Source: Dehalococcoidia bacterium
GTDB taxonomy: Bacteria > Chloroflexota > Dehalococcoidia > Lucifugimonadales > CAZENU01
Direction of reading: 5' to 3'
DNA length: 64,000 nucleotides
Assembly: GCA_965117035.1 (NCBI GenBank)
Contig: OZ220748.1
Span: 3,519,392-3,583,391 of the forward strand
This document shows positions 1 to 64,000 of the stretch, piece by piece (within the stretch, counting starts at the first letter, position 1; every line of letters starts with the position of its first letter). A program made the position numbers and the translations under genes. The notes beneath the pieces were generated by a model. The model saw only the letters and a program-made list of their open reading frames with translations, had not been told where the DNA came from and did no database searches.

Positions 1-1154
1 CTCCGTTAGGGTTCCTGGCCGTCGTCTTGCTCGTGGTACTGGCTTGTACTGACGACGCCGAAGAAGAGGAAACGTTCAGGATAGGGGTGATGGAATCGGC
101 CACGGGTCCCGGCGAGACCTATGGCCGGGTGGCGGTCCAGGCCAAGCAGATGGCCGTGGCCGAGATCAACGCGGCGGGCGGCATCAACGGCCGCAAGCTG
201 GAGCTGGTCGTCGAGGACTCGAAGTGCAACGCCCAGGATGCCATCACCGCCTATAACAAGCTGACCGACGTCGACGGCGTGAAGATCATCCTCGGCACCT
301 CGTGCAGCGGCGCCATGCTGGGGGCCGCTCCCCTGGCCGAGGCGGACGGCGTGATCCTGTTCTCGGGACTGGCGACCAATCCGGACATAGCCGAGGCCGG
401 CGACTACATCTTCCGGACGGCGATGAGCGACGCACAGCTCGGCATCGACACGGGCAACGAGCTGTGGGCCGACGGGATCCGCCGGCTGGCCACCATGACC
501 GAGTCGACCGACTACGCCGAGGGAGTGAGACGGACGACGGTGGCGCAGTTCACGAGCCTCGGCGGAGAGGTCGTCGCGGAGGAGCGGTACGCCTCGGACG
601 TCACGGACTTCAGGACCCAGCTTACGAAGCTGGTAGAGCAGAACCCCGACGCTATTCACGTCGCGGCCCAGTCTGAGTTCGCGGGCGGCACGATCGTCAA
701 GCAGTTGGGCGAGCTTGGCTATACGGGGAAACTCTACTCCGAGGTCGTGCCCGTCGGTGCGACGGCCCTGGAGATCGCCGGCGAGGCCGCTACCGGCCTG
801 AAGGCCGTCACGGCGGACCTCGATCCGGCCAACGACAAAGCGACGGAAGTGCTCGCCAACTTCAGGGGACAGTACGGCTACGTGACGCTGGCGTGGTACC
901 TGGGCTCCGCGTACGACGACGTCTACATCGCCGCCCATTGCCTGGAGGAGACCGGCGACGACCAGGACGCCGACGGGTTCCGCGACTGCATGTACGGGAT
1001 ATCGTGGAGCGGGGCAATCGGCGACAACTACAGCTTCGATGACAAGGGCGAGGTTGTGGGCCTGTCCAACGTGGTGGTGGAAGTCCTTCCCGTAGCCGAG
1101 AGGAACGAGAGCAACCAGGGCTACAAGGTGCTGGGCGGCGCGCCCACCAAGTAG
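1..1154 (+). CDS. ABC transporter substrate-binding lipoprotein, branched-chain amino acid (LivJ/LivK-like) family; 5' end cut by window edge
   Basis: The frame of ORF 27..1154 stays open back to base 3. The N-terminal ...GFLAVVLLVVLAC/TDD looks like a lipobox whose start lies upstream of the window. The body carries Leu/Ile/Val-binding-protein-like motifs (AVAEINAAGGINGRKLELVVEDSKC, ILGTSCSG). It is followed by livHMGF-type genes. Confidence 0.85.
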   Translation, partial: PLGFLAVVLLVVLACTDDAEEEETFRIGVMESATGPGETYGRVAVQAKQMAVAEINAAGGINGRKLELVVEDSKCNAQDAITAYNKLTDVDGVKIILGTSCSGAMLGAAPLAEADGVILFSGLATNPDIAEAGDYIFRTAMSDAQLGIDTGNELWADGIRRLATMTESTDYAEGVRRTTVAQFTSLGGEVVAEERYASDVTDFRTQLTKLVEQNPDAIHVAAQSEFAGGTIVKQLGELGYTGKLYSEVVPVGATALEIAGEAATGLKAVTADLDPANDKATEVLANFRGQYGYVTLAWYLGSAYDDVYIAAHCLEETGDDQDADGFRDCMYGISWSGAIGDNYSFDDKGEVVGLSNVVVEVLPVAERNESNQGYKVLGGAPTK

Positions 1155-1323
1155 GGCGAATCGGCCAGCGCGGAGACGTCCCCAGGCCAACAGGTGAGTC
1201 TTCAACCGGCGGGCGCCCGACGCCCGTCGGCGCCGGATCCGGCGACCGGGCGGCGTGGGCCGCCGCCGTCGGGTCGGGCTCGGTAGGCCGTTCGACATGG
1301 ACGGCCTACCGTTGTGGAGGGCG

Positions 1324-2673
1324 ATGCTGAGAATTAGCGAACGTCCGGACAAGATCCTGGCGACCGTCCTGATAGTGGTGGCGGTCGCGTACGTCGGTTG
1401 GAAGATCACCCAGTCGCCCGGCCAGTCGCTGCAGTTCGCCTTCAACGGGCTTGCCGTGGGCGCGGTGTACGCCCTGCTGGCGATGGGCTTTACGATCGTC
1501 TACAGCACCGTCTGGTTCTTCGATCTCTACTACGGCGCCGCCGCGGCGATAGGAGCGTACGGGGTCTTCTACCTGAGGTCCCACGACACGCTCGGAGGGC
1601 AGTACCAGGTCGCGAACGTCTACGTCGACGTCACGTTCGGCGCCCTGGTCGCCGGTGTCGTCGCGTGGGCGCTCCACGTGGGCGTCTATCCGCGCCTGCG
1701 GACGCGGTTCAACTCGACGGCCCTGCTCGTGGTCGGGGGCGTCCTTGCCGCGGCCTGCGGGGCCTACGTCTGGTACGTCCTCGCCAATCCCGAGGAGCTG
1801 AACACGGTGCTCAGTCCCGCGGTGGGCGCGTCGGCCGCCGCCGCGGTGGGCTGGGTCCTGCACGTGGCGTATCGACGCGTCTGGCCGCATGCCGGGCTGA
1901 CGCCGTTTCTGATAGCTGCCGCTGTCCCGGCCGCCGCCGCGGGCGTGTACGGCGGGCTCTTCGTGGCCGCCAGTCCGGGATCGAACCTCTACCTGAGCTG
2001 GGCGGTGTCGTGTCTCCTTGCGGGGGCCGTTGGGCTGGCCCTGTACCGTGGCCTGTACGTCTACATGCGGGAGCGGTCGCGGTCGCCGCTGATCATGCTC
2101 GTGGCGACATTGGGAATCCTGCTGGCGCTGACCGCCCTGACGACGATCGTGTTCCAGAGCGCGCCGCGTCCCCTTCCGGATGCGTTCGGCAGCGATCCCT
2201 GGACGATCGGCGGGGCGAACATCAAGGGGTTCAACGTCTTCCAGGTCGGCGTGGCCCTCGCGGGGTTCGTCGGGCTGCTGCTCCTGCTGAAGATGACCGC
2301 CTTCGGAAAGGCGGTGCGGGCCATCGGCGACGACGAGGAGGTGTCGAAGGTGGTCGGGATCAACACCACCGTGGTGATCTCGATCGTCTTCTTCATGGGG
2401 GCGGTGTTCGCGGCGTTCGCCGGGGTGTTGAGCGGTCACGACACCGCCCTGCAGCCCCGAATGGGCCTGCTGCTCCTGCTGAAGGGCTGGATAGCTTCCG
2501 TGGTCGGGGGCATCGGCAACCTGTACGGCGCGATTCTCGGCGGGTTCGTGCTGGGGATGGTCGAGCAGTTCGGGATCTGGGACCTGGCGGGCGAGTGGAA
2601 GGACGCCATATCCTTCATCCTGTTGATCCTGTTCCTGTCGTTCTGGCCCAAAGGCATGCTGCCCAGGAGGTAG
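1324..2673 (+). CDS. livH: Branched-chain amino acid ABC transporter permease (LivH-type) with an unusually long internal hydrophobic insertion
   Basis: ORF 1255..2673. LivH-type motifs are present (FAFNGLAVGAVYALLAMGFTIVYS; C-terminal GGIGNLYGAILGG). The start is ambiguous (1255, 1297 or 1324); I chose 1324 because GGAGG lies just upstream. Confidence 0.8.
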   Translation: MLRISERPDKILATVLIVVAVAYVGWKITQSPGQSLQFAFNGLAVGAVYALLAMGFTIVYSTVWFFDLYYGAAAAIGAYGVFYLRSHDTLGGQYQVANVYVDVTFGALVAGVVAWALHVGVYPRLRTRFNSTALLVVGGVLAAACGAYVWYVLANPEELNTVLSPAVGASAAAAVGWVLHVAYRRVWPHAGLTPFLIAAAVPAAAAGVYGGLFVAASPGSNLYLSWAVSCLLAGAVGLALYRGLYVYMRERSRSPLIMLVATLGILLALTALTTIVFQSAPRPLPDAFGSDPWTIGGANIKGFNVFQVGVALAGFVGLLLLLKMTAFGKAVRAIGDDEEVSKVVGINTTVVISIVFFMGAVFAAFAGVLSGHDTALQPRMGLLLLLKGWIASVVGGIGNLYGAILGGFVLGMVEQFGIWDLAGEWKDAISFILLILFLSFWPKGMLPRR

Positions 2674-2684
2674 ATACGACCGCG

Positions 2685-3734
2685 ATGAGCTCACGGGCGC
2701 AGGACATACTCGGAAGGTTCGCGCGCGCCCCCCGGGGCCTGCTTCGGTTTCCCAGGGGCAACGTCGAGCTATGGGCGAACCTGATCGTCATCACGTGGGC
2801 CGCCGCGTTCATGGTGTGGAAGGGCACCGGGTTCGCGGTGAGCGTGGGCACCGTCTTCGCGATCTGGGCGATACTGGCGGTCAGCCTGAACCTGATCGTG
2901 GGCTACGCCGGGCTGCTGTCGGTAGGCCACATCGGCTTTTTCGGCATTGGCGCCTATGCGATGGCGTTCCTCACGTCGGACGCCGCCTACGAGCAGCTCC
3001 GGACCGAAGCCATTCCGACGCTGGGCTGGCCCTTCTTCGCCGCGCTGCCGGTCAGCGTGATCCTGGCGGGCCTGGTCGCGATCGTTGTGGGCGTGGTATT
3101 CAACAGGTTCAGGGACGACATATACGTCCTCGTGTCTTTCGGGTTCGCGATAATCGCCTTCAGCGTCTTCCTGAACCTGCGCAGCGTGACGAGAGGCGCC
3201 TTCGGCATCCACGAAATAGAAAAGCCCAGCATAGGCGGGTGGGAGCTGGGCGGCGACGTCGAGTTCCTCGCGCTGGCGTTGGCGTTCCTGGTGTTGGTCA
3301 TGCTGGTCTCGTGGCTGATCGTGACGTCCTCTTTCGGACGGGTGCTGACCGCGATCCGGGAGGACGAGCAGGCCACGGAGGTCTTCGGCTACCGGGTGAC
3401 GCACTACAAGCTGGCCATATGGGTCATCTCCGCCATGATGGCGGGACTCGCGGGCGGGCTGTTCGCGAGCTGGGCCACCTTCATCGACCCCAACTCCTTC
3501 GTCCTGCTGGAGTCGATCCTGCTGATATCGATCGTGATCCTGGGAGGGCTGGCGACGATCTGGGGCTCGCTCCTCGGCGCGATGTCGTTCGTGCTGCTCG
3601 ACGAAGGTATGCGCTTTCTGCCGTACCTGCCGGACGAGCACGTCGGGCAGGTACGGCAGGTGGTGTTGGGGGTCCTGCTGGTGTTGCTGATGCTGTTCAG
3701 GCCGCAGGGCCTTACGGGGAGATACAAGCTGTGA
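2685..3734 (+). CDS. livM: Branched-chain amino acid ABC transporter permease (LivM-type)
   Basis: An in-frame ATG at 2685 lies inside the long ORF 1398..3734, 11 nt after the livH stop. The motif LNLIVGYAGLLSVGHIGFFGIGAY and the multi-TM body are typical of LivM. The upstream 430 codons of the ORF are Arg/Gly-rich shadow sequence. Confidence 0.85.
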   Translation: MSSRAQDILGRFARAPRGLLRFPRGNVELWANLIVITWAAAFMVWKGTGFAVSVGTVFAIWAILAVSLNLIVGYAGLLSVGHIGFFGIGAYAMAFLTSDAAYEQLRTEAIPTLGWPFFAALPVSVILAGLVAIVVGVVFNRFRDDIYVLVSFGFAIIAFSVFLNLRSVTRGAFGIHEIEKPSIGGWELGGDVEFLALALAFLVLVMLVSWLIVTSSFGRVLTAIREDEQATEVFGYRVTHYKLAIWVISAMMAGLAGGLFASWATFIDPNSFVLLESILLISIVILGGLATIWGSLLGAMSFVLLDEGMRFLPYLPDEHVGQVRQVVLGVLLVLLMLFRPQGLTGRYKL

Positions 3735-4492
3735 GCGCCCAGCAGATGGACCTGGACGATATCTTCGGCCTCAGGACGAAGGAGATCTCGAAGCACTTCG
3801 GCGCGGTCAAGGCCGTGGACCGGCTGTCCATGTCGATCTTCCGCGAGTGGATAACCTGCATCGTCGGGCCGAACGGGTCGGGGAAATCGACCCTCGTGAA
3901 CCTGCTGAGCGGGATACTCCCGATCGACGAGGGGATAGTGGTCATCGACGGCGTCGGCATGAAGGTGGTCCGCGCTCACGAGACTCCCGCTCATGGCATC
4001 ACCAGGACGTTCCAGGAGGTCAGGCTCTTCGACCAGATCAGCGTCTGGGACAACATCATGGTGGTACTGACGGCCCGCGGCGTCTTCAGGGCCCTGCTGC
4101 AACGCGGGCAGCCAGATCGCGAGGAGCGAGCGGAGGATATCCTGAAGAAGGTCGGCATGTGGGAGAAGCGGGACTCCCTCGCCATGGACCTCTCCTACGG
4201 CCAGCGAAAGCTGCTGGAAATCGGGCGGGCGATGGCGCTGGACGTCAACATATACCTGTTCGACGAGCCCTTCGCCGGTCTGTTCCCCCAGATGCTGGAG
4301 AGGGTCAAGGCCATACTGAAGGACATGCGGGAGCACGGCAAGACCATCATCTTCGTTTCCCACAACATGGATATCGTTCGCGAGCTGTCGGACCACCTCT
4401 TCGTCCTGGACGCGGGCGCCCTGCTCGGCGTCGGGGACGTCGAGGAGGTGCTGAGCCGACCGGAGGTGATAGACGCCTACCTGGGCCTCTAG
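3731..4492 (+). CDS. livG: ABC transporter ATP-binding protein (LivG-type)
   Basis: GTG at 3731 overlaps the livM stop (GTGA). Walker A is GPNGSGKST, the ABC signature is LSYGQRKLLEIGRA, and Walker B is IYLFDEP. Confidence 0.9.
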   Translation: MSAQQMDLDDIFGLRTKEISKHFGAVKAVDRLSMSIFREWITCIVGPNGSGKSTLVNLLSGILPIDEGIVVIDGVGMKVVRAHETPAHGITRTFQEVRLFDQISVWDNIMVVLTARGVFRALLQRGQPDREERAEDILKKVGMWEKRDSLAMDLSYGQRKLLEIGRAMALDVNIYLFDEPFAGLFPQMLERVKAILKDMREHGKTIIFVSHNMDIVRELSDHLFVLDAGALLGVGDVEEVLSRPEVIDAYLGL

Positions 4493-4493
4493 C

Positions 4494-5273
4494 GTGTTCC
4501 CGGAGGCTCCCGAGGCGCTGCCGATGGACAAGCAAGACATACCAGCGATGGAACAGGACGCCATGCTGCTCGAGCTGGTCGACGTGTCGGTGAGCTACGG
4601 CGCGGTGCGGGCGCTCGAGCAGGCGTCGTTGGGCGTCCGCAAGGGCGAGGTCGTCGCCGTCATGGGCCCCAACGGGGCCGGGAAGTCGACCGTGCTCAAG
4701 GCCATCATGGGGCTGGCGCCAGTGGTGTCCGGCGACGTCTACTGGCGCGGCGACAGGCTGGCGGCTGCCACCCACGAGATCGTCAAGGAGGGGATTGCCT
4801 TCGTCCCGCAGGGCAGGCGGGTGTTCACGAACCTGACGATCGAAGAGAACCTGGAGATGGGCTGCCTGTACCTGGGCGACCAGCGGGAGAAGCAACGCCG
4901 CCTCGATGCCGTGCTGGAGCTGTTCCCGATACTGTACGAGAAGCGGCGCGACGCGGCGAGCCAGATGTCGGGCGGCCAGCAGCAGATGCTGGCCCTCGGC
5001 CGCGGCCTGATGGCCGGCCCCGACGTCCTCTTGCTCGACGAGCCCACGCTCGGACTGGCGCCGAGAGTGGTCAAGGAAGTGTTCGAGAAGGTCGCCGAGA
5101 TCAGTGATCGGCTCCGGACCACCATCTTCGTCGTCGAGCACAACATCAAGGGCGTGCTGGACATAGTGGACAGGGCGTATGTCCTGAACATGGGGCGCGT
5201 CGTGCACTCAGGCACGCCGCAATCGGTCCGGGAGACCGACATACTGACCCAGGTGTTCCTCGGCAGCGCCTGA
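4494..5273 (+). CDS. livF: ABC transporter ATP-binding protein (LivF-type)
   Basis: Walker A is GPNGAGKST, the signature is MSGGQQQMLALGRG, and Walker B is LLLDEP. The start is ambiguous (GTG 4494 or ATG 4524/4548/4563). Confidence 0.9.
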   Translation: MFPEAPEALPMDKQDIPAMEQDAMLLELVDVSVSYGAVRALEQASLGVRKGEVVAVMGPNGAGKSTVLKAIMGLAPVVSGDVYWRGDRLAAATHEIVKEGIAFVPQGRRVFTNLTIEENLEMGCLYLGDQREKQRRLDAVLELFPILYEKRRDAASQMSGGQQQMLALGRGLMAGPDVLLLDEPTLGLAPRVVKEVFEKVAEISDRLRTTIFVVEHNIKGVLDIVDRAYVLNMGRVVHSGTPQSVRETDILTQVFLGSA

Positions 5274-5329
5274 CCGGGAAGTAGTCCGCGGCCCCGGTGG
5301 CGTTCCGGCGTCGCGGGGCAGTCGGTCGA

Positions 5330-5758
5330 TCAGGCGGGCCGCTCGTGGGGGCCGTGCCCGTACAGGAAGCCGATCCCAGACCATATGGTGGCCCAGCCGC
5401 CGGCGCCCTGCGCGGCGGGCGACACGCGACCGCCGGGGCGAGCGGCCGACCTGGCCTGAAGGCCCACGACCGACGCGAGCGGTATCTGGAACTCGCCGTT
5501 CTTCTTCGTCGCGTCGAGCGCCTTGCCGCGCACGAGCTCCCTGACGTACTCCTGGCTGAATCCCAGGATGCGGCCTGCCGTCGACGTCTTGATGCTCAGT
5601 GTCCGCAGATCGACCTCCGCGTCCGCGTCGTAAGCCGCGAGCGCGATCAGCACGGCCCGGCTGAAGTTCGAGACGTGGGCGGCGAGGTCCTCGTCTCCAG
5701 ACGCGGCGGCCTCCTCCAGCTTCTCGACGACCCGCGCCCGGGCCTCTGCGACCTTCAT
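5330..5758 (-). CDS. Hypothetical DNA-binding protein with C-terminal excisionase/MerR-type helix-turn-helix
   Basis: 142-aa ORF with a GGAGGG RBS upstream. The segment TSTAGRILGFSQEYVRELVRGKALDATKKNGEFQIPLASV reads like an HTH_17-type motif. I recognised no further family. Confidence 0.5.
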   Translation of the reverse strand: MKVAEARARVVEKLEEAAASGDEDLAAHVSNFSRAVLIALAAYDADAEVDLRTLSIKTSTAGRILGFSQEYVRELVRGKALDATKKNGEFQIPLASVVGLQARSAARPGGRVSPAAQGAGGWATIWSGIGFLYGHGPHERPA

Positions 5759-5837
5759 GGCTTATCCCTCCACGGTTGCTGATCGTGAGTTGAGACTACC
5801 ATAGCGGGACGCCAGACACAAGAATTCTTGTGCCTGG

Positions 5838-6231
5838 TAACTGTTCGGAGTAGCGTCGCCCTTCGTGGCGTCCCTCGATACACCCCGACGAAGCGTCGGG
5901 GCACTCGGGGCGAACGGGTTGATGGGACGGACGCCGCCCAGCCCCTGGATACCCGCCTGCGGAGACCCTTGCATAATCGTCGTTCCCGCGAAGGGAGACC
6001 TCTGCACAATCGTCGTTCCCGCGCAGAGAGACCCTCGCGTAACCGTCATTCCCGCGCAGAGCCTGCCCCCGTGCAGACGGGGGCGGGAACCCAGGGGGTG
6101 GGGCCCAGATACGAAATCGACGGATGTCCGCCCTGTCGGGCTCCCCCGCGAGGAGTTACGAAAAGATCTCCCTGCGCGGGTATGACGGAGCTCCGGTTGC
6201 CCTGACATCCTCACGGAGTCTGAACAGTTGC
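5838..6231. mobile_element. MITE-like non-autonomous element, copy A (composite, carries nested repeat modules)
   Basis: Termini are TAACTGTTCGGAG ... GAGTCTGAACAGTTGC (imperfect inverted repeats). The 9-bp direct repeat TGTGCCTGG lies at 5829-5837, with variant TGTGTCTGG at 6232-6240. Internally it holds the module CCTCGATAC-hairpin-ACTCGGGGCGAACGGG and three tandem (aa)tcgtc(g/a)ttcccgcg units. Confidence 0.55.
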
Positions 6232-6240
6232 TGTGTCTGG

Positions 6241-6449
6241 GTAACGATTCAGACCGAAGGGCCTCCCCTAGCTTTTCGTCGGCCCTGAGTGGGCCGCCGC
6301 TCGGTCCGGCCGGTATCCAGGGGCGGAGTCGGCGGTCGCTTGAGCCCCTCGATACGCGCCGCTCGAAGCAGCGGCGCTACTCGGGGTGAACGGGTTGTCT
6401 TGGGCGTGAGGTGGGGCATGACAGGCGTTCCGCGACTCTGAACAGGTAC
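6241..6449. mobile_element. MITE-like non-autonomous element, copy B
   Basis: Termini are GTAACGATTCAGAC ... CTCTGAACAGGTAC. It is followed by TGTGCCTGG (6450-6458), the same 9-mer that precedes copy A. It contains a variant of the CCTCGATAC-hairpin-ACTCGGGGTGAACGGG module. Confidence 0.55.
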
Positions 6450-6482
6450 TGTGCCTGGAGGCCCCTTGTCGAGACAAGAGAA

Positions 6483-6506
6483 GAGCCGGGCGCTGCCGCC
6501 CGGCTC
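6483..6506 (-). terminator. Stem-loop downstream of lexA (candidate intrinsic terminator)
   Basis: Perfect 10-bp stem GAGCCGGGCG/CGCCCGGCTC with a 4-nt loop, about 26 nt after the lexA stop. On the minus strand it is followed by TCTTCTCTTGTCT. Confidence 0.5.
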
Positions 6507-6531
6507 TCGTGGTCACCGATATGGACGTGGG

Positions 6532-7170
6532 CTACAGGGTGCGGACTACGCCGACGACGCGTCCCTGCACGGAGACGTTCTCGGCGGGGACGGTGATCGG
6601 CTCGACGGCGGCGTTGGCCGGCTGGAGGGTGACCATGCCGTCTCGCATCTGGAAGTGCTTCAGCGTGACCTCTTCCTGGTCCCGCAGCCATGCGGCGACC
6701 ATGTCGCCGTTGGAGGGGCTCTCGACGGGCTCCATCACGACGAGATCGCCGTCGGCGACGAGGGCGTCGATCATCGACTCGCCCTTGACGCGTACCGCGA
6801 ACACCTCCGACCTGCCGCCCATCATGGACGTGGGGAGGTCCACGTTATCGACGGCCTCGGTGCCCCAGGAGCCCGAGGGCGGCACGTGCAGCGGCTCGCC
6901 GGCCGCGATGGCGCCGAGCACGGGCACGGAGATCACGTCCCGCCGCGGTCCGGCCCCGTCCAGCAGCTCGATGCCCCTGGAGACCTCCGCCTGGCGACGG
7001 ATGTAGCCCTCGCGCTGCAGGATGCGCAGGTTGTAGTCGACCACGGAGGTCGAGCTGACGTCGCACGCCTCCTGGATGTCCCGGACGGTGGGCGGGTAGT
7101 GGTTCTCGTCGATGAAGTCGCGTATTGTCGTCAGTATGCACTTCTGCCGCTCGGAGAGCTTGCGCTTCAT
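6532..7170 (-). CDS. lexA: LexA repressor (SOS regulator, S24 peptidase)
   Basis: MKRKLSERQKCILTTIRDFIDENHYPPTVRDIQEA is the winged-HTH region. The AIAAGEP cleavage-site region, VKGESM (catalytic Ser) and a downstream Lys region are present. ATG 7170 was chosen (AGGAGG upstream) instead of the ORF-track start 7239. Confidence 0.9.
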   Translation of the reverse strand: MKRKLSERQKCILTTIRDFIDENHYPPTVRDIQEACDVSSTSVVDYNLRILQREGYIRRQAEVSRGIELLDGAGPRRDVISVPVLGAIAAGEPLHVPPSGSWGTEAVDNVDLPTSMMGGRSEVFAVRVKGESMIDALVADGDLVVMEPVESPSNGDMVAAWLRDQEEVTLKHFQMRDGMVTLQPANAAVEPITVPAENVSVQGRVVGVVRTL

Positions 7171-7210
7171 GGTGTGCCTCCTGGTAGCGCCGGGCGGGCC
7201 GGCCTCGAAA

Positions 7211-7258
7211 AGTACGAATGTTCCGAACAAACCTAGCACACATATGTTCGTCCGTCAA
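7211..7258 (-). promoter_or_regulatory. lexA promoter with two Cheo-box-like SOS operators
   Basis: The minus strand reads TTGACG-17 nt-TAGGTT. CGAACATATGTGTG (7237-7250) lies within the spacer, and GGAACATTCGTACT (7211-7224) lies just downstream. Both resemble GAAC-N4-GTTC with 1-2 mismatches. Confidence 0.5.
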
Positions 7259-7309
7259 GCGCGTGTATGCGACGCAACCGCTACATCCGGGCGCACGTCC
7301 CGGAGGCGA

Positions 7310-8890
7310 CTATGCGCGCGGCATCCTGAGAATTCGCCGGGCGTTTTCCGCCATCAGCAGGCGGTCCTCCTCGGGCGACAGGTCGGCGTCCTGGTAGATG
7401 CCGAGCGCGTAGGCCGGCACTATCAGGTCCATGTCGGTTCCGAACACGATCCGGTCGGCGCCGACGGTGTCGATGGCCCGCCTCAGCGCGCCGCGGTTGG
7501 GGTAAGAGCCAGACATCTCCAGGTAGACGTTGGGCGTGTCTGCCGCGAGCTGGATGCCGTCCTCGCCCAGGCCGTGGCCGATGATGATCGGCAGGTGCGG
7601 GTGGCGGCGTCCGACTTCCCTGAACATCGCCAGGTCGGATGCGCGGCCGCCCCGCACGAACGGCGCGTAGCCGACGCCGGTCGGGTAGCGCGGCAGGCGG
7701 GTGAAGTCCCAGTTGGGGCCGTTGTAGAAGATCGGCACGCCCCGCTTCGCGGCCTCGGCGAACAGCGCCATGAAGCTCTCAGAGCCGCCCCGGTCGAGCA
7801 CCGTGTCCGGCGTGATCGTCGCGTGGGCGAGCCGGTCGTTCGTCGCGAACTCGTCGAGCCAGCGAATCGACGCCTCGAGATGGGTGGGGTTGATGACGGG
7901 GCTGCCCAGCAGGCGGGGCCTGCCCTCGATCTTCTCGAGCATCTCGCGGTTGCCCGCGTCCATGTCGTCGTAGTACGCGAAGTACGACGAGCAGACCGAG
8001 TACTCGAAGCCGGCCCGGCGCGCGTAGAACTCGATCGCCTCCAGGTCCCGCGTCGACGCCGACAGTCCCGGTATCTCGCCGAAGTGGTTGTGGACGTCGA
8101 TGGCGGGCGTCGCCGGTACCTCGACCGTGGGCAGTGGAGCCGCGGCGGCCTCGACGCGGTCGGCCTCCTCCGGCAGCCCGAATAGCCTCAACGCGTTCGA
8201 GGCCAGTATCTTCCGCTTGACCGCGTCGTCCACCTCGGCGTCCAGGACCATGTTCAGCGCGGGCCGCATGGGCCGCAGGGCGGCGCCGGAGGCGTAGAGC
8301 ACCCGGTCCGGCCCGGCGCTGTCGACCAGCAGCTCCACCGCGCCCGGCGTCGGAAACCACGACGGGTCGACGTAGACGTGGCCGTGCTCCTCGACGACAG
8401 CCAGCACCTCGTCGAACACGGGGTAGAAGGCGCCGGCCAGGTACAGCGCGCATCCCAGCCCAGCCGTCGTCTCCGCGAGCTGCGTGGGCAGCCCATCGCT
8501 GAAGACGCTGCAGGCGACCAGGGGCAGCCCCGGCCGGGCGATTTCGGCGAACGCCCGGCGCGACGCCAGCGATGTGAGGGACGTGTTCGGCGGCAGGTGG
8601 AACGCCAGGCCCGCGGCCCCGCTCGCGACGCAGTCGGCGACCACCGACGGCAGCTCGGCGGCCGACAACCTGGGCCCGACCACCCCGAGCGGGATGAACC
8701 GTCCGTCCGCCGCGGTAGTCGCGAAGAGGTGGTCGTTGCCCTTGCGTGCGTCGGCGTTCAGGCCGCGCAGGCTTGCGACCGCGGCGCGGTCCACGCCGGC
8801 CTTGGCCATCTGCGCGGACAGCTCCGGGAACCCCATCGCCTCCGGGCGCACGGTGAGGCCGCCGACAAGAGTGTATGCGTCTACGATCAT
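7310..8890 (-). CDS. Tandem (fused) amidohydrolase-2 family protein: N-terminal half lacks the HxH motif, C-terminal half has it
   Basis: 526 aa with a GGGAGG RBS. The N half begins MIVDAYTLVG (no His pair). The C half has AIDVHNHFG and ends FGTDMD...ENARRIL, typical of PF04909-type metal hydrolases/decarboxylases. Confidence 0.8.
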   Translation of the reverse strand: MIVDAYTLVGGLTVRPEAMGFPELSAQMAKAGVDRAAVASLRGLNADARKGNDHLFATTAADGRFIPLGVVGPRLSAAELPSVVADCVASGAAGLAFHLPPNTSLTSLASRRAFAEIARPGLPLVACSVFSDGLPTQLAETTAGLGCALYLAGAFYPVFDEVLAVVEEHGHVYVDPSWFPTPGAVELLVDSAGPDRVLYASGAALRPMRPALNMVLDAEVDDAVKRKILASNALRLFGLPEEADRVEAAAAPLPTVEVPATPAIDVHNHFGEIPGLSASTRDLEAIEFYARRAGFEYSVCSSYFAYYDDMDAGNREMLEKIEGRPRLLGSPVINPTHLEASIRWLDEFATNDRLAHATITPDTVLDRGGSESFMALFAEAAKRGVPIFYNGPNWDFTRLPRYPTGVGYAPFVRGGRASDLAMFREVGRRHPHLPIIIGHGLGEDGIQLAADTPNVYLEMSGSYPNRGALRRAIDTVGADRIVFGTDMDLIVPAYALGIYQDADLSPEEDRLLMAENARRILRMPRA

Positions 8891-9085
8891 GTCGTGCCTC
8901 CCGCGTGGTCGGAGTCGGGCAGCCGAGTATATTGCCGGTCTCGACGGCGGTCAATTTCGGCGTGCCGCGCGGCGGGTTGCGCGCGGCTGGGCCGGTGGTA
9001 TGATAGGGGCCGCTCCAACGGAAAGCACTCTGAGCGCGCCCCACCCGAACATCGGCAGGGGACAGCCCCACAGGAGGGTTCCACG

Positions 9086-10498
9086 ATGAAGATGTACGTC
9101 GGCGGCGAGTGGATCGACAAGGACGCGAAGATCGAGGTCATCAACTCGTTCAACAACACGGTCGTCGACACGGTCCCGGCAGCGGACCTCGAGGACCTGG
9201 AGACCGCCATCGCCAGCGCGGAGCGCGGCGCGAAGGTCATGGCCGATGTCCCGGCCTACGACCGCTACCTGATGCTCAAGAAGACGGCCGAGATCATGGA
9301 GGAGCGCCAGGAGGACTTCGGCCGCACGATAACCCTCGAAGAGGGCAAGGTGATCACCGAGGGCCGCATGGAGGCGGGCCGCGCCATCCAGACGATGACG
9401 CTGTCGGCCGAGGAGGCCAAGCGTCTCTACGGCGAGACGATACCGCTGGACGCCGCGCCCGGCTGGGGCGGCCAGATGGGCTTCACGCTGCGGGTGCCCT
9501 GCGGGGTCGTCGCGGCGATCAGCCCGTTCAACTTCCCGCTCAACCTGGTGTGCCACAAGGTCGGCCCGGCGCTCGCGGCCGGCAACTCGGTCATCATCAA
9601 GCCGGCGTCGGACACGCCGCTTTCGGCGATCAAGCTGACCGAGGCGCTGCTGGAGGCGGGCGTGCCCGCCGAGGCGGTGCAGTGCGTCACCGGCTCCGGC
9701 GGCAGGATCGGCGACGCGCTCGTCGCCGACGACCGCGTGCGGAAGGTGACCTTCACCGGCAGCCGCGACATCGGCGAGCGCATCTGCCGCACGGCGGGCC
9801 TGAAGAAGGTCACGATGGAGCTGGGCTCCAACTCGCCGCTGATCGTCATGCCGGACGCGGACATGGACAAGGTCGTGAAGGGCACCATCGCCAGCGGCTT
9901 CTCCAATGCGGGCCAGGTCTGCATCTCGGCCCAGCGGATCATCACCAACCGCGAGGTGTACGCCGACTATCTCGACGCGCTCACCGAGGGCGTCAAGGAG
10001 ATCAGCACGGGCGACCCGCTGCGCGAGGATGTCAAGATGGGGCCGATGGTGCGGGCCGACGACGCGGTGCGGGTCAACGAGTGGATCGCGGAGGCGGTCA
10101 GCGGCGGCGCGCGCACCGTTGTCGGCGGAGAGTACGACGGGGCGGTGCACCAGCCGACGGTCGTGGCCGACGTCAAGCCGGAGATGCGTATCTCGTGCGA
10201 CGAGCTGTTCGGCCCGGCGGTGGCGGTCACGCCGTTCTCTGACATCGACGAGGCGATCGAGATGGCGAACGACAGCAACTACGGGCTGAGCGCCGGCATC
10301 TTCACGCAGAACGTCGACTGGGCGATGCAGTTCGCGCGCCGCGTCCACTCCGGCAACCTGATGATCAACTCGGGCCCGCAGTGGCGCGCCGACCTGATGC
10401 CCTACGGCGGCGTCAAGGAGAGCGGCATGGGCAAAGAGGGCCCGCGCTACGCCGTCGAGGAGATGTCCGAGCTCAAGATGGTGGTCTACCACCCGTAG
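9086..10498 (+). CDS. NAD(P)+-dependent aldehyde dehydrogenase
   Basis: ATG at 9086 follows AGGAGG (9072-9077). Motifs present: FNFPLN, catalytic-Glu segment VTMELGSNSP, and catalytic-Cys segment NAGQVCISAQR. The upstream part of ORF 8378..10498 is shadow sequence. Confidence 0.9.
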   Translation: MKMYVGGEWIDKDAKIEVINSFNNTVVDTVPAADLEDLETAIASAERGAKVMADVPAYDRYLMLKKTAEIMEERQEDFGRTITLEEGKVITEGRMEAGRAIQTMTLSAEEAKRLYGETIPLDAAPGWGGQMGFTLRVPCGVVAAISPFNFPLNLVCHKVGPALAAGNSVIIKPASDTPLSAIKLTEALLEAGVPAEAVQCVTGSGGRIGDALVADDRVRKVTFTGSRDIGERICRTAGLKKVTMELGSNSPLIVMPDADMDKVVKGTIASGFSNAGQVCISAQRIITNREVYADYLDALTEGVKEISTGDPLREDVKMGPMVRADDAVRVNEWIAEAVSGGARTVVGGEYDGAVHQPTVVADVKPEMRISCDELFGPAVAVTPFSDIDEAIEMANDSNYGLSAGIFTQNVDWAMQFARRVHSGNLMINSGPQWRADLMPYGGVKESGMGKEGPRYAVEEMSELKMVVYHP

Positions 10499-10530
10499 GC
10501 GCGAGCCTCATTCTGCTCGAGGAAGTGAAG

Positions 10531-10562
10531 AATGGCCGGCCGACCGCAACGGGCCGGCCATT
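10531..10562 (+). terminator. Stem-loop after aldehyde dehydrogenase gene
   Basis: AATGGCCGGCC-10 nt-GGCCGGCCATT, followed by TTGG. The U-tract is weak. Confidence 0.4.
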
Positions 10563-10602
10563 TGGCTGTTCGGGTCCAAAACCGAACATAGCGTCGTTCC
10601 GA

Positions 10603-10631
10603 TTGACTACGGGTTGGCCCGCAGATAGAAT
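10603..10631 (+). promoter_or_regulatory. Sigma-70-like promoter upstream of the Fe-S carrier gene
   Basis: TTGACT (10603-10608), a 17-nt spacer, then TAGAAT (10626-10631), 28 nt before the GTG start at 10659. Confidence 0.5.
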
Positions 10632-10658
10632 CTAGAGGAATCGCAGGGCAGGTTAACC

Positions 10659-11015
10659 GTGACCACTACCAGGGAAAAGCCGCAGCCGCTCACCATCTCG
10701 ATCAGCGCCGAGGCGGCCAGGCACGTCCGCGAGTTCGCCGCCGATGCCGGCAAGCCGGAGTCGAACCTCCGCGTCGGCGTCAAGGGCGGCGGATGCTCGG
10801 GGCTGACTTACATCCTCGACCTCGTCGAGGAACCGCAGGAGAACGACAAGGTGCTGCGGGAACACGGGATCGAGCTGTACGTGGACCGCAAGTCGTACAT
10901 CTTCCTGGCCGGGACGGTCCTCGAATACTCCGGCGGCCTGAACGGCAAGGGCTTCGTCTTCAACAACCCCAACGCGAAGACGACCTGCGGCTGCGGGACG
11001 TCGTTCGGGGTCTAG
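10659..11015 (+). CDS. A-type iron-sulfur cluster carrier (IscA/ErpA/SufA, HesB family)
   Basis: 118 aa with a GTG start. Motifs GGGCSGLTY and C-terminal TTCGCGTSFGV give the three conserved Cys. Confidence 0.9.
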   Translation: MTTTREKPQPLTISISAEAARHVREFAADAGKPESNLRVGVKGGGCSGLTYILDLVEEPQENDKVLREHGIELYVDRKSYIFLAGTVLEYSGGLNGKGFVFNNPNAKTTCGCGTSFGV

Positions 11016-11044
11016 CGCGGCCTAATCCGTCGCGGGGAACACCA

Positions 11045-11205
11045 CCCGTGGATTCCCGCCTTCGCGGGAACGACGATTTTGCAAGGGTCTCCGAAGGCGG
11101 GAATCCAGGGGCGGGGCCTCCCAGGTACGGAATCGACGCGCGTCCACCACTGTTCGCCGCAACCAACGGGGTTATGCAAAAGTATCCTGCGCGGGAATGA
11201 CGAGC
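11045..11205. repeat. REP-like short palindromic modules (ttcccgc-N4-gcgggaa type)
   Basis: ggattcccgccttcgcgggaacgacg, ccgaaggcgggaatccagggg and cctgcgcgggaatgacg occur here. Related copies lie at 5945-6200 and 16535-16570. Confidence 0.45.
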
Positions 11206-11242
11206 TTGCAGGCGCGCGACGTCGCGGCAGTGGCGGTTACAT

Positions 11243-12244
11243 ATGGCTGAAACGACGGCCCTGAAGACCGACGTCCCCGTCGACGACTATGAAGCGCTGA
11301 CGCGTGGCGTCGGCGTCGTCGACCGCTCCGACGTCGGGCGGCTCGTCCTCCGCGGCGAGGACGCCGTCGACCTGCTGGAGCGCCTGTCCACCAACGCGCT
11401 GACCGAGCTCGCCGTCGGCGAGGGCGCGGCGACTGTGCTCACGACGAACAAGGGCCGCATCCTCGACCTGCTGCTCGTCCTCCGCCGCGACGGGGACCTG
11501 CTCGCGCTCACCGGCGCCGGCAACCAGGGCAGGGTGGCCGAGTGGGTGGACTTCTACACCTTCGTGGAGGAAGTCTCGGTCGAGGACGTGACGTCAACGA
11601 CCGCGATGCTAGGCGTCGTCGGCCCCGGAGCCGCGACGGCCGTGGAGGCCGCGACCGGCGTGGCGACGGCCGGGCTTGCGCTCTACGGGTCCCGAGCCGG
11701 GAACATCGGCGGAGCGGAAGCGCTCGTCGTCCGCGGCGACCCGGTCGGGGAACCCGGCTACGACGTGGTCGTTCCGGCCGACGCCAGGCAACAGGCCCTG
11801 GACGCGCTGCTGTCCGCGGGCGCCGTCCAGGTAGGCAGTGAAGCCCTCGACCTCGCGCGCATCGAGGGCGGGGTACCTGCCTTCGGCTGCGAGCTGACGG
11901 AGGCCTTCAACCCGCTGGAGGCCGGCCTGATCGACATCATCAGCTTTACGAAGGGCTGCTACGTCGGGCAGGAGGTCGTCGCCCGGCTGAACACCTACGA
12001 CAAGGTGCAGAAGCGGCTGATGCGCATGCGGTGGGACGGGGCCGGCGGCCCGGTGCCCGGCGCGAAGCTCGTGCTCGACGGCAAGCAGGTCGGCGTCGTC
12101 ACGTCGGCGGCCGGGTCGCCGGACGGGGGCGGCGTCGGCCTCGGCTACGTGAGGCGCGCCCACGCGTCGGCGGGCGTCGTGCTGCCGGTCGAAGGCGTAG
12201 ACTTCTCGGTCGAGGTGCTTGGCCCCTCGATACACCCCGGCTGA
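11243..12244 (+). CDS. ygfZ: Folate-binding YgfZ/GcvT-like protein (Fe-S cluster maintenance)
   Basis: 333 aa with a GcvT-like fold pattern and the signature TKGCYVGQEVVARL (KGCYxGQE). It lies directly downstream of the A-type carrier gene. Confidence 0.8.
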   Translation: MAETTALKTDVPVDDYEALTRGVGVVDRSDVGRLVLRGEDAVDLLERLSTNALTELAVGEGAATVLTTNKGRILDLLLVLRRDGDLLALTGAGNQGRVAEWVDFYTFVEEVSVEDVTSTTAMLGVVGPGAATAVEAATGVATAGLALYGSRAGNIGGAEALVVRGDPVGEPGYDVVVPADARQQALDALLSAGAVQVGSEALDLARIEGGVPAFGCELTEAFNPLEAGLIDIISFTKGCYVGQEVVARLNTYDKVQKRLMRMRWDGAGGPVPGAKLVLDGKQVGVVTSAAGSPDGGGVGLGYVRRAHASAGVVLPVEGVDFSVEVLGPSIHPG

Positions 12245-12575
12245 TGCCGTGGCCCTCGGGGCGAACGGGAGTGACGGCTGAGCGCCGGGCTCTTCACGGT
12301 CGCGCTTGCGGGCCCCTCGATACACCCCGGCTGACGCCGGGGCACTCGGGGCGAACGGGAGTGACGGCTGAGCGCCGGGCTCTTCACGGTCGCGCTTGCG
12401 GGCCCCTCGATACACCCCGGCTGACGCCGGGGCACTCGGGGCGAACGGGAGTGACGGCTGAGCGCCGGGCTCTTCACGGTCGCGCTTGCGGGCCCCTCGA
12501 TACACCCTGGCTGACGCCGGGGCACTCGGGGCGAACGGGGGTGACGGCTGAGCGCGGGGGCACCCGGGGCTGAAC
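12221..12575. repeat. Tandem array, 90-bp unit x about 4
   Basis: GGCCCCTCGATACACCCCGG recurs at 12221, 12311, 12401 and 12491. The first unit supplies the last 8 codons and stop of ygfZ. The array fills the whole gap to the convergent fabL stop (12582). Confidence 0.85.
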
Positions 12576-12581
12576 CGGCGG

Positions 12582-13328
12582 CTAGCCTCTGAGGGTCGCG
12601 CCGCCGTCTACGACGAGCACCTGCCCGCGGATCGTCGCGGCCTCCTCGGTGCACAGGAACGCGACGATCTTCGCGATGTCGTCGCCCGTCAGCATCCGTC
12701 CGAGCAGCGTCTCTCGCCCGGCGCTGCGCATCTGCTCGCCCTCGGGAAAGTGGTCCAGCGCCTCGGTGTCGACGAGCCCGCCCGCGACGGCGTTCACCGA
12801 GATGCCCTTGGGCGCCAGCTCCACCGCGAGATAGCGGGTCACCGCCTCCAGCGCGGCCTTCGACGTGCCCACGGAGAAGTAGTCGCGCAGCACTCTCTGC
12901 GACCCGAGGCTGGTCAGGTTGATGATGCTGCCGCCGCCGGTCATCAGTTTCGACGCCTCGATCGAGCAGAGCCACGGCGCGCGGGCGTTGACGTTCATCG
13001 TCCAGTCCCAGTGCTTCTCCTCCAGCTCCTCGGCCGGCCGCTGCACGCCCGACGCGGCGTTGTTGACGAGGATGTCGAGCCGAGGGAACTCGGCCGCCAC
13101 GTCGGCGAACAGGTCCCTGATCTTCCCGGCGTCGCCGAGGTGGGCCCGGACGCGCAGGCAGCGTACGCCGAGCGCCTCGATCTCCCGCTGCGTGTCGGCG
13201 GCGCGCTCGTGGTTGCGCAGGTAGTTGAAGGCGACGTCGGCGCCGCGCCGCGCCAGATCCAGCGCGATGGCGCGGCCGATCCCGCGGGATCCACCGGTTA
13301 CGAGCGCGACTTTTCCCTCGAACGACAT
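12582..13328 (-). CDS. fabL: Enoyl-[acyl-carrier-protein] reductase, FabL-type SDR
   Basis: TGGSRGIG; NNAASGV; HWDWTMNVNA; SLGSQRVLRDYFSVGTSKAALEAVTRYLAVELAPKGISVNAV. From memory this closely parallels Bacillus FabL. Confidence 0.75.
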   Translation of the reverse strand: MSFEGKVALVTGGSRGIGRAIALDLARRGADVAFNYLRNHERAADTQREIEALGVRCLRVRAHLGDAGKIRDLFADVAAEFPRLDILVNNAASGVQRPAEELEEKHWDWTMNVNARAPWLCSIEASKLMTGGGSIINLTSLGSQRVLRDYFSVGTSKAALEAVTRYLAVELAPKGISVNAVAGGLVDTEALDHFPEGEQMRSAGRETLLGRMLTGDDIAKIVAFLCTEEAATIRGQVLVVDGGATLRG

Positions 13329-13332
13329 GGGC

Positions 13333-14220
13333 CTACCCCGCGACCGCCGCCGGCTCGGGGTTGGCGGCGAGCCACTGGCGCCCGATGGCCGCGCCCTGGT
13401 CCAGCACGCGGACCGCCGCGGCGACGGCCGCGCGCCCCGCGTCCGTGTCCTTCAGGCCGGACAGGAAGTAGTCCCACGAAGACATGTAGTAGTCGATGTA
13501 GTCGTCGGCGAGGCTGTCGAGGCCCCGGTCCCGCATGGCCGCCGTCGTCCGGGTCCGGTTCATGCTCCACGCGTCCTCCGTATCGAGTCCCAGGAGATGC
13601 AGGACACGGGGCCCCGTGGGGGACACCCGGTAGGTCACGGGGCGCAGCGCCTGCCAGAGGTACCGGCCCGGCTTGTCTATCACGTCGAGTCCGCTGATCA
13701 TAGCCCACTCCGAGTCGTGGACGAGACTACCGGCGTCGTACCTCCGGATGGCATCGGCGTCGGAGTAGTCTGCTTTCGGGTACTCCTCGCCGTACAGCGT
13801 CGTCACGGTGGACCTTGGCGAGTGGACGACGCCTTCCCTCTCCGCGGTCAGCTTGTTCCAGACGATGAGCTGCGGCCGTGGCTCGTGCAGCGGCTCGGGG
13901 ATTCTCGCCCTGAAGCGCTTCTCCACACCCTTCAGTATGGCCATCGCCTGCGGCACCGTTTGCAGGTACCGGCGCCAGGCGACGTCGTCATGGAACCACA
14001 GGTGCATGTCGACGTCGCTGACCTCGGGCACGTAGTCCAGGGGCGACTCCCACGCCTTGTTCGACGACCCCTTGGAGTACAAGCCGCGAATCTCGTCCTG
14101 GGGTATCGACTCCAGGAGCTGCTCCAGGAAGCAGCCGGCGATACAGTCCACCTCGGCCCGCAGCCGGTCGCGGTCGGGGTACCGGGAGGTCCACTCCGGG
14201 GTCATGCTCGCCGGGCCCAC
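13333..14220 (-). CDS. Hypothetical protein with minimal nucleotidyltransferase-fold motif
   Basis: 295 aa, packed between fabG (1-nt gap) and fabL (4-nt gap). YSKGSSNKAWESPLDYVPEVSDVDMHLW fits hG[GS]-x(9-13)-D-h-D-h. Confidence 0.5.
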   Translation of the reverse strand: MGPASMTPEWTSRYPDRDRLRAEVDCIAGCFLEQLLESIPQDEIRGLYSKGSSNKAWESPLDYVPEVSDVDMHLWFHDDVAWRRYLQTVPQAMAILKGVEKRFRARIPEPLHEPRPQLIVWNKLTAEREGVVHSPRSTVTTLYGEEYPKADYSDADAIRRYDAGSLVHDSEWAMISGLDVIDKPGRYLWQALRPVTYRVSPTGPRVLHLLGLDTEDAWSMNRTRTTAAMRDRGLDSLADDYIDYYMSSWDYFLSGLKDTDAGRAAVAAAVRVLDQGAAIGRQWLAANPEPAAVAG

Positions 14221-14221
14221 G

Positions 14222-14971
14222 CTAGACCGCCATGCCGCCGTCGACGCTGATGGCCTGGCCGGTGATGTACTTGGCCTTGTCGGAGGCCAGGAACGCCACG
14301 AGATGGGCGATGTCGTCTACCTCGCCGAAGTGTCCCTGCGGGATCACGCTGAGCCAGTACGCCTTCTGCTCGTCGGTCAGCACGGCCGTGGTCTCCGTCT
14401 CCAGGTATCCGGGCGTCACGGTGTTTACGGTGATGTTGCGCGTGGCGACCTCCTTGGCCAGCGCCTTGGTGAAGCCGATGATCCCCGCCTTCGAAGCGGT
14501 GTAGTTGGTCTGGCCGGGGTTGCCCCGCAGGCCGACGACCGAGCCGATGTTGATGATGCGGCCCCAGCGCCGGCGCAGCATCGTCCGAAGCGCCGCGCGC
14601 GTGCAGTAGAAGGTGCCGTTCAGGTTCGTGTCGATGACACGCTCCCACGAGTCGTCCGACATGCGCACGAGCAGCCCGTCGTCGATGATGCCCGCGTTGT
14701 TGACGAGGATGTCGACGTGGCCCCACTCGTCCTGCACGCGGTCCACCATCGCCTTGACCTGGTCGAGGTCGGATACGTCGGCCTGCACCGTGAACGACTC
14801 GACGCCGGCGTTCCTGACCTCGGCCTCGACCTCCGTCGCGGCGTCGGCGGAGCTGTTGTAGTTCACGGCGACGTTGGCGCCCATCTCGGCGAGCCGGAGC
14901 GCGATGCCGCGGCCTATGCCCTTCGATGCGCCGGTCACCAGCGCGTTCTTTACCTCGTTCGAGTCCGTCAA
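14222..14971 (-). CDS. fabG: 3-oxoacyl-[ACP] reductase
   Basis: TGASKGIGRGIA; NNAGI; SVVGLRGNPGQTNYTASKAG (YxxxK); ITGQAISVDGGM. Confidence 0.85.
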   Translation of the reverse strand: MTDSNEVKNALVTGASKGIGRGIALRLAEMGANVAVNYNSSADAATEVEAEVRNAGVESFTVQADVSDLDQVKAMVDRVQDEWGHVDILVNNAGIIDDGLLVRMSDDSWERVIDTNLNGTFYCTRAALRTMLRRRWGRIINIGSVVGLRGNPGQTNYTASKAGIIGFTKALAKEVATRNITVNTVTPGYLETETTAVLTDEQKAYWLSVIPQGHFGEVDDIAHLVAFLASDKAKYITGQAISVDGGMAV

Positions 14972-15004
14972 AGCTTCAACCGCCTCTCCGAGAGCCTTAA
15001 GCCC

Positions 15005-15424
15005 TCACTTCGCCCGTCTCACGGTGGCCTCGCCGGTGATGGCGACCTCGCCGGTCTGCCGACGGACGCCCACCGTGCATGCTATTTCGGAAACGCCGCC
15101 GTCGTCGCTGACCCGCTTCACCTCGCCGAACGTCGTCACCGTGTCGCCGGGGTAGACCGGCGCCCTGAACCGGAGCTTCATGCGCCCGTCCTCGGCCCAG
15201 AGCCTGCCGAAGGCGGTGGCCATCGCCTCCGAGACGACCGCCGCTACCATCATGCCGTGCGCTATGGTGCCGCCGAACTCGGTGCTCTCCGCGTACTCGC
15301 GGTCGAGGTGTATCGGGTTGAAGTCGCCCGAGGCCTCCGCGTACAGGGCGATCCGGGTCTGGTCGATCTCCTTGACGACCGCCGGCAGCGGGTCGCCTTC
15401 CTGGAACGCCTCGCCCGCGCTCAC
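15005..15424 (-). CDS. MaoC-like (R)-specific hydratase/dehydratase hot-dog subunit (catalytic-type)
   Basis: GTG at 15424 overlaps the upstream gene's stop (GTGA). YAEASGDFNPIHLD...GGTIAHGM is the MaoC dehydratase motif. Confidence 0.8.
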   Translation of the reverse strand: MSAGEAFQEGDPLPAVVKEIDQTRIALYAEASGDFNPIHLDREYAESTEFGGTIAHGMMVAAVVSEAMATAFGRLWAEDGRMKLRFRAPVYPGDTVTTFGEVKRVSDDGGVSEIACTVGVRRQTGEVAITGEATVRRAK

Positions 15425-15819
15425 GTCGGCAGCACCAGGGTGCTCTTGCCGTTCAGCACCCGCCGGCCGTCGCCGTCGTCCATCCTGATATCGACCACCA
15501 GGAAGCGCCGGCCGCCGCGCACCGAATTTTGCAGCACGTCCGCCTCGCACCGCAACTCGGACCCCACCGGGACCGCCACCAGGAACTCCATCTCCTGGCT
15601 CGTGTGCAGCGTGCCGCCGGGGATGCGCAGGTCCTCGACGACGCCCCTCAGCCCGAGCGCCGCGACGGCCATGGGCGGCGTGACCCCGTCGCCGGACTGG
15701 TACAGCCCCGACCGGTCGCCGACAGCGTTCACGTACAGGGCGACCGCGGCATCGTCCAGCGTGTAACGGCGTTCGGAGATCGTCTGTCCGGGCTCCAGCG
15801 CGGCGTGGTCAATTGCCAT
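15421..15819 (-). CDS. MaoC N-terminal-like hot-dog subunit (HadA-like partner)
   Basis: Starts at ATG 15819 (MAIDHAALEPG...). The hot-dog pattern lacks the D-x4-H catalytic motif. It is translationally coupled to the downstream MaoC gene. The upstream 23 codons of the track ORF fall inside an AT-rich repeat. Confidence 0.65.
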   Translation of the reverse strand: MAIDHAALEPGQTISERRYTLDDAAVALYVNAVGDRSGLYQSGDGVTPPMAVAALGLRGVVEDLRIPGGTLHTSQEMEFLVAVPVGSELRCEADVLQNSVRGGRRFLVVDIRMDDGDGRRVLNGKSTLVLPT

Positions 15820-15902
15820 TGCGGATAGTGTATAGGGAATAGTGGATAGTTGGTAGTGGATAGTGAATAGCGGGAGGGGATTCCGCAACTATGCACTATG
15901 CG
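15820..15902. repeat. AT-rich TATCCACTA/ATAGTGG heptad element (copy 1), entire intergenic region upstream of the MaoC pair
   Basis: The plus strand reads ggATAGTGtATAGgGaATAGTGGATAGTtGGTAGTGGATAGTGaATAGcgg, followed by inverted ACTATgCACTATgcgCTATCC. It stands out against the GC-rich background. Homologous copies lie at 20508-20655. Confidence 0.6.
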
Positions 15903-16274
15903 CTATCCGGTATCTCCCACTATCGCCCCGCCCCGCTGCATTTCGGCCTCCTCGAGGAGGCGCTCGAGCAGGATGAATGACTCCTCGACACCGAAGTCGA
16001 GAGCGGCTATGGACACGGCACGGAACAGCACGCCGGTGGACACGCGGACAGGCGCCGACTCGCCGAGGGCGGGCAGGGGAGCGCCGAGCGCCTTCGCCAT
16101 GTAGCCGCCGGCCGCCATGCCCTCGCGGGTCAGGTAGCACTCGACGAGCGGCCTGTCATCGTGGAGCAGCTTGAGGCCGTCGTCGTCCTGGCGCAGCTCC
16201 AGCCGCAGGTGGGCGCGCGGCGTCGAGGTCAGCTCCTCGGCGTAGTCGTGGACCTTCGAGTGCGCGTCTGCCAC
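15903..16274 (-). CDS. Hypothetical protein
   Basis: 123 aa. The GTG start is preceded by GGGGGAGGA at a good distance. No family recognised. Confidence 0.5.
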   Translation of the reverse strand: MADAHSKVHDYAEELTSTPRAHLRLELRQDDDGLKLLHDDRPLVECYLTREGMAAGGYMAKALGAPLPALGESAPVRVSTGVLFRAVSIAALDFGVEESFILLERLLEEAEMQRGGAIVGDTG

Positions 16275-16330
16275 TGTTGTCCTCCCCCTGGATTCGGTCA
16301 GCCAGGAACGCCGATTATAGCTGCTTGTGC

Positions 16331-16456
16331 GTAACTGTTCAGACTTGAGCCTCCCCTCTCTTTCCGCTAGCCCTGAACAGCGACGCTACTCGGGTGAACA
16401 GGTTGCCTCGTGAGGCAGGTGAGGAAGACAGGCGCTCTGCGGCACTGAACAGTTAC
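16331..16456. mobile_element. MITE-like non-autonomous element, copy C (shortest, 126 bp)
   Basis: Perfect 12-bp terminal inverted repeats GTAACTGTTCAG / CTGAACAGTTAC. The flanks are cttgtgc / ccttgtgg. The interior is related to copy B (gagcctcccct..., gctactcgggtgaacagg). Confidence 0.6.
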
Positions 16457-16624
16457 CCTTGTGGCAAAATGGGAGGCGCCGGAAACCGGCGAGACCGGTA
16501 CAATGGCGGAGTCTGTCCGGTAGTTGGGAACCCCACCCTGGATTCCCGCCTGCGCGGGAAAGACGGTTATGTGAGGTCCCGGCGGAGCGGCGGGCAGATG
16601 AACGGACGAACACAGGAGGGCGCG

Positions 16625-17050
16625 ATGGAATTCGACTTCGGCGAGCTGAACTACCTGGCGATCGTGGTCGGCGTGGTCTTCAACATGGTGCTGGGCGCCC
16701 TGTGGTACTCGCCCTTCCTGCTGGGCAAGCCGTGGATGGCGGCCACGGGCATCACTGTGGAGGCCATCGAGGAGGCGGGGAAGGGCGAGCAGTACAAGGG
16801 CTACGCCATCGCCGTCGTGGTGTCGATAGTCCTCGTCGTCGTGCTGGCGCTGCTGACACAGAGCCTCGGCATCGACGAGCCGCTGGACGGCCTCGTGCTC
16901 GGCCTCACGGCGGGCGTCGGTCTCGTGGCGGCCAGCCAGGCGCCGAACTACTCCTTCGAGGGCCGGTCGCTCCGGCTCTTCCTGATCAACCTCGGCTACT
17001 CGGTCGTGGGATTCGCCGTCATTGGGGTCCTCCTCGCGGCATGGCAGTAG
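16625..17050 (+). CDS. DUF1761-like small integral membrane protein
   Basis: ATG at 16625 follows AGGAGGG. The N-terminal YLAIVVGVVFNMVLGALWYSPFLLGKPW pattern and four hydrophobic helices are present. Confidence 0.65.
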   Translation: MEFDFGELNYLAIVVGVVFNMVLGALWYSPFLLGKPWMAATGITVEAIEEAGKGEQYKGYAIAVVVSIVLVVVLALLTQSLGIDEPLDGLVLGLTAGVGLVAASQAPNYSFEGRSLRLFLINLGYSVVGFAVIGVLLAAWQ

Positions 17051-17051
17051 G

Positions 17052-19214
17052 ATGCGGCGAGACTCGCTCCGCAGGTCGACATTCGGGATGAGCAGCTTTC
17101 TGGCGAAGGCCGCCGCGCTCGTTCTCCTCGCACTCTTCGCGGCCGCGTGCTCGGGCCTCGGCGAGGCCAGTCAGGCCAACGAGGCCGGCGTCGCGCTCGC
17201 CGCGGAGGGGATGTGGCGGGAGGCTCTCGCGGAGTACGACCGCGCCATCGACCTGAAGGCCGACTTCGCCGAGGCCTACAACAACCGCGGCGGCGCGCAC
17301 CGCGCCCTGGGAAACCGCGAGGCCGCGCTCGCGGACTTCACCGAGGCGACGAGGCTGAACGACGACCTGGCCGTCGCCCACGTCAACGCGGCCTCCATCC
17401 TGCTCGACCTCGGGCGCACTGACGAGGCGGTCGCTCACCTGGACCGCGCGTTCACCCTGCCGCTATCCGAGACCGAGGTCGCGTCGGCGTACTACCACTA
17501 CGGCCGCGTACACGCGGCCCGCGAAGACTGGGAGGCGGTGCTCGACGCGATGGGCGAGGCGATCGACCTCGACTCGGAGAACGCGGACGCGTTCTACATC
17601 CGCGGCCAGGCGTACGTCGCGATCGGGATGGTGCCCAGCGGGCTCAGGGACGCCCAGGAGTGCCGGCCCGGTCCCGCCTGCCGGCGGGCCGACGGGGATT
17701 TCGGCAACGCCGTCCGCGCCAACCCCGACTTCGTCGACGCGTACGTCGCCCGCGCGGACCTGCGCGTCATCAGGGGCGCCATGTCGCCGGCGATCAGGGA
17801 CTACGACGAGGCGATCTGGCGAGAGCCCGACAACCCGGACTACTACCAACGCCGGGGCCTGGCGTACGTCCGGCTCGGCCGCAAGAGCGAGGCCATCGCC
17901 GACTTCGAGCACGCGATCCGGCTCGACCCCGGCAGGGCGGCCGCGTACAGGGCCCGGGGACTGGCCTACGTCGAGCTCGGACAGCCCGAGCTGGCCGTCC
18001 CCAGCTTCGACGAGGCGGTGCGGCTCGACCCCCAGGACCCGGGCGCGTACTTCGGGCGGGCGCAGGCGCGCGCCGCCCTGGGGCAGACCCAGGAGGCGCT
18101 GACCGACTTCGACGCCGCGATCCGGCTGTTCGCCGACGACTCCGAGGCCCTCAAGGGAAGAGGCAAGGTCCACGTCGAGCTCGGCAATCTCGATCTCGCC
18201 GTCGACGACTTCGGGTCGGCGATCCGTCTCGCCCCGCAGGACCCGGAGCCGCTCCGGCTCCGCGCCGCCGTCTACGTCGAGCTGGGACGCATCGAGGAGG
18301 CCGTGAGGGACCTGGACGGCGCGATCAGGCTGGACAGGGGCGATGCGGAGAGCATCAACGCACGGGGCCTCGCGTACCTGGAGCTCGGCGAGCCGGAGAA
18401 GGCGCTGAAGGACTTCGCGACGGCGATCACCACGGAGCGGACCGAAAACGCGCGCTACTACATCAACCAGGCCAGGGCGTTCCTGGACCTGGAAGACCTC
18501 GAGAAGGCGGTGGAGGCCTACGACAACGCCCTGGTGCGCGATTCACGGTACCGGTACATGTACCGCGCCGCCCTGACCTCCTTCGAGCAGCCCAACCGGC
18601 GCCGGCGCGCGCTGCCCGACCTCGAGGGGGCCCTGGAGCTCGCGCCGGTGCTCATCCGAGCGTACCAGGCCCGGGCAGCGGTGCTGACCGACCTCGAACG
18701 CACCGAGGAGGCCGAGGCCGACCTGCGGCGCGTGGGCGAGATCGAGTCCGACATCGTGACGATGGAGGAGCTGATCGAGCGCATCCAGAGCGAGCCGGAG
18801 CCACCTCCGCAGCCGCCTCCGCCCCCGCGCCGTCCCGCGTCGGCGGGCCCGAGCCCCGCGGAGATCGCCGCGGCACAGGAGGCGATCAAGACCGCGATCC
18901 AGGCGAGCGTCGCCAGCGTGCACGTCGGCAAGGAGCGCACCGTCTGCGGGACCGTCTCGGCCGTGCGGCAGGCGAGCGAGGGCCGTGCCGTCTTCATAGA
19001 CTTCGGCCCGCCCGACCCGGACCAGCACTTCGTCGCCTACTTCCCCAGCCTCGTCACCCGCGTCGGCGACTGGCCCGATTTCGTCGACAGGTCGATCGAC
19101 ATCGTCGACTGGCTCATGAACCGGGAGCTGTGCGTAACCGGTCGCATCGAGCGCTACCGGGGCAAGCCGGCCATCAACGCCAGCTTCTGGCACCAGTACA
19201 AGATCCCCCAGTAA
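17052..19214 (+). CDS. TPR-repeat lipoprotein with Pro-rich linker and C-terminal OB-like domain
   Basis: Signal peptide plus lipobox LFAAAC/SG. At least 12 TPR units (AxxxYNNRGxAxxxLG...A.xDFxxAIRLDP). A PPQPPPPPRRP linker precedes the C-terminal segment VCGTVSAVRQASEGRAVFIDFG...GRIERYRGKPAI. Confidence 0.8.
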   Translation: MRRDSLRRSTFGMSSFLAKAAALVLLALFAAACSGLGEASQANEAGVALAAEGMWREALAEYDRAIDLKADFAEAYNNRGGAHRALGNREAALADFTEATRLNDDLAVAHVNAASILLDLGRTDEAVAHLDRAFTLPLSETEVASAYYHYGRVHAAREDWEAVLDAMGEAIDLDSENADAFYIRGQAYVAIGMVPSGLRDAQECRPGPACRRADGDFGNAVRANPDFVDAYVARADLRVIRGAMSPAIRDYDEAIWREPDNPDYYQRRGLAYVRLGRKSEAIADFEHAIRLDPGRAAAYRARGLAYVELGQPELAVPSFDEAVRLDPQDPGAYFGRAQARAALGQTQEALTDFDAAIRLFADDSEALKGRGKVHVELGNLDLAVDDFGSAIRLAPQDPEPLRLRAAVYVELGRIEEAVRDLDGAIRLDRGDAESINARGLAYLELGEPEKALKDFATAITTERTENARYYINQARAFLDLEDLEKAVEAYDNALVRDSRYRYMYRAALTSFEQPNRRRRALPDLEGALELAPVLIRAYQARAAVLTDLERTEEAEADLRRVGEIESDIVTMEELIERIQSEPEPPPQPPPPPRRPASAGPSPAEIAAAQEAIKTAIQASVASVHVGKERTVCGTVSAVRQASEGRAVFIDFGPPDPDQHFVAYFPSLVTRVGDWPDFVDRSIDIVDWLMNRELCVTGRIERYRGKPAINASFWHQYKIPQ

Positions 19215-19237
19215 GCCGCAGGCGGCGGTGATCGTCC

Positions 19238-19337
19238 TGTCGTCCCGAGCGCAGAGAGGGACCTGGGGCGGGGCCCCTTGACCTCGCTCACGACCCGGCC
19301 AACTCCCACCCCAGGCCCCTCACTTCGTTCAGGGTGA
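19238..19337. repeat. Single copy of the long-hairpin repeat family (same family as the 128/139-bp arrays)
   Basis: tgtcgtcccgagcgcagagagggacctggggcgggg ... ccaccccaggcccctcacttcgttcagggtgac, located between convergent genes. Confidence 0.6.
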
Positions 19338-19375
19338 CATTGGGTGGGAATCCCGGTCTCACCGGGCGGTGGGAG

Positions 19376-20494
19376 CTACGGAGCGACGAAGGCCCTGGTT
19401 ATGGCGGCGTCGTCGCCCTTGCCGATCCACTCGGCCTGCTCGAACGCCTCGCCGATCTGCTCCAGCGGGAAGCTGTGAGACATCACCCTGGTCAGCGGGT
19501 ACTTGTCCCGCGTGCGCACCAGGAAGTCGAGCGCGACCGGAAGGATGTACGGGTCGTAGTGCGTGACCGGGATGATGCGGGTCTGGCCCCAGAGTATCTT
19601 GGAGATGTCCAGCTCCACGTTGCTGTCGGGCCAGATATTGCCGACCTCCACGAACGTGCCGCCGTGCCGCAGCATCTCCAACCCCTCCGGCACCACCTGC
19701 GGATAGCCCACCACCTCGACCACGACGTCGGCGCCGCGGCCCTCGGTCAGCTCCTTCACCCGCTCGACGCGCGACTCGGGCGTCTCGTACTCCTTCAGGT
19801 CGACCGTCTCGTCGGCGCCGCACTGGCGCGCCATGTCCAGCCTGCCCTCGACGCCGTCGATGGCGATGACCTGTCCGGCGCCCATTTCCTTCGCGGCCGC
19901 CGCGGCGTTGATGCCGAGCCCGCCCGCGCCCTGCACGACGACGCTGTCTCCCAGGCGCAGGCCGGCCTCCTGTAGCCCATAGACGACCTGGGCCACGGCG
20001 CAGTTGACGGCGGTGACCGCCTCGTCCGGCAGCTGGTCCGGCACCTTGAACACGAAGTGGCCGGGGAACAGGTAGTAGTAGTCGGAGAAGCCGCCGTTGC
20101 AGTAGGGGAACTCCTCGATGGAGGCGCGGAACCGGAACCGGTCAGGGCAGTGGTTGAGCTCGCCGCGGAGGCAGTTGTAGCAGCGCCTGCACGGGAAGAA
20201 GTACGTGAATACGACCCTGTCGCCCTCCTTCAGCGGCCGGCCCATCGAGTCGGTCGAGATGTCCGGGCCCAGCGTGTCGACGACGCCTGCCATCTCGTGG
20301 CCGAGGATCATCGGCCCCGGCTTGCCCCCGGCGATCGGCTTCAGCTCGCCGCGCCAGAAGTGAAGGTCCGAGCCGCAGATGCCGCCGGCGGTGATCTTGA
20401 CGCGGATGCCGCCCTGCTCGACCGGCACCGGCGGCAACTCCACCATCTCGAAGTGGTACGGCTCGACGAAGACGGCCGCCTTGCCCATGACCAT
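19376..20494 (-). CDS. Zinc-dependent medium-chain dehydrogenase/reductase (ADH-like)
   Basis: ATG at 20494 follows GGAGG. Motifs GGICGSDLH, GHEMAGVV, the structural-Zn Cys cluster CRRCYNCLRGELNHC, and VQGAGGLG. The upstream 42 codons of the track ORF lie in the AT-rich repeat. Confidence 0.85.
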   Translation of the reverse strand: MVMGKAAVFVEPYHFEMVELPPVPVEQGGIRVKITAGGICGSDLHFWRGELKPIAGGKPGPMILGHEMAGVVDTLGPDISTDSMGRPLKEGDRVVFTYFFPCRRCYNCLRGELNHCPDRFRFRASIEEFPYCNGGFSDYYYLFPGHFVFKVPDQLPDEAVTAVNCAVAQVVYGLQEAGLRLGDSVVVQGAGGLGINAAAAAKEMGAGQVIAIDGVEGRLDMARQCGADETVDLKEYETPESRVERVKELTEGRGADVVVEVVGYPQVVPEGLEMLRHGGTFVEVGNIWPDSNVELDISKILWGQTRIIPVTHYDPYILPVALDFLVRTRDKYPLTRVMSHSFPLEQIGEAFEQAEWIGKGDDAAITRAFVAP

Positions 20495-20507
20495 GGGGAA
20501 CCTCCGG

Positions 20508-20655
20508 AGTAGTGGATAGTGGATAGTTGCTAGTGGATAGTTAAGAGGGACGTTGGCAACTATACACCTGCGGCCCGACACCCGCCACTGGGCGAAGTAG
20601 TGGATAGTGAATAGTGGCAAGTGGATAGTTAAGAGCGGTCTCGGCGGCTATGGAT
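20508..20655. repeat. AT-rich TATCCACTA/ATAGTGG element, two tandem copies (2a 20508-20566, 2b 20596-20655)
   Basis: Both copies share AGTGGATAGT(g/t)...AGTGGATAGTTAAGAG(g/c)g...ggc(a/g)(a/g)ctat. An inverted CTATCCACTA sits at 20743-20752, overlapping the fabF stop codon. Confidence 0.6.
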
Positions 20656-20742
20656 GTGCTGCTCCGCGCCTGTCGCGGGCGGGGAGAATGGACAGTCAAG
20701 GCCACGGCGGATCAGCGGTCGCTGCGCGCCCGCCTTTTCCCG

Positions 20743-21993
20743 CTATCCACTAAACCGCTTGAACACCAGGCACGCGTTCTGGCCGCCGAAGCCGAAGCTG
20801 TTGGACAGCACCGTGTCGACCCGCTGCTTGCGCGACTCGTTGGGCACGTAGTCGAGGTCGCACTCAGGGTCAGGGAACTCGTAGTTGACCGTCGGGTGGA
20901 TCTCGCCCTCCGTGATGGCCCTTACGGCGGCGACGGCCTCCAGCGCGCCGGCGCCGCCCAACGCGTGCCCGATCATCGACTTGGTGGAGCTGATCGGCAC
21001 CTTGTAGGCGACGTCTCCGAAGACCGCCTTGATCGCCATCGTCTCGGCGGCGTCGTTCTTGGGCGTCGACGTGCCGTGGGCGTTGATGTAGTCGATCTCG
21101 TCCGGCCCCAGCCGGGCGTCTTCCAGCGCCCACTGGATCGCCCTGGCCGCGCCGCTGCCGTCCTCGTCCGGCTGCACGGCGTGGAAGGCGTCCGACGAGA
21201 CGCCCTGGCCGGCGACCTCTACGATGATGTCGGCCCCGCGCGCGGAGGCGTGCTCCAGGCTCTCCAGCACGAAGATGGCCGAGCCCTCGGCGGGCACGAA
21301 GCCGTCGCGCTCGGCGTCGAACGGGCGGCTCGCCTTCTCGGGCTCGTCGTTGCGGCGGCTCAGCGCCTTGATGACGTTGAAGCCGCCGAGGCCCAGCTCG
21401 CAGATGCCGGCCTCGCACCCGCCCGCGAGGACGACGTCCGCCGCGCCGCGCCTGACGACCTCCATGCCCTCGCCGATGCCCTGCGTCCCGGCCGCGCACG
21501 CCGTGATGATCGTGGACGTGTAGCCCTTGAGCCCGAATACGCGGCTCACGGTCGCCGCCGCCATGTTCGGCAGGATCATCGGGATGAAGAACGGGCTCAC
21601 CCTCATGCCGCCGCGCCCGACCAGCGTCCGCGCGTTCTGCTCGGTCGTCGGAAAGCCGCCGTTGCCGTTGCCCATGACGACGCCGAGCCGGCCGGGATCG
21701 AGCGACCCCAGGTCGAGCCCCGCGTCCTCGATGGCCTGCCCCGCCGCGGCGACCGCGAGCTGGGAGAAGCGGGCCATGCGGCGCGCGTCCCTCGCGTCCA
21801 TGAAATCGCCGGGATCGAAGTCCGTGACCTCGCCCGCGATGCGTGACGGATACGCGGACGCGTCGCACAGCGTGATCGGTCCGATGCCCGATTGCCCCCG
21901 CACCAGCGCCTGCCAGAACTCGTCCGGCGACGTGCCGAGAGGCGTCATCGCGCCGATGCCCGTTACCACAACCCGTCTTCTTGAATCGCTCAT
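20743..21993 (-). CDS. fabF: 3-oxoacyl-[ACP] synthase II
   Basis: VVVTGIG; active-site segment ITACAAG; HGTSTPKND; KSMIGHALGGAGA; NSFGFGGQN. Confidence 0.92.
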   Translation of the reverse strand: MSDSRRRVVVTGIGAMTPLGTSPDEFWQALVRGQSGIGPITLCDASAYPSRIAGEVTDFDPGDFMDARDARRMARFSQLAVAAAGQAIEDAGLDLGSLDPGRLGVVMGNGNGGFPTTEQNARTLVGRGGMRVSPFFIPMILPNMAAATVSRVFGLKGYTSTIITACAAGTQGIGEGMEVVRRGAADVVLAGGCEAGICELGLGGFNVIKALSRRNDEPEKASRPFDAERDGFVPAEGSAIFVLESLEHASARGADIIVEVAGQGVSSDAFHAVQPDEDGSGAARAIQWALEDARLGPDEIDYINAHGTSTPKNDAAETMAIKAVFGDVAYKVPISSTKSMIGHALGGAGALEAVAAVRAITEGEIHPTVNYEFPDPECDLDYVPNESRKQRVDTVLSNSFGFGGQNACLVFKRFSG

Positions 21994-22003
21994 CGCAACC
22001 TCG

Positions 22004-23416
22004 TCAAGTCCTGCGCGCCGGTCGCTCCATATCCGGGTACGTCTCCGGGACGATGCCCGTCATCTCCTCCAGCACCTCGGCGACGACCGACAGGGAGCCG
22101 GTCGCCAGCACCGTGTCGCCGTCCCGCGCCACGTCTATCGCGTGCCGCGTCGCCCGTCCCACGTCGTCGAATCGCGCCAGGACGGGAAGCCCGCGCTCCT
22201 CGTACGCCGCCGCCACGTCGCCCGTGTCCATCGCACGCGGGTCCCTCGACCGCACCGCCACGATATCCGGCGACAGCGCCCTCAACTCGTCGGCCATGCC
22301 GGTTGCGCTGTGGCTGCCCAGGACGCCGAAGACGACGATCAGGCGGCCAGGCGTCAACAGGCCCGGCAGCGTTTCGACCAGGCGTCGCATGGCGTCCGGG
22401 TTGTGCGCTCCGTCGACGAGGACAAGTTTACCATCGTGGACGAACGCCTGGAGCCTGCCCGCCCACTCGACGTTCCTGAACCCCTCGGCGATGGCGGTGC
22501 GGGGGATGTCGCGGCCCTGCTCGACCAGCGTCTCGATCACCGCGACTGCAGTCGCCGCGTTCTCGAGCTGGTGGTCGCCGAGCAGCGGCATCGAGAGACT
22601 GTACTCGCCCCTGGCCGTCGACAGCTCGAACGACTGCCCCCCGGCGTCCATCCCGGTACGCCGCCACGATGCGCGGTCGTTGACCGAAATGAGGTCGGCG
22701 CCCCGCGCCTCGGCGACGTCCGTGAACACGCCCATCGCCTCATCGGTCTGCGGGGCGACGACCACCGGGACGCCCGGCTTGATGATCCCGGCCTTCTCGC
22801 GCGCGATCAGTGAAACCGTGTCGCCGAGCACCCGCGTGTGGTCGAGACTGATCGATGTGATCGCGCAGACCTCGGGCTCCACGACGTTTGTGGCGTCGAG
22901 ACGGCCGCCCAGGCCGACCTCGACGACCTGGAACGCGGCGGCGATGTTCCTGAAGTGCAGGAAGGCCATCGTCGTCAGCAGCTCGAAGTACGAGACGCCG
23001 CCGTAGCCGCCGAACCTGCCTACCCACTCGACCGCAGGCCACGCCTCGGAGACCAGATGGCCGAACGTCTCGCGCGATATCGGCGTGAGGCCGACGCGGA
23101 TGCGCTCCGTAGGGCTGTGCAGGCTGGGCGACGTGTAGAGCCCGGTCGTGTGACCCGCCGCCGTGAGCACCGACGTGACGAGCGCGGCTGTGCTGCCCTT
23201 GCCGTTTGTGCCCGCGACGTGGACGGTGGGCGTCGCCAGGTGCGGATCGCCCAGCCGCCGCATCAGGAGCCCGATCCGCTGCAGGTGGAACTCCGAGTGG
23301 CCCGGCGTGCGAGTCGAGCGCTCGAAGTCGACCAGGCTGGAGGCGCGGCGCAGCGCCTCGTCGTAGTCGAAAGTCGGCGGCGCGTCGGTCTCGGAGCCTG
23401 CGGGGTTGTCGTCCAT
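22004..23416 (-). CDS. folC: Bifunctional folylpolyglutamate synthase / dihydrofolate synthase
   Basis: ATG at 23416 (MDDNPAG...). The P-loop VAGTNGKGST and the Mur-ligase middle and C-terminal patterns are present. The 135-codon N-terminal extension of the track ORF is Arg/Ala-rich shadow. Confidence 0.85.
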   Translation of the reverse strand: MDDNPAGSETDAPPTFDYDEALRRASSLVDFERSTRTPGHSEFHLQRIGLLMRRLGDPHLATPTVHVAGTNGKGSTAALVTSVLTAAGHTTGLYTSPSLHSPTERIRVGLTPISRETFGHLVSEAWPAVEWVGRFGGYGGVSYFELLTTMAFLHFRNIAAAFQVVEVGLGGRLDATNVVEPEVCAITSISLDHTRVLGDTVSLIAREKAGIIKPGVPVVVAPQTDEAMGVFTDVAEARGADLISVNDRASWRRTGMDAGGQSFELSTARGEYSLSMPLLGDHQLENAATAVAVIETLVEQGRDIPRTAIAEGFRNVEWAGRLQAFVHDGKLVLVDGAHNPDAMRRLVETLPGLLTPGRLIVVFGVLGSHSATGMADELRALSPDIVAVRSRDPRAMDTGDVAAAYEERGLPVLARFDDVGRATRHAIDVARDGDTVLATGSLSVVAEVLEEMTGIVPETYPDMERPARRT

Positions 23417-23436
23417 CGTCTGGGCCTGACCCGCGG

Positions 23437-24396
23437 TCAGTGGTCGCGGACGCGCGACGGCATGAAGCCGAGGTTGATCTTCAGCGCGTCCCGCAGTCGT
23501 ATGTCGCGCAGGTAGTCGATGTTGCCCTCCAGCGGCCGCGGCGCGAACCCGAAGTTGCGCTCCACCGAGTCGACCTCGGTCACGTTGTCGACCGCGATCA
23601 TCTTTAGCTGCTCCCCGGTCACCGGCGGCCTCGGCGCGAGCGCCTCCATCAGCGCGACCGCCGGCCGCATCAGTTGCAGCGGCAGGTGGACCCTGGCGAT
23701 CGTCACGCCCAGCGTCCCGGCGACCAGGCCGACAAGCTCGTCGTAGCTGTACTGCGCCGGTCCGCCCGCCTCGATGGTGCGGCCGACGGTGTCGTCGCGA
23801 CGCAGCGCCTCGAGCAGGCACCGGGCCGCGTCGTCGGCCGCGATGGGCTGGAAGCGGTTCGCGCCGCTGCCGGCGACCGGCACCAGGGGGAACAGCTTCG
23901 CCTGCGCCGCGAGCACGTTGAAGAACTCGTCGCCCGGCCCGAAGCCGACCGAGAACCGGACGATTGTGTGCGCGAGACCGCTGTTCGCCACGTCCTGCTC
24001 CGCCGTCCAGCGCGAGTGGAGGTACGGTATCTCAGGGTCGGAGGTCGCGCCGATCGTGCTGGCGAACACGAAGCGACCGACCGCCGCGGCAGACGCGGCC
24101 GCCAGCATGTTCCTCGTGCCCTCGACGTTGACCCGGTGGAAGGTCCTGTCTCCGCTCTCGCGCACGACCGCCACCAGGTGAACGACCGCCCCGATGCCCT
24201 CGCACGCGCCCGCCAGCGACTCACGGTCGAGCACGCTGCCCTCGGCCGCCTCCACCCCGTCCGGCAGCCCGCCCTCCGGGACGTTCCGGTGCACGAGCAA
24301 GCGCACCGCGAAGCCGGCGTCCGCCAGCGCGGCGACGACGCGCCGCCCGATGAACCCGGTGCCTCCGGTTACGAGTACGGTCGTTTCAGGCATCAT
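23437..24396 (-). CDS. Atypical SDR / NAD(P)-binding epimerase-like protein (NmrA/NDUFA9-like)
   Basis: VLVTGGTGFIGRRVV Rossmann motif; 319 aa; no classical YxxxK that I can place with confidence. Confidence 0.7.
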   Translation of the reverse strand: MMPETTVLVTGGTGFIGRRVVAALADAGFAVRLLVHRNVPEGGLPDGVEAAEGSVLDRESLAGACEGIGAVVHLVAVVRESGDRTFHRVNVEGTRNMLAAASAAAVGRFVFASTIGATSDPEIPYLHSRWTAEQDVANSGLAHTIVRFSVGFGPGDEFFNVLAAQAKLFPLVPVAGSGANRFQPIAADDAARCLLEALRRDDTVGRTIEAGGPAQYSYDELVGLVAGTLGVTIARVHLPLQLMRPAVALMEALAPRPPVTGEQLKMIAVDNVTEVDSVERNFGFAPRPLEGNIDYLRDIRLRDALKINLGFMPSRVRDH

Positions 24397-24479
24397 GCCG
24401 CTGTGTCGGGTATATGGATGCAGGGTAGGGGGCAGTCACGCGTCTATCATACAACCTGCGTCGCCGCGGGACGCGAGCA

Positions 24480-26117
24480 TCACGGGCTTGCGGGGACCGC
24501 GCCCTGCTCCTTCATCTCGATCCACTCGCTGACGTTGAAGCCGCGCCGCCCGGCCTCCGTCTCCGCCTTCTGGAGCTCCTGCCACAGCTCGAAGTCGGCC
24601 ACTTCCACTGCCGGCTGGCGGACCGCTGCCGTCGACGGTTCCTCCATCCAGTCGAAGTAGCCGGTCACGTTCATGTACGCGATGACGGCTATCGCGAGGG
24701 CGGCTGTGCCTCCGATCAGCCACCGTTGCGCCGGGCGCGCGTCCCATAGCCACTGGAGCGCCAGCGCGATGAACAGGTAGAAGAAAGGTGCGGTCCCGAC
24801 CGCCCGCGCGCCGTCCGGCGTCGCGTTGGACAGCACCTGCACCGGGAACAGCATCATCAGGAAGAAGACCCACCAGAGCAGCGTGTGCCGCCACCGCAGT
24901 AAGGATACGGCCATGCCGAGCCAGAACAGCACCGCCGTCAGCCGGTCGAGGAAGCCTCGCCCTCCCGGGATGTAGCGCGCGTTCAGGCCGACGTGCGACG
25001 AGTCCGGGTCCAGCAGGATGAATCCCTGAACGTTGCGCCAGACCTGCACGGCCATGATCTCGACGGCGTTCTTGTCGCCGAACTGGACGCGGTTCTCCTC
25101 GTTCAGTATCCACACCGCCCTGGTACGGGTCGTATAGCCTTCCCAGTTGTCCACGGCGAAGTTCAGGTGGGGCAGGAACAGCAGGGCCGCGACGGCGACC
25201 ATGACGGCGTATCCGACAAGCACACGCCTGCGGTCCTCCCAGTGCAGCGCCAGCGCTATGGGCAGATAGGCCGCGAGGGCGACGATTACGAAACGCCCGC
25301 CGGGGTAGCCGTAGAGTCCCAGGGCCGCGAACAGCCCCGTCGCCGCGTACAGGGCCAGGTGCCGTCGTCGGAGCGCCGCCGTGAAGGCCAGCAGCGCCAG
25401 CAGGGCATACAGCGCGACGTGGATGTTGTACCACCCGGCCCGGGAGAAGTGCAGGTACCACAGGCTGGTCGCCAGCAGCAGCGTCGCGGCCAGCGCGGCC
25501 GGCCTGCCCAGTTCGTTCTGGCGCGCCACGAAGTAGAACGCCGGCAGCGACAGCGTGCTGAGAACGACGCTGGCCATCCGCATGCCCGCGATCGTGTCGC
25601 CGAACACGTCCATGAACCAGCCGATCAGGTACATGCTGAAGGCGGGCGACTGCGCCCAGTCCATCCCGAAGAAGCCGGGCCCGGCGTCGGCCATGATGCG
25701 GTAGACGACCTGCAGGTTGTCCGCCTCGTCGGCCAGCACGTTCGGCGGGACGTCCGTGAGCGAGACGAGCCGCAGCGCCAGCGCCAGGGCCACGATGGCG
25801 ACGAGCGCGACCGTCTCCCAGCCGGTGAGCCCGAGCGCGTGGAGGCGCGTCCGCACCGGCTCGAGCAAGTTCGATGCCGAGGCTATATGCGGTATGCGCG
25901 GCATCGCTGCGGGCGCGACAGCTCCACCGGGCTGCGGCGCAGCCGGCAGTGGCCCGGACTCCGCCAACGGCGTCCCGCACGCGTCGCAGAACCGGTGGCC
26001 GATGGGATTCGGGGTCGAACAGGAGTTGCAGGCGACGTCGGCCCGCAGGCCGCGCCCGCAATCGCCGCAGAACTTCGCCCGCGGCAGGTTCTCGTAGCTA
26101 CACCAGGGGCAGTCCAT
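24480..26117 (-). CDS. Membrane glycosyltransferase, GT-C fold (PMT/ArnT-like, GT39/GT83-type) with N-terminal double zinc ribbon
   Basis: N-terminal CPWC-x11-CGDC-x10-CNSC-x11-CDAC. At least 10 hydrophobic helices follow. The first extracytoplasmic loop carries the acidic motif LADEADN, as in GT-C enzymes. Confidence 0.75.
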   Translation of the reverse strand: MDCPWCSYENLPRAKFCGDCGRGLRADVACNSCSTPNPIGHRFCDACGTPLAESGPLPAAPQPGGAVAPAAMPRIPHIASASNLLEPVRTRLHALGLTGWETVALVAIVALALALRLVSLTDVPPNVLADEADNLQVVYRIMADAGPGFFGMDWAQSPAFSMYLIGWFMDVFGDTIAGMRMASVVLSTLSLPAFYFVARQNELGRPAALAATLLLATSLWYLHFSRAGWYNIHVALYALLALLAFTAALRRRHLALYAATGLFAALGLYGYPGGRFVIVALAAYLPIALALHWEDRRRVLVGYAVMVAVAALLFLPHLNFAVDNWEGYTTRTRAVWILNEENRVQFGDKNAVEIMAVQVWRNVQGFILLDPDSSHVGLNARYIPGGRGFLDRLTAVLFWLGMAVSLLRWRHTLLWWVFFLMMLFPVQVLSNATPDGARAVGTAPFFYLFIALALQWLWDARPAQRWLIGGTAALAIAVIAYMNVTGYFDWMEEPSTAAVRQPAVEVADFELWQELQKAETEAGRRGFNVSEWIEMKEQGAVPASP

Positions 26118-26333
26118 CTTCGGTGAGTCGGCTCCAGGCGAGGGTCATGAAGCTCCGGACGCAGTGTGGCCGCATCGTGGTCGGTCCAGGGGATGCCCGC
26201 AGCCACGCCGGTCACGCAATTCGGGAGAGATGATACCATCGGATCGGGCCAGTGCCAGATCGCCTGGATTCGCGGATCCGTCCGACATCGTTCACTCGGC
26301 CCGGATTCGCGTACCGCCGAGGAGGTGCGTGCC

Positions 26334-29300
26334 ATGGCATTCCTCAGGTCCGTACGACCGCTCTGGGGACTAACGGTCGTACTGGCTCTGGCTACGGCCG
26401 TCGCCTTCTCTGTCGTCTACGAGGCCCGCGGTCCCGACCGGGCCATCGACGCCCAATCCCCGGAGATCCGCATCGACTCCGTGAGTCCCGTGCCTCCCGC
26501 CTGCATCGTGTTGAGCTCGGATGTCGTCAGCCAACGGACGCTGACGATTACCGGCCGGAATCTGGCGGCCACGTCGGACACGAGGCTTCAGTTCCGGCTG
26601 GTGGGCAGCATAGACATCTCCATCCTATTCGGTCTGCAGGTGAACTGGGAGAGCGACACGCGCATCACGCTGGACATGGGCGAGATCAGGAGAAGCCTGT
26701 GGACCTTCAAGGTCATGAATATGCAGGTCCGGGTCACGGGGGAGAGGAATAAGCTCAACTCCAACTGGTCTGAGCGCTTCCTGGTCGTCAGGACCGCGGA
26801 CAGGTGCGAGGTGCAGGGGCCAACGCCGACGCCGACATGGGCGCCGGCCGAATTCCCCGCAAGGCCGGCCGTTCGCGGACTCGCGGGAGACCTCTGGGCG
26901 GACGTGATCCTCGGGAAGCCGGACTTCTCGCAGATAGTCCCCAAGAGCGTCGTTCCGTTCAAGGTGTTCAACCCCGGAGGCGTTGTCGTAGACCGCTCGA
27001 CCGATCCTGGCAGGGCGTACGTCTGGGACTCGGGCAACAGCCGTATCCTGGGCATCGATCTCGCGAAGTGCTACGACGGCCCCAGCCCATGCTCTGCCGA
27101 GATCGTGCTCGGCCAGCCATCCCTGTACGACCGTGGGGCCTGTAACCGGGACAGTGGCGTCCAGGGCTACCCGGCGCGGGCTACGGCCAGCGCCGAGACC
27201 CTGTGCGGCATGCCCGACTTCTCCCTTAGCCCGTGGGAGGCCCACAACTTCGTGACGATGGCGGTCGACAGCCGCGGCGCACTGTACGTTCCTGATTTTT
27301 CGAACAACAGGGTGTTGAAGTACAACAATCCCTTCGTCAGCGACTCCGTTGCCGACGCGGTATGGGGTCAAGCCGACTTCTCGGGCATGGACTGCAACCG
27401 CGGCGACTTCGGCCGGCCGACGTCCGAGACCATCTGCTTCGACTCGGTCACCAACAGGCTCGTGACCAACCTGCAGAGTGCGGGCGTAGAGGTCGATGAC
27501 GAGGGCAACGTGTGGGTAGCTGACACGGGCAATCACCGCGTTGTGCGTTTCTCGATGAGCTCCCTCACGGGCGCGGTCTCCAGGACCGCCAGCCTCGTCT
27601 TGGGCCAGCCGGACTTCGGGAGCGCCGAGCCCGGACGCGCCCTGAACAGGCTGTACGCGCCTTCGGCGGTCAGGATCGCTCCAGATGGCTCGGCGTACGT
27701 CGCCGATACGGGCAACAGCCGGGTGCTCGTCTTCAAGCCTCCATTCGAGTCCGGCATGGAGGCGGACTCCGAGTTCGGGTCGCAGTTGTACCATCCGACA
27801 TCGGTCGAATTCGATCCGGCCGGCCGCGGCGTGTGGGTCAACGACGCGGGGAACCGCATGGTTGAGCTGTGGGATATGGCGGGCACGTCGGTGTCGAAGG
27901 TGCTTGGGAAGGACTCCTATCGACCTGACCGAGCGTGCGGCAGACCGTTGGAGTCCCTGGCCGGCGCTCCGCACCTCTGTTACATCGCCGGAGGATTTGG
28001 GATCGACGGCAATGGGAATGTACTCGTTCCCGTGTTCCTCGCTACGGCTGACGTGATCCGGTTTGGGACCGCGGGAAGCGATCCAATCGGCCGCGCGGAC
28101 AAGCGCCTTTTCTTCCCGCCGCCGGACTCTAACTTCAAAGACCTCGAGAGCATACACTCCGCCCGTGGCGTCGCGGTCTGGAGAGACCAGCTCATAGTCT
28201 CCGACATCGCCAGGCTGATGTTCTGGAACGGGCTAGACACCCTGTCGAATGGCAGGCCAGCTGACGGCGTAGTAGGCGACGAGTTCACCTATCGGGACGG
28301 ACGCCCCTGGTGCTGCGGCAGGATCAAGGTGGACGCGGCCGGCCGACTCTGGGTCTTGTCTTTCGAGGGAAGAAAGTTCGTCGACGTCTATCAACTCCCA
28401 CTGACCGATGAATCCGTCCCGCTGTACACCGTGTGGACTGACGTCGGCGGGACCGTTCCGGTCTTGGGAGAGGACTCCGGGATACAGCTTGGCCCCGTGA
28501 TGTTCGGGGTCGCGCCGGTTGGGTCCGGGGAGTTCGTCTGGCTGAGCGATACGGACAATCATCGCGTGCTGCGCATCCGGGATCCCTTGACGAACCCGGT
28601 CGTGGACGTGGTCCTGGGACAGGAGAACGCCAGTGGGAACGAGTGCAACCGCGGCCGGTTCAAGGCAGCGGCCAGGACCTCGGTGGAGCTCCAGGCAAAC
28701 AGCGACGTGCTCTGTTTCCCGGGGGCGCTATCCATCGATCGGTTCGGCAATCTCTATGTGTCGGACCACGGGCTGGAAGTGAATGGAAACCTCCGTCTGC
28801 TGGTGTTCTCGCCTACGGCGATTCCGTCGACCAATTCGGAGGCGATATTCGCTCCGTTCGCGTCTAAAATATTCGTCCGTTCCGCTGTTGGCCGCCACAA
28901 CCTGTGGGCGGATCCTCAGGGGCGTGGAGCAGTATTTGGCGAACGCGATCTAACTCTGACGTCCGCCACATGGGAGGTTGCGTTCGACAGCACCAACAGG
29001 ATGGTAACGGGGTACAACGCCTATGTTGGCCCAAGGTTCGTTGGGGTATACGACGATCCTCTCGGCCCGGCCACACTGCCCGATGCCTTCCTCAACGACT
29101 TTGGATCAATGCCGTTCGCGGTAGCCTTCGACGACGACGACAACCTGTACGTCGGCGACATCAACCGCGCCAGGGTTCTCGTGTACCGCAATCCGTTCCA
29201 CAATCCGCCGCGGACCGCCGCGGCGCCGACTCCGGAGGCTGCGCCGCCTGTGCCCCAGTATCCGGCGACCATAGCGTCGGTCCATCCAGGCCCTCCATAT

Positions 29301-30167
29301 TGCGTGGTGCGTCGGTCTCAGCATCGCTACGAGAAGACCTTCGTCCTGGAGTTCGACGGCGACATCGGGGCGGGCGAGCATCTGGTCTTCCGCAGGGTCG
29401 TCGACGGCCACCGAGAAGGGCTCCCGCTCAACGACCGGAGCCAAGTCAGAAGGAGTGGGAATCGCATCACCGTCGACATGACACAGCTAGGGCCTCGTGC
29501 CTGGCGGGAGCGTCCGAGGCTGACGTTGACGGTACGAGTCGTCGACGGCGACTTCCGTCCGCTGTCGAACTGGTCGCCGGTGTTCCTGCTGGCCGACGAT
29601 GTCGAGACCTGCGGCGCTGCCCTGCCTACGCCCACCCCGACTCCGACGCAGACCCCGACACCAACCCACACACCGACGTCGACTCCGACCCCCACCCGAA
29701 CGCCTACGCCAAGCCCCACGCCTACGCCGACTCCCACGGCAACTATCACGCCTACCCCAACCCCCACCTCCACCCCCACGCCGACTCTGTCGCCAACGCC
29801 AATGCCCACGGCGACGTTGATGCCAACCCCAACGCCTACTCCAACCCCGACACCCAGCCCAACGGCGACACTCTCGCCTACGCCGCCCTCCACCGCGGCA
29901 TCGGAGCTGACTGCCACCGTCGCGCCCGGGACGACGCCGACGCCGCGTCCTGCGACGCCACCCACGCCGGAGTCCGCGGCGGTGCCACCGACCGCCGAGA
30001 TGCCGTCCGCACCCGAAGGCGGCGGCTGTACCGCGATCGCAGACGTACGACCCGGTGGCATCGAACTGAGCATGATGCTGCTACTGCTGTTGCCGGCCGG
30101 GCTCGCGGGGTGGAGGAGACGTCGCGGCCCGGTCACGTCGCCCAGGGATGGCGAACAGCGCCGATAA
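26334..30167 (+). CDS. Giant secreted/anchored NHL-repeat beta-propeller protein with Pro/Thr linkers and conserved C-terminal GGGC-TM-Arg tail (paralog 1)
   Basis: ATG at 26334 follows GGAGGT. There is an N-terminal signal anchor (PLWGLTVVLALATAVAF). About 10 NHL-like blades are present ([84 protein letters not shown]...). A ~125-aa PT linker leads to the tail [10 protein letters not shown]...[21 protein letters not shown]. Confidence 0.8.
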   Translation: MAFLRSVRPLWGLTVVLALATAVAFSVVYEARGPDRAIDAQSPEIRIDSVSPVPPACIVLSSDVVSQRTLTITGRNLAATSDTRLQFRLVGSIDISILFGLQVNWESDTRITLDMGEIRRSLWTFKVMNMQVRVTGERNKLNSNWSERFLVVRTADRCEVQGPTPTPTWAPAEFPARPAVRGLAGDLWADVILGKPDFSQIVPKSVVPFKVFNPGGVVVDRSTDPGRAYVWDSGNSRILGIDLAKCYDGPSPCSAEIVLGQPSLYDRGACNRDSGVQGYPARATASAETLCGMPDFSLSPWEAHNFVTMAVDSRGALYVPDFSNNRVLKYNNPFVSDSVADAVWGQADFSGMDCNRGDFGRPTSETICFDSVTNRLVTNLQSAGVEVDDEGNVWVADTGNHRVVRFSMSSLTGAVSRTASLVLGQPDFGSAEPGRALNRLYAPSAVRIAPDGSAYVADTGNSRVLVFKPPFESGMEADSEFGSQLYHPTSVEFDPAGRGVWVNDAGNRMVELWDMAGTSVSKVLGKDSYRPDRACGRPLESLAGAPHLCYIAGGFGIDGNGNVLVPVFLATADVIRFGTAGSDPIGRADKRLFFPPPDSNFKDLESIHSARGVAVWRDQLIVSDIARLMFWNGLDTLSNGRPADGVVGDEFTYRDGRPWCCGRIKVDAAGRLWVLSFEGRKFVDVYQLPLTDESVPLYTVWTDVGGTVPVLGEDSGIQLGPVMFGVAPVGSGEFVWLSDTDNHRVLRIRDPLTNPVVDVVLGQENASGNECNRGRFKAAARTSVELQANSDVLCFPGALSIDRFGNLYVSDHGLEVNGNLRLLVFSPTAIPSTNSEAIFAPFASKIFVRSAVGRHNLWADPQGRGAVFGERDLTLTSATWEVAFDSTNRMVTGYNAYVGPRFVGVYDDPLGPATLPDAFLNDFGSMPFAVAFDDDDNLYVGDINRARVLVYRNPFHNPPRTAAAPTPEAAPPVPQYPATIASVHPGPPYCVVRRSQHRYEKTFVLEFDGDIGAGEHLVFRRVVDGHREGLPLNDRSQVRRSGNRITVDMTQLGPRAWRERPRLTLTVRVVDGDFRPLSNWSPVFLLADDVETCGAALPTPTPTPTQTPTPTHTPTSTPTPTRTPTPSPTPTPTPTATITPTPTPTSTPTPTLSPTPMPTATLMPTPTPTPTPTPSPTATLSPTPPSTAASELTATVAPGTTPTPRPATPPTPESAAVPPTAEMPSAPEGGGCTAIADVRPGGIELSMMLLLLLPAGLAGWRRRRGPVTSPRDGEQRR

Positions 30168-30237
30168 AGGCCGGCGTCCGTGGGACGCGGCGGGTTACCT
30201 TGCGTATCGTTCTGTCGACGTTGACCGGGTCAAGCCT

Positions 30238-31527
30238 TCAGCCGGCGCGGGAGGCGTAGTGCAGCGCCACCTTCCGTATCGCCCTGGCGATGTCGAGGAT
30301 GTCTTCCTCGGTGAACGTGCTCAGGAATTGGATGCCGCCGACCTTCGGCAGCTCGCGCTCGATCACCGGCAGATGCAGCGCGTTGTAGTCGATGCGCCGC
30401 TTGCCGGTCTCGTCGACGAACGGGTACCCGGACTTGCCGTAGGTGCGCTCCTCGGCGAACACGGGGTAGCGGTATAGCGGCTTGCCCTGGATGTACGGGC
30501 CACCGCACAGGCCGATGCCCTCGGCCTGCATAGCCCGGCAGAACTGCTCGCAGTCGACTCCCATCTCCTCCTCGATTATCTTGAAGCCGTAGAACCAGTG
30601 CGTGCGCACGTTCCCTTCGCGCACGAGCTGGTGCCGGAAGCCGGGCAGCTCGTATGTCTCCTCGTCCAGGATCGCCGCCATTCTCCCCCTGTGCTCCTTG
30701 TACCACTGCCAGCGCTGGATCTGCGCCAGCCCGATCGCGGCCTGCAGATCGCTCATCGTGTGGAAGTCGCCTAGGAACGAGTAGCCGCGCTCCGAGCCTC
30801 TACGCTCGCTCGTCGGCCGCAGCGACTCCCGCAGCTCGTCGTCGTACTCCGACCCCTTGTGCGAGTGGCCCTTCGCGCGACGCGCCAGCGCCTCGTTGTT
30901 GGTGATGATCATGCCGCCCTGGCCGGTCGTCATCATCTTGCCGCCCAGCGAGAAGCACCCCATGTCGCCCATCGTGCCCACGAGCTGGCCCTTGTACTCG
31001 GCAAGGTGGGCCTGCGCGCAGTCCTCGATCACCGGCAGGTTGTGCCGACGGCCGATGTCCAGCACCGCGTCCATGTCGCATGGGTTGCCGAAGAGGTGGA
31101 CGACCAGTATCGCGCCCGTGCGGTCCGTGATCCGGCGCTCGATGTCCGCCGGGTCGGTGTTGAACGTGTCGCCATCCCAGTCGGCGAAGACCGGGATCAG
31201 GTTCTGGAGCAGGATGCCCTGGACGGTGCCGATGTCCGTCACCGGCGTCGTGATGATCTCGTCCCCGGGTTCGAGGTCGAGAGCGGCGACGGCCGAGTGC
31301 AGCGCCCCCGAGCCCGAGTCGGTCGCCAGCGCGTACTTGATGTCGTGCTTCTGCGCGAACTTGTCCTCGAACGCCTGGACCTTCTCCCCGGAGTTCCACC
31401 GGACCATCGCGTTCTGGACGACCTCGGTCACCTGCCGCAGGTCCTCCTCGCCGAAGAAGTGCTTGGAGCCGAAGGGCTTGGTGCGGACCGGCGTCCCGCC
31501 GTCGATTGCCAGGGTCTCGGTGGTCAT
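30238..31527 (-). CDS. DegT/DnrJ/EryC1/StrS-family PLP-dependent sugar aminotransferase
   Basis: ATG at 31527 (MTTETLAIDGGTP...) follows GGGGGAG. Family pattern DSGSGALH, IEDCAQAH, and the PLP-Lys segment CFSLGGKMMTTGQGG. Confidence 0.85.
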   Translation of the reverse strand: MTTETLAIDGGTPVRTKPFGSKHFFGEEDLRQVTEVVQNAMVRWNSGEKVQAFEDKFAQKHDIKYALATDSGSGALHSAVAALDLEPGDEIITTPVTDIGTVQGILLQNLIPVFADWDGDTFNTDPADIERRITDRTGAILVVHLFGNPCDMDAVLDIGRRHNLPVIEDCAQAHLAEYKGQLVGTMGDMGCFSLGGKMMTTGQGGMIITNNEALARRAKGHSHKGSEYDDELRESLRPTSERRGSERGYSFLGDFHTMSDLQAAIGLAQIQRWQWYKEHRGRMAAILDEETYELPGFRHQLVREGNVRTHWFYGFKIIEEEMGVDCEQFCRAMQAEGIGLCGGPYIQGKPLYRYPVFAEERTYGKSGYPFVDETGKRRIDYNALHLPVIERELPKVGGIQFLSTFTEEDILDIARAIRKVALHYASRAG

Positions 31528-31935
31528 GGCGTCTCCCCCAGGGTGTCGAGTGTTCGCCCGATGATACGCCCGCCCGTTCGCCTTGGCAACGGCGCTCGGC
31601 GGGATGGCCCTCGCCGGGAACCGCGTCTTTGGAGTCCACCGTCGGAGACCCTGCATACCTGGTCAATCCGCGCAGAGCCTGCCCCATGAAGACGGAGGCG
31701 GCAATCTTGGGGCCGTCGATGCGTGCGCCGCGTTCCCCTCAGCAACTTTGGACGCGAGGCCGCCACCTCTGCCCCGACGGCCGCCGCTCACGCAGCTTGG
31801 GGAGATGATACCATCGGACGCCTCAGACATGGACCGTCGGTCGCTTCCCTGCGGGGAACGCTTCCCATACGTGTCCGACGAGTCGATGCCCGTTTACCAG
31901 CCGCGGGTTGGCGTAACCGCCCAGAGGTGAGAGCC

Positions 31936-34900
31936 ATGCCGCAATTCAACCTGGACCGCCCGCTTTGGGGGCTGATGGTCTTGCTGGCTTTCGTATCGGC
32001 CGTCGCCCTCCTGTCGATCTTCGAGAGCCGTGGGTCCGACGCGGGTCTCAACGCCCAGTCGGGGTCGGAGTTCCCGGCCAGGCCGGCGGTGAGGGGAGTC
32101 CCTGGCGACCTCTGGGCTGACGTGATCCTCGGGAAGCCGGACTTCACGCAGACAGTGCCGAAGAGCGTTGTCCCGTTCAAGGTGTTCAACCCCGGTGGGG
32201 TTGTCGTGGACCGGTCGACCGATCCCGGCCGGGCGTATGTCTGGGACTCGGGCAACAGCCGGATTCTGGGTATCGATCTCGCCAAGTGCTATGAGAGTAC
32301 TGGGCCCTGCTCGGCCGATATTGTGCTGGGCCAGCCGTCGCTGTACGATCACGCGGCCTGCAACGGAGACAACGGCGTTCAGGACTATCCGTTTCGGGCA
32401 CTTGCCGGCGCCGAAACGCTATGCGGCAACCCCGACCACTCCCTCAGCCCGTGGGAAGCGCATATGTTTGTGACGATGGCGATCGACAGTCGCGGCGCCC
32501 TGTATGTCCCTGACTTTTCCAATCACAGGGTGCTGAAGTACAACAATCCCTTCGTCAGCGACGCCGTCGCCGACGCCGTGTGGGGACAGGCGGACTTCTC
32601 GGGCATCGAGTGCAACCGCGGGGACATCGGCCGGCCGACGGCCGAAACGCTCTGTTTCGACTCGGGCACCAACAGGCTCGCGACCAACCTGCAGAGCGTT
32701 GGCGTGGAGGTCGATGAGGAGGGAAACGTCTGGGTCGCGGACAGCGGCAATCACCGCATTCTTCGGTTCTCGATGAGCTCTCTGACGGGTGCGGTCTCCA
32801 GGAAAGCCAGCCTCGTCCTGGGCCAGGCTGACTTCGAGAGCGCCGAGCCCGGAAGGACCTTGGACAAGCTGTACGCGCCTTCGGCGGTGAGGTTCGCTCC
32901 CGATGGCTCGGCGTACGTTGCCGACACCGGCAACAACCGAGTCCTGGTCTTCAAGCCACCGTTCCAGTCCGGAATGGAGGCGGCCTTCGAGTTCGGGTCT
33001 CGACTGCACCATCCCACGTCGGTCGAAATCGACCCTGGCGGCCGCGGTGTATGGGTCAACGATGCGGGGAACTACATGGTCGAGCTGTGGGACGTGTCGG
33101 GTTCATCGGTCTTGAAGGTCCTCGGCAAGGACTCGTATCGGCCCGAGCGAGAGTGCTACAAGCCGCTTGAGTCGCTGCCCAGCAGTCCCCACATGTGTCC
33201 AATCGCCGGAGGCTTCGGGATCGACAGCCAGGGAAACGTCCTGATCCCCGTGTTCCTCCGCACCAATGACGTCATCCGCTTTACGACTGCCGGGCGCGCC
33301 CCGATCGGCCGCGCCGACAAGCGCCTGTTCTATCCGCCGGAGGACGCCAACTTCAAGGACCTCAAGGGGATACACTCCGCCCGCGGCGTAGCTGTCTGGA
33401 AGGACCAACTCGTCGTGTCCGACTTATTCCGGCTGATGTTTTGGAACGGGCTCGACATGCTATCGAACGGAAGACCGGCGGACGGCGTCGTTGGCGACGA
33501 AAATCAGGCCCGCGCCTGGTCGTGGTGCTGCGGCACGATCAAGGTGGACGCAGCAGGCCGCCTCTGGGTGTTGGCTTTCGAGGGACGGCGGTTCGTCGAC
33601 GTCTATCAGCTTCCGCTGACCGAAACATCAGTCCCGCTGCACACGATGTGGACAGATACAGGCATGACTCTTCCGGTACTGGGAGAGGACTCCCGGATCA
33701 TGCTCGGCCCCAGGATGTTCGGGATTGCGCCAGTTGGGTCCGGAGAGTTCGTCTGGCTGAGCGATGCTGACAATCATCGCGTGCTGCGCATCCGGGACCC
33801 CCTGACGCACCCGGTCGTGGATGTGATCCTGGGACAGGAGGACGCCAGCGGGAACGAGTGCAACCGCGGCCGGTTCGAGGCGGGGGCCAGGAACTCGGTC
33901 GGAGACCGGTCGAATGGTGATGTGCTCTGTTACCCTGGAGCGCTGTCCATCGACCGCCTTGGAAACCTCTACGTATCGGACCATTCGCTGGAAGTGAATG
34001 GGAACTTCCGCCTGCTCGTCTTCTCGGGGGCGGCACTCCCGACGACGAATTCGGAGGTCATATACGCCCCTCTGGCATCAAAGATATTCGTCCGTTCCGC
34101 CGAGGGTCGGAACAACCTATGGGCGGATCCCTTGGAGCGCGGAGCGGTAATCGGGGAGCAGGAGCGGACGCTTCTGATGGCGACCTGGGAGGTCGCGTTC
34201 GACAGCGCCAACAGGATGGTAGCGGGGTACAACGCGTACCTGGCCCCCAGGTTCGTAGGTGTCTACGACGACCCTCTTGGCCCGGACACGCTCCCGAATG
34301 CCTACCTGAACGACTTCGGCTCGTCGCCGTTCGCGATGACCTTTGACGACGACGACAACCTGTACGTCGGTGACCTCAACCGCGCCCGGGTCCTCGTATA
34401 CCACAACCCGTTTGGAAGTCCGCCGAGAACATCGCCCGTGCCAACCCCGGATACTCCGCCGCCGGTACCCGAGCACCCCATCACCATAACGTCGTTCCAT
34501 CCCGGCCCTCCATTTTGCGTGGTGCGCCGGTCTCAGCACCGGTACGAGCAGACCCTTGACCTGGAGATCGAAGGCGACATCGGGGGAGGCGGTCTTGGGT
34601 TGGTGTTTCGCATGGTGACCGATGGCCGCCGAGAACGAATCTCGCTCAACGACCGTAACCAGGTTCGAACGAGGGGAAATAGCATCACCGTCGACATGAG
34701 ACACTTCGGGCCTCGTGTCTGGCGGGAGCGCCCCAAGGTGACGATGATGGTCCGAATCGTCGACAGCGAATCCCTGCCGCTATCGAACTGGTCGCCGGCG
34801 TTCCTGCTCGCCGACGACGTCGAGACCTGCGGCGTTGCCCTGCCAACTCTGACGCCGACCCCGACGCCGACCTTCACGCCATCGCCGACGCCGACACCGA

Positions 34901-35346
34901 CCTTCACGCCATCGCCGACGCCAACGCCGACCCTTACGCCTACGCCGACACCGACGCCCACGCCGACCCTCACACCAACACAGACGCCCACGCCGACCTT
35001 CACACCGACACAGACACCTACGCCGACCCTGTCGCTGACTCCCACGCCGACCGCCACCGTCACGCCGTCACCGACCCTGACCCCGACCGTCACCCCGTCA
35101 CCGACCCCGATGTCGACTCACACCCCAACCCCGGTGGTAGATCCCGATTCCGTGACGGCCGTCGGGCCGACCGGCGAGGCGCCGTCCGGTGCCGAGGGCG
35201 GTGGCTGTACGGCGATAGCAGACGGTCGACCTGCGGGCACGGAGCTGAGCATGATGCTGCTCCTGCTCCTCCCGGCCGGACTTGCGGGCTGGATGAGGCG
35301 GCGAGGCCCGTTCACGGCGCCAGAGGATGGCGCGCGGTACCGGTGA
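31936..35346 (+). CDS. Giant secreted/anchored NHL-repeat beta-propeller protein (paralog 2)
   Basis: ATG at 31936. It is collinear with paralog 1 from [10 protein letters not shown] onward, with roughly three quarters of residues identical by eye. It has the same blades, the same [18 protein letters not shown] module, a ~100-aa PT linker, and the tail [10 protein letters not shown]...[21 protein letters not shown]. Confidence 0.8.
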
Positions 35347-35472
35347 TGCGCGAGCGCCCACCGGATGGCCACCCGACCGGGACGACCGCGCGAGGTTCCG
35401 GTGTGCACGTGTCTTGCCTCCTTGCCCCTTGACTGGAGAGGACTGAGGAGGGGTCGAACAGGAAACGGCGCC

Positions 35473-36609
35473 CTAGAGCCTGTCCCGCGCCTCGTGCCCG
35501 TATTTGCCGACCACGTCGCCGGCTTCGCTCACGACGAGCGCGTCCGGGAACAGGTGGGAGGTGGTGCAGGCGTGGCCGGGCGCGGCGAGCACGATGTCGC
35601 CGACGTCCAGCCTGGCGCCGTTCAGCTTCACCACGCCGTGCTCCTCGCTCTGTGAGACGACCTCGGCCTGGTCGGCGCCGACGACCCTGAACCGGTCCGG
35701 GATCGCCAGGTCCGGCGACGCGGCCTTGGAGCCGACGTCCAGCGTGACGGTGTCCATCTCCGGGTCGCGGTCGATCACCTGCCCGAGCACGACCCCGGCG
35801 ATCTTGAACCCGAGCTCCTTCATCGCGGAGTTCCGCACGTCCCAGTAGACCCACGTGCCTGGCGACACTCTGAGCCGGGGCTCCTTCAGGAACATGTGGA
35901 ACGACCACGAGCCCCCGGCGACGTTGTCGACGACCTCCAGACCCCGCCGCTCGGCGCGGTCCCAGACGTCGCGGATGTGCTCGATGCTCTCGTCGACCTT
36001 CGCCTGCCGCTCGACCACGTCGACGACGCCGAGCACGTGGCCGTCGAACAGGTGCACGCCGAGAGCCCGCAGCCCCGCGGTGTCCGCCGTCCGGGCGTAG
36101 AAGTCGCCCGCCTCCTGCCCGGGCTGCACCCCGGTCCGCCGCATCCCCGTGTCGATGTCCACGTACACGCCGACCTCGGTCCCGGCCTCGACGGCCGCGG
36201 CCGACATCGCGTCCAGGTGCTCCGCGGTACTGACGATCGTCTTGAGGTCGACGTCCGGATGGGCCTGCGAGAGGGCGATGAAGCGGCGCACCTTCGCGGG
36301 GTGGAGCACCGGAAACGAGATGATGATCTCCTTCACCCCGTTGCGCGCCAGCAGCTCCGCTTCCTCCAGGGTCGCGCACTTGAACGCCGTGATGCCGGCG
36401 TCCGTCTGCAGCTTCAGCACCTCGGCCGACTTGTGCGTCTTCGCGTGCGGGACGACACGGTCCGCCGAGCCGCAGACGCGGATCACCTCGGCGATGTTGT
36501 ACCGGACCAGGTGCTCGTAGACGAGAAAGGCTGGGGTCTCGATCTCGTCGGGACGGTTAAGCCGGTAGTCGCCGACCTCGATTCGGACCCGCTCGCCGAC
36601 TGTAGCCAT
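35473..36609 (-). CDS. D-threonine aldolase / D-serine dehydratase-like PLP enzyme (alanine racemase N-terminal fold)
   Basis: 378 aa. TPAFLVYEHLVRYNI..., the PLP-Lys segment PHAKTHK, and the C-terminal EEHGVV...PGHACTT pattern are typical of the DSD1/D-TA family. Confidence 0.75.
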   Translation of the reverse strand: MATVGERVRIEVGDYRLNRPDEIETPAFLVYEHLVRYNIAEVIRVCGSADRVVPHAKTHKSAEVLKLQTDAGITAFKCATLEEAELLARNGVKEIIISFPVLHPAKVRRFIALSQAHPDVDLKTIVSTAEHLDAMSAAAVEAGTEVGVYVDIDTGMRRTGVQPGQEAGDFYARTADTAGLRALGVHLFDGHVLGVVDVVERQAKVDESIEHIRDVWDRAERRGLEVVDNVAGGSWSFHMFLKEPRLRVSPGTWVYWDVRNSAMKELGFKIAGVVLGQVIDRDPEMDTVTLDVGSKAASPDLAIPDRFRVVGADQAEVVSQSEEHGVVKLNGARLDVGDIVLAAPGHACTTSHLFPDALVVSEAGDVVGKYGHEARDRL

Positions 36610-36948
36610 GGGATGACCTCCTTACGCGCGGGCATCGCTGGAACTGGTCGTCCGCGGGCCCGCGGCCTCCTCCGGGTCCGACGACGGACACAACCGGACC
36701 GCCGGGCGAGCCACGGCCGCGCGACCGGCCATCGCCGACGGCACGACTATACGGCCGCGGAAGCGGACGGTGCGCCCGCCGCCACGCGGCCAGCCCGCGA
36801 CCGCCCGCTTCCGATGGCGTCGCCACCAGGGCGGGATGTTCGGGACGCTCGGCGTCTGTCAGCAACCCGGCCGGTGGGACGGGTATGCGGCGCCACTCGC
36901 CGGTCCGGCGCGTGGCGCGGTGTCGGGCGCCCCTGGCGGGGCGGAGTC

Positions 36949-37161
36949 CTAGAGGCGCTCCCGCCCTGCCTGCGGCTTGGCCTTCAGCCTCTTGCTGATG
37001 TAGAACGAGAGGACGCCCATGAGCACACCCAGGACGAGCAAGACATAGGCCAGTACGTCCGGCGTCAGCAGGATCCTCCATAGCCCGAAGAAGACCAGGA
37101 CGAAAGCCAACAGGGTGCCCACGTAGTCGAGAATGTACAACAGGATTCTAATCTTGGTCAC
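36949..37161 (-). CDS. Possible small two-helix membrane protein
   Basis: The hydrophobic tail of ORF 36949..37482 (ILLYILDYVGTLLAFVLVFFGLW...VLLVLGVLMGVLSFYISKRLK) has lower GC than its surroundings. The only start candidates are GTG 37161, abutting GGGGAGG, or near-cognate codons. The start is uncertain. Confidence 0.35.
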   Translation of the reverse strand: MTKIRILLYILDYVGTLLAFVLVFFGLWRILLTPDVLAYVLLVLGVLMGVLSFYISKRLKAKPQAGRERL

Positions 37162-37314
37162 CTCCCCGATACGTAAGTGAATCCGCTCGACGGAGAATAT
37201 ACCAGACGGCTCGAAGTTGACAAGACCCCTTGCCCGACTCGCGCCGCGTCTTCGTTGACAGTCGCCGCGGCCTGGACTATAGTCGGCCCGGTCTCGTGTA
37301 CGGAGGACCCTCGA

Positions 37315-38247
37315 TTGACTAACGGCGGCCCCGAGAGCTTCGTCAGCAGCGTCGTCAAGCCCGACGACTTCGACGCGTTCTGGGAAGAGACGATGGCGGC
37401 GACCGAGTCGGTCCCGCCGGAGGCCCGGTTCGAGCCCGCTGAGATGCGCTCCACGGACGAAATCGAGGTGTTCGAGGGCCACTACCGCAGCTACGGCGGC
37501 CTCGAGATCGCGTGCTGGTACGCGAGGCCGCGCGGCGCGTCCGGGCCGCTCCCGGCCGTGCTGATGGTGCCCGGCTACGTCGGGGAGCCGACGATGCCGA
37601 CCGACCTCGCGGCCCAGGGCTACGCGGCGATCTCCGCGGCGCCCCGGGGCAAGCTGCGCAGCAACAGCGTCTTCAACCCCGGCTACCCCGGGCTGCTAGT
37701 GCACAACGCCACCGACCGCGATACATACGGCTACCGCGGCTTCTACATGGACGCGGTCCGCGCCTTCGACCTGCTGCGGAGCCTGCCTGAGGTCGACCCG
37801 GAGCGGGTCGCCGTGCGGGGCTCCAGCCAGGGCGGCGCGCTGACGCTGCTCGTCGCGGCACTGCGCGCCGGGCAGGTCGCGGCCGCGTCGGCCGGAGCGC
37901 CCTACCTTTGCTCGATGATGGACGCCGCGTCGCTGACCCGCTCGTACCCGTACGAGGAGATCAACGACTACACCAGGACGTACCCCGAACGCAGGCAGGC
38001 GATGACCGACGTTCTCAACTACTACGACATCCACAACTTCGTCGACCGGATACGCTGCCCCATCATCGTGAACATCGGACTCGTGGACGACGTGTGTCCC
38101 CCGGAGACGGGCTACGCCGTCTTCCGTGAGATCGGCAGCGACGACAAGCGGCTCTACCCGTACGAGGATTGCGCCCACGACGCGGGCAGCGGCGTCGGAC
38201 ACGGCGCCATAATCGACCGGTTCCTCGCGGACCATCTCGGGGCATAG
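37315..38247 (+). CDS. Acetyl xylan esterase / cephalosporin-C deacetylase (CE7, AXE1 family)
   Basis: TTG at 37315 lies 7 nt after GGAGGA. FDAFWEETM N-terminal pattern, nucleophile elbow GSSQGG, Asp in LVDDVCPP, His in CAHD. Confidence 0.8.
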   Translation: MTNGGPESFVSSVVKPDDFDAFWEETMAATESVPPEARFEPAEMRSTDEIEVFEGHYRSYGGLEIACWYARPRGASGPLPAVLMVPGYVGEPTMPTDLAAQGYAAISAAPRGKLRSNSVFNPGYPGLLVHNATDRDTYGYRGFYMDAVRAFDLLRSLPEVDPERVAVRGSSQGGALTLLVAALRAGQVAAASAGAPYLCSMMDAASLTRSYPYEEINDYTRTYPERRQAMTDVLNYYDIHNFVDRIRCPIIVNIGLVDDVCPPETGYAVFREIGSDDKRLYPYEDCAHDAGSGVGHGAIIDRFLADHLGA

Positions 38248-38251
38248 CGCC

Positions 38252-39106
38252 GTGAGCCAGAACGAGCCGCGCGACTTCTCGACGTACTGGCAGTCCGTCC
38301 TCGACGAGGTGTCGGCCCTGTCGGACGGCGCCGTCGCGGTCGAGTCTCTGCCGATACGCTCGAACGAGACCTCGGTCGCCCACGGCCTCCGGTTCGAGGG
38401 CGTGGGCGGGTACCCGCTGTTCGCCTACTTCACCGTGCCCCGGGGCGAGGGGCCGTTCCCGGCGCTCTTCCAGGCGCCAGGGTACGGCAGCGTTGTGGCG
38501 GTGCCCGCCCACGAGCGCCGCGGCCGCTACGCGGTGATGGCGCTGTGCCACCGCGGCCAGCGGCTGTCCGACTCCGGCTACTCCGCCGCGTACCCCGGCC
38601 TGCTGACGGACGGCCTGCCGGGCGCCGACACCTACGTCTACCGCGCCATCGTGGCCGACTGCCTGCGGGCGTTCGACGTCTTCACGGCGAGGCCGGAAGT
38701 CGACTCGTCCCGGCTGGCCGTGGCCGGGGCCGACATGGCCGCGATCACGGCTGCGCTCCGGCCCCAGGCGCCGCTGGCGCTCGTCACGGCGATGACGTTC
38801 CGCGCGGCGGCGGAGCGCGCTCCGATGACCAGTGCGTACCCGCTGCAGGAGATCAACGACCATACGCGGACGCATCCCGGCGACGCCGAGGACGTCGCCG
38901 ACACGCTGTCGCTGTTCGACCCGCTGGCCTTCGCGCCGCGCATAGGCGCGCGGGCGCTGTTCACCTGCGGCGAGGGAGAGCTGGAGCACGTCGAGCCGGT
39001 CGTGGAGGCGATGGCCGGCGATGCGGAAATCGAGATGCGCACGGGCCGAGGTTTCACAGACCACGAGGTGGAAGAGCGGTGGCTGGAGCGGATGCTCCTG
39101 TCCTGA
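38252..39106 (+). CDS. AXE1-like alpha/beta-hydrolase paralog lacking the Ser nucleophile motif
   Basis: GTG start 4 nt after the upstream stop. It is collinear with the preceding gene, but GSSQGG is replaced by GADMAA and the LVDDVCPP Asp region by TCGEGELE. Confidence 0.7.
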   Translation: MSQNEPRDFSTYWQSVLDEVSALSDGAVAVESLPIRSNETSVAHGLRFEGVGGYPLFAYFTVPRGEGPFPALFQAPGYGSVVAVPAHERRGRYAVMALCHRGQRLSDSGYSAAYPGLLTDGLPGADTYVYRAIVADCLRAFDVFTARPEVDSSRLAVAGADMAAITAALRPQAPLALVTAMTFRAAAERAPMTSAYPLQEINDHTRTHPGDAEDVADTLSLFDPLAFAPRIGARALFTCGEGELEHVEPVVEAMAGDAEIEMRTGRGFTDHEVEERWLERMLLS

Positions 39107-39128
39107 CGAGACCCTACTGGAGGACCGA

Positions 39129-39860
39129 TTGGGGACGAACAAGATACTCGACAATATCAGGGCGGGCGTCGTCTCGGTGGGCTGCGCCTACACCCACCCG
39201 TCCACGACCGATATGGAGCTGATCGGGATGGCGGGCTTCGACTTCGTCTATCTCGACGGCGAGCACGGGACATTCTCGCTGGACGACCTGGAGAACCTGG
39301 TGCGCATATGCGAGATGTACGACGTCACGCCGTGGGCGCGCGTGCCGAACATCGAGGCGTCGACCGTCGGCCAGTTCATCGAGCGCGGCATCCTGGGAAT
39401 CGAGGGCCCACACATACGCACGAAGGCCGACGCGGAGCGACTGGTCGAGGCGTGCTACTACAGCCCGGTAGGGAACCGCAGCCTGGGCGCGAGCCGCGCC
39501 GCCAACTACCTGACCAACGAGTCCGACACCGAGTACATGGCCGCGGCCAACGCCCAGACGCTGGTCACCGTCCTGCTGGAGGATGTCGAGGCGCTCGACA
39601 ACCTGGAGGACATCGTCAGCGTGGAGGGCATACACACCTACCACGTAGGCCCCAAGGACATGGCCGGCTCTCTCGGATACCCGGGAGACATCGACAACCC
39701 GAAGCTCAAGGAGGTCGAGGCGGAGGTCGAGAGGGTAGTCAGGGCGGCAGGCAAGATGCTGACCGGCGACGTCCTCGTCGCGCAGCGCTTCACCAACCTG
39801 TTCCTGAACGCGGCCAAGGGCTACGTCTCCGACAACCGGGGCCAACGAATCGGCGCGTAG
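39129..39860 (+). CDS. HpcH/HpaI-family aldolase
   Basis: TTG at 39129 follows GGAGGA. GFDFVYLDGEHG, the WARVP region and LLEDVEAL...GPKDMAGSLG match the family pattern. Confidence 0.8.
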   Translation: MGTNKILDNIRAGVVSVGCAYTHPSTTDMELIGMAGFDFVYLDGEHGTFSLDDLENLVRICEMYDVTPWARVPNIEASTVGQFIERGILGIEGPHIRTKADAERLVEACYYSPVGNRSLGASRAANYLTNESDTEYMAAANAQTLVTVLLEDVEALDNLEDIVSVEGIHTYHVGPKDMAGSLGYPGDIDNPKLKEVEAEVERVVRAAGKMLTGDVLVAQRFTNLFLNAAKGYVSDNRGQRIGA

Positions 39861-39903
39861 CCTCCGACGCTCCGGGCGGGTGCCGGGAGAGGAAACCACG
39901 GGC

Positions 39904-40725
39904 ATGGAGCTTGACCGCGATCGCCTGAGGGCCATCCTGGAGGCGGACCACTCGTACTACGGCTCCCAAGCTCCCGAGTCTCGCGACGACGACCGCCTCG
40001 TCCCGAGCGCGTCCGACTTCATCGCGTCGCAGTTCGACCCGGACATGCGTGTCCTCGACGTCGGCTGCGGCAGCGGCGCCACGCTGGTGGAGAACGCCGA
40101 CCGGTTCGGCTCAGGCCTTGGGTTAGACGACGACCCGGACCACGTCCGCCTGGCAGACGAGGCGCTGCGGCGCGGCGGCCGCGACAACGTCGAGTTCCGC
40201 CTGCTCGACTTCCGCGAGGAGAGCCTCGAGCTGGAAGCGGAGTCCTTCGACTTCGTCTTCTCGGAGCGCGGCCCGATCGGCTACGACGGCTACGGCATCC
40301 AGGCCGCGCTGAGAGTGCTGAAGGAGGACGGCCTCCTGTTCTGCGAGGTGATCGGCAACCTCCACCACCAGGAGGTGAACGCGGTATTCGGCCCCACCAC
40401 GCCGCGCCACCAGATGATCCGGACCCTGGACGAGGTGCGCGTCGCCATGGAGCGGAACGGCGTCAGCATCCGCATCGCGTCGGAGACCGTGACGAAGCGC
40501 TACTACCCGAGCATCTACGACTGGCTGTCGTTCCAGTGCGGCATCTGGGCCTGGGGCGGCGGTCCGCTCCCGTCTCCCGACGACGCGCGGCTGTCGCTGT
40601 TCGCGGAGCGCTACATGAGGCCGTCGGGCGAGATAGAGACGACGCACCACGTGGTGTGGGTCGGCGGCGTGAAGCGGACAGCCGATTCCTTCTACGCGGA
40701 GCGCAGCTACTTCGGCACGCCTTGA
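39904..40725 (+). CDS. Class I SAM-dependent methyltransferase
   Basis: Motif I VLDVGCGSGA; post-I acidic LGLDDD. Start 39904 (ATG) is preferred over 39880. Confidence 0.75.
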   Translation: MELDRDRLRAILEADHSYYGSQAPESRDDDRLVPSASDFIASQFDPDMRVLDVGCGSGATLVENADRFGSGLGLDDDPDHVRLADEALRRGGRDNVEFRLLDFREESLELEAESFDFVFSERGPIGYDGYGIQAALRVLKEDGLLFCEVIGNLHHQEVNAVFGPTTPRHQMIRTLDEVRVAMERNGVSIRIASETVTKRYYPSIYDWLSFQCGIWAWGGGPLPSPDDARLSLFAERYMRPSGEIETTHHVVWVGGVKRTADSFYAERSYFGTP

Positions 40726-40739
40726 AGCGCGGCGAGCCT

Positions 40740-41915
40740 GCCGGAGCCGGCGGCTGCCGCAGAACTGTCGTCCTGAGCGAAGCGGAAGGACCTGGGTCGG
40801 GGTCGCCTCGACGCCGTGTCGCCTTCGCCCGACCCCAGGCCCCTCACTCCGCTCGTGGCGACAATGGGGGCGGCCGAGCGGCTGCGGGCGCACTTGTCGT
40901 CCTGAGCGAAGCCGAAGGACCTGGGGTGGGGTCGCCTCGACGCCGTGTCGCCTTCGCCCCACCCAGGCTCCTCACTCCGTTCGGGGCGACAATGGGGGCG
41001 GCCGCGCGGCTGTAGGAGCACTTGTCGTCCTGGGCGAAGCCGAAGGACCTGGGGCGGTGTCGCCTCGACGCCGTGTCGCCTTCGCCCCACCCAGACCCCT
41101 CACTCCGCTCGTGGCGACAATGGGGGCGGCCGGCGGCTGCGGAAGCACTTGTCGACCTGAGCGAAGCCGAAGGACCTGGGGCGGTGTCGCCTCGACGCCC
41201 TGTCGCCTTCGCCCGACCCCAGGCCCCTCACTCCGCTCGTGGCGACAATGGGGGCGGCCGTGCGGCTGCGGGAGCACTTGTCGTCCTGAGCGAAGCCGAA
41301 GGACCTGGGGCGGGGTCGCCTCGACGCCGAGTCGCCTTCGCCCGACCCCAGGCCCCTCACTCCGTTCGGGGCGACAATGGGGGGGCGGCCGCGCGGCTGC
41401 GGGAGATCTGTCGTCCTGAGCGAAGTCGAAGGACCTGGGGCGGTGTCGCCTCGACGCCCTGTCGCCTTCGCCCGACCCCAGGCCCCTCACTCCGCTCGTG
41501 GCGACAATGGGGGCGGCCGGCGGCTGCGGAAGCACTTGTCGACCTGAGCGAAGCCGAAGGACCTGGGGCGGGGTCACCTCGACGCCGAGTCGCCTTCGCC
41601 CCACCCCAGGCCCCTCACTCCTTCGGGGCGACAATGGGTGGCGGCCGTGCGGCTGCGGGAGATCTGTCGTCCTGAGCGAAGCCGAAGGACCTGGGGTGGG
41701 GTCGCCTCGACGCCGAGTCGCCTTCGCCCCACCCCAGGCCCCTCACTCCGTTTGGGGCGACAATGGGGGCGGCCGCGCGGCTGTGGGAGATCTGTCGTCC
41801 TGAGCGAAGCCGAAGGACCTGGGGTGGGCTCGCCTCGACGCCGTGCCGCCTTCGCCCCACCCCAGGCCCCTCACTCCGTTCGGGGCGACAATGGGGTCGG
41901 CCGCCACGCACTTCC
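40740..41915. repeat. Tandem array of a long-hairpin repeat, ~128-bp unit x 9
   Basis: TGTCG(T/A)CCTGAGCGAAG starts at 40766, 40895, 41023, 41150, 41279, 41409, 41537, 41665 and 41793. Each unit holds inverted arms (GTCGTCCTGAGCGAAGCCGAAGGACCTGGGGYGGGG ... CCCCACCCCAGGCCCCTCACTCCGYTCGKGGCGAC). There are no unique spacers. Confidence 0.9.
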
Positions 41916-41925
41916 GGTGGCCGTT

Positions 41926-43173
41926 TTAGAACAACGACTCGCCCGGTCCGAGGTTGGCCGCGCACACCTCCTCGTCCAGCTCAACGCCGAAGCCCGGCGC
42001 GTCGGTGAGCGCGAGCTGGCCGTCCTCGAACAGCGAGACGCCCTCGCGCCGGACGAAGGAGCCGATCCACGGCGTCTCGATGTGGTGGTACTCGAGCGCG
42101 AGGAAGTTCCTCGTGGCAGCGGCCACGTGCGCCGCCGCGATGGTCGCGAGCGCGCCCCCGCCGCCGTGCAGCGCCAGCGGTATGAAGTGCAGGTCGGCGT
42201 AGTCGGCGATCCGACGCGTCTCGAACACCCCGCCGTCGTACAGGATGTCGGGGTGGATGATGTCGCAGGCGCCGGCGTCGATGTACTGCCGCAGCTCAGG
42301 CGCGATGAACTGCTCGCCGATGCATATCGGTATCGGGCTCTTCGCCCTGATCTGGGCGATCGCCTCCGGGTTGTACAGCGGCGTCGGGTCCTCCAGCCAG
42401 AACGGTTTGAGCGGCGCCAGATCGTTCGCCAGCCTGATCGAGTCGACGACGTTGTACTGCATGTGGCAGTCGACCGCGATCTCGACGTCCCATCCCACCG
42501 TCTCGCGCACCGCGCCGATGCGCTCCACGATGCGGTTCATCTGCCGCGCCGAGATCGACCGGTTCCAGACGTCCTCCGTATGGTCTGGCGCGGCGTAGTC
42601 GATGTCGAACTTCATGTGCGTGAAGCCGTCCTCGACCACCTGCGTGCCCATGCGCTTCCACGAATCGAGGTTCTCCACGTCGACGGGAGAGCTGCGGTCG
42701 AGGTATATGCGGACGGCGTCCCTGAACTTGCCGCCCAGCAGGTTGTAGACCGGGGTCCCGAGAATCTTGCCCGCCAGGTCGCACAGCGCCATCTCGACGC
42801 CCGACATGCCCCACGTCACGGGGCCGGGCTGGATGACGGTCGGAGAGCAGGGGAACATGGGGATCAGTCCCGGCGCGTCCGGCGGCGAGTCCCGCCGGGA
42901 CTGGGGGTGTGGCGGCAGCGTGCCGAACATGACCTCCGACAGCGCCGGGCGGACCGCCAGCGGGTCCTTGCCGACCAGCATCATGCGGATGTAGTCGAGA
43001 GCGTCACGTATGCCCATCGGCGACGCCGTGAAGTACGACGCCTCGCCCAGGCCGTAGACGCCTTCGTCCGTGTCCACGCGGACGACAAGCTCCCGGGCGA
43101 CGCCCTCGCCGCCGCCCACCGTATGCAGCCGGGGCCCCTCCAGGTACAGGCTTCTCACGTCGGTGATCTTCAT
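41926..43173 (-). CDS. Enolase-superfamily enzyme (mandelate racemase/muconate lactonizing family, acid-sugar dehydratase-like)
   Basis: MKITDV... N-terminal capping domain. Metal-ligand segments AVDCH, WLEDP and IGEQ are present. Confidence 0.85.
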   Translation of the reverse strand: MKITDVRSLYLEGPRLHTVGGGEGVARELVVRVDTDEGVYGLGEASYFTASPMGIRDALDYIRMMLVGKDPLAVRPALSEVMFGTLPPHPQSRRDSPPDAPGLIPMFPCSPTVIQPGPVTWGMSGVEMALCDLAGKILGTPVYNLLGGKFRDAVRIYLDRSSPVDVENLDSWKRMGTQVVEDGFTHMKFDIDYAAPDHTEDVWNRSISARQMNRIVERIGAVRETVGWDVEIAVDCHMQYNVVDSIRLANDLAPLKPFWLEDPTPLYNPEAIAQIRAKSPIPICIGEQFIAPELRQYIDAGACDIIHPDILYDGGVFETRRIADYADLHFIPLALHGGGGALATIAAAHVAAATRNFLALEYHHIETPWIGSFVRREGVSLFEDGQLALTDAPGFGVELDEEVCAANLGPGESLF

Positions 43174-43398
43174 GGATGCGCTCCTTGGAAGTTGCCGGCG
43201 AGTAGACTACGCTGCCGACCGCCGCCGCGCAACCGACGGCACCCCACGCGCACGAAGGGCCCGCCCTTGGCTCTGGGCCGGGGTCTCAGAACGCGATGCG
43301 CAGGTTCACGAACGGGGTGCGCTGACAACGCTGAGGGAAGCCGGCTCGGAAAATGCGATGCCCGCGAGCTCGCCAGGTGGAAGAGGGCTGGCTGCTCC

Positions 43399-43713
43399 CT
43401 ATCGGGCTCCAACCAGCTCGTGCGGCCGGATGCTGTCAAGCTCGTCCGCCTCCGCTCGTTGGGCGTTGTAAAGGTCCCATCGGATCTGCAGGTTCATCCA
43501 GAAGCCCGGAGAAGTTCCGAAGAACCTGGCAAGCCTGAGCGCCGTGCTCGGAGTGACCCCGCGGCGCCCGCGGACGATCTCGTTGACGCGCTGGTAGGGA
43601 ACCTGGATGGCGCGGGACAGATCGTATTGGGTCATGCCAAGAGGCAGGAGGAACTCATTCAGCAGCATGTCGCCCGGGTGCGTTGGCTCGCGATCGCTTG
43701 GAATGCGTACCAT
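43399..43713 (-). CDS. higA: HigA-family antitoxin (XRE HTH)
   Basis: HPGDMLLNEFLLPLGMTQYDLSRAIQVPYQRVNEIVRGRRGVTPSTALRLARFFGTSPGFWMNLQ is the classic HigA/VapI pattern. Confidence 0.85.
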   Translation of the reverse strand: MVRIPSDREPTHPGDMLLNEFLLPLGMTQYDLSRAIQVPYQRVNEIVRGRRGVTPSTALRLARFFGTSPGFWMNLQIRWDLYNAQRAEADELDSIRPHELVGAR

Positions 43714-43726
43714 CAGGTGCTCCTCT

Positions 43727-44020
43727 TCAATGATAGTCAGCTATCTCAACCTCAGTCGGGCCGGCATCGGTCCAGACGAAGCAGATGCGATATCTGTCGT
43801 TTACCCGAATACTGTGTTCCCCACTCCGATCTCCGACCAAGCGCTCAAGTCGATTGCCCGGCGGTGCGCGAAGATCGCTCAGGACAGCGGCGGAGTCGAC
43901 TTGGTCCAGTTTTCGCTGAGCCACTCTCCATATCGACGTAGGGCACACCCGTCGTGCCGCCGGTGTGGAACGCCCGTTGAAGACATCCTCGGTGCCACTG
44001 TCCTTGAATGAGACGATCAC
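43727..44020 (-). CDS. higB: HigB-type toxin (RelE/ParE superfamily, plasmid maintenance system killer)
   Basis: 97 aa with a GTG start. FKDSGTEDVFNG...PPGNRLERLVGDRSGEHSIRVNDRYRICFVW is the HigB signature. The toxin gene sits upstream of the antitoxin, the HigBA order. Confidence 0.85.
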   Translation of the reverse strand: MIVSFKDSGTEDVFNGRSTPAARRVCPTSIWRVAQRKLDQVDSAAVLSDLRAPPGNRLERLVGDRSGEHSIRVNDRYRICFVWTDAGPTEVEIADYH

Positions 44021-44023
44021 GTT

Positions 44024-44055
44024 AGCATGATAGCACGGTAGTCATGCTGCGCCAA
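44024..44055 (-). promoter_or_regulatory. higBA promoter with overlapping inverted-repeat operator; probably leaderless
   Basis: The minus strand reads TTGGCG-17 nt-TATCAT, with the -10 ending 6 nt before the GTG start and no SD. The 7-bp inverted repeat AGCATGA-N11-TCATGCT spans the -10 and spacer. Confidence 0.45.
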
Positions 44056-44109
44056 GCAAGCCTGACAGCAACCGATCCCAAATTGAGGCTCCAAGTGGGG
44101 TCGAGGCGC

Positions 44110-45588
44110 CTACCTGAACTGGAAAGAGTAGAGCTTGCAGTTCTTGAAGTAGAACCGCAGCTTGACGGCCCTGCCCGCGAACTCCCCGAGGTCGGCATCG
44201 CCTCCCCACGAGATGACCCGTGACTGGCCCGACTCGGTCACGGGGTCGCAGTCGTCGAAGGTGTAGCCCTCGATCGTCTCGTGGTTTGGCTCGAGCAGCT
44301 CGACCCGTAGCTCCGCGGCCTCGGCCCCCCACTGCTGCAGCGCGGTCGCGACGTTCACGTGGAGCCGCGAGCCGGCGAAGCCGAACGACCGTGTCACCAT
44401 CTCGCTGTAGGGCGCGACTCTCGCCGGGCCCCAGTTGCCGGGCGGGCCCTTGGCGCCGTCGAGCGACACGAAGCCGTCCAGCGGCAGCGTCGCCAGACCC
44501 ACGGCCGCAGTTGCCCTGTCGCCGAGCGCCAGAAGCGTCTCCGGCGATCTCCAGTTGGTGGCCTCGTAGAAGAACAGGATGCGGTCTTCCTGCACGATGG
44601 GCGTGCGCGCGTAGATCGACGTGCAGTCGAACTCCCACCGGGCCCCGCGCTGGATGAACGGCTGGCGGTACTGCCGGTCGTAGTGGATGCCGTCGCGGCT
44701 GAAGACGACCTCCGGATGGTGGGTGGTGTTGGTGGTGCGGAAGATCCACAGCAGGCCTACGTACATGCCCTCGTAGGTCATCGTCGGCATCGAGTAGAAC
44801 TCGGTGTCCGCGGAGTCCAGCTCGTCGGGGACGATGATCGTCTCCGGCTCGCTCCAGTGGACCATGTCGGGGCTCTCGGCGCGGCCGATGAGCCGCTTGC
44901 CCAGCGGAGCGCGCCGGTGGAGGCAGTTCTCCATGTGGACGGCGTACACCTCGCGTATCGGGTCCCAGCCCATGAAGTTCGTGGGCCCCCAGCGGCCCAC
45001 CCGCGGCGAGGTGTCGATGACGGGGTTGCCGTCGTACGGCAACCAGGTGAAGGCGTCGTGCGAGAAGTACAGGTCGAAGACCATCCCGGGTGTGGACGTG
45101 GAGCCCGTGCGGACGAGTCCCTTGTAGCGCTTCGAGGGGTCTTCCTCGTGGGTGTCCTTGAAGAAGTAGGTCGTCTTGTCGGGGCCGTAGGGGAGCATGT
45201 GGGACCGGGGCAGCAGGTTGTTGTCCTTCGACCCCTGGTACTCGACGAGGCCGAGGTTGGGCCGCTCCCAGTGCACACCGTCCTCGGAGACGGCCAGGCA
45301 CGCCACCTCCGCGCTGTCCGCCTCGCCGGTGACGATGATCTCGCCGTCGCCCTGGCGGGCCTCGTTAACGCGGCCGTCGTACCACATCTTGTAGACGCCG
45401 TCGTTGTCGTCGAAGACGATGCGGCGCGGCCGGACGTCGTTGCCCTCCCACGGCCGCTCGGGCTTCAGGACAGGGTTGTTCTCGACCTTTTCGGCCGGGT
45501 TCAACACCTGCCTGGTGTTGGTCATGCTCTCGATGAGGTAGTCGTCGACGAAGAGCTGTTTTCGCGAACCGATTTCTATCAGTGCCAC
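44110..45588 (-). CDS. Predicted glycoside-hydrolase-like beta-propeller protein with C-terminal beta-sandwich
   Basis: 492 aa. N-terminal KQLFVDDYLIE, then NPVLKP..WEG..V, and C-terminal GRAVKLRFYFKNCKLYSFQF. This pattern recurs in uncharacterised GH32/43-clan-like proteins. The assignment is from memory only. Confidence 0.5.
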   Translation of the reverse strand: MALIEIGSRKQLFVDDYLIESMTNTRQVLNPAEKVENNPVLKPERPWEGNDVRPRRIVFDDNDGVYKMWYDGRVNEARQGDGEIIVTGEADSAEVACLAVSEDGVHWERPNLGLVEYQGSKDNNLLPRSHMLPYGPDKTTYFFKDTHEEDPSKRYKGLVRTGSTSTPGMVFDLYFSHDAFTWLPYDGNPVIDTSPRVGRWGPTNFMGWDPIREVYAVHMENCLHRRAPLGKRLIGRAESPDMVHWSEPETIIVPDELDSADTEFYSMPTMTYEGMYVGLLWIFRTTNTTHHPEVVFSRDGIHYDRQYRQPFIQRGARWEFDCTSIYARTPIVQEDRILFFYEATNWRSPETLLALGDRATAAVGLATLPLDGFVSLDGAKGPPGNWGPARVAPYSEMVTRSFGFAGSRLHVNVATALQQWGAEAAELRVELLEPNHETIEGYTFDDCDPVTESGQSRVISWGGDADLGEFAGRAVKLRFYFKNCKLYSFQFR

Positions 45589-45632
45589 GGCGAAGTACCT
45601 CCGGCCTTGGGGACACGGCCTCTTGGGGATTC

Positions 45633-45707
45633 TGGTCGGGGTGGCCGGGATCGAACCGGCGACCTCCTGGTCCCAAACCAGGCGCGCTCCCGCTGCGCCA
45701 CACCCCG
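45633..45707 (-). tRNA. tRNA-Pro (anticodon UGG), CCA encoded
   Basis: Hand-folded cloverleaf: acceptor CGGGGTG/CACCCCG, D stem GCGC/GCGC, anticodon stem CCTGG/CCAGG with loop TTTGGGA, T arm GCCGG-TTCGATC-CCGGC, discriminator A, CCA. Confidence 0.9.
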
Positions 45708-45785
45708 AGCCCGCAACGATGATAAGTGCCCCGCGCCGCGGTTACAATCCCATGCTGAGATGTAGCGTACAGGCGTCGGACAGCC

Positions 45786-46217
45786 TCAGTCGATCTGGAA
45801 GCTGTAGTCGGCGCTACGTACTGTGCATGCGAGGCGGGCGTTCGTCGGGTCGTACTCGACGAGCCAGCGGTTGATGAGGTCCCGGCCCAGCAACGAGGGC
45901 AGGTTCTCTATCCCCACGCGGGGTTCAGCGACAAGCAACTCCACCGCGTAGACCCTCGTTTGGGACTCGTCGTTGAAGAGCAATAGCGAAGGCTCACGAT
46001 AGTATGGTAACGCACCGCCGATCCCAAGAGACTCCGTGGCCCCACCCAACTCTCCGACAGGTATCCTCGCCCGGCGGGTATCACTTGGATGCAGACATGT
46101 CCTGTCTGCTCCGGTGTCCAATAGGAACGCCATCCGCTGATTCACGTCGAGACGCGGGATGATCAGTCGGCATTCGACGTAGGGCCGACCCAGTTCATCG
46201 AACTCACCGAGAATCAC
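45786..46217 (-). CDS. Retropepsin-like (clan AA) aspartic protease domain protein
   Basis: 143 aa. The GTG start overlaps the upstream stop (GTGA). The active-site motif is FLLDTGADRTCL, with a later GRDLI segment, consistent with a homodimeric retropepsin fold. Confidence 0.7.
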   Translation of the reverse strand: MILGEFDELGRPYVECRLIIPRLDVNQRMAFLLDTGADRTCLHPSDTRRARIPVGELGGATESLGIGGALPYYREPSLLLFNDESQTRVYAVELLVAEPRVGIENLPSLLGRDLINRWLVEYDPTNARLACTVRSADYSFQID

Positions 46218-46531
46218 AGGATCAGAAGCGGTGGGGTGGTGTCAAGAAACTCGACGGCGACGTCTCCGCCACATAGCCCCCGGCTCTCGACCTCGTCGAG
46301 CACCTCGTCCATGGAGTCGCCGACGACGATCACTCCGTCCCGGTCCATCGCAATCCACTTGTCAGGGTATCGCTCGGTGAGTGCCGCGCGCTCCGCCCGC
46401 AGGCGGGACACGATTTCGCGGTATTCGCGCATTCCCGCTGCCAGTTCCCTGACGCCGCCCAACTCTTCAATGACGGTCCGCACGTAGGCTTCGTCATTCA
46501 GATTGGACTTGCCGGTCACTGTGTAGGGCAT
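46214..46531 (-). CDS. Small hypothetical partner protein of the retropepsin-like gene
   Basis: 105 aa from ATG 46531 (MPYTVTGK...). The segment YPDKWIAMDRDGVIVVGDSMDEVLDEVESRG is reminiscent of DUF5678-type small proteins (from memory, unverified). Confidence 0.5.
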   Translation of the reverse strand: MPYTVTGKSNLNDEAYVRTVIEELGGVRELAAGMREYREIVSRLRAERAALTERYPDKWIAMDRDGVIVVGDSMDEVLDEVESRGLCGGDVAVEFLDTTPPLLIL

Positions 46532-46673
46532 TCGATTCCCTTGCTGCCGTCCCACGGGTACCAATTCGGCATCCAGATTGTGGTGGTTGGTCCGCAGGCT
46601 TCTGAGTGTCGCCGCAGTGCGGCGACCATGAAGCAAATATACCAGATCACAAAGCCCCAACCGCCCGCCGCCG

Positions 46674-47210
46674 CTAGGCGGCTGCCGCGGCGTAGTCGGA
46701 GAGGAATTGCCGGAGCAGCACGCGGGCGCGGTGGAGGCGCGACTTCAGCGCGGCCACCGACAGATCGAGCACCTCGGCGGCCTCGGCGTTCGACAGGCCC
46801 TGCACGTCGCGCAGCACGACGGCGGCCCGCAGATCGGGATCGAGACGGTCGAGCCCCTGCCTGAGCTTGTCCTGCAGCTCCGAGTTCTGGGCCGCGCGTT
46901 CGGGCGTCTGGCTCCAGTCCGGGACCTCGAGGTCGTCGATACCGGTGTGCGTGAGCGAGCGCGACAGCTTCGTCTTGCGCAGCCGCATCAGCGCGGCGTT
47001 GGTGGCGATGCGATAGAGCCACGTCGTCACACGGGACTCGCCCCGGAAGCGGCCGAGGGCCCGGTAGGCGGAAAGGAAGGCGTCCTGGGCGACGTCCTCC
47101 GCGTCCTCGTGATTGCCCATCATCCGGTACGCGACGTTGTACACAAAGTCGGAGTGCTCCTCGACCAGTTGCTCGAAGTCGAGCCCGTCTTTCGCATCGT
47201 CGTCTGCCAT
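46674..47210 (-). CDS. ECF-type RNA polymerase sigma-70 factor
   Basis: Region 2 is [39 protein letters not shown]. Region 4 is [32 protein letters not shown]. Confidence 0.9.
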
Positions 47211-47398
47211 GCCACTATCGCGCGTGATCGGCCCGGCGCCTCCGCCGTTTCATGAGAATCGTTGCAGGAAATGTTGCATCATATTGATGTTGACCCTATT
47301 GTAGAGGTTAGGCGTCCGAAAACAAAAGTCGCCGACCGTCGCCGGGCGGGACGAGGGCACGCCTCGTGTCCAGCGCCGGCGTGAAATCGTGGAGCCAT

Positions 47399-47671
47399 AT
47401 GCTGTCGCGGATAGCCAGCTTGTTCCGGAGAAACGCCGAGGTCGGGTGCGCCGACGCCCGCGATCTGGCTTCCGACTACCTCGACGACGAAGTGGAACCG
47501 GCGCTCGGGGGCCGGATTCGCGCCCATCTGCAGAAGTGCGGCCCGTGCCTCTCTTTCTTCAACACCCTGCGGGCGACCGTCGGGCTGCTCACGAACATGG
47601 AGGCCCGCAAGGCGCCTCCGGAATTCGCCGACCGCGTGAAGGCCAGGCTCCGCGACGCCGAAGCGGACTGA
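47399..47671 (+). CDS. Soluble zinc-binding anti-sigma factor (ZAS, HxxxCxxC)
   Basis: AHLQKCGPC is the ZAS motif, with an additional upstream Cys (EVGCAD). No TM segment. ATG 47399 follows GGAG; the alternative start is GTG 47366. Confidence 0.65.
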   Translation: MLSRIASLFRRNAEVGCADARDLASDYLDDEVEPALGGRIRAHLQKCGPCLSFFNTLRATVGLLTNMEARKAPPEFADRVKARLRDAEAD

Positions 47672-47711
47672 CCGCGCGCGGCATCCGCGATCCGAGTCCC
47701 CGACGCTCCCC

Positions 47712-48173
47712 CTACGCGCCCTCTTCGGCGGCGTACTTGGACGGGCACTTCACGATCACGTTGTGGCTCTGGAAGACGCCGTCCGGCGTGTAGCTGCCCT
47801 CAAGGATGATCTCCGAGTGCTCGTTGAAGAACAGCTCGGGGAGAACGCCGTCGTGGGTCGCCGAGACGGCCGTCGCGCCGTCCGTGAGGGCGAAGCGCGC
47901 CAGCGTCGAGTTGGCGTCGCGGCTGAAGGAGCCATCGACCAGGTTGCCGCTAACGCGGACGGTCTCGCCCGCCGCCGTCGGCCCGCGGTCGTGGAGCTCG
48001 CCGACGGTGTAGTAGTAGACCGTGGCGCTCTGGAAGGCCATGAAGGCGAAGTAGCCCATCGCGGCCAGGACCACCACGGCGCCGACGGTCAGCTTGACCC
48101 GGCCGGAGAACCAGCCTCCGCTTTCCCGGTCGTCGACCGGCCCTACGGCCATCGTTTCAGTCGCGTTCGCCAT
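47712..48173 (-). CDS. ccmE: Cytochrome c maturation heme chaperone CcmE, CxxxY variant
   Basis: N-terminal TM anchor, OB-fold body (VRVSGNLVDGS...LPELFFNEHSEIILEG), and the C-terminal VIVKCPSKY where the canonical protein has HxxxY. Confidence 0.85.
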   Translation of the reverse strand: MANATETMAVGPVDDRESGGWFSGRVKLTVGAVVVLAAMGYFAFMAFQSATVYYYTVGELHDRGPTAAGETVRVSGNLVDGSFSRDANSTLARFALTDGATAVSATHDGVLPELFFNEHSEIILEGSYTPDGVFQSHNVIVKCPSKYAAEEGA

Positions 48174-48174
48174 G

Positions 48175-48762
48175 TCAGTCGGTGTCGCCGTTCCTGCCGA
48201 TCGCGGCCCTGAGCGCCTCTATCTCCTCCCGCATCGCCCGCTGCCGCCTCGACATCATGAACACGTAGACGAAGAACGCCGCCCACGTGACCGTGTACAC
48301 CGCGAACAGGTAGTCGAGGTTCGGACCCGGGTCCGCGTCGACGATGGTCACGGTCGCGCTCTCGCCGCCCGAGCGTATTATAGCGTCCCGCGCGTCCGAC
48401 AGCCTGACGCTGAAGGTCTCCGTCGGCTCGTCGGCCGTATCGTCGACGATCACCAGCACTATCGCGGTCGAGGTGGCCCCGGCCGGGATGGTGGCGACCC
48501 CGCTCGCGCCCGTGTAGTCGCCGGGCGCCGTCGCCGTGCCGTCCTCGGTCGCGTAGCGCACGCTGACCTCGCGGTCTGAGGCCCTGTCGAGCGATACGAC
48601 GAGCCTGGCCTCGCGCGCCTTCTCCCGCACCGAAGCGCTGCCGATGGAGACCTGGGGCCCGTCGTTCTCCTGGGCGAACGCGATGCCGGCCAGTGCGAGC
48701 GCCGACAGTGCTATCGACCCCGCCACGGCCGCTGCCACGCGCAGGGCGGCGCTAGCCGACAT
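48175..48762 (-). CDS. ccmD: Signal peptide + Calx-beta domain fused to a CcmD-like heme-exporter TM segment
   Basis: The N-terminal signal is AGSIALSALALAGIAFA. The Calx-beta pattern is VSVRYATEDGTATAPGDYTGASGVATIPAGATSTAIVLVIVDDTADEPTETFSVRLS...ATVTIVDAD. The C-terminal YLFAVYTVTWAAFFVYVFMMSRRQRAMREEIEAL resembles CcmD. The gene sits between ccmC and ccmE. Confidence 0.65.
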   Translation of the reverse strand: MSASAALRVAAAVAGSIALSALALAGIAFAQENDGPQVSIGSASVREKAREARLVVSLDRASDREVSVRYATEDGTATAPGDYTGASGVATIPAGATSTAIVLVIVDDTADEPTETFSVRLSDARDAIIRSGGESATVTIVDADPGPNLDYLFAVYTVTWAAFFVYVFMMSRRQRAMREEIEALRAAIGRNGDTD

Positions 48763-49468
48763 GTCGGTACAGCCCGTCTATGTCCCTCTCCGCCTGCCTG
48801 AGGCGGTACCTGTCGACCAGCAGGTAGGCGAAGAGCAGGGCGAAGGCCACGATGGAGAGCAGAACGACCACGGCCATGTCGCCGTCGAGGTCCATGTTGA
48901 GCACGATGGTGTCCGGGTGGGCCCTGCGGTCTGAGACCTTGGTGGAGACCCAGTTCATTCCGGCGGCGACGACGCCGATGACGGCGACGACGGCCCTGAA
49001 CCGGTTGCCCTGGGACCCCTTCGGGCCGTAGTTGTCCAGCATCAGGTAAGCCGCCAGGATGAACCAGACGATCAGCGTCAGCGTCAGCTTCAACTCCCAC
49101 GTCCACCAGACACCCTGCACCGGCTTGATCCAGAGCACGCCGGTGACCAGGCTGAGCGTCGCGAAGAGCAGGCCCACCTCGGCCGAGGCGTAGGCCAGGC
49201 TGTCCCACCGCTGCCTGTTCTTCTTGACCACCAGGTAGGCGATGCTGGCTCCGGCCGGGATGACGATGGAGCTGAGCCCCAGCATCGAAATGGGCACGTG
49301 GAAGTAGAAGATGCGCTGCGAGAGGCCGAGGTTGACCTCCGTAGGCACCCACATGAAGACGAGATAGAGCGTGAGACCCATGAGTGCGGCGGCCAGGACG
49401 AGAGTGCCGTCCATGACGATGCCGCGGCCGAACGGCCGAGGCGGTCCCGATGTCTCAGTCAGCGCCAT
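48752..49468 (-). CDS. ccmC: Heme exporter protein CcmC
   Basis: Six TM helices. FYFHVP (conserved His) and the Trp-rich loop IKPVQGVWWTWELKLT are present. It overlaps the downstream gene by 11 nt. Confidence 0.85.
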   Translation of the reverse strand: MALTETSGPPRPFGRGIVMDGTLVLAAALMGLTLYLVFMWVPTEVNLGLSQRIFYFHVPISMLGLSSIVIPAGASIAYLVVKKNRQRWDSLAYASAEVGLLFATLSLVTGVLWIKPVQGVWWTWELKLTLTLIVWFILAAYLMLDNYGPKGSQGNRFRAVVAVIGVVAAGMNWVSTKVSDRRAHPDTIVLNMDLDGDMAVVVLLSIVAFALLFAYLLVDRYRLRQAERDIDGLYRHVG

Positions 49469-49527
49469 CTGTGCAATATATCACAATCGATTTCGGGACG
49501 TGCCCGGTTGCAGTTGGCCGCTCCGGG

Positions 49528-50685
49528 CTACCAGTTCGTAAAGGCGCCGTCGTTCCTGCGCAGCAGGGGCGGCCACCCGCCCGGCTTCGCCGCTTTGGAC
49601 TCGGCGACCGACTCGTCTATCTCGACCCCGAGGCCGGGCCTGTCGGGCGCGAAGGCGTAGCCGTCCGCCCAGTCGATCTGCTCGGGGAACAGGTCGCGGT
49701 GCTCGCTGCCGGGGCGCCGGGGCATCTCCTGCACGCCGACGTTGGTCGAGGCCATGCACAGCGCGACGCAGGCGGCGGCGCTGACCGGGCCCAGCGGGTT
49801 GTGCGGCGCGATGTCGATGTAGTGCGTCTCGGCCCAGTGCGTGATCTTCATTGCCTCGGTCAGCCCGCCCACGTTGCAGACGTCGATCCGGGCGTAGCTG
49901 ATCAACTCCTCCTCGATCACCTCGCGGAAGTGCCACTTGCTCGTCCACTGCTCGCCGGCCGCGATCGGGAGTCTCATGTGTCGGGCGAGCGTGCGGTAGC
50001 TGCCGTGGTTCTCCGAGCGCAGCGGGTCCTCGATGAAGAAGGGCTTGTACGGCTCCATGTCCCTGCACATGGCGACGACGTGGGCGGTGTCGAGCCGGGT
50101 GTGCACGTCAAGGCAGATCTGGACGTCGGGGCCGACGGCCTCTCGCACGGCCGCCATCTCCTCCACCGCGATGCGCATCGACTCGACCGGCTCGAGGCGG
50201 CTCACGCCGTCCTCGGAGATGCCCGTCTCCGACTGTCCCCAGCGCACGAACTTCCAGCCCTCGTCGACCAGCCCCTGGCAGCTCTCGACCAGCTCGGCCG
50301 TGCTGCCGCCGCCGGCGTGCGGGTAGCAGACGACCTTGTCGCGCACGGGCCCGCCGAGCAGCTTGTAGACGGGCAGGCCGACCGCCTTGCCCTTGATGTC
50401 CCACAGGGCGATGTCGATGGCGCTGACCGCGCAGGAGTAGACGCCCTCAGCCGGGAAGAACGAGCCGCGGAACATGTGCTGCCACAGCCGCTCCGTGGCG
50501 AACGGGTCCTCGCCGATCACGAGCTCGGAGAGATGCTCGACGGCCTTTTCGATAGCGGCCGCCCAGCGGATCATCCCGACCTCGCCGAGGCCGGATATGC
50601 CGGCGTCCGTCTCGACCTTCACGAAGAACATCGCCCTTCCGTGCTCGCCCATGACGTTCATGCTCTTGACGTTCGTCACCTTCAT
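49528..50685 (-). CDS. Enolase-superfamily dehydratase (D-galactonate/D-mannonate dehydratase-like)
   Basis: ATG at 50685 (MKVTNVKSM...). AIDIALWDIKGKAVGLPVYKLLGG; metal-ligand segments CLDVH, FIEDP, AAGEQ. The upstream 61 codons of the track ORF were rejected. Confidence 0.85.
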   Translation of the reverse strand: MKVTNVKSMNVMGEHGRAMFFVKVETDAGISGLGEVGMIRWAAAIEKAVEHLSELVIGEDPFATERLWQHMFRGSFFPAEGVYSCAVSAIDIALWDIKGKAVGLPVYKLLGGPVRDKVVCYPHAGGGSTAELVESCQGLVDEGWKFVRWGQSETGISEDGVSRLEPVESMRIAVEEMAAVREAVGPDVQICLDVHTRLDTAHVVAMCRDMEPYKPFFIEDPLRSENHGSYRTLARHMRLPIAAGEQWTSKWHFREVIEEELISYARIDVCNVGGLTEAMKITHWAETHYIDIAPHNPLGPVSAAACVALCMASTNVGVQEMPRRPGSEHRDLFPEQIDWADGYAFAPDRPGLGVEIDESVAESKAAKPGGWPPLLRRNDGAFTNW

Positions 50686-50824
50686 GACTGGCTCCTCCGC
50701 GCAGGGGAATGCGGCCGCGACGGCCTCAACGATATGCGGCGAGCACGGGCCGGTCAAGCGGTCCGGTGGACGCAGGCTCGTCCGGCTCGCGATTCCCGTA
50801 TAATGCGGCCCCAACCTGGGCTGA

Positions 50825-51025
50825 GTGGAGACCCGAATGGAATTCCTGCTTTGGCCGCTGGCCGTCATACCAACGGCAATCTACTTCGCGCCGACGATCA
50901 TTGCCGTGCTCAGGCGCAAGCGGAACTGGCTCGCCATCTTCCTGGTCAACCTGTTCTTCGGCTGGACGATAGTCGGCTGGATCCTGGCGCTGATCTGGTC
51001 CGTATTGCACGAGGAGCGCCGGTAG
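50825..51025 (+). CDS. Superinfection-immunity (Imm)-like small membrane protein
   Basis: YFAPTIIAVLRRKRNWLAIFLVNLFFGWTIVGWILALIWSV matches the Imm_superinfect pattern (YFLPxxIAxxRxHxNxxAIxxxNLLLGWTxxGWxxALxWA) from memory. The start may be ATG 50837. Confidence 0.55.
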   Translation: METRMEFLLWPLAVIPTAIYFAPTIIAVLRRKRNWLAIFLVNLFFGWTIVGWILALIWSVLHEERR

Positions 51026-51071
51026 GTTCGCCCCAAACGACTCCCTGGAATCCTCGATTGGAGGCATAACG

Positions 51072-52241
51072 ATGGGTACCTTCGACGACGTGGGCGTGTA
51101 CGAGTTCCTGGGAGTGCCGCGGTCGATCAACGCGGTCGGCACGGGCACGGTCGTCGGGGGCTCCGGCCCGCCGGACTTCGTGCGGGAGAAGATCGAGGAG
51201 GCCAGCCGCGGCTTCGTCGACATGGGCCTGCTGCTCGAGAAGTCCGACGAGTTCGTTGCGCGGCTGCTCGAAGTCGAGGGGGCGTTCATCACGTCGGGCG
51301 GCGCCGCCGGGCTGACGATGAGCGCCGCCGCGTGCATGGCCGGCACCGACCCGGCGAAGATATCGCAGCTTCCCGACACCACCGGCATCAAGGACGAGGT
51401 GATCGTGCAGAAGAAGCGCATGCGGTCCTATGACCGGTGCATCCGGGCTGCCGGCGCGAAGCTGGTCGAAGTGGGCGACGACGCCTCCTGCACGATACCC
51501 CAGGTCGAGGCCGCGATAGGCCCCAACACCGCGGCCATATACTACCCCGCGCCGGCCTACGGCGCCGAGAGCGGGCTGACCAACTGGGCGCCGCCTCCCG
51601 GCGACCCGGACCTTGTCTCGCTCGACGACATGGCCGCGATAGGAAAGGCGAACGGCGTGCCCGTGTTCGTCGACGGCGCCGACAAGATATACCCGCTGGA
51701 GCTTTTCAGGAAGATCGCCGGCGTCGCCGACCTGGCGGCGTTCGGCGGCAAGTACTACGGCGGGCCCAACGCGAGCGGCATCGTCTTCGGCCGCAAGGAC
51801 ATGGTCGAGGCGGTGGCGGCCCAGAGCTTCATCCCGACCGTGGGCGGGCTCGGCGTCGGGCGGTCGATGAAGTCGGACCGGCAGCAGATCGTCGCGACGG
51901 TCGTTGCGCTGGACGCCTGGTTCAACATGAACCACGAGGAGCGCATCCAGACCTACGATACCCGCGCCCATACCATCGCGAAGGGCCTGGAGGGCATCCC
52001 CGGCCTGGACCCGCAGCTCACGTGGCGCAGCGACACCTACTACGGCTCGTTCGTCACGCTGAAGCTGGACACCGAGACGCTGGGCAAGACGGCCGGCGAG
52101 ATATCGGACGAGCTGCTCTACGGCGAGCCGTCTATCCTGATGCGGGCCCCGGCGGAGGACAAGATGTGGGTGTGGGTCTACACCCTGCTCGACGGCGAGG
52201 AACAGATCATCGTCGACCGCCTGCGGGAGGTGCTGGCGTAA
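51072..52241 (+). CDS. SelA-like (L-seryl-tRNA(Sec) selenium transferase-related) PLP-dependent enzyme
   Basis: 389 aa. INAVGTGTVVGGS, TSGGAAGL and the Lys segment FGGKYYGGPNASGIV resemble the SelA-like/DgaE family. Confidence 0.7.
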   Translation: MGTFDDVGVYEFLGVPRSINAVGTGTVVGGSGPPDFVREKIEEASRGFVDMGLLLEKSDEFVARLLEVEGAFITSGGAAGLTMSAAACMAGTDPAKISQLPDTTGIKDEVIVQKKRMRSYDRCIRAAGAKLVEVGDDASCTIPQVEAAIGPNTAAIYYPAPAYGAESGLTNWAPPPGDPDLVSLDDMAAIGKANGVPVFVDGADKIYPLELFRKIAGVADLAAFGGKYYGGPNASGIVFGRKDMVEAVAAQSFIPTVGGLGVGRSMKSDRQQIVATVVALDAWFNMNHEERIQTYDTRAHTIAKGLEGIPGLDPQLTWRSDTYYGSFVTLKLDTETLGKTAGEISDELLYGEPSILMRAPAEDKMWVWVYTLLDGEEQIIVDRLREVLA

Positions 52242-52401
52242 GAGCGTGGCCCCCGGCGTAGCGGCGGGTTTGTAACCCGCCCTCCCGGTGGAGCCTCATC
52301 TACATCGCCGGCGAGCGTCGCTCGCGAATGTCCATCCTCTCGTGCCTGGACACTTGCGGGCCGGAGTCACGCTCCCCTCGGACTTCCCGTCGAGGTCGGA
52401 G

Positions 52402-52542
52402 CTAGAAGAGCAATACGAGCGCGGCTATGACGACCAGCAGCGCGAGGCCGGTCATGTATACGCCCATGATGTGGTTCGTGCCCCACATCGCGGCCGCGGG
52501 CTGGGGGTCGTCGACGCCGTGGTCTTCTTCGTGGTGTCCCAT
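52402..52542 (-). CDS. Possible 46-aa His/acidic-headed single-TM micro-protein (below ORF-track cutoff)
   Basis: The minus strand reads AGAGGTCAGGAA-ATG, then MGHHEEDHGVDDPQPAAAMWGTNHIMGVYMTGLALLVVIAALVLLF, stop TAG. The RBS-like purine tract and hydrophobic C-terminus are the only support. Confidence 0.3.
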   Translation of the reverse strand: MGHHEEDHGVDDPQPAAAMWGTNHIMGVYMTGLALLVVIAALVLLF

Positions 52543-52614
52543 TTCCTGACCTCTGGTCGTACAGGATCGCCCCTAGCCTAACATTCCCGGCGGGCGCGCA
52601 GCCAGCGCCGCGGC

Positions 52615-52960
52615 CCAGTGTCGCGTGGCCCCCACCCCAAGTCCCTCACTTCGTTCGGGACGACAGTGCGGCGTCGCGCAGCGAGGAGTCACCAGCCAAT
52701 GTCGCCCTGAGCGAAGCCGAAGGGCCTGGGGCGGGGCGATATCGCGTCGTGGGGCAGTGTCGCGTGGCCCCCACCCCAGATCCCTCACTTCGTTCGGGAC
52801 GACAGTGCGGCGTCGCGCAGCGAGGAGTCACCAGCCAATGTCGCCCTGAGCGAAGCCGAAGGGCCTGGGGCGGGGCGATATCGCGTCGTGGGGCAGTGTC
52901 GCGTGGCCACCACCCCCAGGTCCCTCACTTCGTTCGGGACGACAGGGCGCCCTCATGCTG
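52615..52960. repeat. Tandem array of the long-hairpin family, 139-bp unit x about 2.5
   Basis: TCGCGTGGCC recurs at 52621, 52760 and 52899. The arms are GTCGCCCTGAGCGAAGCCGAAGGGCCTGGGGCGGGG ... CCCCACCCCAGATCCCTCACTTCGTTCGGGACGAC. The last partial unit provides the 3' end of the UDG gene. Confidence 0.8.
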
Positions 52961-53641
52961 ACTCCAGGCGAGCGCTTCCTTTGCGCTGCGGAAGGCGTCG
53001 GTGAGCATCTGCTGCGTGAGGCGGCCGGTCTGGGTGTTCTGGCGGCTGGGGTGGTAGGAGGCCATGAGCGTGACGTCCCCCATGTCGTACGCGGCGCCGT
53101 GGGCGAACGGCGGCCGCGGCCTGGGAATGTCGACGCCCGCGTCGCGGTACGCCGCGATCACGCCGTCGAAGGCGATCCTGCCCAGCGCCATGACGACCCG
53201 GACCCTGCGCAGCAGCGAAAGCTCGGCGACCAGGTACCGGCGGCAGTTGTCCAGCTCCTCCCGGAGCGGCCTGTTGCCGGGCGGGGCGCATCGCGCGACT
53301 GCCGTGACGTACGCGTCGTCGAGCCTCATGCCGTCGTCCCGGCCGCGCGATATCGGCGAGCTCGCGAACCCCAGCTCGTGCAGCGTGGTGAACAGGAAGT
53401 CGCCGCTGCGGTCGCCGGTGAACATCCGGCCCGTCCTGTTCGCCCCGTGGGCGGCTGGCGCCAGGCCGACGATCAGCAGCCGCGCGTCCGGGTCGCCGAA
53501 GGAGGGCAGGGGACGGCCCCAGTAGTCCCAGTCGGCGTACATGCGCCGCTTCGCGCGCGCCACCGTTTCCCGGTGTTCCACCAGCCTGGGACAGCGCGTG
53601 CAGCCGACGACCTCGCGCCGCACGTCCGGGAGGGTGTCCAT
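52925..53641 (-). CDS. Uracil-DNA glycosylase, family 5 (UdgB-like, 4Fe-4S)
   Basis: CTRCPRL Fe-S Cys. GLAPAAHGANRTGRMFTGD is the family-5 motif, with Ala in place of the family-4 catalytic acid. SYHPSRQN. Confidence 0.85.
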   Translation of the reverse strand: MDTLPDVRREVVGCTRCPRLVEHRETVARAKRRMYADWDYWGRPLPSFGDPDARLLIVGLAPAAHGANRTGRMFTGDRSGDFLFTTLHELGFASSPISRGRDDGMRLDDAYVTAVARCAPPGNRPLREELDNCRRYLVAELSLLRRVRVVMALGRIAFDGVIAAYRDAGVDIPRPRPPFAHGAAYDMGDVTLMASYHPSRQNTQTGRLTQQMLTDAFRSAKEALAWSQHEGALSSRTK

Positions 53642-53660
53642 CGCCCGCGGCAGCCGCCGG

Positions 53661-54419
53661 TCACAGGTCGAGATCGAGGAGATCGATCGCGTTCAGGCCC
53701 AGGACGCGGCGCTTGGCGTCGTCGGAGATATCGGCGGTCAGCACCTTGGCGATCTCGCGCCGGGCGTCGAGCAGCGGCATGTCGGTGCCGAACAGGACCC
53801 GGTCGGCGCCGGCGCCCTCGACCGAGTGCTGCACGGCGCGGTGCGTCCCCGGCGACGAGCAGGTCTCCATCCAGACGTTGGGCAGCGTGCGCGCGGCGTT
53901 GATCGCGTCCTCCCCGCCTCCGCCGGCGGCGTGGGCCATGACCCACTTGATCCGCGGGAAGCGCTCGTACAGCCCCGTGTAGCGCTCGGTGATCGACACG
54001 GCGGCGTCCGACCCGTCGGCCAGTATCGCGTGGCTCATGATGGGCAGTCCGCGGCCGTTCACCCACTCGAAGATCTGGTCCCAGATCGGGTCCTCGAGCG
54101 GCTTGCCTATGTAGTCGGGATATATCTTGATGAACTTCGCGCCGAGCACGTCGAACGCCCGCTCCAGCTCGGGGGCGACCTCCTCGGGGTACAGCGGCGT
54201 GACGAACGCGGCGAAGAAGAGGCGGCCGGGATGTCTCGCGGCGAACGCGGCGGCCTTGTCGTTGCCGCGTCGCGCGTCGGCCATGAAAGGTATGTTGATG
54301 CACGCCGCGTCGATGCCGGCGGCGTCCATGATCCTCATGAACCTGTCGGGCTCGTCGTCGACGCGTACGCGGCCCATCCGGCCGCAGTGGGCGTGGAAGT
54401 CTACTACCGGCGTGTCCAC
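53661..54419 (-). CDS. Amidohydrolase-2 family metal hydrolase (HxH-containing subunit)
   Basis: VVDFHAHCG, HAILAD, and FGTDMPLLD...RRVLGLNA, typical of PF04909. Confidence 0.8.
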   Translation of the reverse strand: MDTPVVDFHAHCGRMGRVRVDDEPDRFMRIMDAAGIDAACINIPFMADARRGNDKAAAFAARHPGRLFFAAFVTPLYPEEVAPELERAFDVLGAKFIKIYPDYIGKPLEDPIWDQIFEWVNGRGLPIMSHAILADGSDAAVSITERYTGLYERFPRIKWVMAHAAGGGGEDAINAARTLPNVWMETCSSPGTHRAVQHSVEGAGADRVLFGTDMPLLDARREIAKVLTADISDDAKRRVLGLNAIDLLDLDL

Positions 54420-54423
54420 CGTG

Positions 54424-55227
54424 TCACCTCATCCCCAGCAGGCGCTCCAGGTTGCGGGCGCAGATGTCCCGGAGGTCCGAATCGCCCAGTCCGCTGCGGT
54501 GCAGGCTGTAGAGCTGGAGCGGGATGTCCGAGTCCGGGAACCGCGAGCCGAACAGCACGCGCCGGGCCCCGATCGTGTCGACCAGCTCGGTCACTCCGCC
54601 GGTCTGCACCGACCTCGATATCTCGATGTGGACGTTGGGCAGCCTGCGCAGCAGCGCCAGCGCCCAGGGCATGTCGTTGTACCGCACCTCGCTCAGCACG
54701 AAGGCGACCTCCGGGAACGCGGAGGCGGTGGCGTGCACCTCCTTCGGATCGATCGTGCCGTCGCTCAGCCAGGGGGCGTCCGTGTCGGTGGGCAGCCAGG
54801 CCGGTATCCGCGCTTCGGCGAGCCAGGCCATCCAGTCCTCCACGACCCAGTCGACGAGCGGGTAGTTGTGGGCCCTGGGGAACAGCCGGATGGACCGCAC
54901 GCCCGTCTCCTCGACGCGGGCGGCGAACTCGCCGAGGTCGTCCCAGGTCGGGTTGGCGACCATCTGCGGCACGATCCTGGGCTCGCCCGCGATCGCCTCG
55001 ATCAGGATGTCGTTGCCCTCGCGGGAGTCGTAGTTAACGGCGTGAGGAGAGTAGGCGAGCGCCCTGTCGATCCCGGCGCGGTCCATCGCCGCGAGCGTGT
55101 CCTGGACATTGTCGACGGCGACGCGCCGGTTGTGGCGGCGTCCAAGCGAGATGTTGGCGTCGAAGACGGGTACGGCAGGCTTGAAGTCGAGATCGACCTC
55201 GGACATCCGGACGACACTCCTGGGCAA
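54424..55227 (-). CDS. Amidohydrolase-2-like protein lacking the N-terminal HxH motif (partner subunit)
   Basis: VFDANISLG replaces HxH. The C-terminal FGSRFPDSD...ICARNLERLL retains the fold pattern. It ends 4 nt before the next gene. Confidence 0.75.
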   Translation of the reverse strand: MPRSVVRMSEVDLDFKPAVPVFDANISLGRRHNRRVAVDNVQDTLAAMDRAGIDRALAYSPHAVNYDSREGNDILIEAIAGEPRIVPQMVANPTWDDLGEFAARVEETGVRSIRLFPRAHNYPLVDWVVEDWMAWLAEARIPAWLPTDTDAPWLSDGTIDPKEVHATASAFPEVAFVLSEVRYNDMPWALALLRRLPNVHIEISRSVQTGGVTELVDTIGARRVLFGSRFPDSDIPLQLYSLHRSGLGDSDLRDICARNLERLLGMR

Positions 55228-55406
55228 TCGGGACTGCGGCGGCGGGAAGTGTATCCGAGGGCGTGTGGCCCGTCAACGACAACCGGGTCGCCCGCTTGCG
55301 CCCAGCCGGGAACCTTTTGCCGACGAGGAACGTCCCTACGTGTGAACAGGGGATGAAACCGCGATCACCACCGGTCGGAAGGGCGACACGAGCGAGGAGC
55401 AAACGC

Positions 55407-55826
55407 ATGGTCAGCAGGATAATGTTGGGGATCGCCGCGGCGCTGGTCGGAAGTCTGATGCTGCTGACAGTCGTCTCGTGCGCGGCGTCGTCCACTCCCA
55501 CGGCGCCGCCTGCACCGACACCTACTGACGAGGAGAGGAAGGTGCAGACGCCGACGGACTTCGGCTACAACACGCGAGTCGTGGACGGCGACATGCACGT
55601 CTGGTACGTGCCCACCTGCCCGCCGGTCCCGCCCGCGACCTTCGTAGCCTCCATCATCCTGACCGACCTGCGCTCCGGGTCTCACCTGTACCTGGACCGG
55701 GACGGCTCGGTCCGGACGTCTCCCGAGCCGGACTACCGCAGCGAGGAGGGGAGAGAGCGATTCGAGGAGGTTCTCGCGGACGACGCCCTGATGGAGCTCA
55801 TTCTCACCTTTCCCGAATGCCCATAG
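55407..55826 (+). CDS. Hypothetical lipoprotein
   Basis: ATG at 55407 follows GAGGAG. The signal plus lipobox is LLTVVSC/AASS, followed by a Pro/Thr stretch. No family recognised. Confidence 0.5.
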   Translation: MVSRIMLGIAAALVGSLMLLTVVSCAASSTPTAPPAPTPTDEERKVQTPTDFGYNTRVVDGDMHVWYVPTCPPVPPATFVASIILTDLRSGSHLYLDRDGSVRTSPEPDYRSEEGRERFEEVLADDALMELILTFPECP

Positions 55827-55953
55827 CCGCCGCCCGGGCGGTACTCGCGGCCGCGCCGGGGTTGACCTCGCGGGCGCGGCCGGTACATCATTCGCGCGTA
55901 CGCGGTGCGAGGACGCGGACGCCAGACCGGGCCGTACGGCAGCCGGGGGAGAG

Positions 55954-57006
55954 ATGCTGAAGACCAGGGCAGTGATACAGACGGCGCCGGGCGAGCCGAT
56001 CATCGTCGACGAGCTGGAGGTCCCGGACCCGAAGCCCGACCAGGTCGTGGTCAAGCTGGCGTCGTCCGGCGTCTGCCATTCGCAGCTCCACAACCTGCGG
56101 AACCCGAAGCTCGACCGGCCCATGGTGATGGGGCACGAGGGCGCGGGCGTCGTGACCCAGGTCGGCCGCGACGTCACGCACCTCAAGGAGGGCGACCGCG
56201 CCATAGTCACGTGGGTGCCGAGGAGTCCCGTGAAGGGCCGGCCGACGGTGCCGCCGCTAGGCGCCACCTACCGCGAGGAGGTCGTCCACGGCGTCGTGTA
56301 CACCTGGGGGGAGGACTCGCTGGCCTACGGCGACTACGTCGTGCCGATCGCGGATGAGCACCCGGAGGACGTCTCGTCCATCGTGGGCTGCGCCGTGCTC
56401 ACCGGCGCGGGCGCGGTGTTGAGGACGGCGCAGGTGCGGCCGGGCGAGTCGGTCGTCGTTTACGGTGTCGGGGGCGTCGGGCTGTCGGCGATCCAGATGG
56501 CGTCGATCCTCGAGGCCTACCCGATCATCGCCGTTGACCTGCAGGACGAAAAGCTCGAGTTCGCCCGCGAGTTCGGCGCGACCCACACCGTCAACTCCGC
56601 CGAGCAGGACCCGATCGAGTACATCGCCGACGTAACGGGGGGCGGGGCGGACTACGCATTCGACGCGGTCGGCGTGCGCCAGACGAGCGAGCAGATACTG
56701 CCCTCGACGCGCGGGGGCGGGCCGGGCGCCGACAACCACGGCGGCATGGCCGTGCTGATCGGAATGCCGTCGCCGGAGATTACAATCGATCCGGGGCTGT
56801 TCATGTACCACCAGCGCATCTACCGCGGCAGCCTGGGCGCGACGTACCCCGACAGGGACTTCGAGATGTACCTGCGCTGGCACGCCGAGGGCAAGTTCCC
56901 CCTGGACCGGCTGGTCAGCCGCCGCTACAGGCTCGACGACGTGGTCGAAGCCTGCGACGACCTGGAGCACGGCCGCATCCTCGGCCGCGGCATCATCGAG
57001 TACTAG
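55954..57006 (+). CDS. Zinc-dependent alcohol dehydrogenase (class III-like MDR)
   Basis: GVCHSQLH, GHEGAGVVTQVG, GVGGVGLSAIQ. Confidence 0.85.
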   Translation: MLKTRAVIQTAPGEPIIVDELEVPDPKPDQVVVKLASSGVCHSQLHNLRNPKLDRPMVMGHEGAGVVTQVGRDVTHLKEGDRAIVTWVPRSPVKGRPTVPPLGATYREEVVHGVVYTWGEDSLAYGDYVVPIADEHPEDVSSIVGCAVLTGAGAVLRTAQVRPGESVVVYGVGGVGLSAIQMASILEAYPIIAVDLQDEKLEFAREFGATHTVNSAEQDPIEYIADVTGGGADYAFDAVGVRQTSEQILPSTRGGGPGADNHGGMAVLIGMPSPEITIDPGLFMYHQRIYRGSLGATYPDRDFEMYLRWHAEGKFPLDRLVSRRYRLDDVVEACDDLEHGRILGRGIIEY

Positions 57007-57030
57007 GCTGGACGCCCCTCACCCGGCGAC

Positions 57031-57768
57031 ATGACGCGTCTCGACGGCAAGACAGCCATCATTACCGGCGGCGGCACGGGCATCGGCAAGGGCGTTGCGC
57101 GCGCCCTAGCCGCCGAGGGCGCAACCGTCGTAATCGCCTCGCGGAACACGGCCGTTCTCGAGGCCGCCGCGGCGGAGCTCCGGGAGGAAGGCGGCCAGGT
57201 CGACGCCATCGGTACCGACGTGACCGACGAGTCGCAGGTGGACGCGCTGTTCGGAGATATAGACCGGCGCTTCGGCCGGCTGGACCTCCTGGTAAACAAC
57301 TCGGGCGCCTTCGAGTTCGCGCCGCTGGACGAGATGACGCTCGCCCAATGGCGGCAGCTCCTGGACGTCAACATGACCGGCGTCTTCCTGTGCACCCGCG
57401 CGGCGCTGCGGAGGATGAAGCGCCAGGGCGGCGGCAGGATCATCAACATCGGGAGCATCTCCGCAACGAAGCCCCGCGTGGGGCAGGCGGGATACGGCGC
57501 CACGAAGGCGGCCGTGATCTCCCTGACGCGAGCGACGGCCCTGGAGGGCCGCCCCCACGGCATATCGGCAGGGTGCATCAACCCGGGTCTCGTCGACGTC
57601 TCGGACAGCGGCGTCTACACCGAGAGCAGGCCGCTGCGCGACGAGCCGAGCATCTCGCCGGCAGAGATCGCGGAGGCTGCCGTGTCGATGGCGACACTGC
57701 CCGCGGGCGTCAACATGCTGGACGTGACGGTGCTGCCGACGCGCCAGGTATTCGTCGGACGCGGCTAG
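57031..57768 (+). CDS. Short-chain dehydrogenase/reductase
   Basis: TGGGTGIGKG, NNSGA, GYGATKAA (YxxxK). Confidence 0.85.
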   Translation: MTRLDGKTAIITGGGTGIGKGVARALAAEGATVVIASRNTAVLEAAAAELREEGGQVDAIGTDVTDESQVDALFGDIDRRFGRLDLLVNNSGAFEFAPLDEMTLAQWRQLLDVNMTGVFLCTRAALRRMKRQGGGRIINIGSISATKPRVGQAGYGATKAAVISLTRATALEGRPHGISAGCINPGLVDVSDSGVYTESRPLRDEPSISPAEIAEAAVSMATLPAGVNMLDVTVLPTRQVFVGRG

Positions 57769-57829
57769 CCTGTCAGGCTGCGAGTCCGGCCGTCGCGCCG
57801 TGCTACAATCGAAATCGCCGGCTCGACGA

Positions 57830-57904
57830 GCCAACGTAGCTCAGAGGCAGAGCAGCTGTTTCGTAAACAGCAGGCCGTGGGTTCGATTCCCACCGTTGGC
57901 TCCA
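57830..57904 (+). tRNA. tRNA-Thr (anticodon CGU), CCA encoded
   Basis: Hand-folded: acceptor GCCAACG/CGTTGGC, D arm GCTC-AGAGGCA-GAGC, anticodon stem GCTGT/ACAGC with loop TTCGTAA, T arm GTGGG-TTCGATT-CCCAC, discriminator T, CCA. Confidence 0.9.
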
Positions 57905-57978
57905 GCCCACTTGGACATCGCGGATGCGCGGCCGTTGGACTCCTCTGGCGGCGCCGCATCACGGAGCGACGGTGACGC

Positions 57979-58428
57979 GTGGTTTCCACCAACCCATACG
58001 GCGCCAGGACTCGGCGCCCTGGTCTCTGGGCGTCGCTGTTCGCCGCCGGCGTCGCGGTCGTCCTCGCGGTAGTCATGGCCGCGTGCTCGGACGATGAGCC
58101 GCCGCCGACCAGCGTTCCCGCGGCGACTCCGGTCGACTACTCCCCGGGACGTCTCGCCTGCGTCCAGATGCGGGTGACCGCTCTGCGGGTCGCCAGGCAG
58201 AGACTTGCGGGTCTCCCGGAAGAGCGGTACCGGGCCGCGCTCGAGCAGGTCGCGGCCGACTACCGGGTCGCGGCACAGCTCGCCGGAGACGCGGAGCCGG
58301 AGATCAGGGACGCGATGGCGCGGCTCGCCCGGACGTTCGAGGCGCTCGAAGAGGTCGATCCGGACGAGATTCTCAAGGCGCCGGCGCTCGCCAGGGACGC
58401 CTGCAGGGCCGCGGGATACGCCGAATAG
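57979..58428 (+). CDS. Hypothetical lipoprotein
   Basis: 149 aa with a non-ATG start. LAVVMAAC/SDDEPPP lipobox; helical Ala/Arg-rich body; no family recognised. Confidence 0.45.
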   Translation: MVSTNPYGARTRRPGLWASLFAAGVAVVLAVVMAACSDDEPPPTSVPAATPVDYSPGRLACVQMRVTALRVARQRLAGLPEERYRAALEQVAADYRVAAQLAGDAEPEIRDAMARLARTFEALEEVDPDEILKAPALARDACRAAGYAE

Positions 58429-58437
58429 GCCCGCCGG

Positions 58438-58606
58438 TAACTGTTCAGAGTTGGTGAAGCGGAACGTCTGAACTGTGATTTGTGGGATTGGGATGATTGG
58501 GGCTGAGCCTCGCCCACTCTTCGTGGCGGCCCCTCGATACACCCCGACGAAGCGTCGGGGCACTCGGGGCGAACGGGTCAGGTGTCCCCTCAACTCTGAA
58601 CAGATG
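58438..58606. mobile_element. MITE-like non-autonomous element, copy D, with 8-bp direct flanking repeats
   Basis: Termini are TAACTGTTCAGAG ... CTCTGAACAGATG. CCCGCCGG lies immediately on both sides (58430-58437 and 58607-58614). The interior carries CCTCGATACACCCCGACGAAGCGTCGGGGCACTCGGGGCGAACGGG, identical to copy A. Confidence 0.65.
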
Positions 58607-58622
58607 CCCGCCGGGGTCTGCT

Positions 58623-58652
58623 TTGTACATGGTCGCGGCCGTCTGATATACT
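58623..58652 (+). promoter_or_regulatory. Candidate purA promoter
   Basis: TTGTAC-18 nt-TATACT with TG one base upstream of the -10 (extended -10). This would give a ~150-nt leader. Confidence 0.4.
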
Positions 58653-58808
58653 CGGTCGGTCTGTCGCGGAGCTTTCTGACGCCCCGACAGGGGCGTGCCG
58701 ACGCAGGGTGCCGGGCCTTCTTCCCCCATTCTCTTCGAGTCCGTGGGAGTGCTTGGCCGGCGACAGTCGCTTCCGTCAACACAGGTCGATGATGAGAGGT
58801 TGTGAATA

Positions 58809-60101
<1,293 letters not shown>

Positions 60102-60106
60102 CCGAC

Positions 60107-62332
60107 CTACCAGGGCGGCGGAGGCCAGGTGCCCAGGCGGCGCTTGCCGCGGGCGTTGGGGCGGTTCTTCCACCACCGGCGCAGCAGCGCCGCAGACGTG
60201 ATGAACGCGACGATCGTCGCGATGATGCTCCAGCCGAGCACCGCACGCGTCGTGCGCGACAGCGGGGCCGGCGTAGGCGTACGCTCTACCGTCCCGAGCT
60301 GCTGGTTGAGCGCCGTGAACACCCCGCCGCCCCAGGTGCCCGCGTAGAGGACCTGGTCGGTGCCGAAGGCCGGGGACAGCGCGACGTCGAGCACCTCGGT
60401 GACCGCCAGCCCCAGGTTGACCTGCTGCCACGTGTCGCCCGCGTCGGTCGACCGGTAGATGCCTCCGCCCTCGGTGCCGACGAACAGCGTCGAGTCGACC
60501 GGGAAGGCGGGTGAAACGGCAATGGCGACGACGACCGGGTCGCCGAGGCCGCGTATCCTCTGGAACCAGGTGTCTCCGCCGTCGGTGGACCGGAGCACGC
60601 CGTCCTGGGTGGTGCCCGAGAATATCGTCTTGTCGTTGACGAAGTCGGGCGAGATGCTCAGGAGGGAGGTCTGGTTCTGGCCCGCGGTCGGGATGACCCG
60701 GACAGGCTCGCTCGAAGCCTCCCAGGAGTCACCCCCGTCGGTCGACCTGAACGACCCCTGGGACACGGTGCCCACGAACATGATCCGGTCGTTGGCGAAG
60801 TCGGGCGACAGCGCGATCGACCAGACGAACTCGCTGGTCAGACCGCCGCTCTGGATCTTCTGCCACGCATCGCCCCTGTCCGTGGACTTGAAGAGCCCGC
60901 TGCCCGTGGTCCCGGCGAAGACGGTCGAGTCGGAATCGAACGTCGGAGACAGCTTGACGACGTTGACGATGTCGGCCGTGATGCCGACCGATTTGCTCTG
61001 CCACGACTCCGCGCCGTCGTCCGAGCGGAAAACGCCCTCCGACGTCGCGGCGAATATGGTGGGATCGTCCGGGTAGGTGGGGGACAGCGCGATGCTGTAG
61101 ACCGTCACGTGCGGCAGGCCGCGGTTGACCTGCGTCCACGACTTGCCTCCGTCCTGGGACTTGAGGACTCCGCCGCCGGTGGTGCTGGCGAAGAGGGTCT
61201 GGTCGGTTGGGAAGTTCGGCGAGAGCTCGAGCTCGCGTACGAAGGTGCTCGTGCCCTGGGTGGCCTGGAGCCAGGAGAAGCCGCCGTCGGTGGACCGGAA
61301 GACGCCGCCAACCCCGATCCCGGCGAAGATGGTGGAGTCGAACTCGAACGTCGGGGAGATGGCGAGGGCGCGGACGGGGTCGTGGATCGCCCTTCTGCCC
61401 TCGTCCACCTGCTGCCAGGTGAACCCGCCGTCGACAGTCCTGTATACGCTGCCCGATATGCCGGCGAACAGGGTCTTGTCGGTCGCGAAAGTGGCCGACA
61501 GGGCGAGGGCGCGGGCGTTCGACCGCGACGGGTCGGGGTCGACGCGCTCCCACGAGCCGCCGTCGTCCGTCGTCCTGAGGATGCCGCCGCCGACTGTGCC
61601 GACGTAGATCGTCCTGTCGGTCGCGTAGGCGGGGGAGAAGGCGATCTCCAGCACGTTGGTCAGCGGGTTGCCCAGGTCGACCGCGCGCCAATTATCGCCG
61701 CCGTCGTCCGAGCGAAAGAGCTCCCCGCCCCACGCTCCCGCCATCACGATCGAGTCCCGCCCGTAGTCGGAGGACATGCCAAGCGCGACGATGCGGTTGT
61801 CCGTCAGGCCGGTGTTGACCTGCGTCCACGTCTCGCCCGCGTCCGTCGATCGGAAGATGCCCTCGCCGAACGCGCCGGCGAACACGGTACGGCCGGTCTC
61901 GAAGTCTGGTGAGACGGCGAGCGCCTCTACCGCGGCGGTCATGAGGACGGGGTCCTCGGCCTGCGTCCACGACCCGCCGCCGTCCTCCGACTTGAAGACG
62001 CCGTCGCCGGTCGTGCCGGCGAAGAGCGTCTGGTCGGATGCGTAGGCGGGCGATACGACCAGGGCGGGGACGAATCGGCTGGTGAGGCCCTTGTTCGCGC
62101 GGTCCCAGGAGTCGCCGCGGTCGGTCGACTTGAGCACTCCGCCCGATATGCCGGCGAACACGGTGCCGTCCTGCGAGAAGTCGGGAGAGATGGCCATGTC
62201 CCAGACGAAGCCGCTTCGCGGCCCGAGGGACTCCCATCCCACGGGCGCCGGCTCCTGGGCCTGCGCGTGGCCCGCGCCCGCCGCGATGGACGCAACAAGG
62301 GCGGCGGCCGCGAGCAGGAGTTTTCGTATCAT
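60107..62332 (-). CDS. BNR/Asp-box (Ycf48/sortilin-like) multi-blade beta-propeller protein with signal peptide and C-terminal TM anchor
   Basis: Signal peptide ...AGAGHAQA. 13 units of a ~45-aa repeat, each containing S-x-D-x-G-x-(S/T)-W (STDRGDSW, SEDGGGSW, STDAGETW ...). The C-terminal helix VLGWSIIATIVAFITSAALL is followed by RRWWKNRPNARGKRR. Confidence 0.75.
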   Translation of the reverse strand: MIRKLLLAAAALVASIAAGAGHAQAQEPAPVGWESLGPRSGFVWDMAISPDFSQDGTVFAGISGGVLKSTDRGDSWDRANKGLTSRFVPALVVSPAYASDQTLFAGTTGDGVFKSEDGGGSWTQAEDPVLMTAAVEALAVSPDFETGRTVFAGAFGEGIFRSTDAGETWTQVNTGLTDNRIVALGMSSDYGRDSIVMAGAWGGELFRSDDGGDNWRAVDLGNPLTNVLEIAFSPAYATDRTIYVGTVGGGILRTTDDGGSWERVDPDPSRSNARALALSATFATDKTLFAGISGSVYRTVDGGFTWQQVDEGRRAIHDPVRALAISPTFEFDSTIFAGIGVGGVFRSTDGGFSWLQATQGTSTFVRELELSPNFPTDQTLFASTTGGGVLKSQDGGKSWTQVNRGLPHVTVYSIALSPTYPDDPTIFAATSEGVFRSDDGAESWQSKSVGITADIVNVVKLSPTFDSDSTVFAGTTGSGLFKSTDRGDAWQKIQSGGLTSEFVWSIALSPDFANDRIMFVGTVSQGSFRSTDGGDSWEASSEPVRVIPTAGQNQTSLLSISPDFVNDKTIFSGTTQDGVLRSTDGGDTWFQRIRGLGDPVVVAIAVSPAFPVDSTLFVGTEGGGIYRSTDAGDTWQQVNLGLAVTEVLDVALSPAFGTDQVLYAGTWGGGVFTALNQQLGTVERTPTPAPLSRTTRAVLGWSIIATIVAFITSAALLRRWWKNRPNARGKRRLGTWPPPPW

Positions 62333-62395
62333 TGGTTGCCCTTGGTCCGGAGGGTGTGCGGAGCGAAGACGGGGGAGCGGAATGGCGATATGTCC

Positions 62396-62424
62396 ATCAT
62401 ACTTGTTTCGGGGAAGTTGTGCAA
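62396..62424 (-). promoter_or_regulatory. Sigma-70-like promoter for the BNR-repeat gene
   Basis: The minus strand reads TTGCAC-17 nt-TATGAT in a locally AT-rich patch, about 60 nt upstream of ATG 62332. Confidence 0.45.
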
Positions 62425-62538
62425 AATTTCACAGGCAGGCGCTTCCGATTCGGCATGGCGGCATCCCCCGGTGCATGATCGACGAGGCGCCAGCTGCGCT
62501 CGGGGGTCGCGCACGGCGGACGTGGGAACGCGGGAGCG

Positions 62539-63435
62539 TCAGACCGGCAGATCGACCGGATAGCGGTCCATGACCGGGTCGAACTTCGCCCTGAACGCCT
62601 CGTCCGCCTCGACCATCGGCAGCCTCGGCTTGCCGACGTCGAAGCCGGCCCGGTTGACGGCGTGCTTGATCGGCACCGGGTTGGTCACCCAGAACAGCGC
62701 CTTGAAGATCGGGAGCATGCGCCTGTGCTCTTTCGCCGCGCTCTCGACGTCGCCCTCCAGCACCATTCCCATCATGGCCTTGATCTGGTTGCCGATGATG
62801 TTCGAGGCGACGCTCACCACGCCGTAGCCCCCGACGCACATGATCGAGAACGTCTCATCGTCGTTGCCGGACCAGACGTTGAACCCGTCCGGGGCGGCGT
62901 CCACTATCTGCGTGATCTGGACGGGATCGCTGGACGCCTCCTTGACGCCGACGATGTTGTCGACCTCGGCGAGCCGCAGGGTCGTGTCGGCCTCCATGTT
63001 GAGGGAGGTCCTTCCGGGCACGTTGTACAGTATCCCCGGCAGGTCGACGGCCTCCGCGATGGCCCTGAAGTGCTGGAACAGGCCCTCCTGCTGCGGCTTG
63101 TTGTAGGCAGGCACCGTCAGCAGCAGCGCGTCGACTCCGACCGCCTTCGCTTCCCGCGACAGGTTGACGGAGCCACGGTGGTTGTTGTCGGTGGTGCCGG
63201 CGACCACGGAGGCCCGGTCGCCGACCGCCTCCTTGACCTCGGCGAAGAGCCGGACCTTCTCATCGTCGGACATCGAGGGGGACTCGCCGGTCGTTCCCCC
63301 GATCACGAGGCCGTCGCTGCCCGAGTCGACCAGGCCCTGTGCGAGCTTGCGCGCCTGGGCGTAGTCGATCTCGCCCCGTTCGTCGAAGGGCGTCACCATC
63401 GCCGTGAGGAGTCTGCCGATCTCCGCCATGACCAT
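62539..63435 (-). CDS. dapA: 4-hydroxy-tetrahydrodipicolinate synthase
   Basis: TAMVTPF, GTTGESPS, YNVPGRT, and the Schiff-base Lys segment VGVKEAS. Confidence 0.95.
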   Translation of the reverse strand: MVMAEIGRLLTAMVTPFDERGEIDYAQARKLAQGLVDSGSDGLVIGGTTGESPSMSDDEKVRLFAEVKEAVGDRASVVAGTTDNNHRGSVNLSREAKAVGVDALLLTVPAYNKPQQEGLFQHFRAIAEAVDLPGILYNVPGRTSLNMEADTTLRLAEVDNIVGVKEASSDPVQITQIVDAAPDGFNVWSGNDDETFSIMCVGGYGVVSVASNIIGNQIKAMMGMVLEGDVESAAKEHRRMLPIFKALFWVTNPVPIKHAVNRAGFDVGKPRLPMVEADEAFRAKFDPVMDRYPVDLPV

Positions 63436-63463
63436 CGCCTCCTTGCGGTGTCCCGGGTCCGCG

Positions 63464-64000
63464 CTACAGGCTGGCTACCGCCTCTTCCGCCCTTCTCTCG
63501 AACGTCAGCAGGCCTCGGCTGACAAGCTCTTCGGCTATCTGGACCGAGTTCAGGGCGGCGCCCTTGCGCAGGTTGTCGCTCGAAAGCCAGAGCGCGAGCC
63601 CCCTCGGGTGGGATACGTCCCTGCGGATGCGTCCCACGAGAACGTCGTCCTCGCCCTCCGCGTCGACGGGCATCGGGTAGACGCCGCCGGCGGGATCATC
63701 CAGGACCCGTACGCCCGGCGCCTCCGCGAGCGCCAGCCGGGCATCCTCCGCCGTCACGGCGTTCTCGAACTCGATCTGCACCGCTTCGCTGTGACCCACG
63801 GACACGGGGACGCGGACGCACGTGGCCGAGACCCGGAGGTCCGGCTCGTGCAGGATCTTCCTGGTCTCGTCGACCATCTTCGCCTCTTCGGTCGTGTAGC
63901 CGTCGTCCCGGAAGGTCTCCACCTGCGGGAGGACGTTGAAGGCTATCTGGTGGGGCAGGGCGTGGGCTTCGGCGGCCCGGCCGTCGAGCGTCTCGGCCGA
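63464..64000 (-). CDS. asd: Aspartate-semialdehyde dehydrogenase (C-terminal part; 5' end beyond window)
   Basis: EEAKMVDETRKIL, SATCVRVPV..GHS, DNLRKGAALNSVQIAE. The frame stays open to the window edge upstream of the track's ATG at 63922. Confidence 0.9.
   Translation of the reverse strand, partial: SAETLDGRAAEAHALPHQIAFNVLPQVETFRDDGYTTEEAKMVDETRKILHEPDLRVSATCVRVPVSVGHSEAVQIEFENAVTAEDARLALAEAPGVRVLDDPAGGVYPMPVDAEGEDDVLVGRIRRDVSHPRGLALWLSSDNLRKGAALNSVQIAEELVSRGLLTFERRAEEAVASL

Follow-up and report, generated by a model that had tools for sequence, protein, structure and literature searches.

Conserved unit of the locus

Gene order in related genomes indicates that the recurring unit at this locus is a divergent pair of genes, encoding a GT-C glycosyltransferase and a giant NHL protein (NHL1), that is restricted to one Dehalococcoidia subclade; it is not a four-gene system. 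The original prediction joined this pair to a DegT-family aminotransferase and a second giant (NHL2) as a dedicated surface-glycoprotein system, a model that synteny largely refutes. The genes lie in a 64-kb window (the whole stretch of DNA analysed) from a Dehalococcoidia-type Chloroflexota genome. All four open reading frames are present with the coordinates and strands first reported, and public gene calls use the same starts (P0121, 545 aa; P0005, 1277 aa; P0001, 1136 aa; and DegT of L001, 429 aa):

24480-26117, minus strand: GT-C glycosyltransferase, 545 aa; a double zinc ribbon at the N-terminus precedes a multi-pass PMT_2 membrane domain
26118-26333: GT-C/NHL1 divergent intergenic region, 216 bp (from the ORF coordinates)
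26334-30167, plus strand: NHL1, 1277 aa, identical to database protein P0005
30238-31527, minus strand: DegT/DnrJ/EryC1-family PLP aminotransferase, 429 aa (Pfam, 272 bits)
31936-35346, plus strand: NHL2, 1136 aa, a paralogue of NHL1

A Pfam search, which had been proposed as a check on these assignments, placed PMT_2, DZR, NHL and DegT above cut-off, each in the expected gene.

The divergent pair is kept with a GT-C1 enzyme in L001, L027 and L047. In L023 it is kept amid completely different flanks, in L046 the slot beside the NHL gene is held by a GT-C2-type paralogue and in L006 a 318-aa NHL remnant lies beside GT-C. In L005 a separate pair joins a DZR-GT-C of 632 aa to a TPR-NHL protein that has no PT-repeat stalk. 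GT-C1 and GT-C2 occur in tandem in 13 loci. The paired GT-C1 loci (the window clade, L023 and L006) share one branch of the GT-C tree, and given this shared ancestry the adjacency may have arisen independently only a few times. The predicted linkage of GT-C to NHL genes is only partly borne out: it is seen in L001, L027, L047, L023 and, through the paralogous GT-C, L046, but approximately 20 GT-C orthologue loci carry no NHL gene and neither GT-C nor DegT was found near the NHL homologues at any of 60 metagenomic loci. Orthologues of GT-C are instead found among housekeeping genes (BirA, P5C reductase, PdxA, Fmt, GltB and FolC). As GT-C orthologues and NHL homologues for the most part lie apart from each other, the notion of a dedicated glycoprotein system of general occurrence was not upheld.

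Twelve GT-C homologues (38-48% identity) carry a fused C-terminal NHL propeller, three of them confirmed by Pfam, and a further GT-C paralogue has a PA14 domain fused on. The NHL fusions suggest that the propeller may work together with the enzyme instead of being its substrate.

DegT and the NHL2 insertion

DegT adjoins the NHL gene only in the window and its closest relatives, L001 and L027. It is four genes from the pair in L046, and none was found within 10 kb of the pair in L047, L023 or L005; the expectation that GT-C and DegT would both stay linked to NHL genes thus fails for DegT. No NCBIfam equivalog reaches its cut-off for this protein (ArnB, 170 bits vs 631). Judged by its neighbourhoods, DegT is a bystander outside the conserved unit.

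Sequence comparison identifies NHL2 as a diverged paralogue that was inserted later at the locus, and it brought its own promoter-like element:

31596-35478, plus strand: 3.88-kb insertion with NHL2 and its own upstream region (blastn of L001 vs the window)
26206-26243, plus strand: conserved 38-nt upstream element, core GAGATGATACCATCGGA, approximately 90 nt before the NHL1 start; 87% identical to 31782-31818
31782-31818, plus strand: second copy of the element, approximately 118 nt before the NHL2 start, matching the NHL1 copy

By blastn, L001 aligns to window positions 30018-31595 and 35479-36623 on either side of the insertion. In L001, DegT adjoins an Ala_racemase_N/D-Ser-dehydratase-like gene; in the window, the NHL2 insertion lies between the two. 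The NHL2 core is closest to P0002 (86%) and P0003 (84%), both of which fill the GT-C-adjacent slot in other genomes. The DegT/NHL2 divergent gap arose when NHL2 was inserted between DegT and its ancestral neighbour, so the apparent symmetry, with each adhesin-like gene facing a glycan gene, is accidental. The core of the upstream element also precedes the NHL gene in L001, L027, L046 and L047. The GT-C/NHL1 gap has one sigma-70-like match, which is on the minus strand and overlaps the conserved element.

Architecture of the NHL giants

The two giants score 76 and 86 bits with the Pfam NHL model (cut-off 20) and are 78% identical over 927 aa. From the N-terminus, NHL1 is composed of a signal/TM segment, an Ig-like module, two propellers, a second Ig-like module, a PT stalk and a Cys-containing C-terminal anchor:

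26466-26813, plus strand: N-terminal Cys-bracketed Ig-like module of NHL1, residues ~45-160 (Cys57 and Cys158), from similarity to the C-terminal module
26847-29183, plus strand: propeller core of NHL1, residues ~172-950, from the internal repeat and 78% identity to the NHL2 core
29256-29615, plus strand: C-terminal Cys-bracketed Ig-like module of NHL1 (Cys990 and Cys1093), with an 18-letter ending common to both giants
29616-30017, plus strand: Pro/Thr stalk of NHL1, 134 aa (44 P, 46 T, 10 S; P+T 67%)
30018-30164, plus strand: tripartite C-terminal tail of NHL1 (GGGC motif with a lone Cys, Leu-rich TM segment with Pro, RRRR)
34834-35196, plus strand: Pro/Thr stalk of NHL2, 121 aa (36 P, 44 T, 8 S; P+T 66%)
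35197-35343, plus strand: tripartite C-terminal tail of NHL2 (GGGC, TM, RRR)

The common architecture described originally (a Cys-bracketed module with its shared ending, a Pro/Thr linker and a GGGC tail) is present in both proteins. The linkers are Pro/Thr-rich as described, but they exceed or fall within the given range of 100-125 aa at 134 and 121 aa, respectively. The estimate of about 10 blades was replaced: approximately 12 blade motifs lie in two homologous halves ~417 aa apart (internal repeat comparison, family D5), which points to two roughly six-bladed propellers. An AF2 model of NHL2 (m8e8cedf53241) has a core pLDDT of ~90, and the NHL1 core was read by homology. The two Ig-like modules of NHL1 share 29% identity over 120 aa, and the N-terminal one has been lost in frame from NHL2. 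Because a conserved 'AQ' follows the N-terminal hydrophobic segment in most NHL homologues, this segment may be cleaved off as a signal peptide and not serve as an anchor.

In a Foldseek search of the PDB, the NHL model matched best to extracytoplasmic tandem-propeller proteins (the sensor domains of the Bacteroides hybrid two-component systems BT4663/BT4673, PorZ and a PknD-type NHL propeller), which share the order of two propellers and then an Ig-like domain. In contrast to these proteins, the giants have no kinase or T9SS context, and with whole-chain TM-scores of 0.17-0.27 and identities of 10-12% the likeness is one of generic fold. The C-terminal tail resembles JDVT-CTERM-type tails in having a short one-Cys motif, a hydrophobic helix (Leu-rich with Pro) and an Arg cluster. 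It differs in having ~14 residues between the Cys and the helix, and the JDVT-CTERM model is below cut-off on NHL1 (21.3 bits vs 27) and does not match NHL2. No CPBP protease was found among the window genes scanned. This tripartite tail was found on this NHL protein family only.

The NHL gene is the fastest-evolving at the locus (75-79% identity vs 84-97% for its neighbours) and has an atypical GC3 (0.79 vs 0.91-0.95), properties that fit an exposed surface protein. The giants belong to a large, multi-paralogue, fast-evolving extracytoplasmic Dehalococcoidia family, each member having two disulfide-rich propellers of roughly six blades with Ig-like modules on their flanks.

The GT-C glycosyltransferase

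GT-C scores above cut-off for PMT_2 (45 bits vs 26.1) and DZR (36.2 bits vs 27.3), and two short features were located within it:

25974-26111, minus strand: double zinc ribbon, residues 3-48 (Pfam DZR; NCBIfam 4Cys_prefix_kin, 27.4 bits vs cut-off 24), presumed to be cytoplasmic
25716-25730, minus strand: DEADN motif, D130-N134, in the first loop after TM1, conserved in 27 homologues

Across these 27 homologues D130, E131, A132 and N134 never vary and D133 hardly does, making DEADN a candidate catalytic acidic motif, which would be comparable to the 'DE' motif of PMTs. PF02366, the strict PMT model, falls short of its cut-off (18.1 bits vs 22.7), as does the ArnT equivalog (17.8 bits vs 567). 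An AF2 model of GT-C (pLDDT 77.7) matched PglB, Pmt4, AglB, STT3, ArnT and Emb in the PDB with query-normalised TM-scores of ~0.4-0.5; PglB, Pmt4, AglB, ArnT and Emb rank about equally. PMT_2 passes and PF02366 does not, and the PMT, ArnT and Emb folds score alike; GT-C may be either PMT-like or ArnT-like. An SDR epimerase/dehydratase-family gene follows GT-C and, like DegT, matches no sugar-pathway equivalog (HpnA, 89 bits vs 368). Neither a polyprenyl-phosphate sugar synthase (GT2) nor an ArnC-like GT2, ArnD or flippase was found among the window genes scanned.

GT-C resembles the GT39 PMTs of Actinobacteria (such as C. glutamicum, S. coelicolor and M. tuberculosis) in being a polytopic GT-C-fold enzyme whose first loop bears an acidic DE motif, and PT repeats like the linkers of C. 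fimi cellulases are encoded next to it. Unlike those enzymes it passes PMT_2 only, has an N-terminal double zinc ribbon and belongs to another phylum. Pro/Thr linkers are documented GT39 substrates in Actinobacteria and Caldicellulosiruptor, and GT39 enzymes O-mannosylate PT-repeat linkers heavily (PMC12757957). When a glycosyltransferase is deleted in C. bescii, CelA, a protein with TPTP-type linkers, is no longer glycosylated (PMC12757957). That system likewise combines a membrane enzyme with a large secreted or anchored multidomain client, but the client there is a cellulase and here would be an NHL propeller protein, its putative link to the enzyme being drawn from synteny and fusions.

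Possible functions of the GT-C/NHL pair

That a DegT-derived amino sugar is attached by GT-C to both NHL giants is very improbable. DegT does adjoin the NHL gene in three genomes, and SDR, DegT and a PMT_2-family GT-C superficially recall the ArnT/ArnB aminoarabinose lipid A pathway; however, DegT is not stably linked to the pair, NHL2 came to face it through an insertion, the ArnT, ArnB and HpnA equivalogs all fail widely and there is no ArnA, ArnC, ArnD or flippase gene among the window genes scanned. Rather more plausible, although still unlikely, is that the NHL propeller is an extracytoplasmic acceptor- or glycan-binding partner of GT-C, in cis in the fusions and in trans in the giant, with another envelope glycan or protein as acceptor. 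Appended extracytoplasmic acceptor-binding domains are common in GT-C enzymes. The PMT_2-NHL fusions of a related clade, the PA14 fusion, the stalkless partner in L005 and the likeness to glycan-sensing BT4663-type propellers and PorZ all favour such a role. Against it, an NHL neighbour is missing beside most GT-C orthologues, DZR-type enzymes carry no propeller and the fold matches are generic. Nor do the giants look like an obligate subunit of an enzyme, since they evolve fast, occur in multiple copies and are mostly encoded on their own.

The pair may also have no functional link, GT-C being a housekeeping ArnT/Emb-like envelope enzyme acting on lipid or polysaccharide and its NHL neighbour an inherited accident in one subclade; this reading is rather unlikely. 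The unpaired orthologue and metagenomic loci are consistent with it, as is the fold search, in which ArnT and Emb score about level with PMT. For the one branch of paired loci, it would suffice that the two genes came together once in an ancestor and were later separated or lost in some lineages, and the swap in L046 could stem from a GT-C1/GT-C2 tandem in an ancestor, of which different members were then lost. Yet the L023 pair outlasts complete turnover of its flanks, L005 pairs different GT-C and NHL subfamilies and repeated GT-C-NHL fusions are hard to put down to chance.

The most likely reading, a tentative one, is that GT-C is a general polyprenyl-phosphate-sugar enzyme that would O-glycosylate the Pro/Thr stalks of fast-evolving, multi-paralogue surface proteins, as GT39 enzymes do in Actinobacteria and Caldicellulosiruptor. 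The position of its orthologues among housekeeping genes fits a general and not a dedicated enzyme; the stalkless NHL partner in L005 speaks against this reading, as pairing there occurs without the proposed substrate segment. GT-C would take a polyprenyl-phosphate-sugar donor on the outer side of the membrane and O-glycosylate Thr/Ser of the stalks during export. It would serve many stalk proteins, the NHL giants among its main clients, and would not be dedicated to its neighbour. In the giants, the propellers and Ig-like modules sit on a ~120-135-aa Pro/Thr stalk above a C-terminal membrane anchor with its lone Cys.

Gene content of the locus

The original prediction placed four alternately oriented genes at this locus. 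All four open reading frames (ORFs) lie at the coordinates and on the strands claimed, and their starts agree with the public gene calls available (P0121 for the glycosyltransferase, P0005 for the first giant NHL protein and P0001 for the second). The predicted domains were confirmed in Pfam searches:

24480-26117, minus strand: GT-C glycosyltransferase, ORF with PMT_2 and DZR domains
26334-30167, plus strand: NHL1, ORF with NHL domains
30238-31527, minus strand: DegT aminotransferase, ORF with a DegT_DnrJ_EryC1 domain
31936-35346, plus strand: NHL2, ORF with NHL domains

The glycosyltransferase scores 45 bits against PMT_2 (PF13231, cut-off 26.1), which places it in the GT-C superfamily, and 36 bits against the DZR zinc ribbon. 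NHL1 and NHL2 are repeat-propeller proteins with scores of 76 and 86 bits against NHL (PF01436, cut-off 20). The aminotransferase belongs to the DegT_DnrJ_EryC1 family (PF01041, 272 bits vs 19.8) and reaches no specific equivalog model. All components thus fall in known domain families. The genes beyond the SDR gene downstream of the GT-C gene are FolC and FabF-like.

Elsewhere in the window (48175-48777, 47712-48218 and 46674-47249), genes with no relation to the GT-C/NHL locus include a Calx-beta domain ORF that abuts or overlaps CcmE and, close by, an ECF sigma factor. Three further ORFs supported by GC3 (44110-45741, 13333-14316 and 15903-16385, encoding 543, 327 and 160 aa, respectively) had no Pfam match at E ≤ 1e-4.

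Architecture and family of the NHL proteins

NHL1 and NHL2 are 78% identical across 927 aa. The propeller core of each protein is made of two homologous halves approximately 417 aa apart, with roughly a dozen blade motifs, and is followed in both by a Cys-bracketed Ig-like module, a Pro/Thr stalk (134 aa in NHL1 and 121 aa in NHL2) and a C-terminal tail. The Ig-like module is also found at the N-terminus of NHL1; NHL2 has lost this copy in frame. In an AF2 model of NHL2, the core is all-beta (pLDDT about 90) with matches to propellers and the stalk is disordered. Foldseek matches were to generic propellers only, and an enzyme-like role for the core was rejected. With the sole exception of one cysteine in the tail, the cysteines of both proteins occur as nearby pairs, a pattern that fits an extracytoplasmic, disulfide-bonded protein. 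Among them is a vicinal Cys-Cys (W-CCG-IKVD) at residues 531-532 of NHL2 (window 33526-33531), also present in NHL1. It falls in the second core half and is invariant in 62/62 aligned homologues. Disulfides between adjacent cysteines are rare, and some are functional.

Proteins sharing this core of ~900 aa form a large family (1845 proteins at E ≤ 0.001 among 8000 candidates scored) whose members are typically 50-60% identical. The ends of these proteins vary: some have a PT stalk followed by either the GGGC tail or a plain transmembrane (TM) helix and RRRR, and others have LRR/FN3 domains, dockerin-like sequences or N-terminal TPR repeats. In some genomes, a single contig carries two or more family members. 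For the GT-C and the NHL proteins alike, the nearest homologues come from Dehalococcoidia/Chloroflexota MAGs, and several related MAGs appear, going by their record names, to be sponge-associated. NHL is the most diverged gene of the syntenic locus, with 75-79% identity to its counterparts, compared with 84-97% for its neighbours (KAS, FolC, SDR, GT-C, DegT and the racemase-like gene). GC3 is 0.79 over the full length of both NHL genes vs 0.91-0.95 in every neighbouring gene, which suggests that codon usage is atypical or that recombination or horizontal exchange has taken place.

DegT and the second NHL gene

In the related locus L001, the gene order is GT-C, NHL, DegT and racemase-like gene, with a single NHL gene (75% identical). 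Alignment of this locus to the window showed NHL2 to lie on 3.88 kb of inserted DNA (31596-35478) that separates DegT from the racemase-like gene, so that the apparent symmetry of the four genes is a product of this insertion. NHL2 is not a recent tandem duplicate of NHL1: the two genes share 78% DNA identity, and the NHL2 core is closer to P0002 (86%) and P0003 (84%), two NHL proteins of other genomes, than to NHL1 (77%). In the genomes that encode them, both P0002 and P0003 occupy the slot next to the GT-C gene. The DegT gene adjoins NHL only in L001 and L027 and is four genes off in L046; none was found within 10 kb in L047, L023 or L005, or in 60 metagenomic NHL loci. Based on this synteny and on the NHL2 insertion, DegT is not a stable member of the unit, and GT-C, NHL1, DegT and NHL2 do not form a four-gene system.

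An Arn-like amino-sugar pathway comprising SDR, DegT and GT-C was also rejected, as equivalog scores were far under the cut-offs. Neither DegT nor the SDR downstream of GT-C matched a sugar-pathway equivalog, and there were no ArnA-, ArnC- or ArnD-type genes among the window genes scanned.

Pairing of GT-C and NHL genes across genomes

The original prediction is partly right about the GT-C/NHL pair, whose linkage is mixed: it recurs in relatives, but about 20 GT-C loci and all 60 metagenomic NHL loci are unlinked. The divergent pair is maintained in the clade of the window (L001, L027 and L047). In L046, which is otherwise syntenic, the slot beside NHL (7819-9720) is occupied by a 633-aa paralogue of the GT-C2 type rather than by the 545-aa GT-C1 of the window. 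The pair is found in unrelated flanks in L023, where identity to the window proteins is 61% for the GT-C and 62% for the NHL core. In L006, a 318-aa ORF (8506-9462) lies immediately upstream of the GT-C orthologue in divergent orientation; it matches only the last ~175 residues of the NHL core and looks like the remnant of a decayed NHL gene. L005 presents another neighbourhood again, with a 632-aa DZR-GT-C head-to-head with a TPR-NHL protein.

The two domains are also found in single proteins. A C-terminal NHL propeller is fused to 12 GT-C homologues (38-48% identical), three of which were confirmed by Pfam; three such fusions were recovered as genomic loci (L029, L032 and L035). A separate PMT_2-NHL fusion adjoins the GT-C homologue in L026, and another GT-C paralogue has a PA14 domain at its end. 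L038 contains a 1984-aa ORF (1843-7797) with PMT_2-type GT-C regions and a DUF2298 membrane domain (382 bits).

Among GT-C loci drawn by one-genome-per-species sampling, 13 carry a BirA, GT-C1, GT-C2 tandem amid housekeeping genes and another four are flanked by Fmt and glutamate synthase genes; all of these lack an NHL gene. The second DZR-PMT_2 paralogue of the tandem (L009-L021, L024 and L025, ~10001-13300 in each) is 24-33% identical and is found in 13 Dehalococcoidia/SAR202 genomes downstream of the biotin-protein ligase gene; the window shows one copy. No GT-C gene (four query types) was found in the 60 metagenomic NHL-core loci, whose NHL homologues share 24-66% identity over their best segment (34-59% in most) and whose contigs are in many cases short, so that informative flanks are available in fewer than 60. 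GT-C was likewise lacking at three more NHL loci from Dehalococcoidia genomes (L002-L004). All-against-all ORF clustering of 63 NHL loci recovered no recurrent neighbour, and another conserved partner such as a sortase, CPBP protease or regulator was rejected. A literature search for GT-C/NHL pairing or fusions and for PMT in Chloroflexi found nothing relevant.

The GT-C enzyme

The AF2 model of the GT-C protein (pLDDT 77.7) matched PglB, Pmt4, AglB, STT3, ArnT and Emb in a Foldseek search of the PDB, all with probability 1.00 and similar scores. When PDB sequences were searched with a profile, only the zinc ribbon found a match. Neither search singles out a characterised subfamily. GT39 protein O-mannosyltransferases (PMT) use polyprenyl-phosphate-mannose to mannosylate Ser/Thr residues of exported proteins. 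The window protein falls short of the PMT model PF02366 (18.1 bits vs 22.7), is not ArnT by equivalog NF009784 (17.8 bits vs 567) and does not reach the Agl23 equivalog.

GT-C enzymes have a catalytic acidic motif, including the "DE" motif of PMT. The window protein carries a conserved acidic motif, DEADN, that closely follows the first TM helix, in the first extracytoplasmic loop; D130, E131, A132 and N134 are invariant and D133 nearly so in 27 homologues. We infer that this is the catalytic motif. The last 63 residues carry an excess of acidic side chains (12 D+E vs 5 K+R), and homologues carry the NHL propeller at this position, which suggests that the C-terminus is extracytoplasmic; a crude hydropathy count gave 9-11 candidate helices and is unreliable for siting the C-terminus. 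No gene for a GT2 polyprenyl-phosphate sugar synthase, which would supply the donor, was present among the window genes scanned.

The C-terminal tail

Both NHL proteins end in a similar tail:

30018-30164: tail of NHL1; GGGC, about 14 residues, Leu-rich helix with Pro, RRRR
35197-35343: tail of NHL2; GGGC, about 14 residues, Leu-rich helix with Pro, Arg cluster

Cys-containing C-terminal sorting signals (MYXO-, JDVT-, Synerg- and CGP-CTERM) have a tripartite form (Haft, 10.1101/2023.06.07.544157). The giant NHL tail resembles these signals in layout, with a Cys motif, a TM helix and an Arg cluster at the extreme C-terminus, and its Cys alone lacks a nearby partner cysteine in the sequence. It does not reach JDVT-CTERM, the closest curated model (21.3 bits vs the cut-off of 27). 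With the 52-aa tail as query, phmmer recovered only three fragments, all of the same NHL family, from 1.84 billion representatives; a word-index search with a 54-aa tail returned zero candidates, and in 0.9 Mb of related DNA, regular-expression scans detected the tail on NHL genes only. As these searches found it on this one protein family, the tail was rejected as a modular sorting signal; it could be a sorting signal particular to the lineage or just a conserved membrane anchor. There was no CPBP protease gene among the window genes scanned.

A conserved element upstream of the NHL genes

Each NHL gene is preceded by a copy of a 38-nt conserved element, approximately 90-120 nt upstream:

26206-26243: element upstream of NHL1
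31782-31818: element upstream of NHL2

The two copies are 87% identical and share the core GAGATGATACCATCGGA, a near-palindrome (GATG-ATAC-CATC). This 17-nt core also precedes the NHL gene in L001, L027, L046 and L047, and the NHL2 insertion carried its own copy. The plus strand of the element contains an extended -10-like sequence, TGATACCAT, and on the minus strand a promoter scan called a TATCAT -10 facing GT-C. The element could be a promoter or operator. An RNA element in the divergent gaps was rejected, as there was no Rfam match within 20000-40000.

Possible functions of the GT-C/NHL pair

In the reading with the strongest support, which goes beyond the gene anatomy and comparative genomics shown here, a general, polyprenyl-phosphate-sugar-dependent GT-C would O-glycosylate the Pro/Thr stalks of exported proteins, with the giant NHL proteins as prominent clients. 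The proposal draws on precedent: PT linkers are heavily mannosylated in Cellulomonas, and the TPTP linkers of C. bescii CelA are glycosylated (PMC12757957). The dedicated, DegT-dependent system of the original prediction is largely refuted by the synteny data. A rival in which GT-C and NHL are functionally unlinked draws on the many GT-C loci without NHL and metagenomic NHL loci without GT-C. In addition, the paired GT-C1 loci form one branch of the GT-C tree, so that a single ancestral juxtaposition followed by losses could explain them; the swap in L046 could itself reflect differential loss from a GT-C1/GT-C2 tandem.

A further rival makes the propeller a trans-acting enzyme partner; it is suggested by the GT-C-NHL fusions and by the NHL partner in L005, which has no stalk. 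We regard as improbable a more elaborate version of this idea, in which the Chloroflexota NHL propeller is a functional module of GT-C glycosylation, part of the enzyme itself in some lineages and encoded head-to-head in others, that selects or presents the acceptor, and the giants additionally bear a new Dehalococcoidia-specific Cys sorting signal cut by a putative intramembrane protease. As an instance of a GT-C encoded beside a Pro/Thr-stalk surface protein, the locus is plausible but unproven, and the fusions add modest interest.

If the GT-C glycosylates Pro/Thr stalks, PMT-like protein O-glycosylation would extend to uncultured Dehalococcoidia, and the glycosylated NHL surface proteins, an abundant family that diversifies rapidly, would be candidates for contact between cells or with a host. 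The repeated occurrence of GT-C-NHL fusions provides a concrete, testable hint as to how some GT-C enzymes may recognize their acceptors.

Follow-up and report, generated by a model that had tools for sequence, protein, structure and literature searches.

Two giant NHL-repeat proteins encoded in a 64-kb stretch of Dehalococcoidia DNA (64,000 nucleotides, referred to as the window) share a C-terminal tail in which a Gly-Gly-Gly-Cys motif precedes a hydrophobic helix and a cluster of arginines, and the question raised by this locus is whether the tail is a sorting signal recognized and removed by a dedicated enzyme, or a membrane anchor that stays with the protein. The usual mark of a sorting signal is that it recurs, within one genome or clade, on proteins that are otherwise unrelated. 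To our knowledge, myxosortase-type sorting, the system closest to the one considered here, has been proven by experiment in Myxococcus only and is predicted in a few diderm lineages, Synergistota and Thermococcales. We propose, with confidence that is about evenly balanced, that the tail would be a Cys-type sorting signal of the myxosortase class in a new Chloroflexota form, as suggested by its sequence and by analogy with described systems.

Layout of the Two NHL-Repeat Giants

Translation of positions 30015-30170 and 35194-35349 returned the two C-terminal peptides quoted in the first-pass annotation, each followed by a stop, and the tripartite layout noticed there (motif, transmembrane (TM) helix and basic cluster, with a low-complexity linker before them) is real. 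Paralog 1 consists of an N-terminal signal/anchor, an extra Ig-like domain, NHL propellers, a membrane-proximal domain, a Pro/Thr-rich (PT) linker and the Cys-type tail, in this order, and paralog 2 lacks the extra N-terminal domain (Table 1). The linker preceding the tail has a length of about 120-130 residues in both paralogs, and that of paralog 1 is probably a glycosylated stalk. Judged from sequence, both giants have the layout of the class, in which an exported protein carries an invariant Cys, a TM helix and an Arg cluster at its C-terminal end or close to it. The Cys of tail 1 is the predicted modification site, with cleavage predicted just C-terminal of it on the model of MYXO-CTERM (PMC11980579), and the RRRR cluster is predicted to be a cytoplasmic stop-transfer element. 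The extension past the arginines lies outside the conserved signal, as seen from its omega of 1.06, and many homologues terminate at RRRR. A further surface protein of the window (60110-62428) has a plain C-terminal anchor without Cys.

Table 1. Features of the NHL-repeat locus, in positions of the window.
Feature	Position	Strand	Evidence
DZR (double zinc ribbon) + PMT_2 (GT-C) membrane glycosyltransferase, divergent from paralog 1	24480..26117	-	PMT_2, DZR; weak Agl23/ArnT matches
Paralog 1, NHL-repeat surface protein, 1277 aa	26334..30167	+	NHL 75 bits, TEN_NHL; identical to database gene call P0006
Pro/Thr-rich low-complexity linker, paralog 1	29622..30014	+	omega 0.23, many indels
Tail core, paralog 1: EGGGC, 11-residue spacer, helix, Arg cluster	30015..30125	+	62 bits to tail HMM; omega 0.07
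Cys codon (TGT), tail 1, invariant	30027..30029	+	Cys kept in 23/23 and 13/13 aligned tails
Leu-rich TM helix, tail 1; invariant Pro at 30093-30095 (Cys+22)	30060..30113	+	omega 0.03
Arg cluster RRRR, tail 1	30114..30125	+	R39-R41 kept in at least 90% of tails
13-residue extension beyond Arg cluster and stop codon, tail 1	30126..30167	+	omega 1.06
DegT/DnrJ/EryC1 sugar aminotransferase, between paralogs	30238..31656	-	Pfam scan
Paralog 2, NHL-repeat surface protein, 1136 aa	31936..35346	+	identical to database gene call P0002
Pro/Thr-rich linker, paralog 2	34840..35193	+	
Tail core, paralog 2: EGGGC (Cys 35206-35208), spacer, helix (Pro 35272-35274), MRRR	35194..35304	+	61 bits to tail HMM

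Tail Geometry and Selection

Among homologues from Chloroflexota MAGs, the spacing G-x-C-x21-P-x7-RR(R) is kept in 36 of the 45 tails. When 23 diverse tails were aligned, the Cys and the mid-helix Pro were invariant, G7, L28, L29 and R39-41 were at least 90% conserved, and indels were essentially absent, though spacer residues diverge freely. When a degenerate DNA pattern built by hand from the tail was run over the window, it matched at the two tails only, and it gave no match in 100 shuffles. An HMM constructed from the homologue tails scored the true tails at 50-70 bits; in related DNA amounting to 256 kb, the best of the other ORFs reached 8 bits, and no further Cys-type tail was detected. 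Other homologues end in a plain TM+RRRR anchor or have no anchor, and the same HMM separates the types, giving 27-73 bits for Cys-type tails and at most 4.3 bits for plain ones. On the tree of the passenger proteins the two types are intermixed, from which it follows that the tail behaves as an exchangeable module.

Synonymous and non-synonymous changes between the paralogs were counted region by region by the method of Nei and Gojobori. The codon differences previously pointed out in the helix (ctgctactgctgttg vs. ctgctcctgctcctc) are present, and the selection on the peptide that they had been taken to indicate is borne out by the 37 codons of the tail core (GGGC to RRRR), in which 17.5 synonymous and 5.5 non-synonymous differences yield a dS of 1.05, a dN of 0.072 and an omega of 0.07. 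Because dS is high, recent gene conversion between the two tails is ruled out. Omega is 0.03 in the TM helix, 0.18 in the NHL body, 0.52 in the N-terminal hydrophobic segment and 1.06 in the 13 residues past the Arg cluster, and among equally sized windows of the body the value for the tail core would fall within the lowest 9-14%. Purifying selection on the tail core exceeds that on the body or the N-terminal helix, and the constraint on tail and helix (0.07 and 0.03, against 0.52 for the N-terminal helix) goes beyond the needs of mere hydrophobic anchoring.

Distribution of the Tail and a Second Passenger Family

A search of 185,579 species genomes returned eight true matches, all of them (8/8) a single NHL giant per genome in Dehalococcoidia MAGs; overall, one or two carriers per genome were seen. 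No unrelated protein with the tail was found in Dehalococcoidia at the thresholds used, below which more divergent tails would score, and within the data searched the tail is not common to unrelated proteins of this clade. The degenerate DNA pattern gave four matches in JGI metagenomes, all by chance. A tail-only word-index search was discarded as evidence on distribution, its sole return being a 63-aa mis-called fragment, with known identical tails missed.

An exhaustive search of 1.84 billion proteins with the tail HMM yielded one unrelated passenger family, represented by P0130 at 35.5 bits, whose homologues (P0135-P0138, P0140) reach 22-29 bits. These are small D/G-rich secreted proteins without relation to the NHL giants. 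Their tail is composed of GGGC, a spacer of 12-13 residues, LAYLLxLL[AT]P, x7 and RRR, with G7, C9, L29, P31 and R39 invariant in a joint alignment with the NHL tails, and a Y replaces the M that opens the helix in the latter. The conserved gene cluster of this family is headed by a PF02517 (CPBP) gene in two of the three contigs (L024 and L028), and the edge of the third (L029) still encodes the first 35 residues of this protein. Both complete proteases pass NF040914, the model for “myxosortase family intramembrane protease” (113 and 117 bits vs. a cutoff of 100), and possess the EExxxR, FxxxH and HxxxN motifs; a PMT/TPR O-mannosyltransferase-like gene directly follows the CPBP gene. In another lineage, the same class of tail is linked to a myxosortase-family gene. 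The assemblies concerned are GCA_041484905.1, GCA_041490365.1 and GCA_964548215.1, and the GC content is 0.59-0.60. Transfer of this evidence to Dehalococcoidia would rest on a modest tail similarity of 22-35 bits, a point counted against the proposal.

These data bear on the reading that the tail is never processed and stays as a lasting C-terminal TM anchor, in which Cys and Pro serve the protein itself and not recognition by a sorting protease, the Cys for example by forming a disulfide next to the membrane or by S-acylation, and the Pro by kinking the helix for packing, oligomerisation or signalling. The restriction of the tail in Dehalococcoidia to one protein family at one or two copies per genome agrees with such an anchor, as do the lack of a processing enzyme nearby in seven neighbourhoods, the close homologues that work with plain TM+RRRR, and the plain Cys-less anchor elsewhere in the window. 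However, the Cys-Pro-Arg spacing stays fixed between proteins with no more than 50-60% identity, whose spacers are free in sequence, which looks like the ruler of an enzyme and not like a packing interface, and the same tail on an unrelated small protein, in a cluster with a myxosortase-family protease, as well as the resemblance to JDVT-CTERM and to the TraA peptide, likewise speak against it. A permanent anchor is, in our judgment, the less likely but still plausible alternative.

Gene Neighbourhood and Search for the Enzyme

Neither the window of 64 kb nor any of six related neighbourhoods (L001, L002, L003, L021, L022, L023) was found to contain a gene for a CPBP protease, sortase, rhomboid or exosortase. 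In the window, 42 ORFs were compared with Pfam and all multi-TM ORFs are accounted for, with no rhomboid-like multi-TM ORF among them, and tblastn with a myxosortase-family CPBP as query gave no match in the window or the related neighbourhoods; the earlier statement that the window holds no sortase, exosortase or rhombosortase gene stands as far as tested. Systems with a single target per genome usually have an adjacent enzyme (Haft preprint, 10.1101/2023.06.07.544157), and the absence of an adjacent enzyme here is counted against the myxosortase-class reading.

Conserved neighbourhood was given up as a route to the enzyme, since only the DZR-PMT_2 gene recurs. It lies upstream of the NHL gene in three of the seven neighbourhoods, namely the window, the syntenic L021 and the otherwise non-syntenic L022, and the glycosyltransferase neighbour is absent from L002, L003 and L023. 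Its product is a candidate glycosylase of the PT linker, and a link to the sorting step would be speculative. In L021, which has a single NHL gene, the sugar aminotransferase that lies between the paralogs in the window comes immediately after that gene.

A second alternative is that the tail is a processed sorting signal read by an enzyme other than a CPBP/myxosortase, such as a rhomboid-like, archaeosortase-like or unrecognised Chloroflexota membrane enzyme, maybe together with DZR-PMT_2. Several families of intramembrane proteases classically require a Pro in the middle of the helix, a point in favour of this alternative. No CPBP gene is near any Dehalococcoidia copy searched, and the DZR-PMT_2 gene stands divergently upstream of the NHL gene at the three loci, recalling the PMT/TPR gene that follows the CPBP gene of the second family. 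However, the two PMT-like proteins share no similarity detectable by BLASTP, and the idea of a homologous glycosyltransferase in both clusters was rejected, leaving a parallel at the superfamily level; a PMT_2 gene beside a PT-rich protein is more simply explained by O-glycosylation of the linker, and three neighbourhoods do without it. Furthermore, all described Cys-type tripartite signals are linked to a CPBP (Haft preprint, 10.1101/2023.06.07.544157). An enzyme of another kind is improbable. The most far-reaching form of this alternative, that the largest surface proteins of Dehalococcoidia are anchored through an undescribed, monoderm-specific pathway in which a non-myxosortase enzyme, perhaps with DZR-PMT_2, would read the tail, the Cys would gain a glycan or a lipid and the helix would be cut away, is likewise regarded as a long shot.

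Proposed Mechanism and Significance

According to the myxosortase-class reading, the NHL giant would be exported by Sec via its N-terminal hydrophobic segment, until the Leu-rich C-terminal helix and RRRR halt transfer and keep the protein in the cytoplasmic membrane, presumably with the NHL propellers outside the cell on a PT-rich, probably glycosylated, stalk. The invariant Cys, located 11 residues outside the helix, would then be modified, most likely by lipidation. The helix with its Pro at Cys+22 may be recognised by a myxosortase-family member, a glutamic intramembrane protease of CPBP/Rce1 type whose gene would lie at another site of the genome, and this enzyme may cut after the Cys, so that the mature protein would be anchored by its new C-terminus. 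Export and membrane retention are read from the sequence, and the modification and cleavage of the tail are drawn from the analogy with MrtX/TraA and from the gene linkage in the second family; the conservation pattern, the selection, the likeness to the class and the gene linkage in another lineage are what has been observed.

The published MYXO-CTERM pathway ends in type II secretion across the outer membrane, a step that a monoderm Chloroflexota cell, as the host presumably is, would lack, and this counts against the proposal; with that end-step impossible, a C-terminal lipid anchor on the single membrane would be the more likely outcome. If true, the proposal would bring Chloroflexota into the Cys-type sorting class, by way of the NHL surface giants of uncultured Dehalococcoidia from soil. 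The rule G-x-C-x21-P-x7-RRR and the seed alignment are usable for a new annotation model, the second family and its adjacent Mrt_core protease form a testable pairing, and the homologues with either Cys-type or plain anchors constitute a natural experiment that opens the way to phylogenetic profiling for the enzyme.

Comparison with Known Sorting Systems

For the Cys-containing tripartite signals (MYXO-, JDVT-, Synerg- and CGP-CTERM), the enzymes are CPBP/Rce1-like myxosortases (Haft preprint, 10.1101/2023.06.07.544157; PMC11980579). Cleavage of MYXO-CTERM by MrtX depends on the Cys and has been reproduced in E. coli, and Cys-dependent removal of helix and Arg cluster has been demonstrated for MrtX/TraA only (PMC11980579). 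The first-pass annotation had called the tail similar to MYXO-CTERM but not assignable. The resemblance stands, and no curated NCBIfam model assigns the full-length window proteins; the tail is, however, not an orphan class, since it belongs with the Cys-containing tripartite signals, whose enzyme family is already known and had been left out of account in the first-pass annotation.

The best-scoring curated model is JDVT-CTERM (NF033191, cutoff 27 bits), which isolated tail 1 marginally passes (27.7-28.8 bits), isolated tail 2 does not reach (14.4 bits) and the full-length proteins do not reach either (21.2 and 9.6 bits). The first-pass annotation had named a match to an existing sorting-domain model as grounds for giving up its reading; formally, the pass of tail 1 comes close to this, but the features that define JDVT-CTERM are absent. 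Its HMM matches eight of the 23 class tails at E <= 10 (best E 8e-7), and that of Synerg-CTERM (TIGR04564) weakly matches four of the 23 (best E 0.0088); with the Cys-less control tails, neither model was listed in the first 25 families. For MYXO-CTERM (TIGR03901) the window tails score 7.1-8.2 bits against a cutoff of 20, and the weak matches to 18 of the 23 Cys-type tails (best E 5e-4) are not diagnostic, because 13 of 23 Cys-less control tails match as well. GlyGly-CTERM (TIGR03501), defined by a Gly-Gly motif right at the start of the helix, stays under its cutoff (12.7-13.6 vs. 15.5 bits), its alignment being confined to helix and arginines. The weak matches to MYXO-CTERM, GlyGly-CTERM and Heimdall-CTERM were set aside as evidence, the Cys-less controls matching likewise through the TM+RRR part alone, and so were the GVDTG-CTERM matches of plain tails, which comprise helix and arginines only and lie under cutoff. 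More distant full-length homologues matched no CTERM model at E <= 1.

The peptide of M. xanthus TraA, a validated MrtX substrate, shares 19 of 42 positions with tail 1 (E 4e-7), and the likeness exceeds that of zone-preserving shuffles (p 0.0005 for tail 1, 0.004 for tail 2). This similarity was noticed post hoc and is limited to the sub-clade of the window, more diverged class members being not significant, and the resemblance may be used as supporting evidence only. That the tail is an ordinary JDVT-CTERM or MYXO-CTERM member with nothing new about it, as the marginal pass of tail 1, the weak MYXO-CTERM matches and the TraA peptide might suggest, is very improbable in view of the sub-cutoff scores of tail 2 and both full proteins, the control tails that match MYXO-CTERM too, the distant homologues without any CTERM match, the invariant helix Pro, and the absence of the DP motif, adjacent MrtJ gene and Pseudomonadota host of JDVT-CTERM.

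The general logic of a motif, a TM helix and a basic cluster, with Thr/Pro-rich glycosylated linkers in single-membrane cells, is shared with PGF-CTERM/archaeosortase A and LPXTG/sortase A, which use other signature motifs and enzyme families; neither motif occurs in the window tails, and weak LPXTG-model matches are confined to Cys-less tails and to their TM+RRR part. MYXO-CTERM, processed by MrtX, MrtC or MrtP in Myxococcota and Bradymonadales, has in common with the window tails a Gly-rich motif with an invariant Cys, a TM helix and an Arg cluster, the position after a disordered linker on Sec-exported surface proteins, and a similar length from Cys to Arg of about 30 residues. On the other hand, MYXO-CTERM frequently has a second Cys (GCGC) and dozens of carriers per genome in Myxococcota, compared with a single Cys and one or two carriers here in Chloroflexota, its helix is defined without Pro or charged residues (Haft preprint, 10.1101/2023.06.07.544157), and its myxosortase is known, whereas none was located in the window or six related neighbourhoods. 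JDVT-CTERM of beta- and gamma-proteobacteria resembles the tails in its single Cys, Leu-rich helix and few copies per genome, and has in common with the sub-clade of the window a D and a P between Cys and helix. In JDVT-CTERM, however, these form a near-invariant DP nine residues past the Cys (Haft preprint, 10.1101/2023.06.07.544157), whereas in the window tails D falls at Cys+5 and P at Cys+8, neither of which is present in other class tails. JDVT-CTERM also differs in its diverse passengers in Pseudomonadota, against one passenger family in Chloroflexota, and in an adjacent MrtJ in 16 of 17 cases, against no adjacent CPBP in seven neighbourhoods. Synerg-CTERM, the target of MrtS in Synergistota, is described as shorter and belongs to a phylum other than that of the window host, and it combines, as here, an invariant Cys with an invariant Pro in the Leu-rich stretch of the helix.

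The Two NHL-Repeat Proteins and Their Neighborhood

The two C-terminal peptides that the first-pass annotation had read from the giant proteins were reproduced by translating 30015-30170 and 35194-35349, each being followed by a stop codon. Both proteins, here called paralogs 1 and 2, carry a basic and hydrophobic N-terminal segment, NHL beta-propeller repeats over about 900 residues (Pfam NHL, 75 and 85 bits), a membrane-proximal domain with Cys residues at its bounds, and a Pro/Thr-rich linker of 120-130 residues directly before the tail. The two genes match database gene calls on a single 3.79-Mb contig. Homologues of the proteins, where named, are from MAGs of Dehalococcoidia and Chloroflexota. 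At its N-terminus paralog 1 carries one more domain, covered by no Pfam family, that repeats the membrane-proximal domain before the linker in diverged form (30% identity, E 3e-8); the two are both Cys-bounded and have the motifs SV-P-PP-C, IT-DM, and SNWS in common. The GC content of the window is 65-69%. It falls regionally to 0.65 at the NHL genes (26334-35346), and their GC3 is 0.78-0.79 vs. about 0.90-0.93 in neighboring genes, which could reflect foreign origin, repeat content or different expression.

Coordinates of the features (window positions unless a related neighborhood, L021 or L022, or a contig with the second passenger family, L024, L028 or L029, is named)
Feature	Position	Strand	Remark
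Paralog 1 gene	26334-30167		1277 aa; database gene call P0006
Extra N-terminal domain of paralog 1	26463-26840		residues ~44-170
Paralog 2 gene	31936-35346		1136 aa; database gene call P0002
Region of syntenic relative compared with 26334-35346	L021 10001-15175		single NHL gene followed by DegT
Double-zinc-ribbon/PMT_2 gene	24480-26117; L021 8120-9757; L022 7743-9371	- (window)	
BNR/sortilin-Vps10-like protein	60110-62428	-	773 aa
Conserved ORF	44110-45741; L021 21887-23365	- (window)	490-540 aa; syntenic
Cytochrome c maturation region	47712-49480	-	Calx-beta gene at 48175-48777
Conserved cluster with Cys-tail protein	L024 169-6277; L028 3694-9918; L029 1-5908		six genes

In the syntenic relative the NHL gene is single and followed by DegT, and in the window a second copy is inserted after DegT, indicating a lineage-specific duplication, which is old as judged from a dS of about 0.7-1 between the paralogs. 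Two tail-bearing copies in tandem also occur in another related neighborhood (L001). Divergently upstream of the NHL gene in the window, the syntenic relative and an otherwise non-syntenic relative lies a gene whose product, a membrane glycosyltransferase, combines a double zinc ribbon at the N-terminus with a PMT_2 (GT-C) domain and is a good candidate for O-glycosylation of the Pro/Thr linker; nearby are genes for a DegT aminotransferase and an NAD-epimerase. The BNR/sortilin protein, another surface protein, ends in a short TPTP stretch followed by a plain helix and basic cluster lacking the Cys motif, so the two kinds of C-terminal anchor, plain and Cys-type, are in use in the same genome. 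The conserved ORF has high GC3, no Pfam match, and adjoins an ECF sigma factor gene. In a cluster for cytochrome c maturation, CcmE is separated from a CcmC-like cytochrome c assembly gene by the gene for a small Calx-beta domain protein, an unusual insert.

Conservation and Distribution of the Tail

The first-pass annotation took the many synonymous changes in the helix as a sign of selection on the peptide, and this is borne out: the 37 codons of the tail core differ between the paralogs by 17.5 synonymous and 5.5 non-synonymous changes (dS 1.05, omega 0.07), with omega falling to 0.03 in the helix alone, and a dS this high leaves no room for recent gene conversion. Omega is 0.18 in the NHL body, 0.52 in the N-terminal hydrophobic segment, and 1.06 in the 13 residues past the Arg cluster; RRRR is the end of the conserved unit.

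Among the best 120 homologues, 36 have the Cys-type tail (a Gly-rich motif with Cys, a Leu-rich helix with Pro, and an Arg cluster), about 45 end in a plain tail of hydrophobic helix and RRRR without Cys, and the remaining ones lack an anchor, are truncated, or continue into fused LRR or TPR modules. An HMM of the tail separates the two types, giving 27-73 bits for Cys-type tails vs. at most 4.3 bits for plain ones. The alignment of 23 diverse Cys-type tails is almost indel-free, with the Cys and the mid-helix Pro invariant and G7, L28, L29, and R39-41 kept in at least 90%, while the 11-residue spacer between Cys and helix varies freely; the geometry G-x-C-x21-P-x7-RR is found in 36 of 45 tails. 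On a rough neighbor-joining tree of the passenger domains, Cys-type tails fill one large clade and are also scattered among plain-anchor or anchorless clades, which means that the tail type has been exchanged independently of the passenger. Both the fixed spacing and this module-like exchange argue against the main rival explanation, in which the anchor stays unprocessed and its Cys and Pro have a role in the protein itself.

What speaks for an unprocessed anchor is, in part, the restriction of the tail to one family. Searched with a strict degenerate pattern for the tail's DNA, the window gave two sites, both of them the known tails (none in 100 shuffles), and 185,579 species at one genome per species gave 13 matches; the eight real ones were all NHL giants of 1000-1580 aa in Dehalococcoidia MAGs, one per genome. 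JGI metagenomes gave no real match to this pattern, and 256 kb of Dehalococcoidia DNA contained no other ORF with a Cys-type tail. When 1.84 billion representative proteins were searched exhaustively with the tail HMM, just 13 matches reached E ≤ 0.001, mostly fragments of the NHL family. The missing processing enzyme also favors this rival. No sorting enzyme gene lies in the window, as had been noted at first: the 42 ORFs compared with Pfam included no CPBP (PF02517, the membrane protease family that includes the myxosortases), sortase, rhomboid or exosortase, all multi-TM ORFs were accounted for, and tblastn with the L024 protease was negative. None of these four enzyme types was found around the homologues in six related neighborhoods (L001, L002, L003, L021, L022, and L023).

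A Second Passenger Family Linked to a Protease

Against the unprocessed anchor, however, stands a second passenger family that carries the tail. Among the 13 HMM matches is one protein unrelated to the NHL giants, P0130, which has a signal peptide followed by an Asp/Gly-rich region without a Pfam domain. P0130 and its homologues (P0135-P0138 and P0140) have a common C-terminal pattern of GGGC, a spacer of 12-13 residues, LAYLLxLL[AT]P, and x7-RRR; with the HMM of the NHL tails they score 22-35 bits, and both families have the invariant G, C, L, P, and R. On the contigs examined, which are without an assigned taxon (GC 0.59-0.60), the gene lies within a conserved six-gene cluster, headed in L024 and L028 by a divergently transcribed PF02517 gene; the L029 contig stops 35 codons into the same gene. 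Both complete proteases have the motifs EExxxR, FxxxH, and HxxxN and pass the NCBIfam model NF040914 "myxosortase family intramembrane protease" (113 and 117 bits, cutoff 100), while remaining below the equivalog cutoffs of MrtP, MrtC, MrtX, MrtS, and MrtJ. Next to the protease gene are a PMT/TPR O-mannosyltransferase-like gene, then genes for three paralogous small secreted proteins and for a protein of 437 aa that weakly matches PDIAV-lipoprotein, and finally those for the D/G-rich protein with the Cys tail and for one of 234 aa. The cluster resembles a sorting system complete in itself and with a single target, named by no NCBIfam equivalog model, and the linkage of its Cys-tail gene to a CPBP gene ties the tail class to the myxosortase family.

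Most likely, then, the tail is a Chloroflexota variant of a Cys-type, myxosortase-class sorting signal. The NHL protein would be exported by Sec and retained by the helix and Arg cluster, and for the steps past membrane insertion we infer from work on MrtX and its substrate TraA (PMC11980579), together with the CPBP linkage in the P0130 family, that the Cys may be modified and that a CPBP protease encoded elsewhere may cleave after it, so that the NHL protein would remain at the surface, anchored by its C-terminus and probably glycosylated.

Comparison with Known Sorting Signals

TraA's MYXO-CTERM peptide, printed in PMC11980579, is identical to tail 1 at 19 of 42 positions (E 4e-7), sharing C-x3-A-D-x2-P-x-G and LLLL-x-AGL; shuffles keeping the three zones gave a p of 0.0005 with tail 1 and of 0.004 with tail 2, and the more diverged Cys-type tails were not significant. 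Because this likeness was noticed before it was tested, we treat it as supporting evidence only.

The first-pass annotation had proposed scanning the NCBIfam C-terminal sorting-domain models. In release 20 the full-length paralogs match JDVT-CTERM only, below its cutoff (21.2 and 9.6 vs. 27 bits); of the isolated tails, tail 1 just passes it (27.7-28.8) and tail 2 fails (14.4). MYXO-CTERM gives 7-8 bits (cutoff 20) and GlyGly-CTERM 12.7-13.6 (cutoff 15.5), and more distant full-length homologues had no match to the C-terminal models. Weak matches among the 23 Cys-type tails were to MYXO-CTERM (18), JDVT-CTERM (8), and Synerg-CTERM (4). Such matches to short models are not diagnostic, since 23 Cys-less plain tails used as a control also match MYXO-CTERM (13), LPXTG (18), and many other sorting-domain models, always within the helix and Arg part; JDVT and Synerg were the sole matches missing among the top 25 families listed for this control.

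In the literature we found no such signal described for Chloroflexota, and the Haft preprint (10.1101/2023.06.07.544157) does not mention this phylum. MYXO-CTERM is described there as lacking Pro in the helix, whereas the mid-helix Pro is invariant here. Three features distinguish JDVT-CTERM, namely a DP nine residues after the Cys, MrtJ encoded next to the target gene and hosts among the proteobacteria, and all three are absent here. The assignment of MrtJ to JDVT-CTERM came from the same kind of genomic linkage as that between the P0130-family cluster and its CPBP protease.

Follow-up and report, generated by a model that had tools for sequence, protein, structure and literature searches.

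The question raised by this locus is what kind of element fills the gap between two converging genes with nine tandem palindromic units, and whether it acts as DNA or as RNA. The locus (array 1) lies in a 64-kb stretch of DNA, here called the window. The source is an uncultured member of the Chloroflexota, and the window's proteins have their best-named homologues in Chloroflexi/Chloroflexota and Dehalococcoidia MAGs. A sequence-only reading had offered a multi-hairpin terminator or RNA-stability element, a structured ncRNA array, or an amplified REP/BIME-like element. The last of these is supported by three dispersed loci, locus-specific linkers, copy-number variation and inverted TGTC-tagged arms. 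Array 1 is probably a BIME-2-like or REPIN-cluster-like element. It would behave as BIME-2 and REPIN clusters do and be distantly related to the TGTC/CGTC-tagged REPs, without belonging to any named family.

Array 1 was delimited by TRF at 40746–41904, with a period of 128, 9.0 copies, 91% matches and a score of 1843. Its nine units span 1.16 kb and contain 18 arms. Unit starts (Table 1) are spaced 127–130 bp apart, in agreement with the tandem 128-bp copies first described. Each unit consists of a 97–98-nt imperfect palindrome, TGTCGTCC...GGGGCGACA, followed by a linker of ~30 nt. The left arm is 37 nt (TGTCGTCCTGAGCGAAGCCGAAGGACCTGGGGTGGGG), the right arm is 36 nt (CCCCACCCCAGGCCCCTCACTCCGTTCGGGGCGACA), and the loop between them is 25 nt, so the earlier picture of a ~100-nt hairpin with a ~25-nt loop was accurate. 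A perfect 12-bp inner stem had been noted in some units and is found in only one of the nine, unit 8. By chance, 0.13 occurrences of the 18-nt left-arm core would be expected in the window, and 11 are present. Units are 82–97% identical to one another in the identity matrix of the unit alignment. Right arms fall into two subfamilies, A (CCGCTCGTGG) and B (CCGTTCGGGG), and the array is a mosaic of these, with traces of a higher-order period of ~384 bp (three units). The linker is conserved in every unit and matches the array's own right flank and then its left flank.

Array 1 fills the space between two converging genes: the stop at 40725 ends a plus-strand methyltransferase gene, and the stop at 41926 ends an enolase-superfamily gene on the minus strand. 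Open reading frames and Pfam assignments uphold its earlier placement between a plus-strand operon end and a convergent gene end. Every reading frame had been described as open across the array. Each of the six frames contains 2–5 stops; the accompanying remark on many fake ORFs stands, since spurious ORFs of 86–220 aa still arise. A coding repeat was ruled out: 128 is not a multiple of 3, and GC content at codon positions 1, 2 and 3 of the array is 0.73, 0.66 and 0.78, versus ~0.9 at position 3 in real genes.

Table 1. Coordinates of repeats, hairpin units and genes in the 64-kb window.
Feature	Coordinates	Strand	Description
CGTC-1-type REP	11049..11075	-	CGTCGTTCCCGCGAAGGCGGGAATCCA, then CGGGTGGTG
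Second CGTC-1-type REP	16539..16565	-	CGTCTTTCCCGCGCAGGCGGGAATCCA
Solitary hairpin	19238..19339	.	102 nt, unrelated loop; between convergent TPR (stop 19214) and ADH (stop 19376) genes
SAM-dependent methyltransferase gene, upstream flank of array 1	39880..40725	+	Pfam Methyltransf_31/25/11; GC3 0.91; stop 40 nt before unit 1
Array 1	40746..41904	.	Nine tandem 128-bp units, each a ~98-nt hairpin and a ~30-nt linker; TRF and unit alignment
Hairpin unit 1	40766..40863	.	Right-arm subfamily A, CCGCTCGTGG
Hairpin unit 2	40895..40991	.	Right-arm subfamily B, CCGTTCGGGG
Hairpin unit 3	41023..41119	.	Subfamily A
Hairpin unit 4	41150..41247	.	Subfamily A; 97% identity with unit 6
Hairpin unit 5	41279..41376	.	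Subfamily B
Hairpin unit 6	41409..41506	.	Subfamily A
Hairpin unit 7	41537..41633	.	Subfamily B
Hairpin unit 8	41665..41762	.	Subfamily B; sole perfect 12-bp inner stem
Hairpin unit 9	41793..41890	.	Subfamily B; followed by unique right flank
Enolase-superfamily (MR_MLE) gene, convergent flank of array 1	41926..43173	-	Pfam MR_MLE_C/N and homologues; stop 35 nt after unit 9
Array 2	52616..52949	.	Period 139, 2.4 copies; own loop and linker
purA	58806..60101		

The sequence-only reading favoured a structured RNA under selection, transcribed from the plus strand where the methyltransferase operon ends: an ncRNA array, or several hairpins that terminate transcription or stabilise the transcript. 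The array lies directly 3′ of a plus-strand gene, its units form very stable plus-strand hairpins (-45 to -62 kcal/mol per unit), and U.G and G.U pairs in the outer stem would read A.C on the minus strand. These pairs had been taken to work only in a plus-strand transcript. However, RNAfold predicts folding of the units on both strands, and the minus-strand fold is often the more stable (unit 1, -62.1 kcal/mol on the minus strand versus -51.2 kcal/mol on the plus strand). Hairpin stability on either strand is about -45 to -64 kcal/mol per unit. The MFE of the whole 1.2-kb gap is -708.7 kcal/mol on the plus strand versus -709.3 kcal/mol on the minus strand, which contradicts plus-strand specificity. 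Whole-hairpin z-scores are about -3 on both strands.

Base pairs were counted in 11 copies using a self-written, strand-neutral palindrome structure of 36 pairs. Paired cells amounted to 82.7% on the plus strand versus 88.0% on the minus strand. No compensatory changes were detected in these copies, with zero double-sided pairs on either strand, and covariation scores fall under the shuffle mean. Covariation thus does not favour a plus-strand fold over a minus-strand one, the outcome that the sequence-only reading had itself named as evidence against a plus-strand RNA fold. Wobble-only positions were counted in 16 hairpins, including the copies of a relative, and are balanced, with 54 pairing on the plus strand alone and 60 on the minus strand alone. 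Nearly all differences between left and right arms are transitions, with a bias towards plus-strand pairing in the outer stem and towards minus-strand pairing in the middle stem. Both right-arm variants had been thought to stay complementary to the left arm. In variant CCGCTCGTGG one G.U pair becomes G-C, but a new C.U mismatch appears at stem position 8 and the left arm is unchanged, so that one pair is mended and another is broken.

Signals of termination or of a known RNA family were likewise absent from the array. No U-tract follows any hairpin on either strand, and array 1 contains no run of at least four T or A. A search for such signals returned 0 terminator-like sites and no promoters, and an intrinsic (Rho-independent) terminator was ruled out on these grounds. 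At the gathering score, Rfam models matched only two tRNAs across the window and nothing in the array, and a permissive search of the array gave just sub-threshold chance matches to miRNA-hairpin models on both strands. Array 1 is also missing from the same site in ten related contigs and in L001. With zero double-sided changes and no U-tract, neither the ncRNA array nor the plus-strand terminator is supported, and a selected plus-strand RNA is very unlikely. Array 1 is probably a strand-symmetric repeat that acts at the level of DNA, rather than a locus encoding an RNA from one strand.

Within the 64 kb, three loci share the left and right arms described above, with 13 right arms in total. 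These are array 1, a solitary hairpin, and a second, shorter array (array 2), at copy numbers of 9, 1 and 2.4. Array 2 is composed of a lone right arm (~52630–52665) and two hairpins (52700–52804 and 52839–52944). Its neighbours are two minus-strand genes: it adjoins the 3′ end of one for uracil-DNA glycosylase (UDG) on one side and a small conserved one of 46 aa on the other. All three loci are extragenic: two are flanked by converging genes, and the third by genes of the same orientation. Arm sequences are conserved from locus to locus. Loops and linkers are unrelated between loci, and linkers are conserved within a locus. Shared arms combined with locus-specific linkers and loops suggest that each array grew in place by duplication of a hairpin with its flank, and not by repeated insertion.

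Growth by local tandem duplication would also be expected of a local minisatellite (VNTR) that arose from a chance palindrome and is unrelated to any dispersed family, and very few copies were found outside the lineage. However, two further loci in the window carry the same arms around other loops and linkers, and the arms are also found at orthologous loci of a relative. The palindrome therefore predates array 1 and is independent of it, and a minisatellite origin is highly improbable. Mycobacterial MIRU-VNTRs are intergenic tandem repeats of 40–100+ bp whose copy number varies among strains. They are not long palindromes, and they often carry small ORFs that overlap the stop or start codons of neighbouring genes. 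Array 1 is like them in being an intergenic tandem repeat and unlike them in consisting of long palindromes.

Regularly spaced repeats with partial dyad symmetry could also indicate a degenerate or unusual CRISPR-like array. In array 1 the would-be spacers are the same conserved linker in all units, the repeats alternate in orientation, and no cas genes or Cas families were seen among the window's proteins. The earlier statement that this is not a CRISPR was correct, and the probability of a CRISPR-like array is vanishingly small. An integron attC array, considered by eye, seems unlikely: no cassettes lie between the hairpins and no GTTRRRY-like core was noticed.

The arms have a recurring organization. 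TGTC opens both arms in 16/16 copies, with the left arm reading TGTCGTCC, and CCTGGGG(Y)GGGG closes both. The arms are inverted in a tag-outside orientation, with a tag at either outer end of the hairpin. In every copy, the left arm departs from the right arm at the same ~8 positions. Within an arm the layout is 9+4+9 (GTCCTGAGC-GAAG-CCGAAGGAC), and only the outer 5 of 9 positions pair, these being G/C-rich. The self-stem of a single arm is just 5 bp (GTCCT/AGGAC; GCCCC/GGGGC). Single arms fold no better than shuffled sequence (z +0.91 and +0.39).

Two canonical CGTC-1-type REPs are also present in the window (11049–11075 and 16539–16565) and have the form CGTCnTTCCCGCGnAGGCGGGAATCCA. Near the first of these, at ~11093–11116 on the plus strand, is a partial CGTC-type copy whose tail, CCAGGGGCGGGG, is like that of a hairpin arm. 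The TGTC tag and CC(A/T)GGGG tail of the hairpin arms resemble these canonical CGTC REPs.

Syntenic contigs from ENA metagenomes were compared at the three sites. At the array-1 site, seven contigs (L010–L016; enolase ~90% identical) have an empty 56-bp spacer, and L002 has 218 bp of unique sequence. In three others (L001, L008 and L009; 93%) the gap, of 358, 355 and 391 bp respectively, contains a different array built of 33-bp CGTC-type units. The 56-bp convergent spacer is a clear natural case of a site filled separately, in sister lineages, by two different REP-family arrays. At the array-2 site, L006, from the closest relative (UDG 89%), has four hairpins of the same family (period 138, 3.8 copies) versus two in the window, and no family hairpin was found in L007 (83%). 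At the solitary site, a diverged copy is present in L018 (ADH 98%), and the site is empty (75 bp) in L019 (92%). Gain, loss and copy-number change of the family at these sites are rapid. Within ~290 kb of related sequence, the family occurs only in the closest relative, from sample ERZ25069388. Exact-pattern scans gave one isolated half-site among GTDB species genomes (L004, a Thermomicrobiales MAG) and one in JGI metagenomes (L005), and PLSDB plasmids had no match. Because the GTDB and JGI scans gave only isolated half-sites, the hairpin family looks narrow and not highly abundant.

Among characterized repeats, array 1 is close to the BIME-2 elements of Escherichia coli, in which different REPs are inversely oriented and repeated in tandem, linkers are conserved per locus, and copy number varies by locus and strain (Ton-Hoang et al. 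2012, PMC3333891). Shared features are the inverted pair plus linker in tandem, locus-specific linkers, variable copy number and an extragenic location at gene 3′ ends (PMC3333891). The differences are the tag, which is TGTC(G) here with no GTAG, and the host, a member of the Chloroflexota. In addition, classical REPs such as those of E. coli are imperfect palindromes of 20–40 nt that form stem-loops unaided, whereas the 36–37-nt arms described here are poor stem-loops alone. E. coli-type REPs also carry the GTAG at their foot and number more than 100 per genome.

REPINs of Pseudomonas fluorescens SBW25 are likewise ~100-nt hairpins built from two inverted REPs and a less conserved spacer (Bertels & Rainey 2011, PMC3116915). 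The largest SBW25 REPIN cluster contains four REPINs plus one extra REP, an arrangement paralleled by array 2 with its two hairpins and lone arm, and exceeded in size by the nine units and 1.16 kb of array 1 (PMC3116915). The 18 arms of array 1 in one cluster also exceed the two sets of twelve reported for SBW25 (PMC3116915). SBW25 REPINs show frequent compensatory changes and adjoin RAYT genes (PMC3116915), whereas zero such changes were found here and no RAYT is encoded in the window.

Closer parallels in tag and arrangement are found in the CGTC-tagged REP superfamily, in which the tag is often TGTC, with CCTC as another permitted variant (Di Nocera et al. 2013, PMC3733652). Its REPs mostly form tag-outside (HH) heterodimers, and they are located where neighbouring genes converge or point the same way (PMC3733652). 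Clusters in this superfamily are dimers reiterated with flanking DNA, and no dedicated transposase is known (PMC3733652). The hairpins described here share with it the TGTC tag, an allowed variant, as well as HH heterodimers, an intergenic location and clusters of reiterated dimers. CGTC families 1–4 have 8–9-bp stems that start with A-T pairs, 4–5-nt loops and a short unpaired CCA tail (PMC3733652). The arms of array 1 retain a 9+4+9 layout of lengths but do not follow these stem and loop rules. Their tail is CCTGGGG(Y)GGGG, and that of the partial CGTC-type copy near 11049–11075 is CCAGGGGCGGGG. The 2013 survey did not report CGTC repeats from Chloroflexi, for which only GTAG repeats were listed (PMC3733652). 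Array 1 and its relatives would extend TGTC/CGTC-type REP-dimer clusters to the Chloroflexota. It would be a common type of bacterial repeat, met here in a phylum that has received less study, and it opens no new biological question.

The variable presence of the hairpins at orthologous sites, their long conserved inverted termini (~37 nt, TGTCGTCCTGAGCG) and their variable interior are also features of MITEs. Under such an origin, the element would be a non-autonomous DNA transposon of ~100 bp, bounded by 37-bp terminal inverted repeats, moved by a DDE transposase whose gene lies elsewhere, and later amplified in tandem by recombination. IS elements with DDE transposases are present in related genomes. 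However, the termini carry a TGTC tag and a CC(A/T)GGGG tail like the canonical CGTC REPs of the same genome, and ordered tandem arrays that include flanks typify REP and REPIN clusters. No transposase with matching ends was seen, and no transposase, including RAYT, was found among the window's proteins. No target-site duplication was found at the junctions of any locus, these junctions being in diverged intergenic DNA and hard to define. A MITE is an unlikely explanation of the array.

For a REPIN-like cluster, a two-step origin is proposed. The building block would be a pair of non-identical REP-like arms of 36–37 nt, in each of which a short body separates the TGTC tag from the CCTGGGG(Y)GGGG tail; the two arms are joined tag-outside into the ~100-nt imperfect palindrome. 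As the empty sites in relatives suggest, one such dimer would first have entered the short convergent-gene spacer. The dimer and its immediate flanks would then have been duplicated head-to-tail to as many as nine copies. Local tandem amplification is indicated by the locus-specific linkers, by the match of the linker to the right flank plus the left flank, and by the mosaic of variants. Unequal recombination, slippage during replication and strand transfer through a REP-type transposase are candidates for this step. The fixed mismatches between the arms would persist since perfect long palindromes are unstable, an argument taken from PMC3733652.

A transcript entering the array from either side would form very stable hairpins without U-tracts, and a strand-neutral hairpin effect on the 3′ ends of both convergent transcripts is possible. 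More speculatively, and by analogy with E. coli REP/BIME elements, the hairpins could shield 3′ ends, impede read-through or bind gyrase. Nine copies exceed what any such proposed physiological role needs. Decidedly less probable than the cluster assignment itself, and rather improbable in its own right, is a further proposal that the hairpins belong to an undescribed, still-active TGTC-tagged REPIN-like family of a small uncultured Chloroflexota clade. Selection would favour its large clusters (up to 18 arms) as strand-symmetric barriers where genes converge, and their mobility would depend on a transposase so far unconnected with CGTC-type REPs. If so, the clusters would block read-through or absorb supercoiling from both sides.

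These arrays also affect gene prediction. Array 1 yields long spurious ORFs and should be masked as a repeat, and not annotated as genes or ncRNA. Array 2 lengthens the real UDG gene by 13 codons.

The 90-bp tandem array is another REP-like family with the same behaviour as the family of array 1, the nine 128-bp hairpin units. The 90-bp unit begins within the final codons and stop of a GCV_T-family gene (11201-12244, ...GGCCCCTCGATACACCCCGGCTGA) and contains the hairpin CCCCGGC-TGAC-GCCGGGG. At the orthologous site, related contig L018 has ~3.5 units (gap 18001-18427), whereas L019 has ~1 (gap 17786-17865). Coordinates of all features are listed in the table.

Repeat features and genes in the window and in related metagenomic contigs
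Feature	Window	Strand	Related contigs
90-bp tandem array, 3.8 copies, separate from array 1	12221-12559		
Dispersed single copies related to 90-bp unit	5872-5918; 6344-6378; 58528-58577		
33-bp-unit arrays	5962-6061		L001 6431-6648; L008 and L009, same gap
UDG ORF	52925-53641	-	
Conserved 46-aa hydrophobic small ORF	52402-52542	-	L006 11360-11500; L007 10754-10894
Large paralogous genes (two)	26151-30167; 31690-35346	+	
774-aa ORF	60107-62428	-	
7-mer clusters (TAGTGGA / GGATAGT)	15819-15884; 20505-20680		L001 12475-12518, 13210-13737

In three relatives (L001, L008, and L009), the site that holds array 1 in the window is occupied by an array of 33-bp units. The 33-bp units are composed of CGTC-tagged half-REPs (CGTC(A/G)TTCCCGCGCAG...), and the gaps containing these arrays are 358, 355, and 391 bp in the three contigs. 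CGATT is found at both edges of the ~300-bp insertion carrying the array in L001 (region 6400-6758), L008, and L009 and is single in the empty site of L010-L016, where the gap is 56 bp. The flanking CGATT pair may reflect either duplication of a 5-bp target or microhomology.

Array 2, which belongs to the same arm family as array 1, overlaps the end of the uracil-DNA glycosylase (UDG) gene. The UDG ORF encodes 238 aa in the window vs 225 aa in the closest relatives (the twelve best matches, P0122-P0132 and P0135). The ancestral stop is lost in the window, and the ORF runs 13 codons into the final right arm of array 2, terminating at a TGA within the repeat. The small ORF (MGHHEEDHGVDDP...LALLVVIAALVLLF) lies 3′ of UDG and was also predicted by gene callers in two relatives.

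The two large paralogous genes are offset by ~5.2 kb, share ~80% DNA identity over compared stretches, and are separated by a DegT-family aminotransferase gene. Each carries a run of tandem repeats, Asp/Pro-rich and of low complexity, close to its 3′ end (29634-29864 and 34851-35117). Two window proteins match NHL repeats and are probably the products of these paralogues. In the 774-aa ORF, a DNA repeat of ~138 bp (46 aa) recurs ~11 times in diverged form; this ORF probably encodes a beta-propeller-type repeat protein. It adjoins purA (58806-60101) with a gap of ~5 bp.

The 7-mer clusters are intergenic, adjoin gene starts, include an 88-bp repeat in two copies, and are found again in one relative. 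They may be binding-site arrays of a putative regulator.
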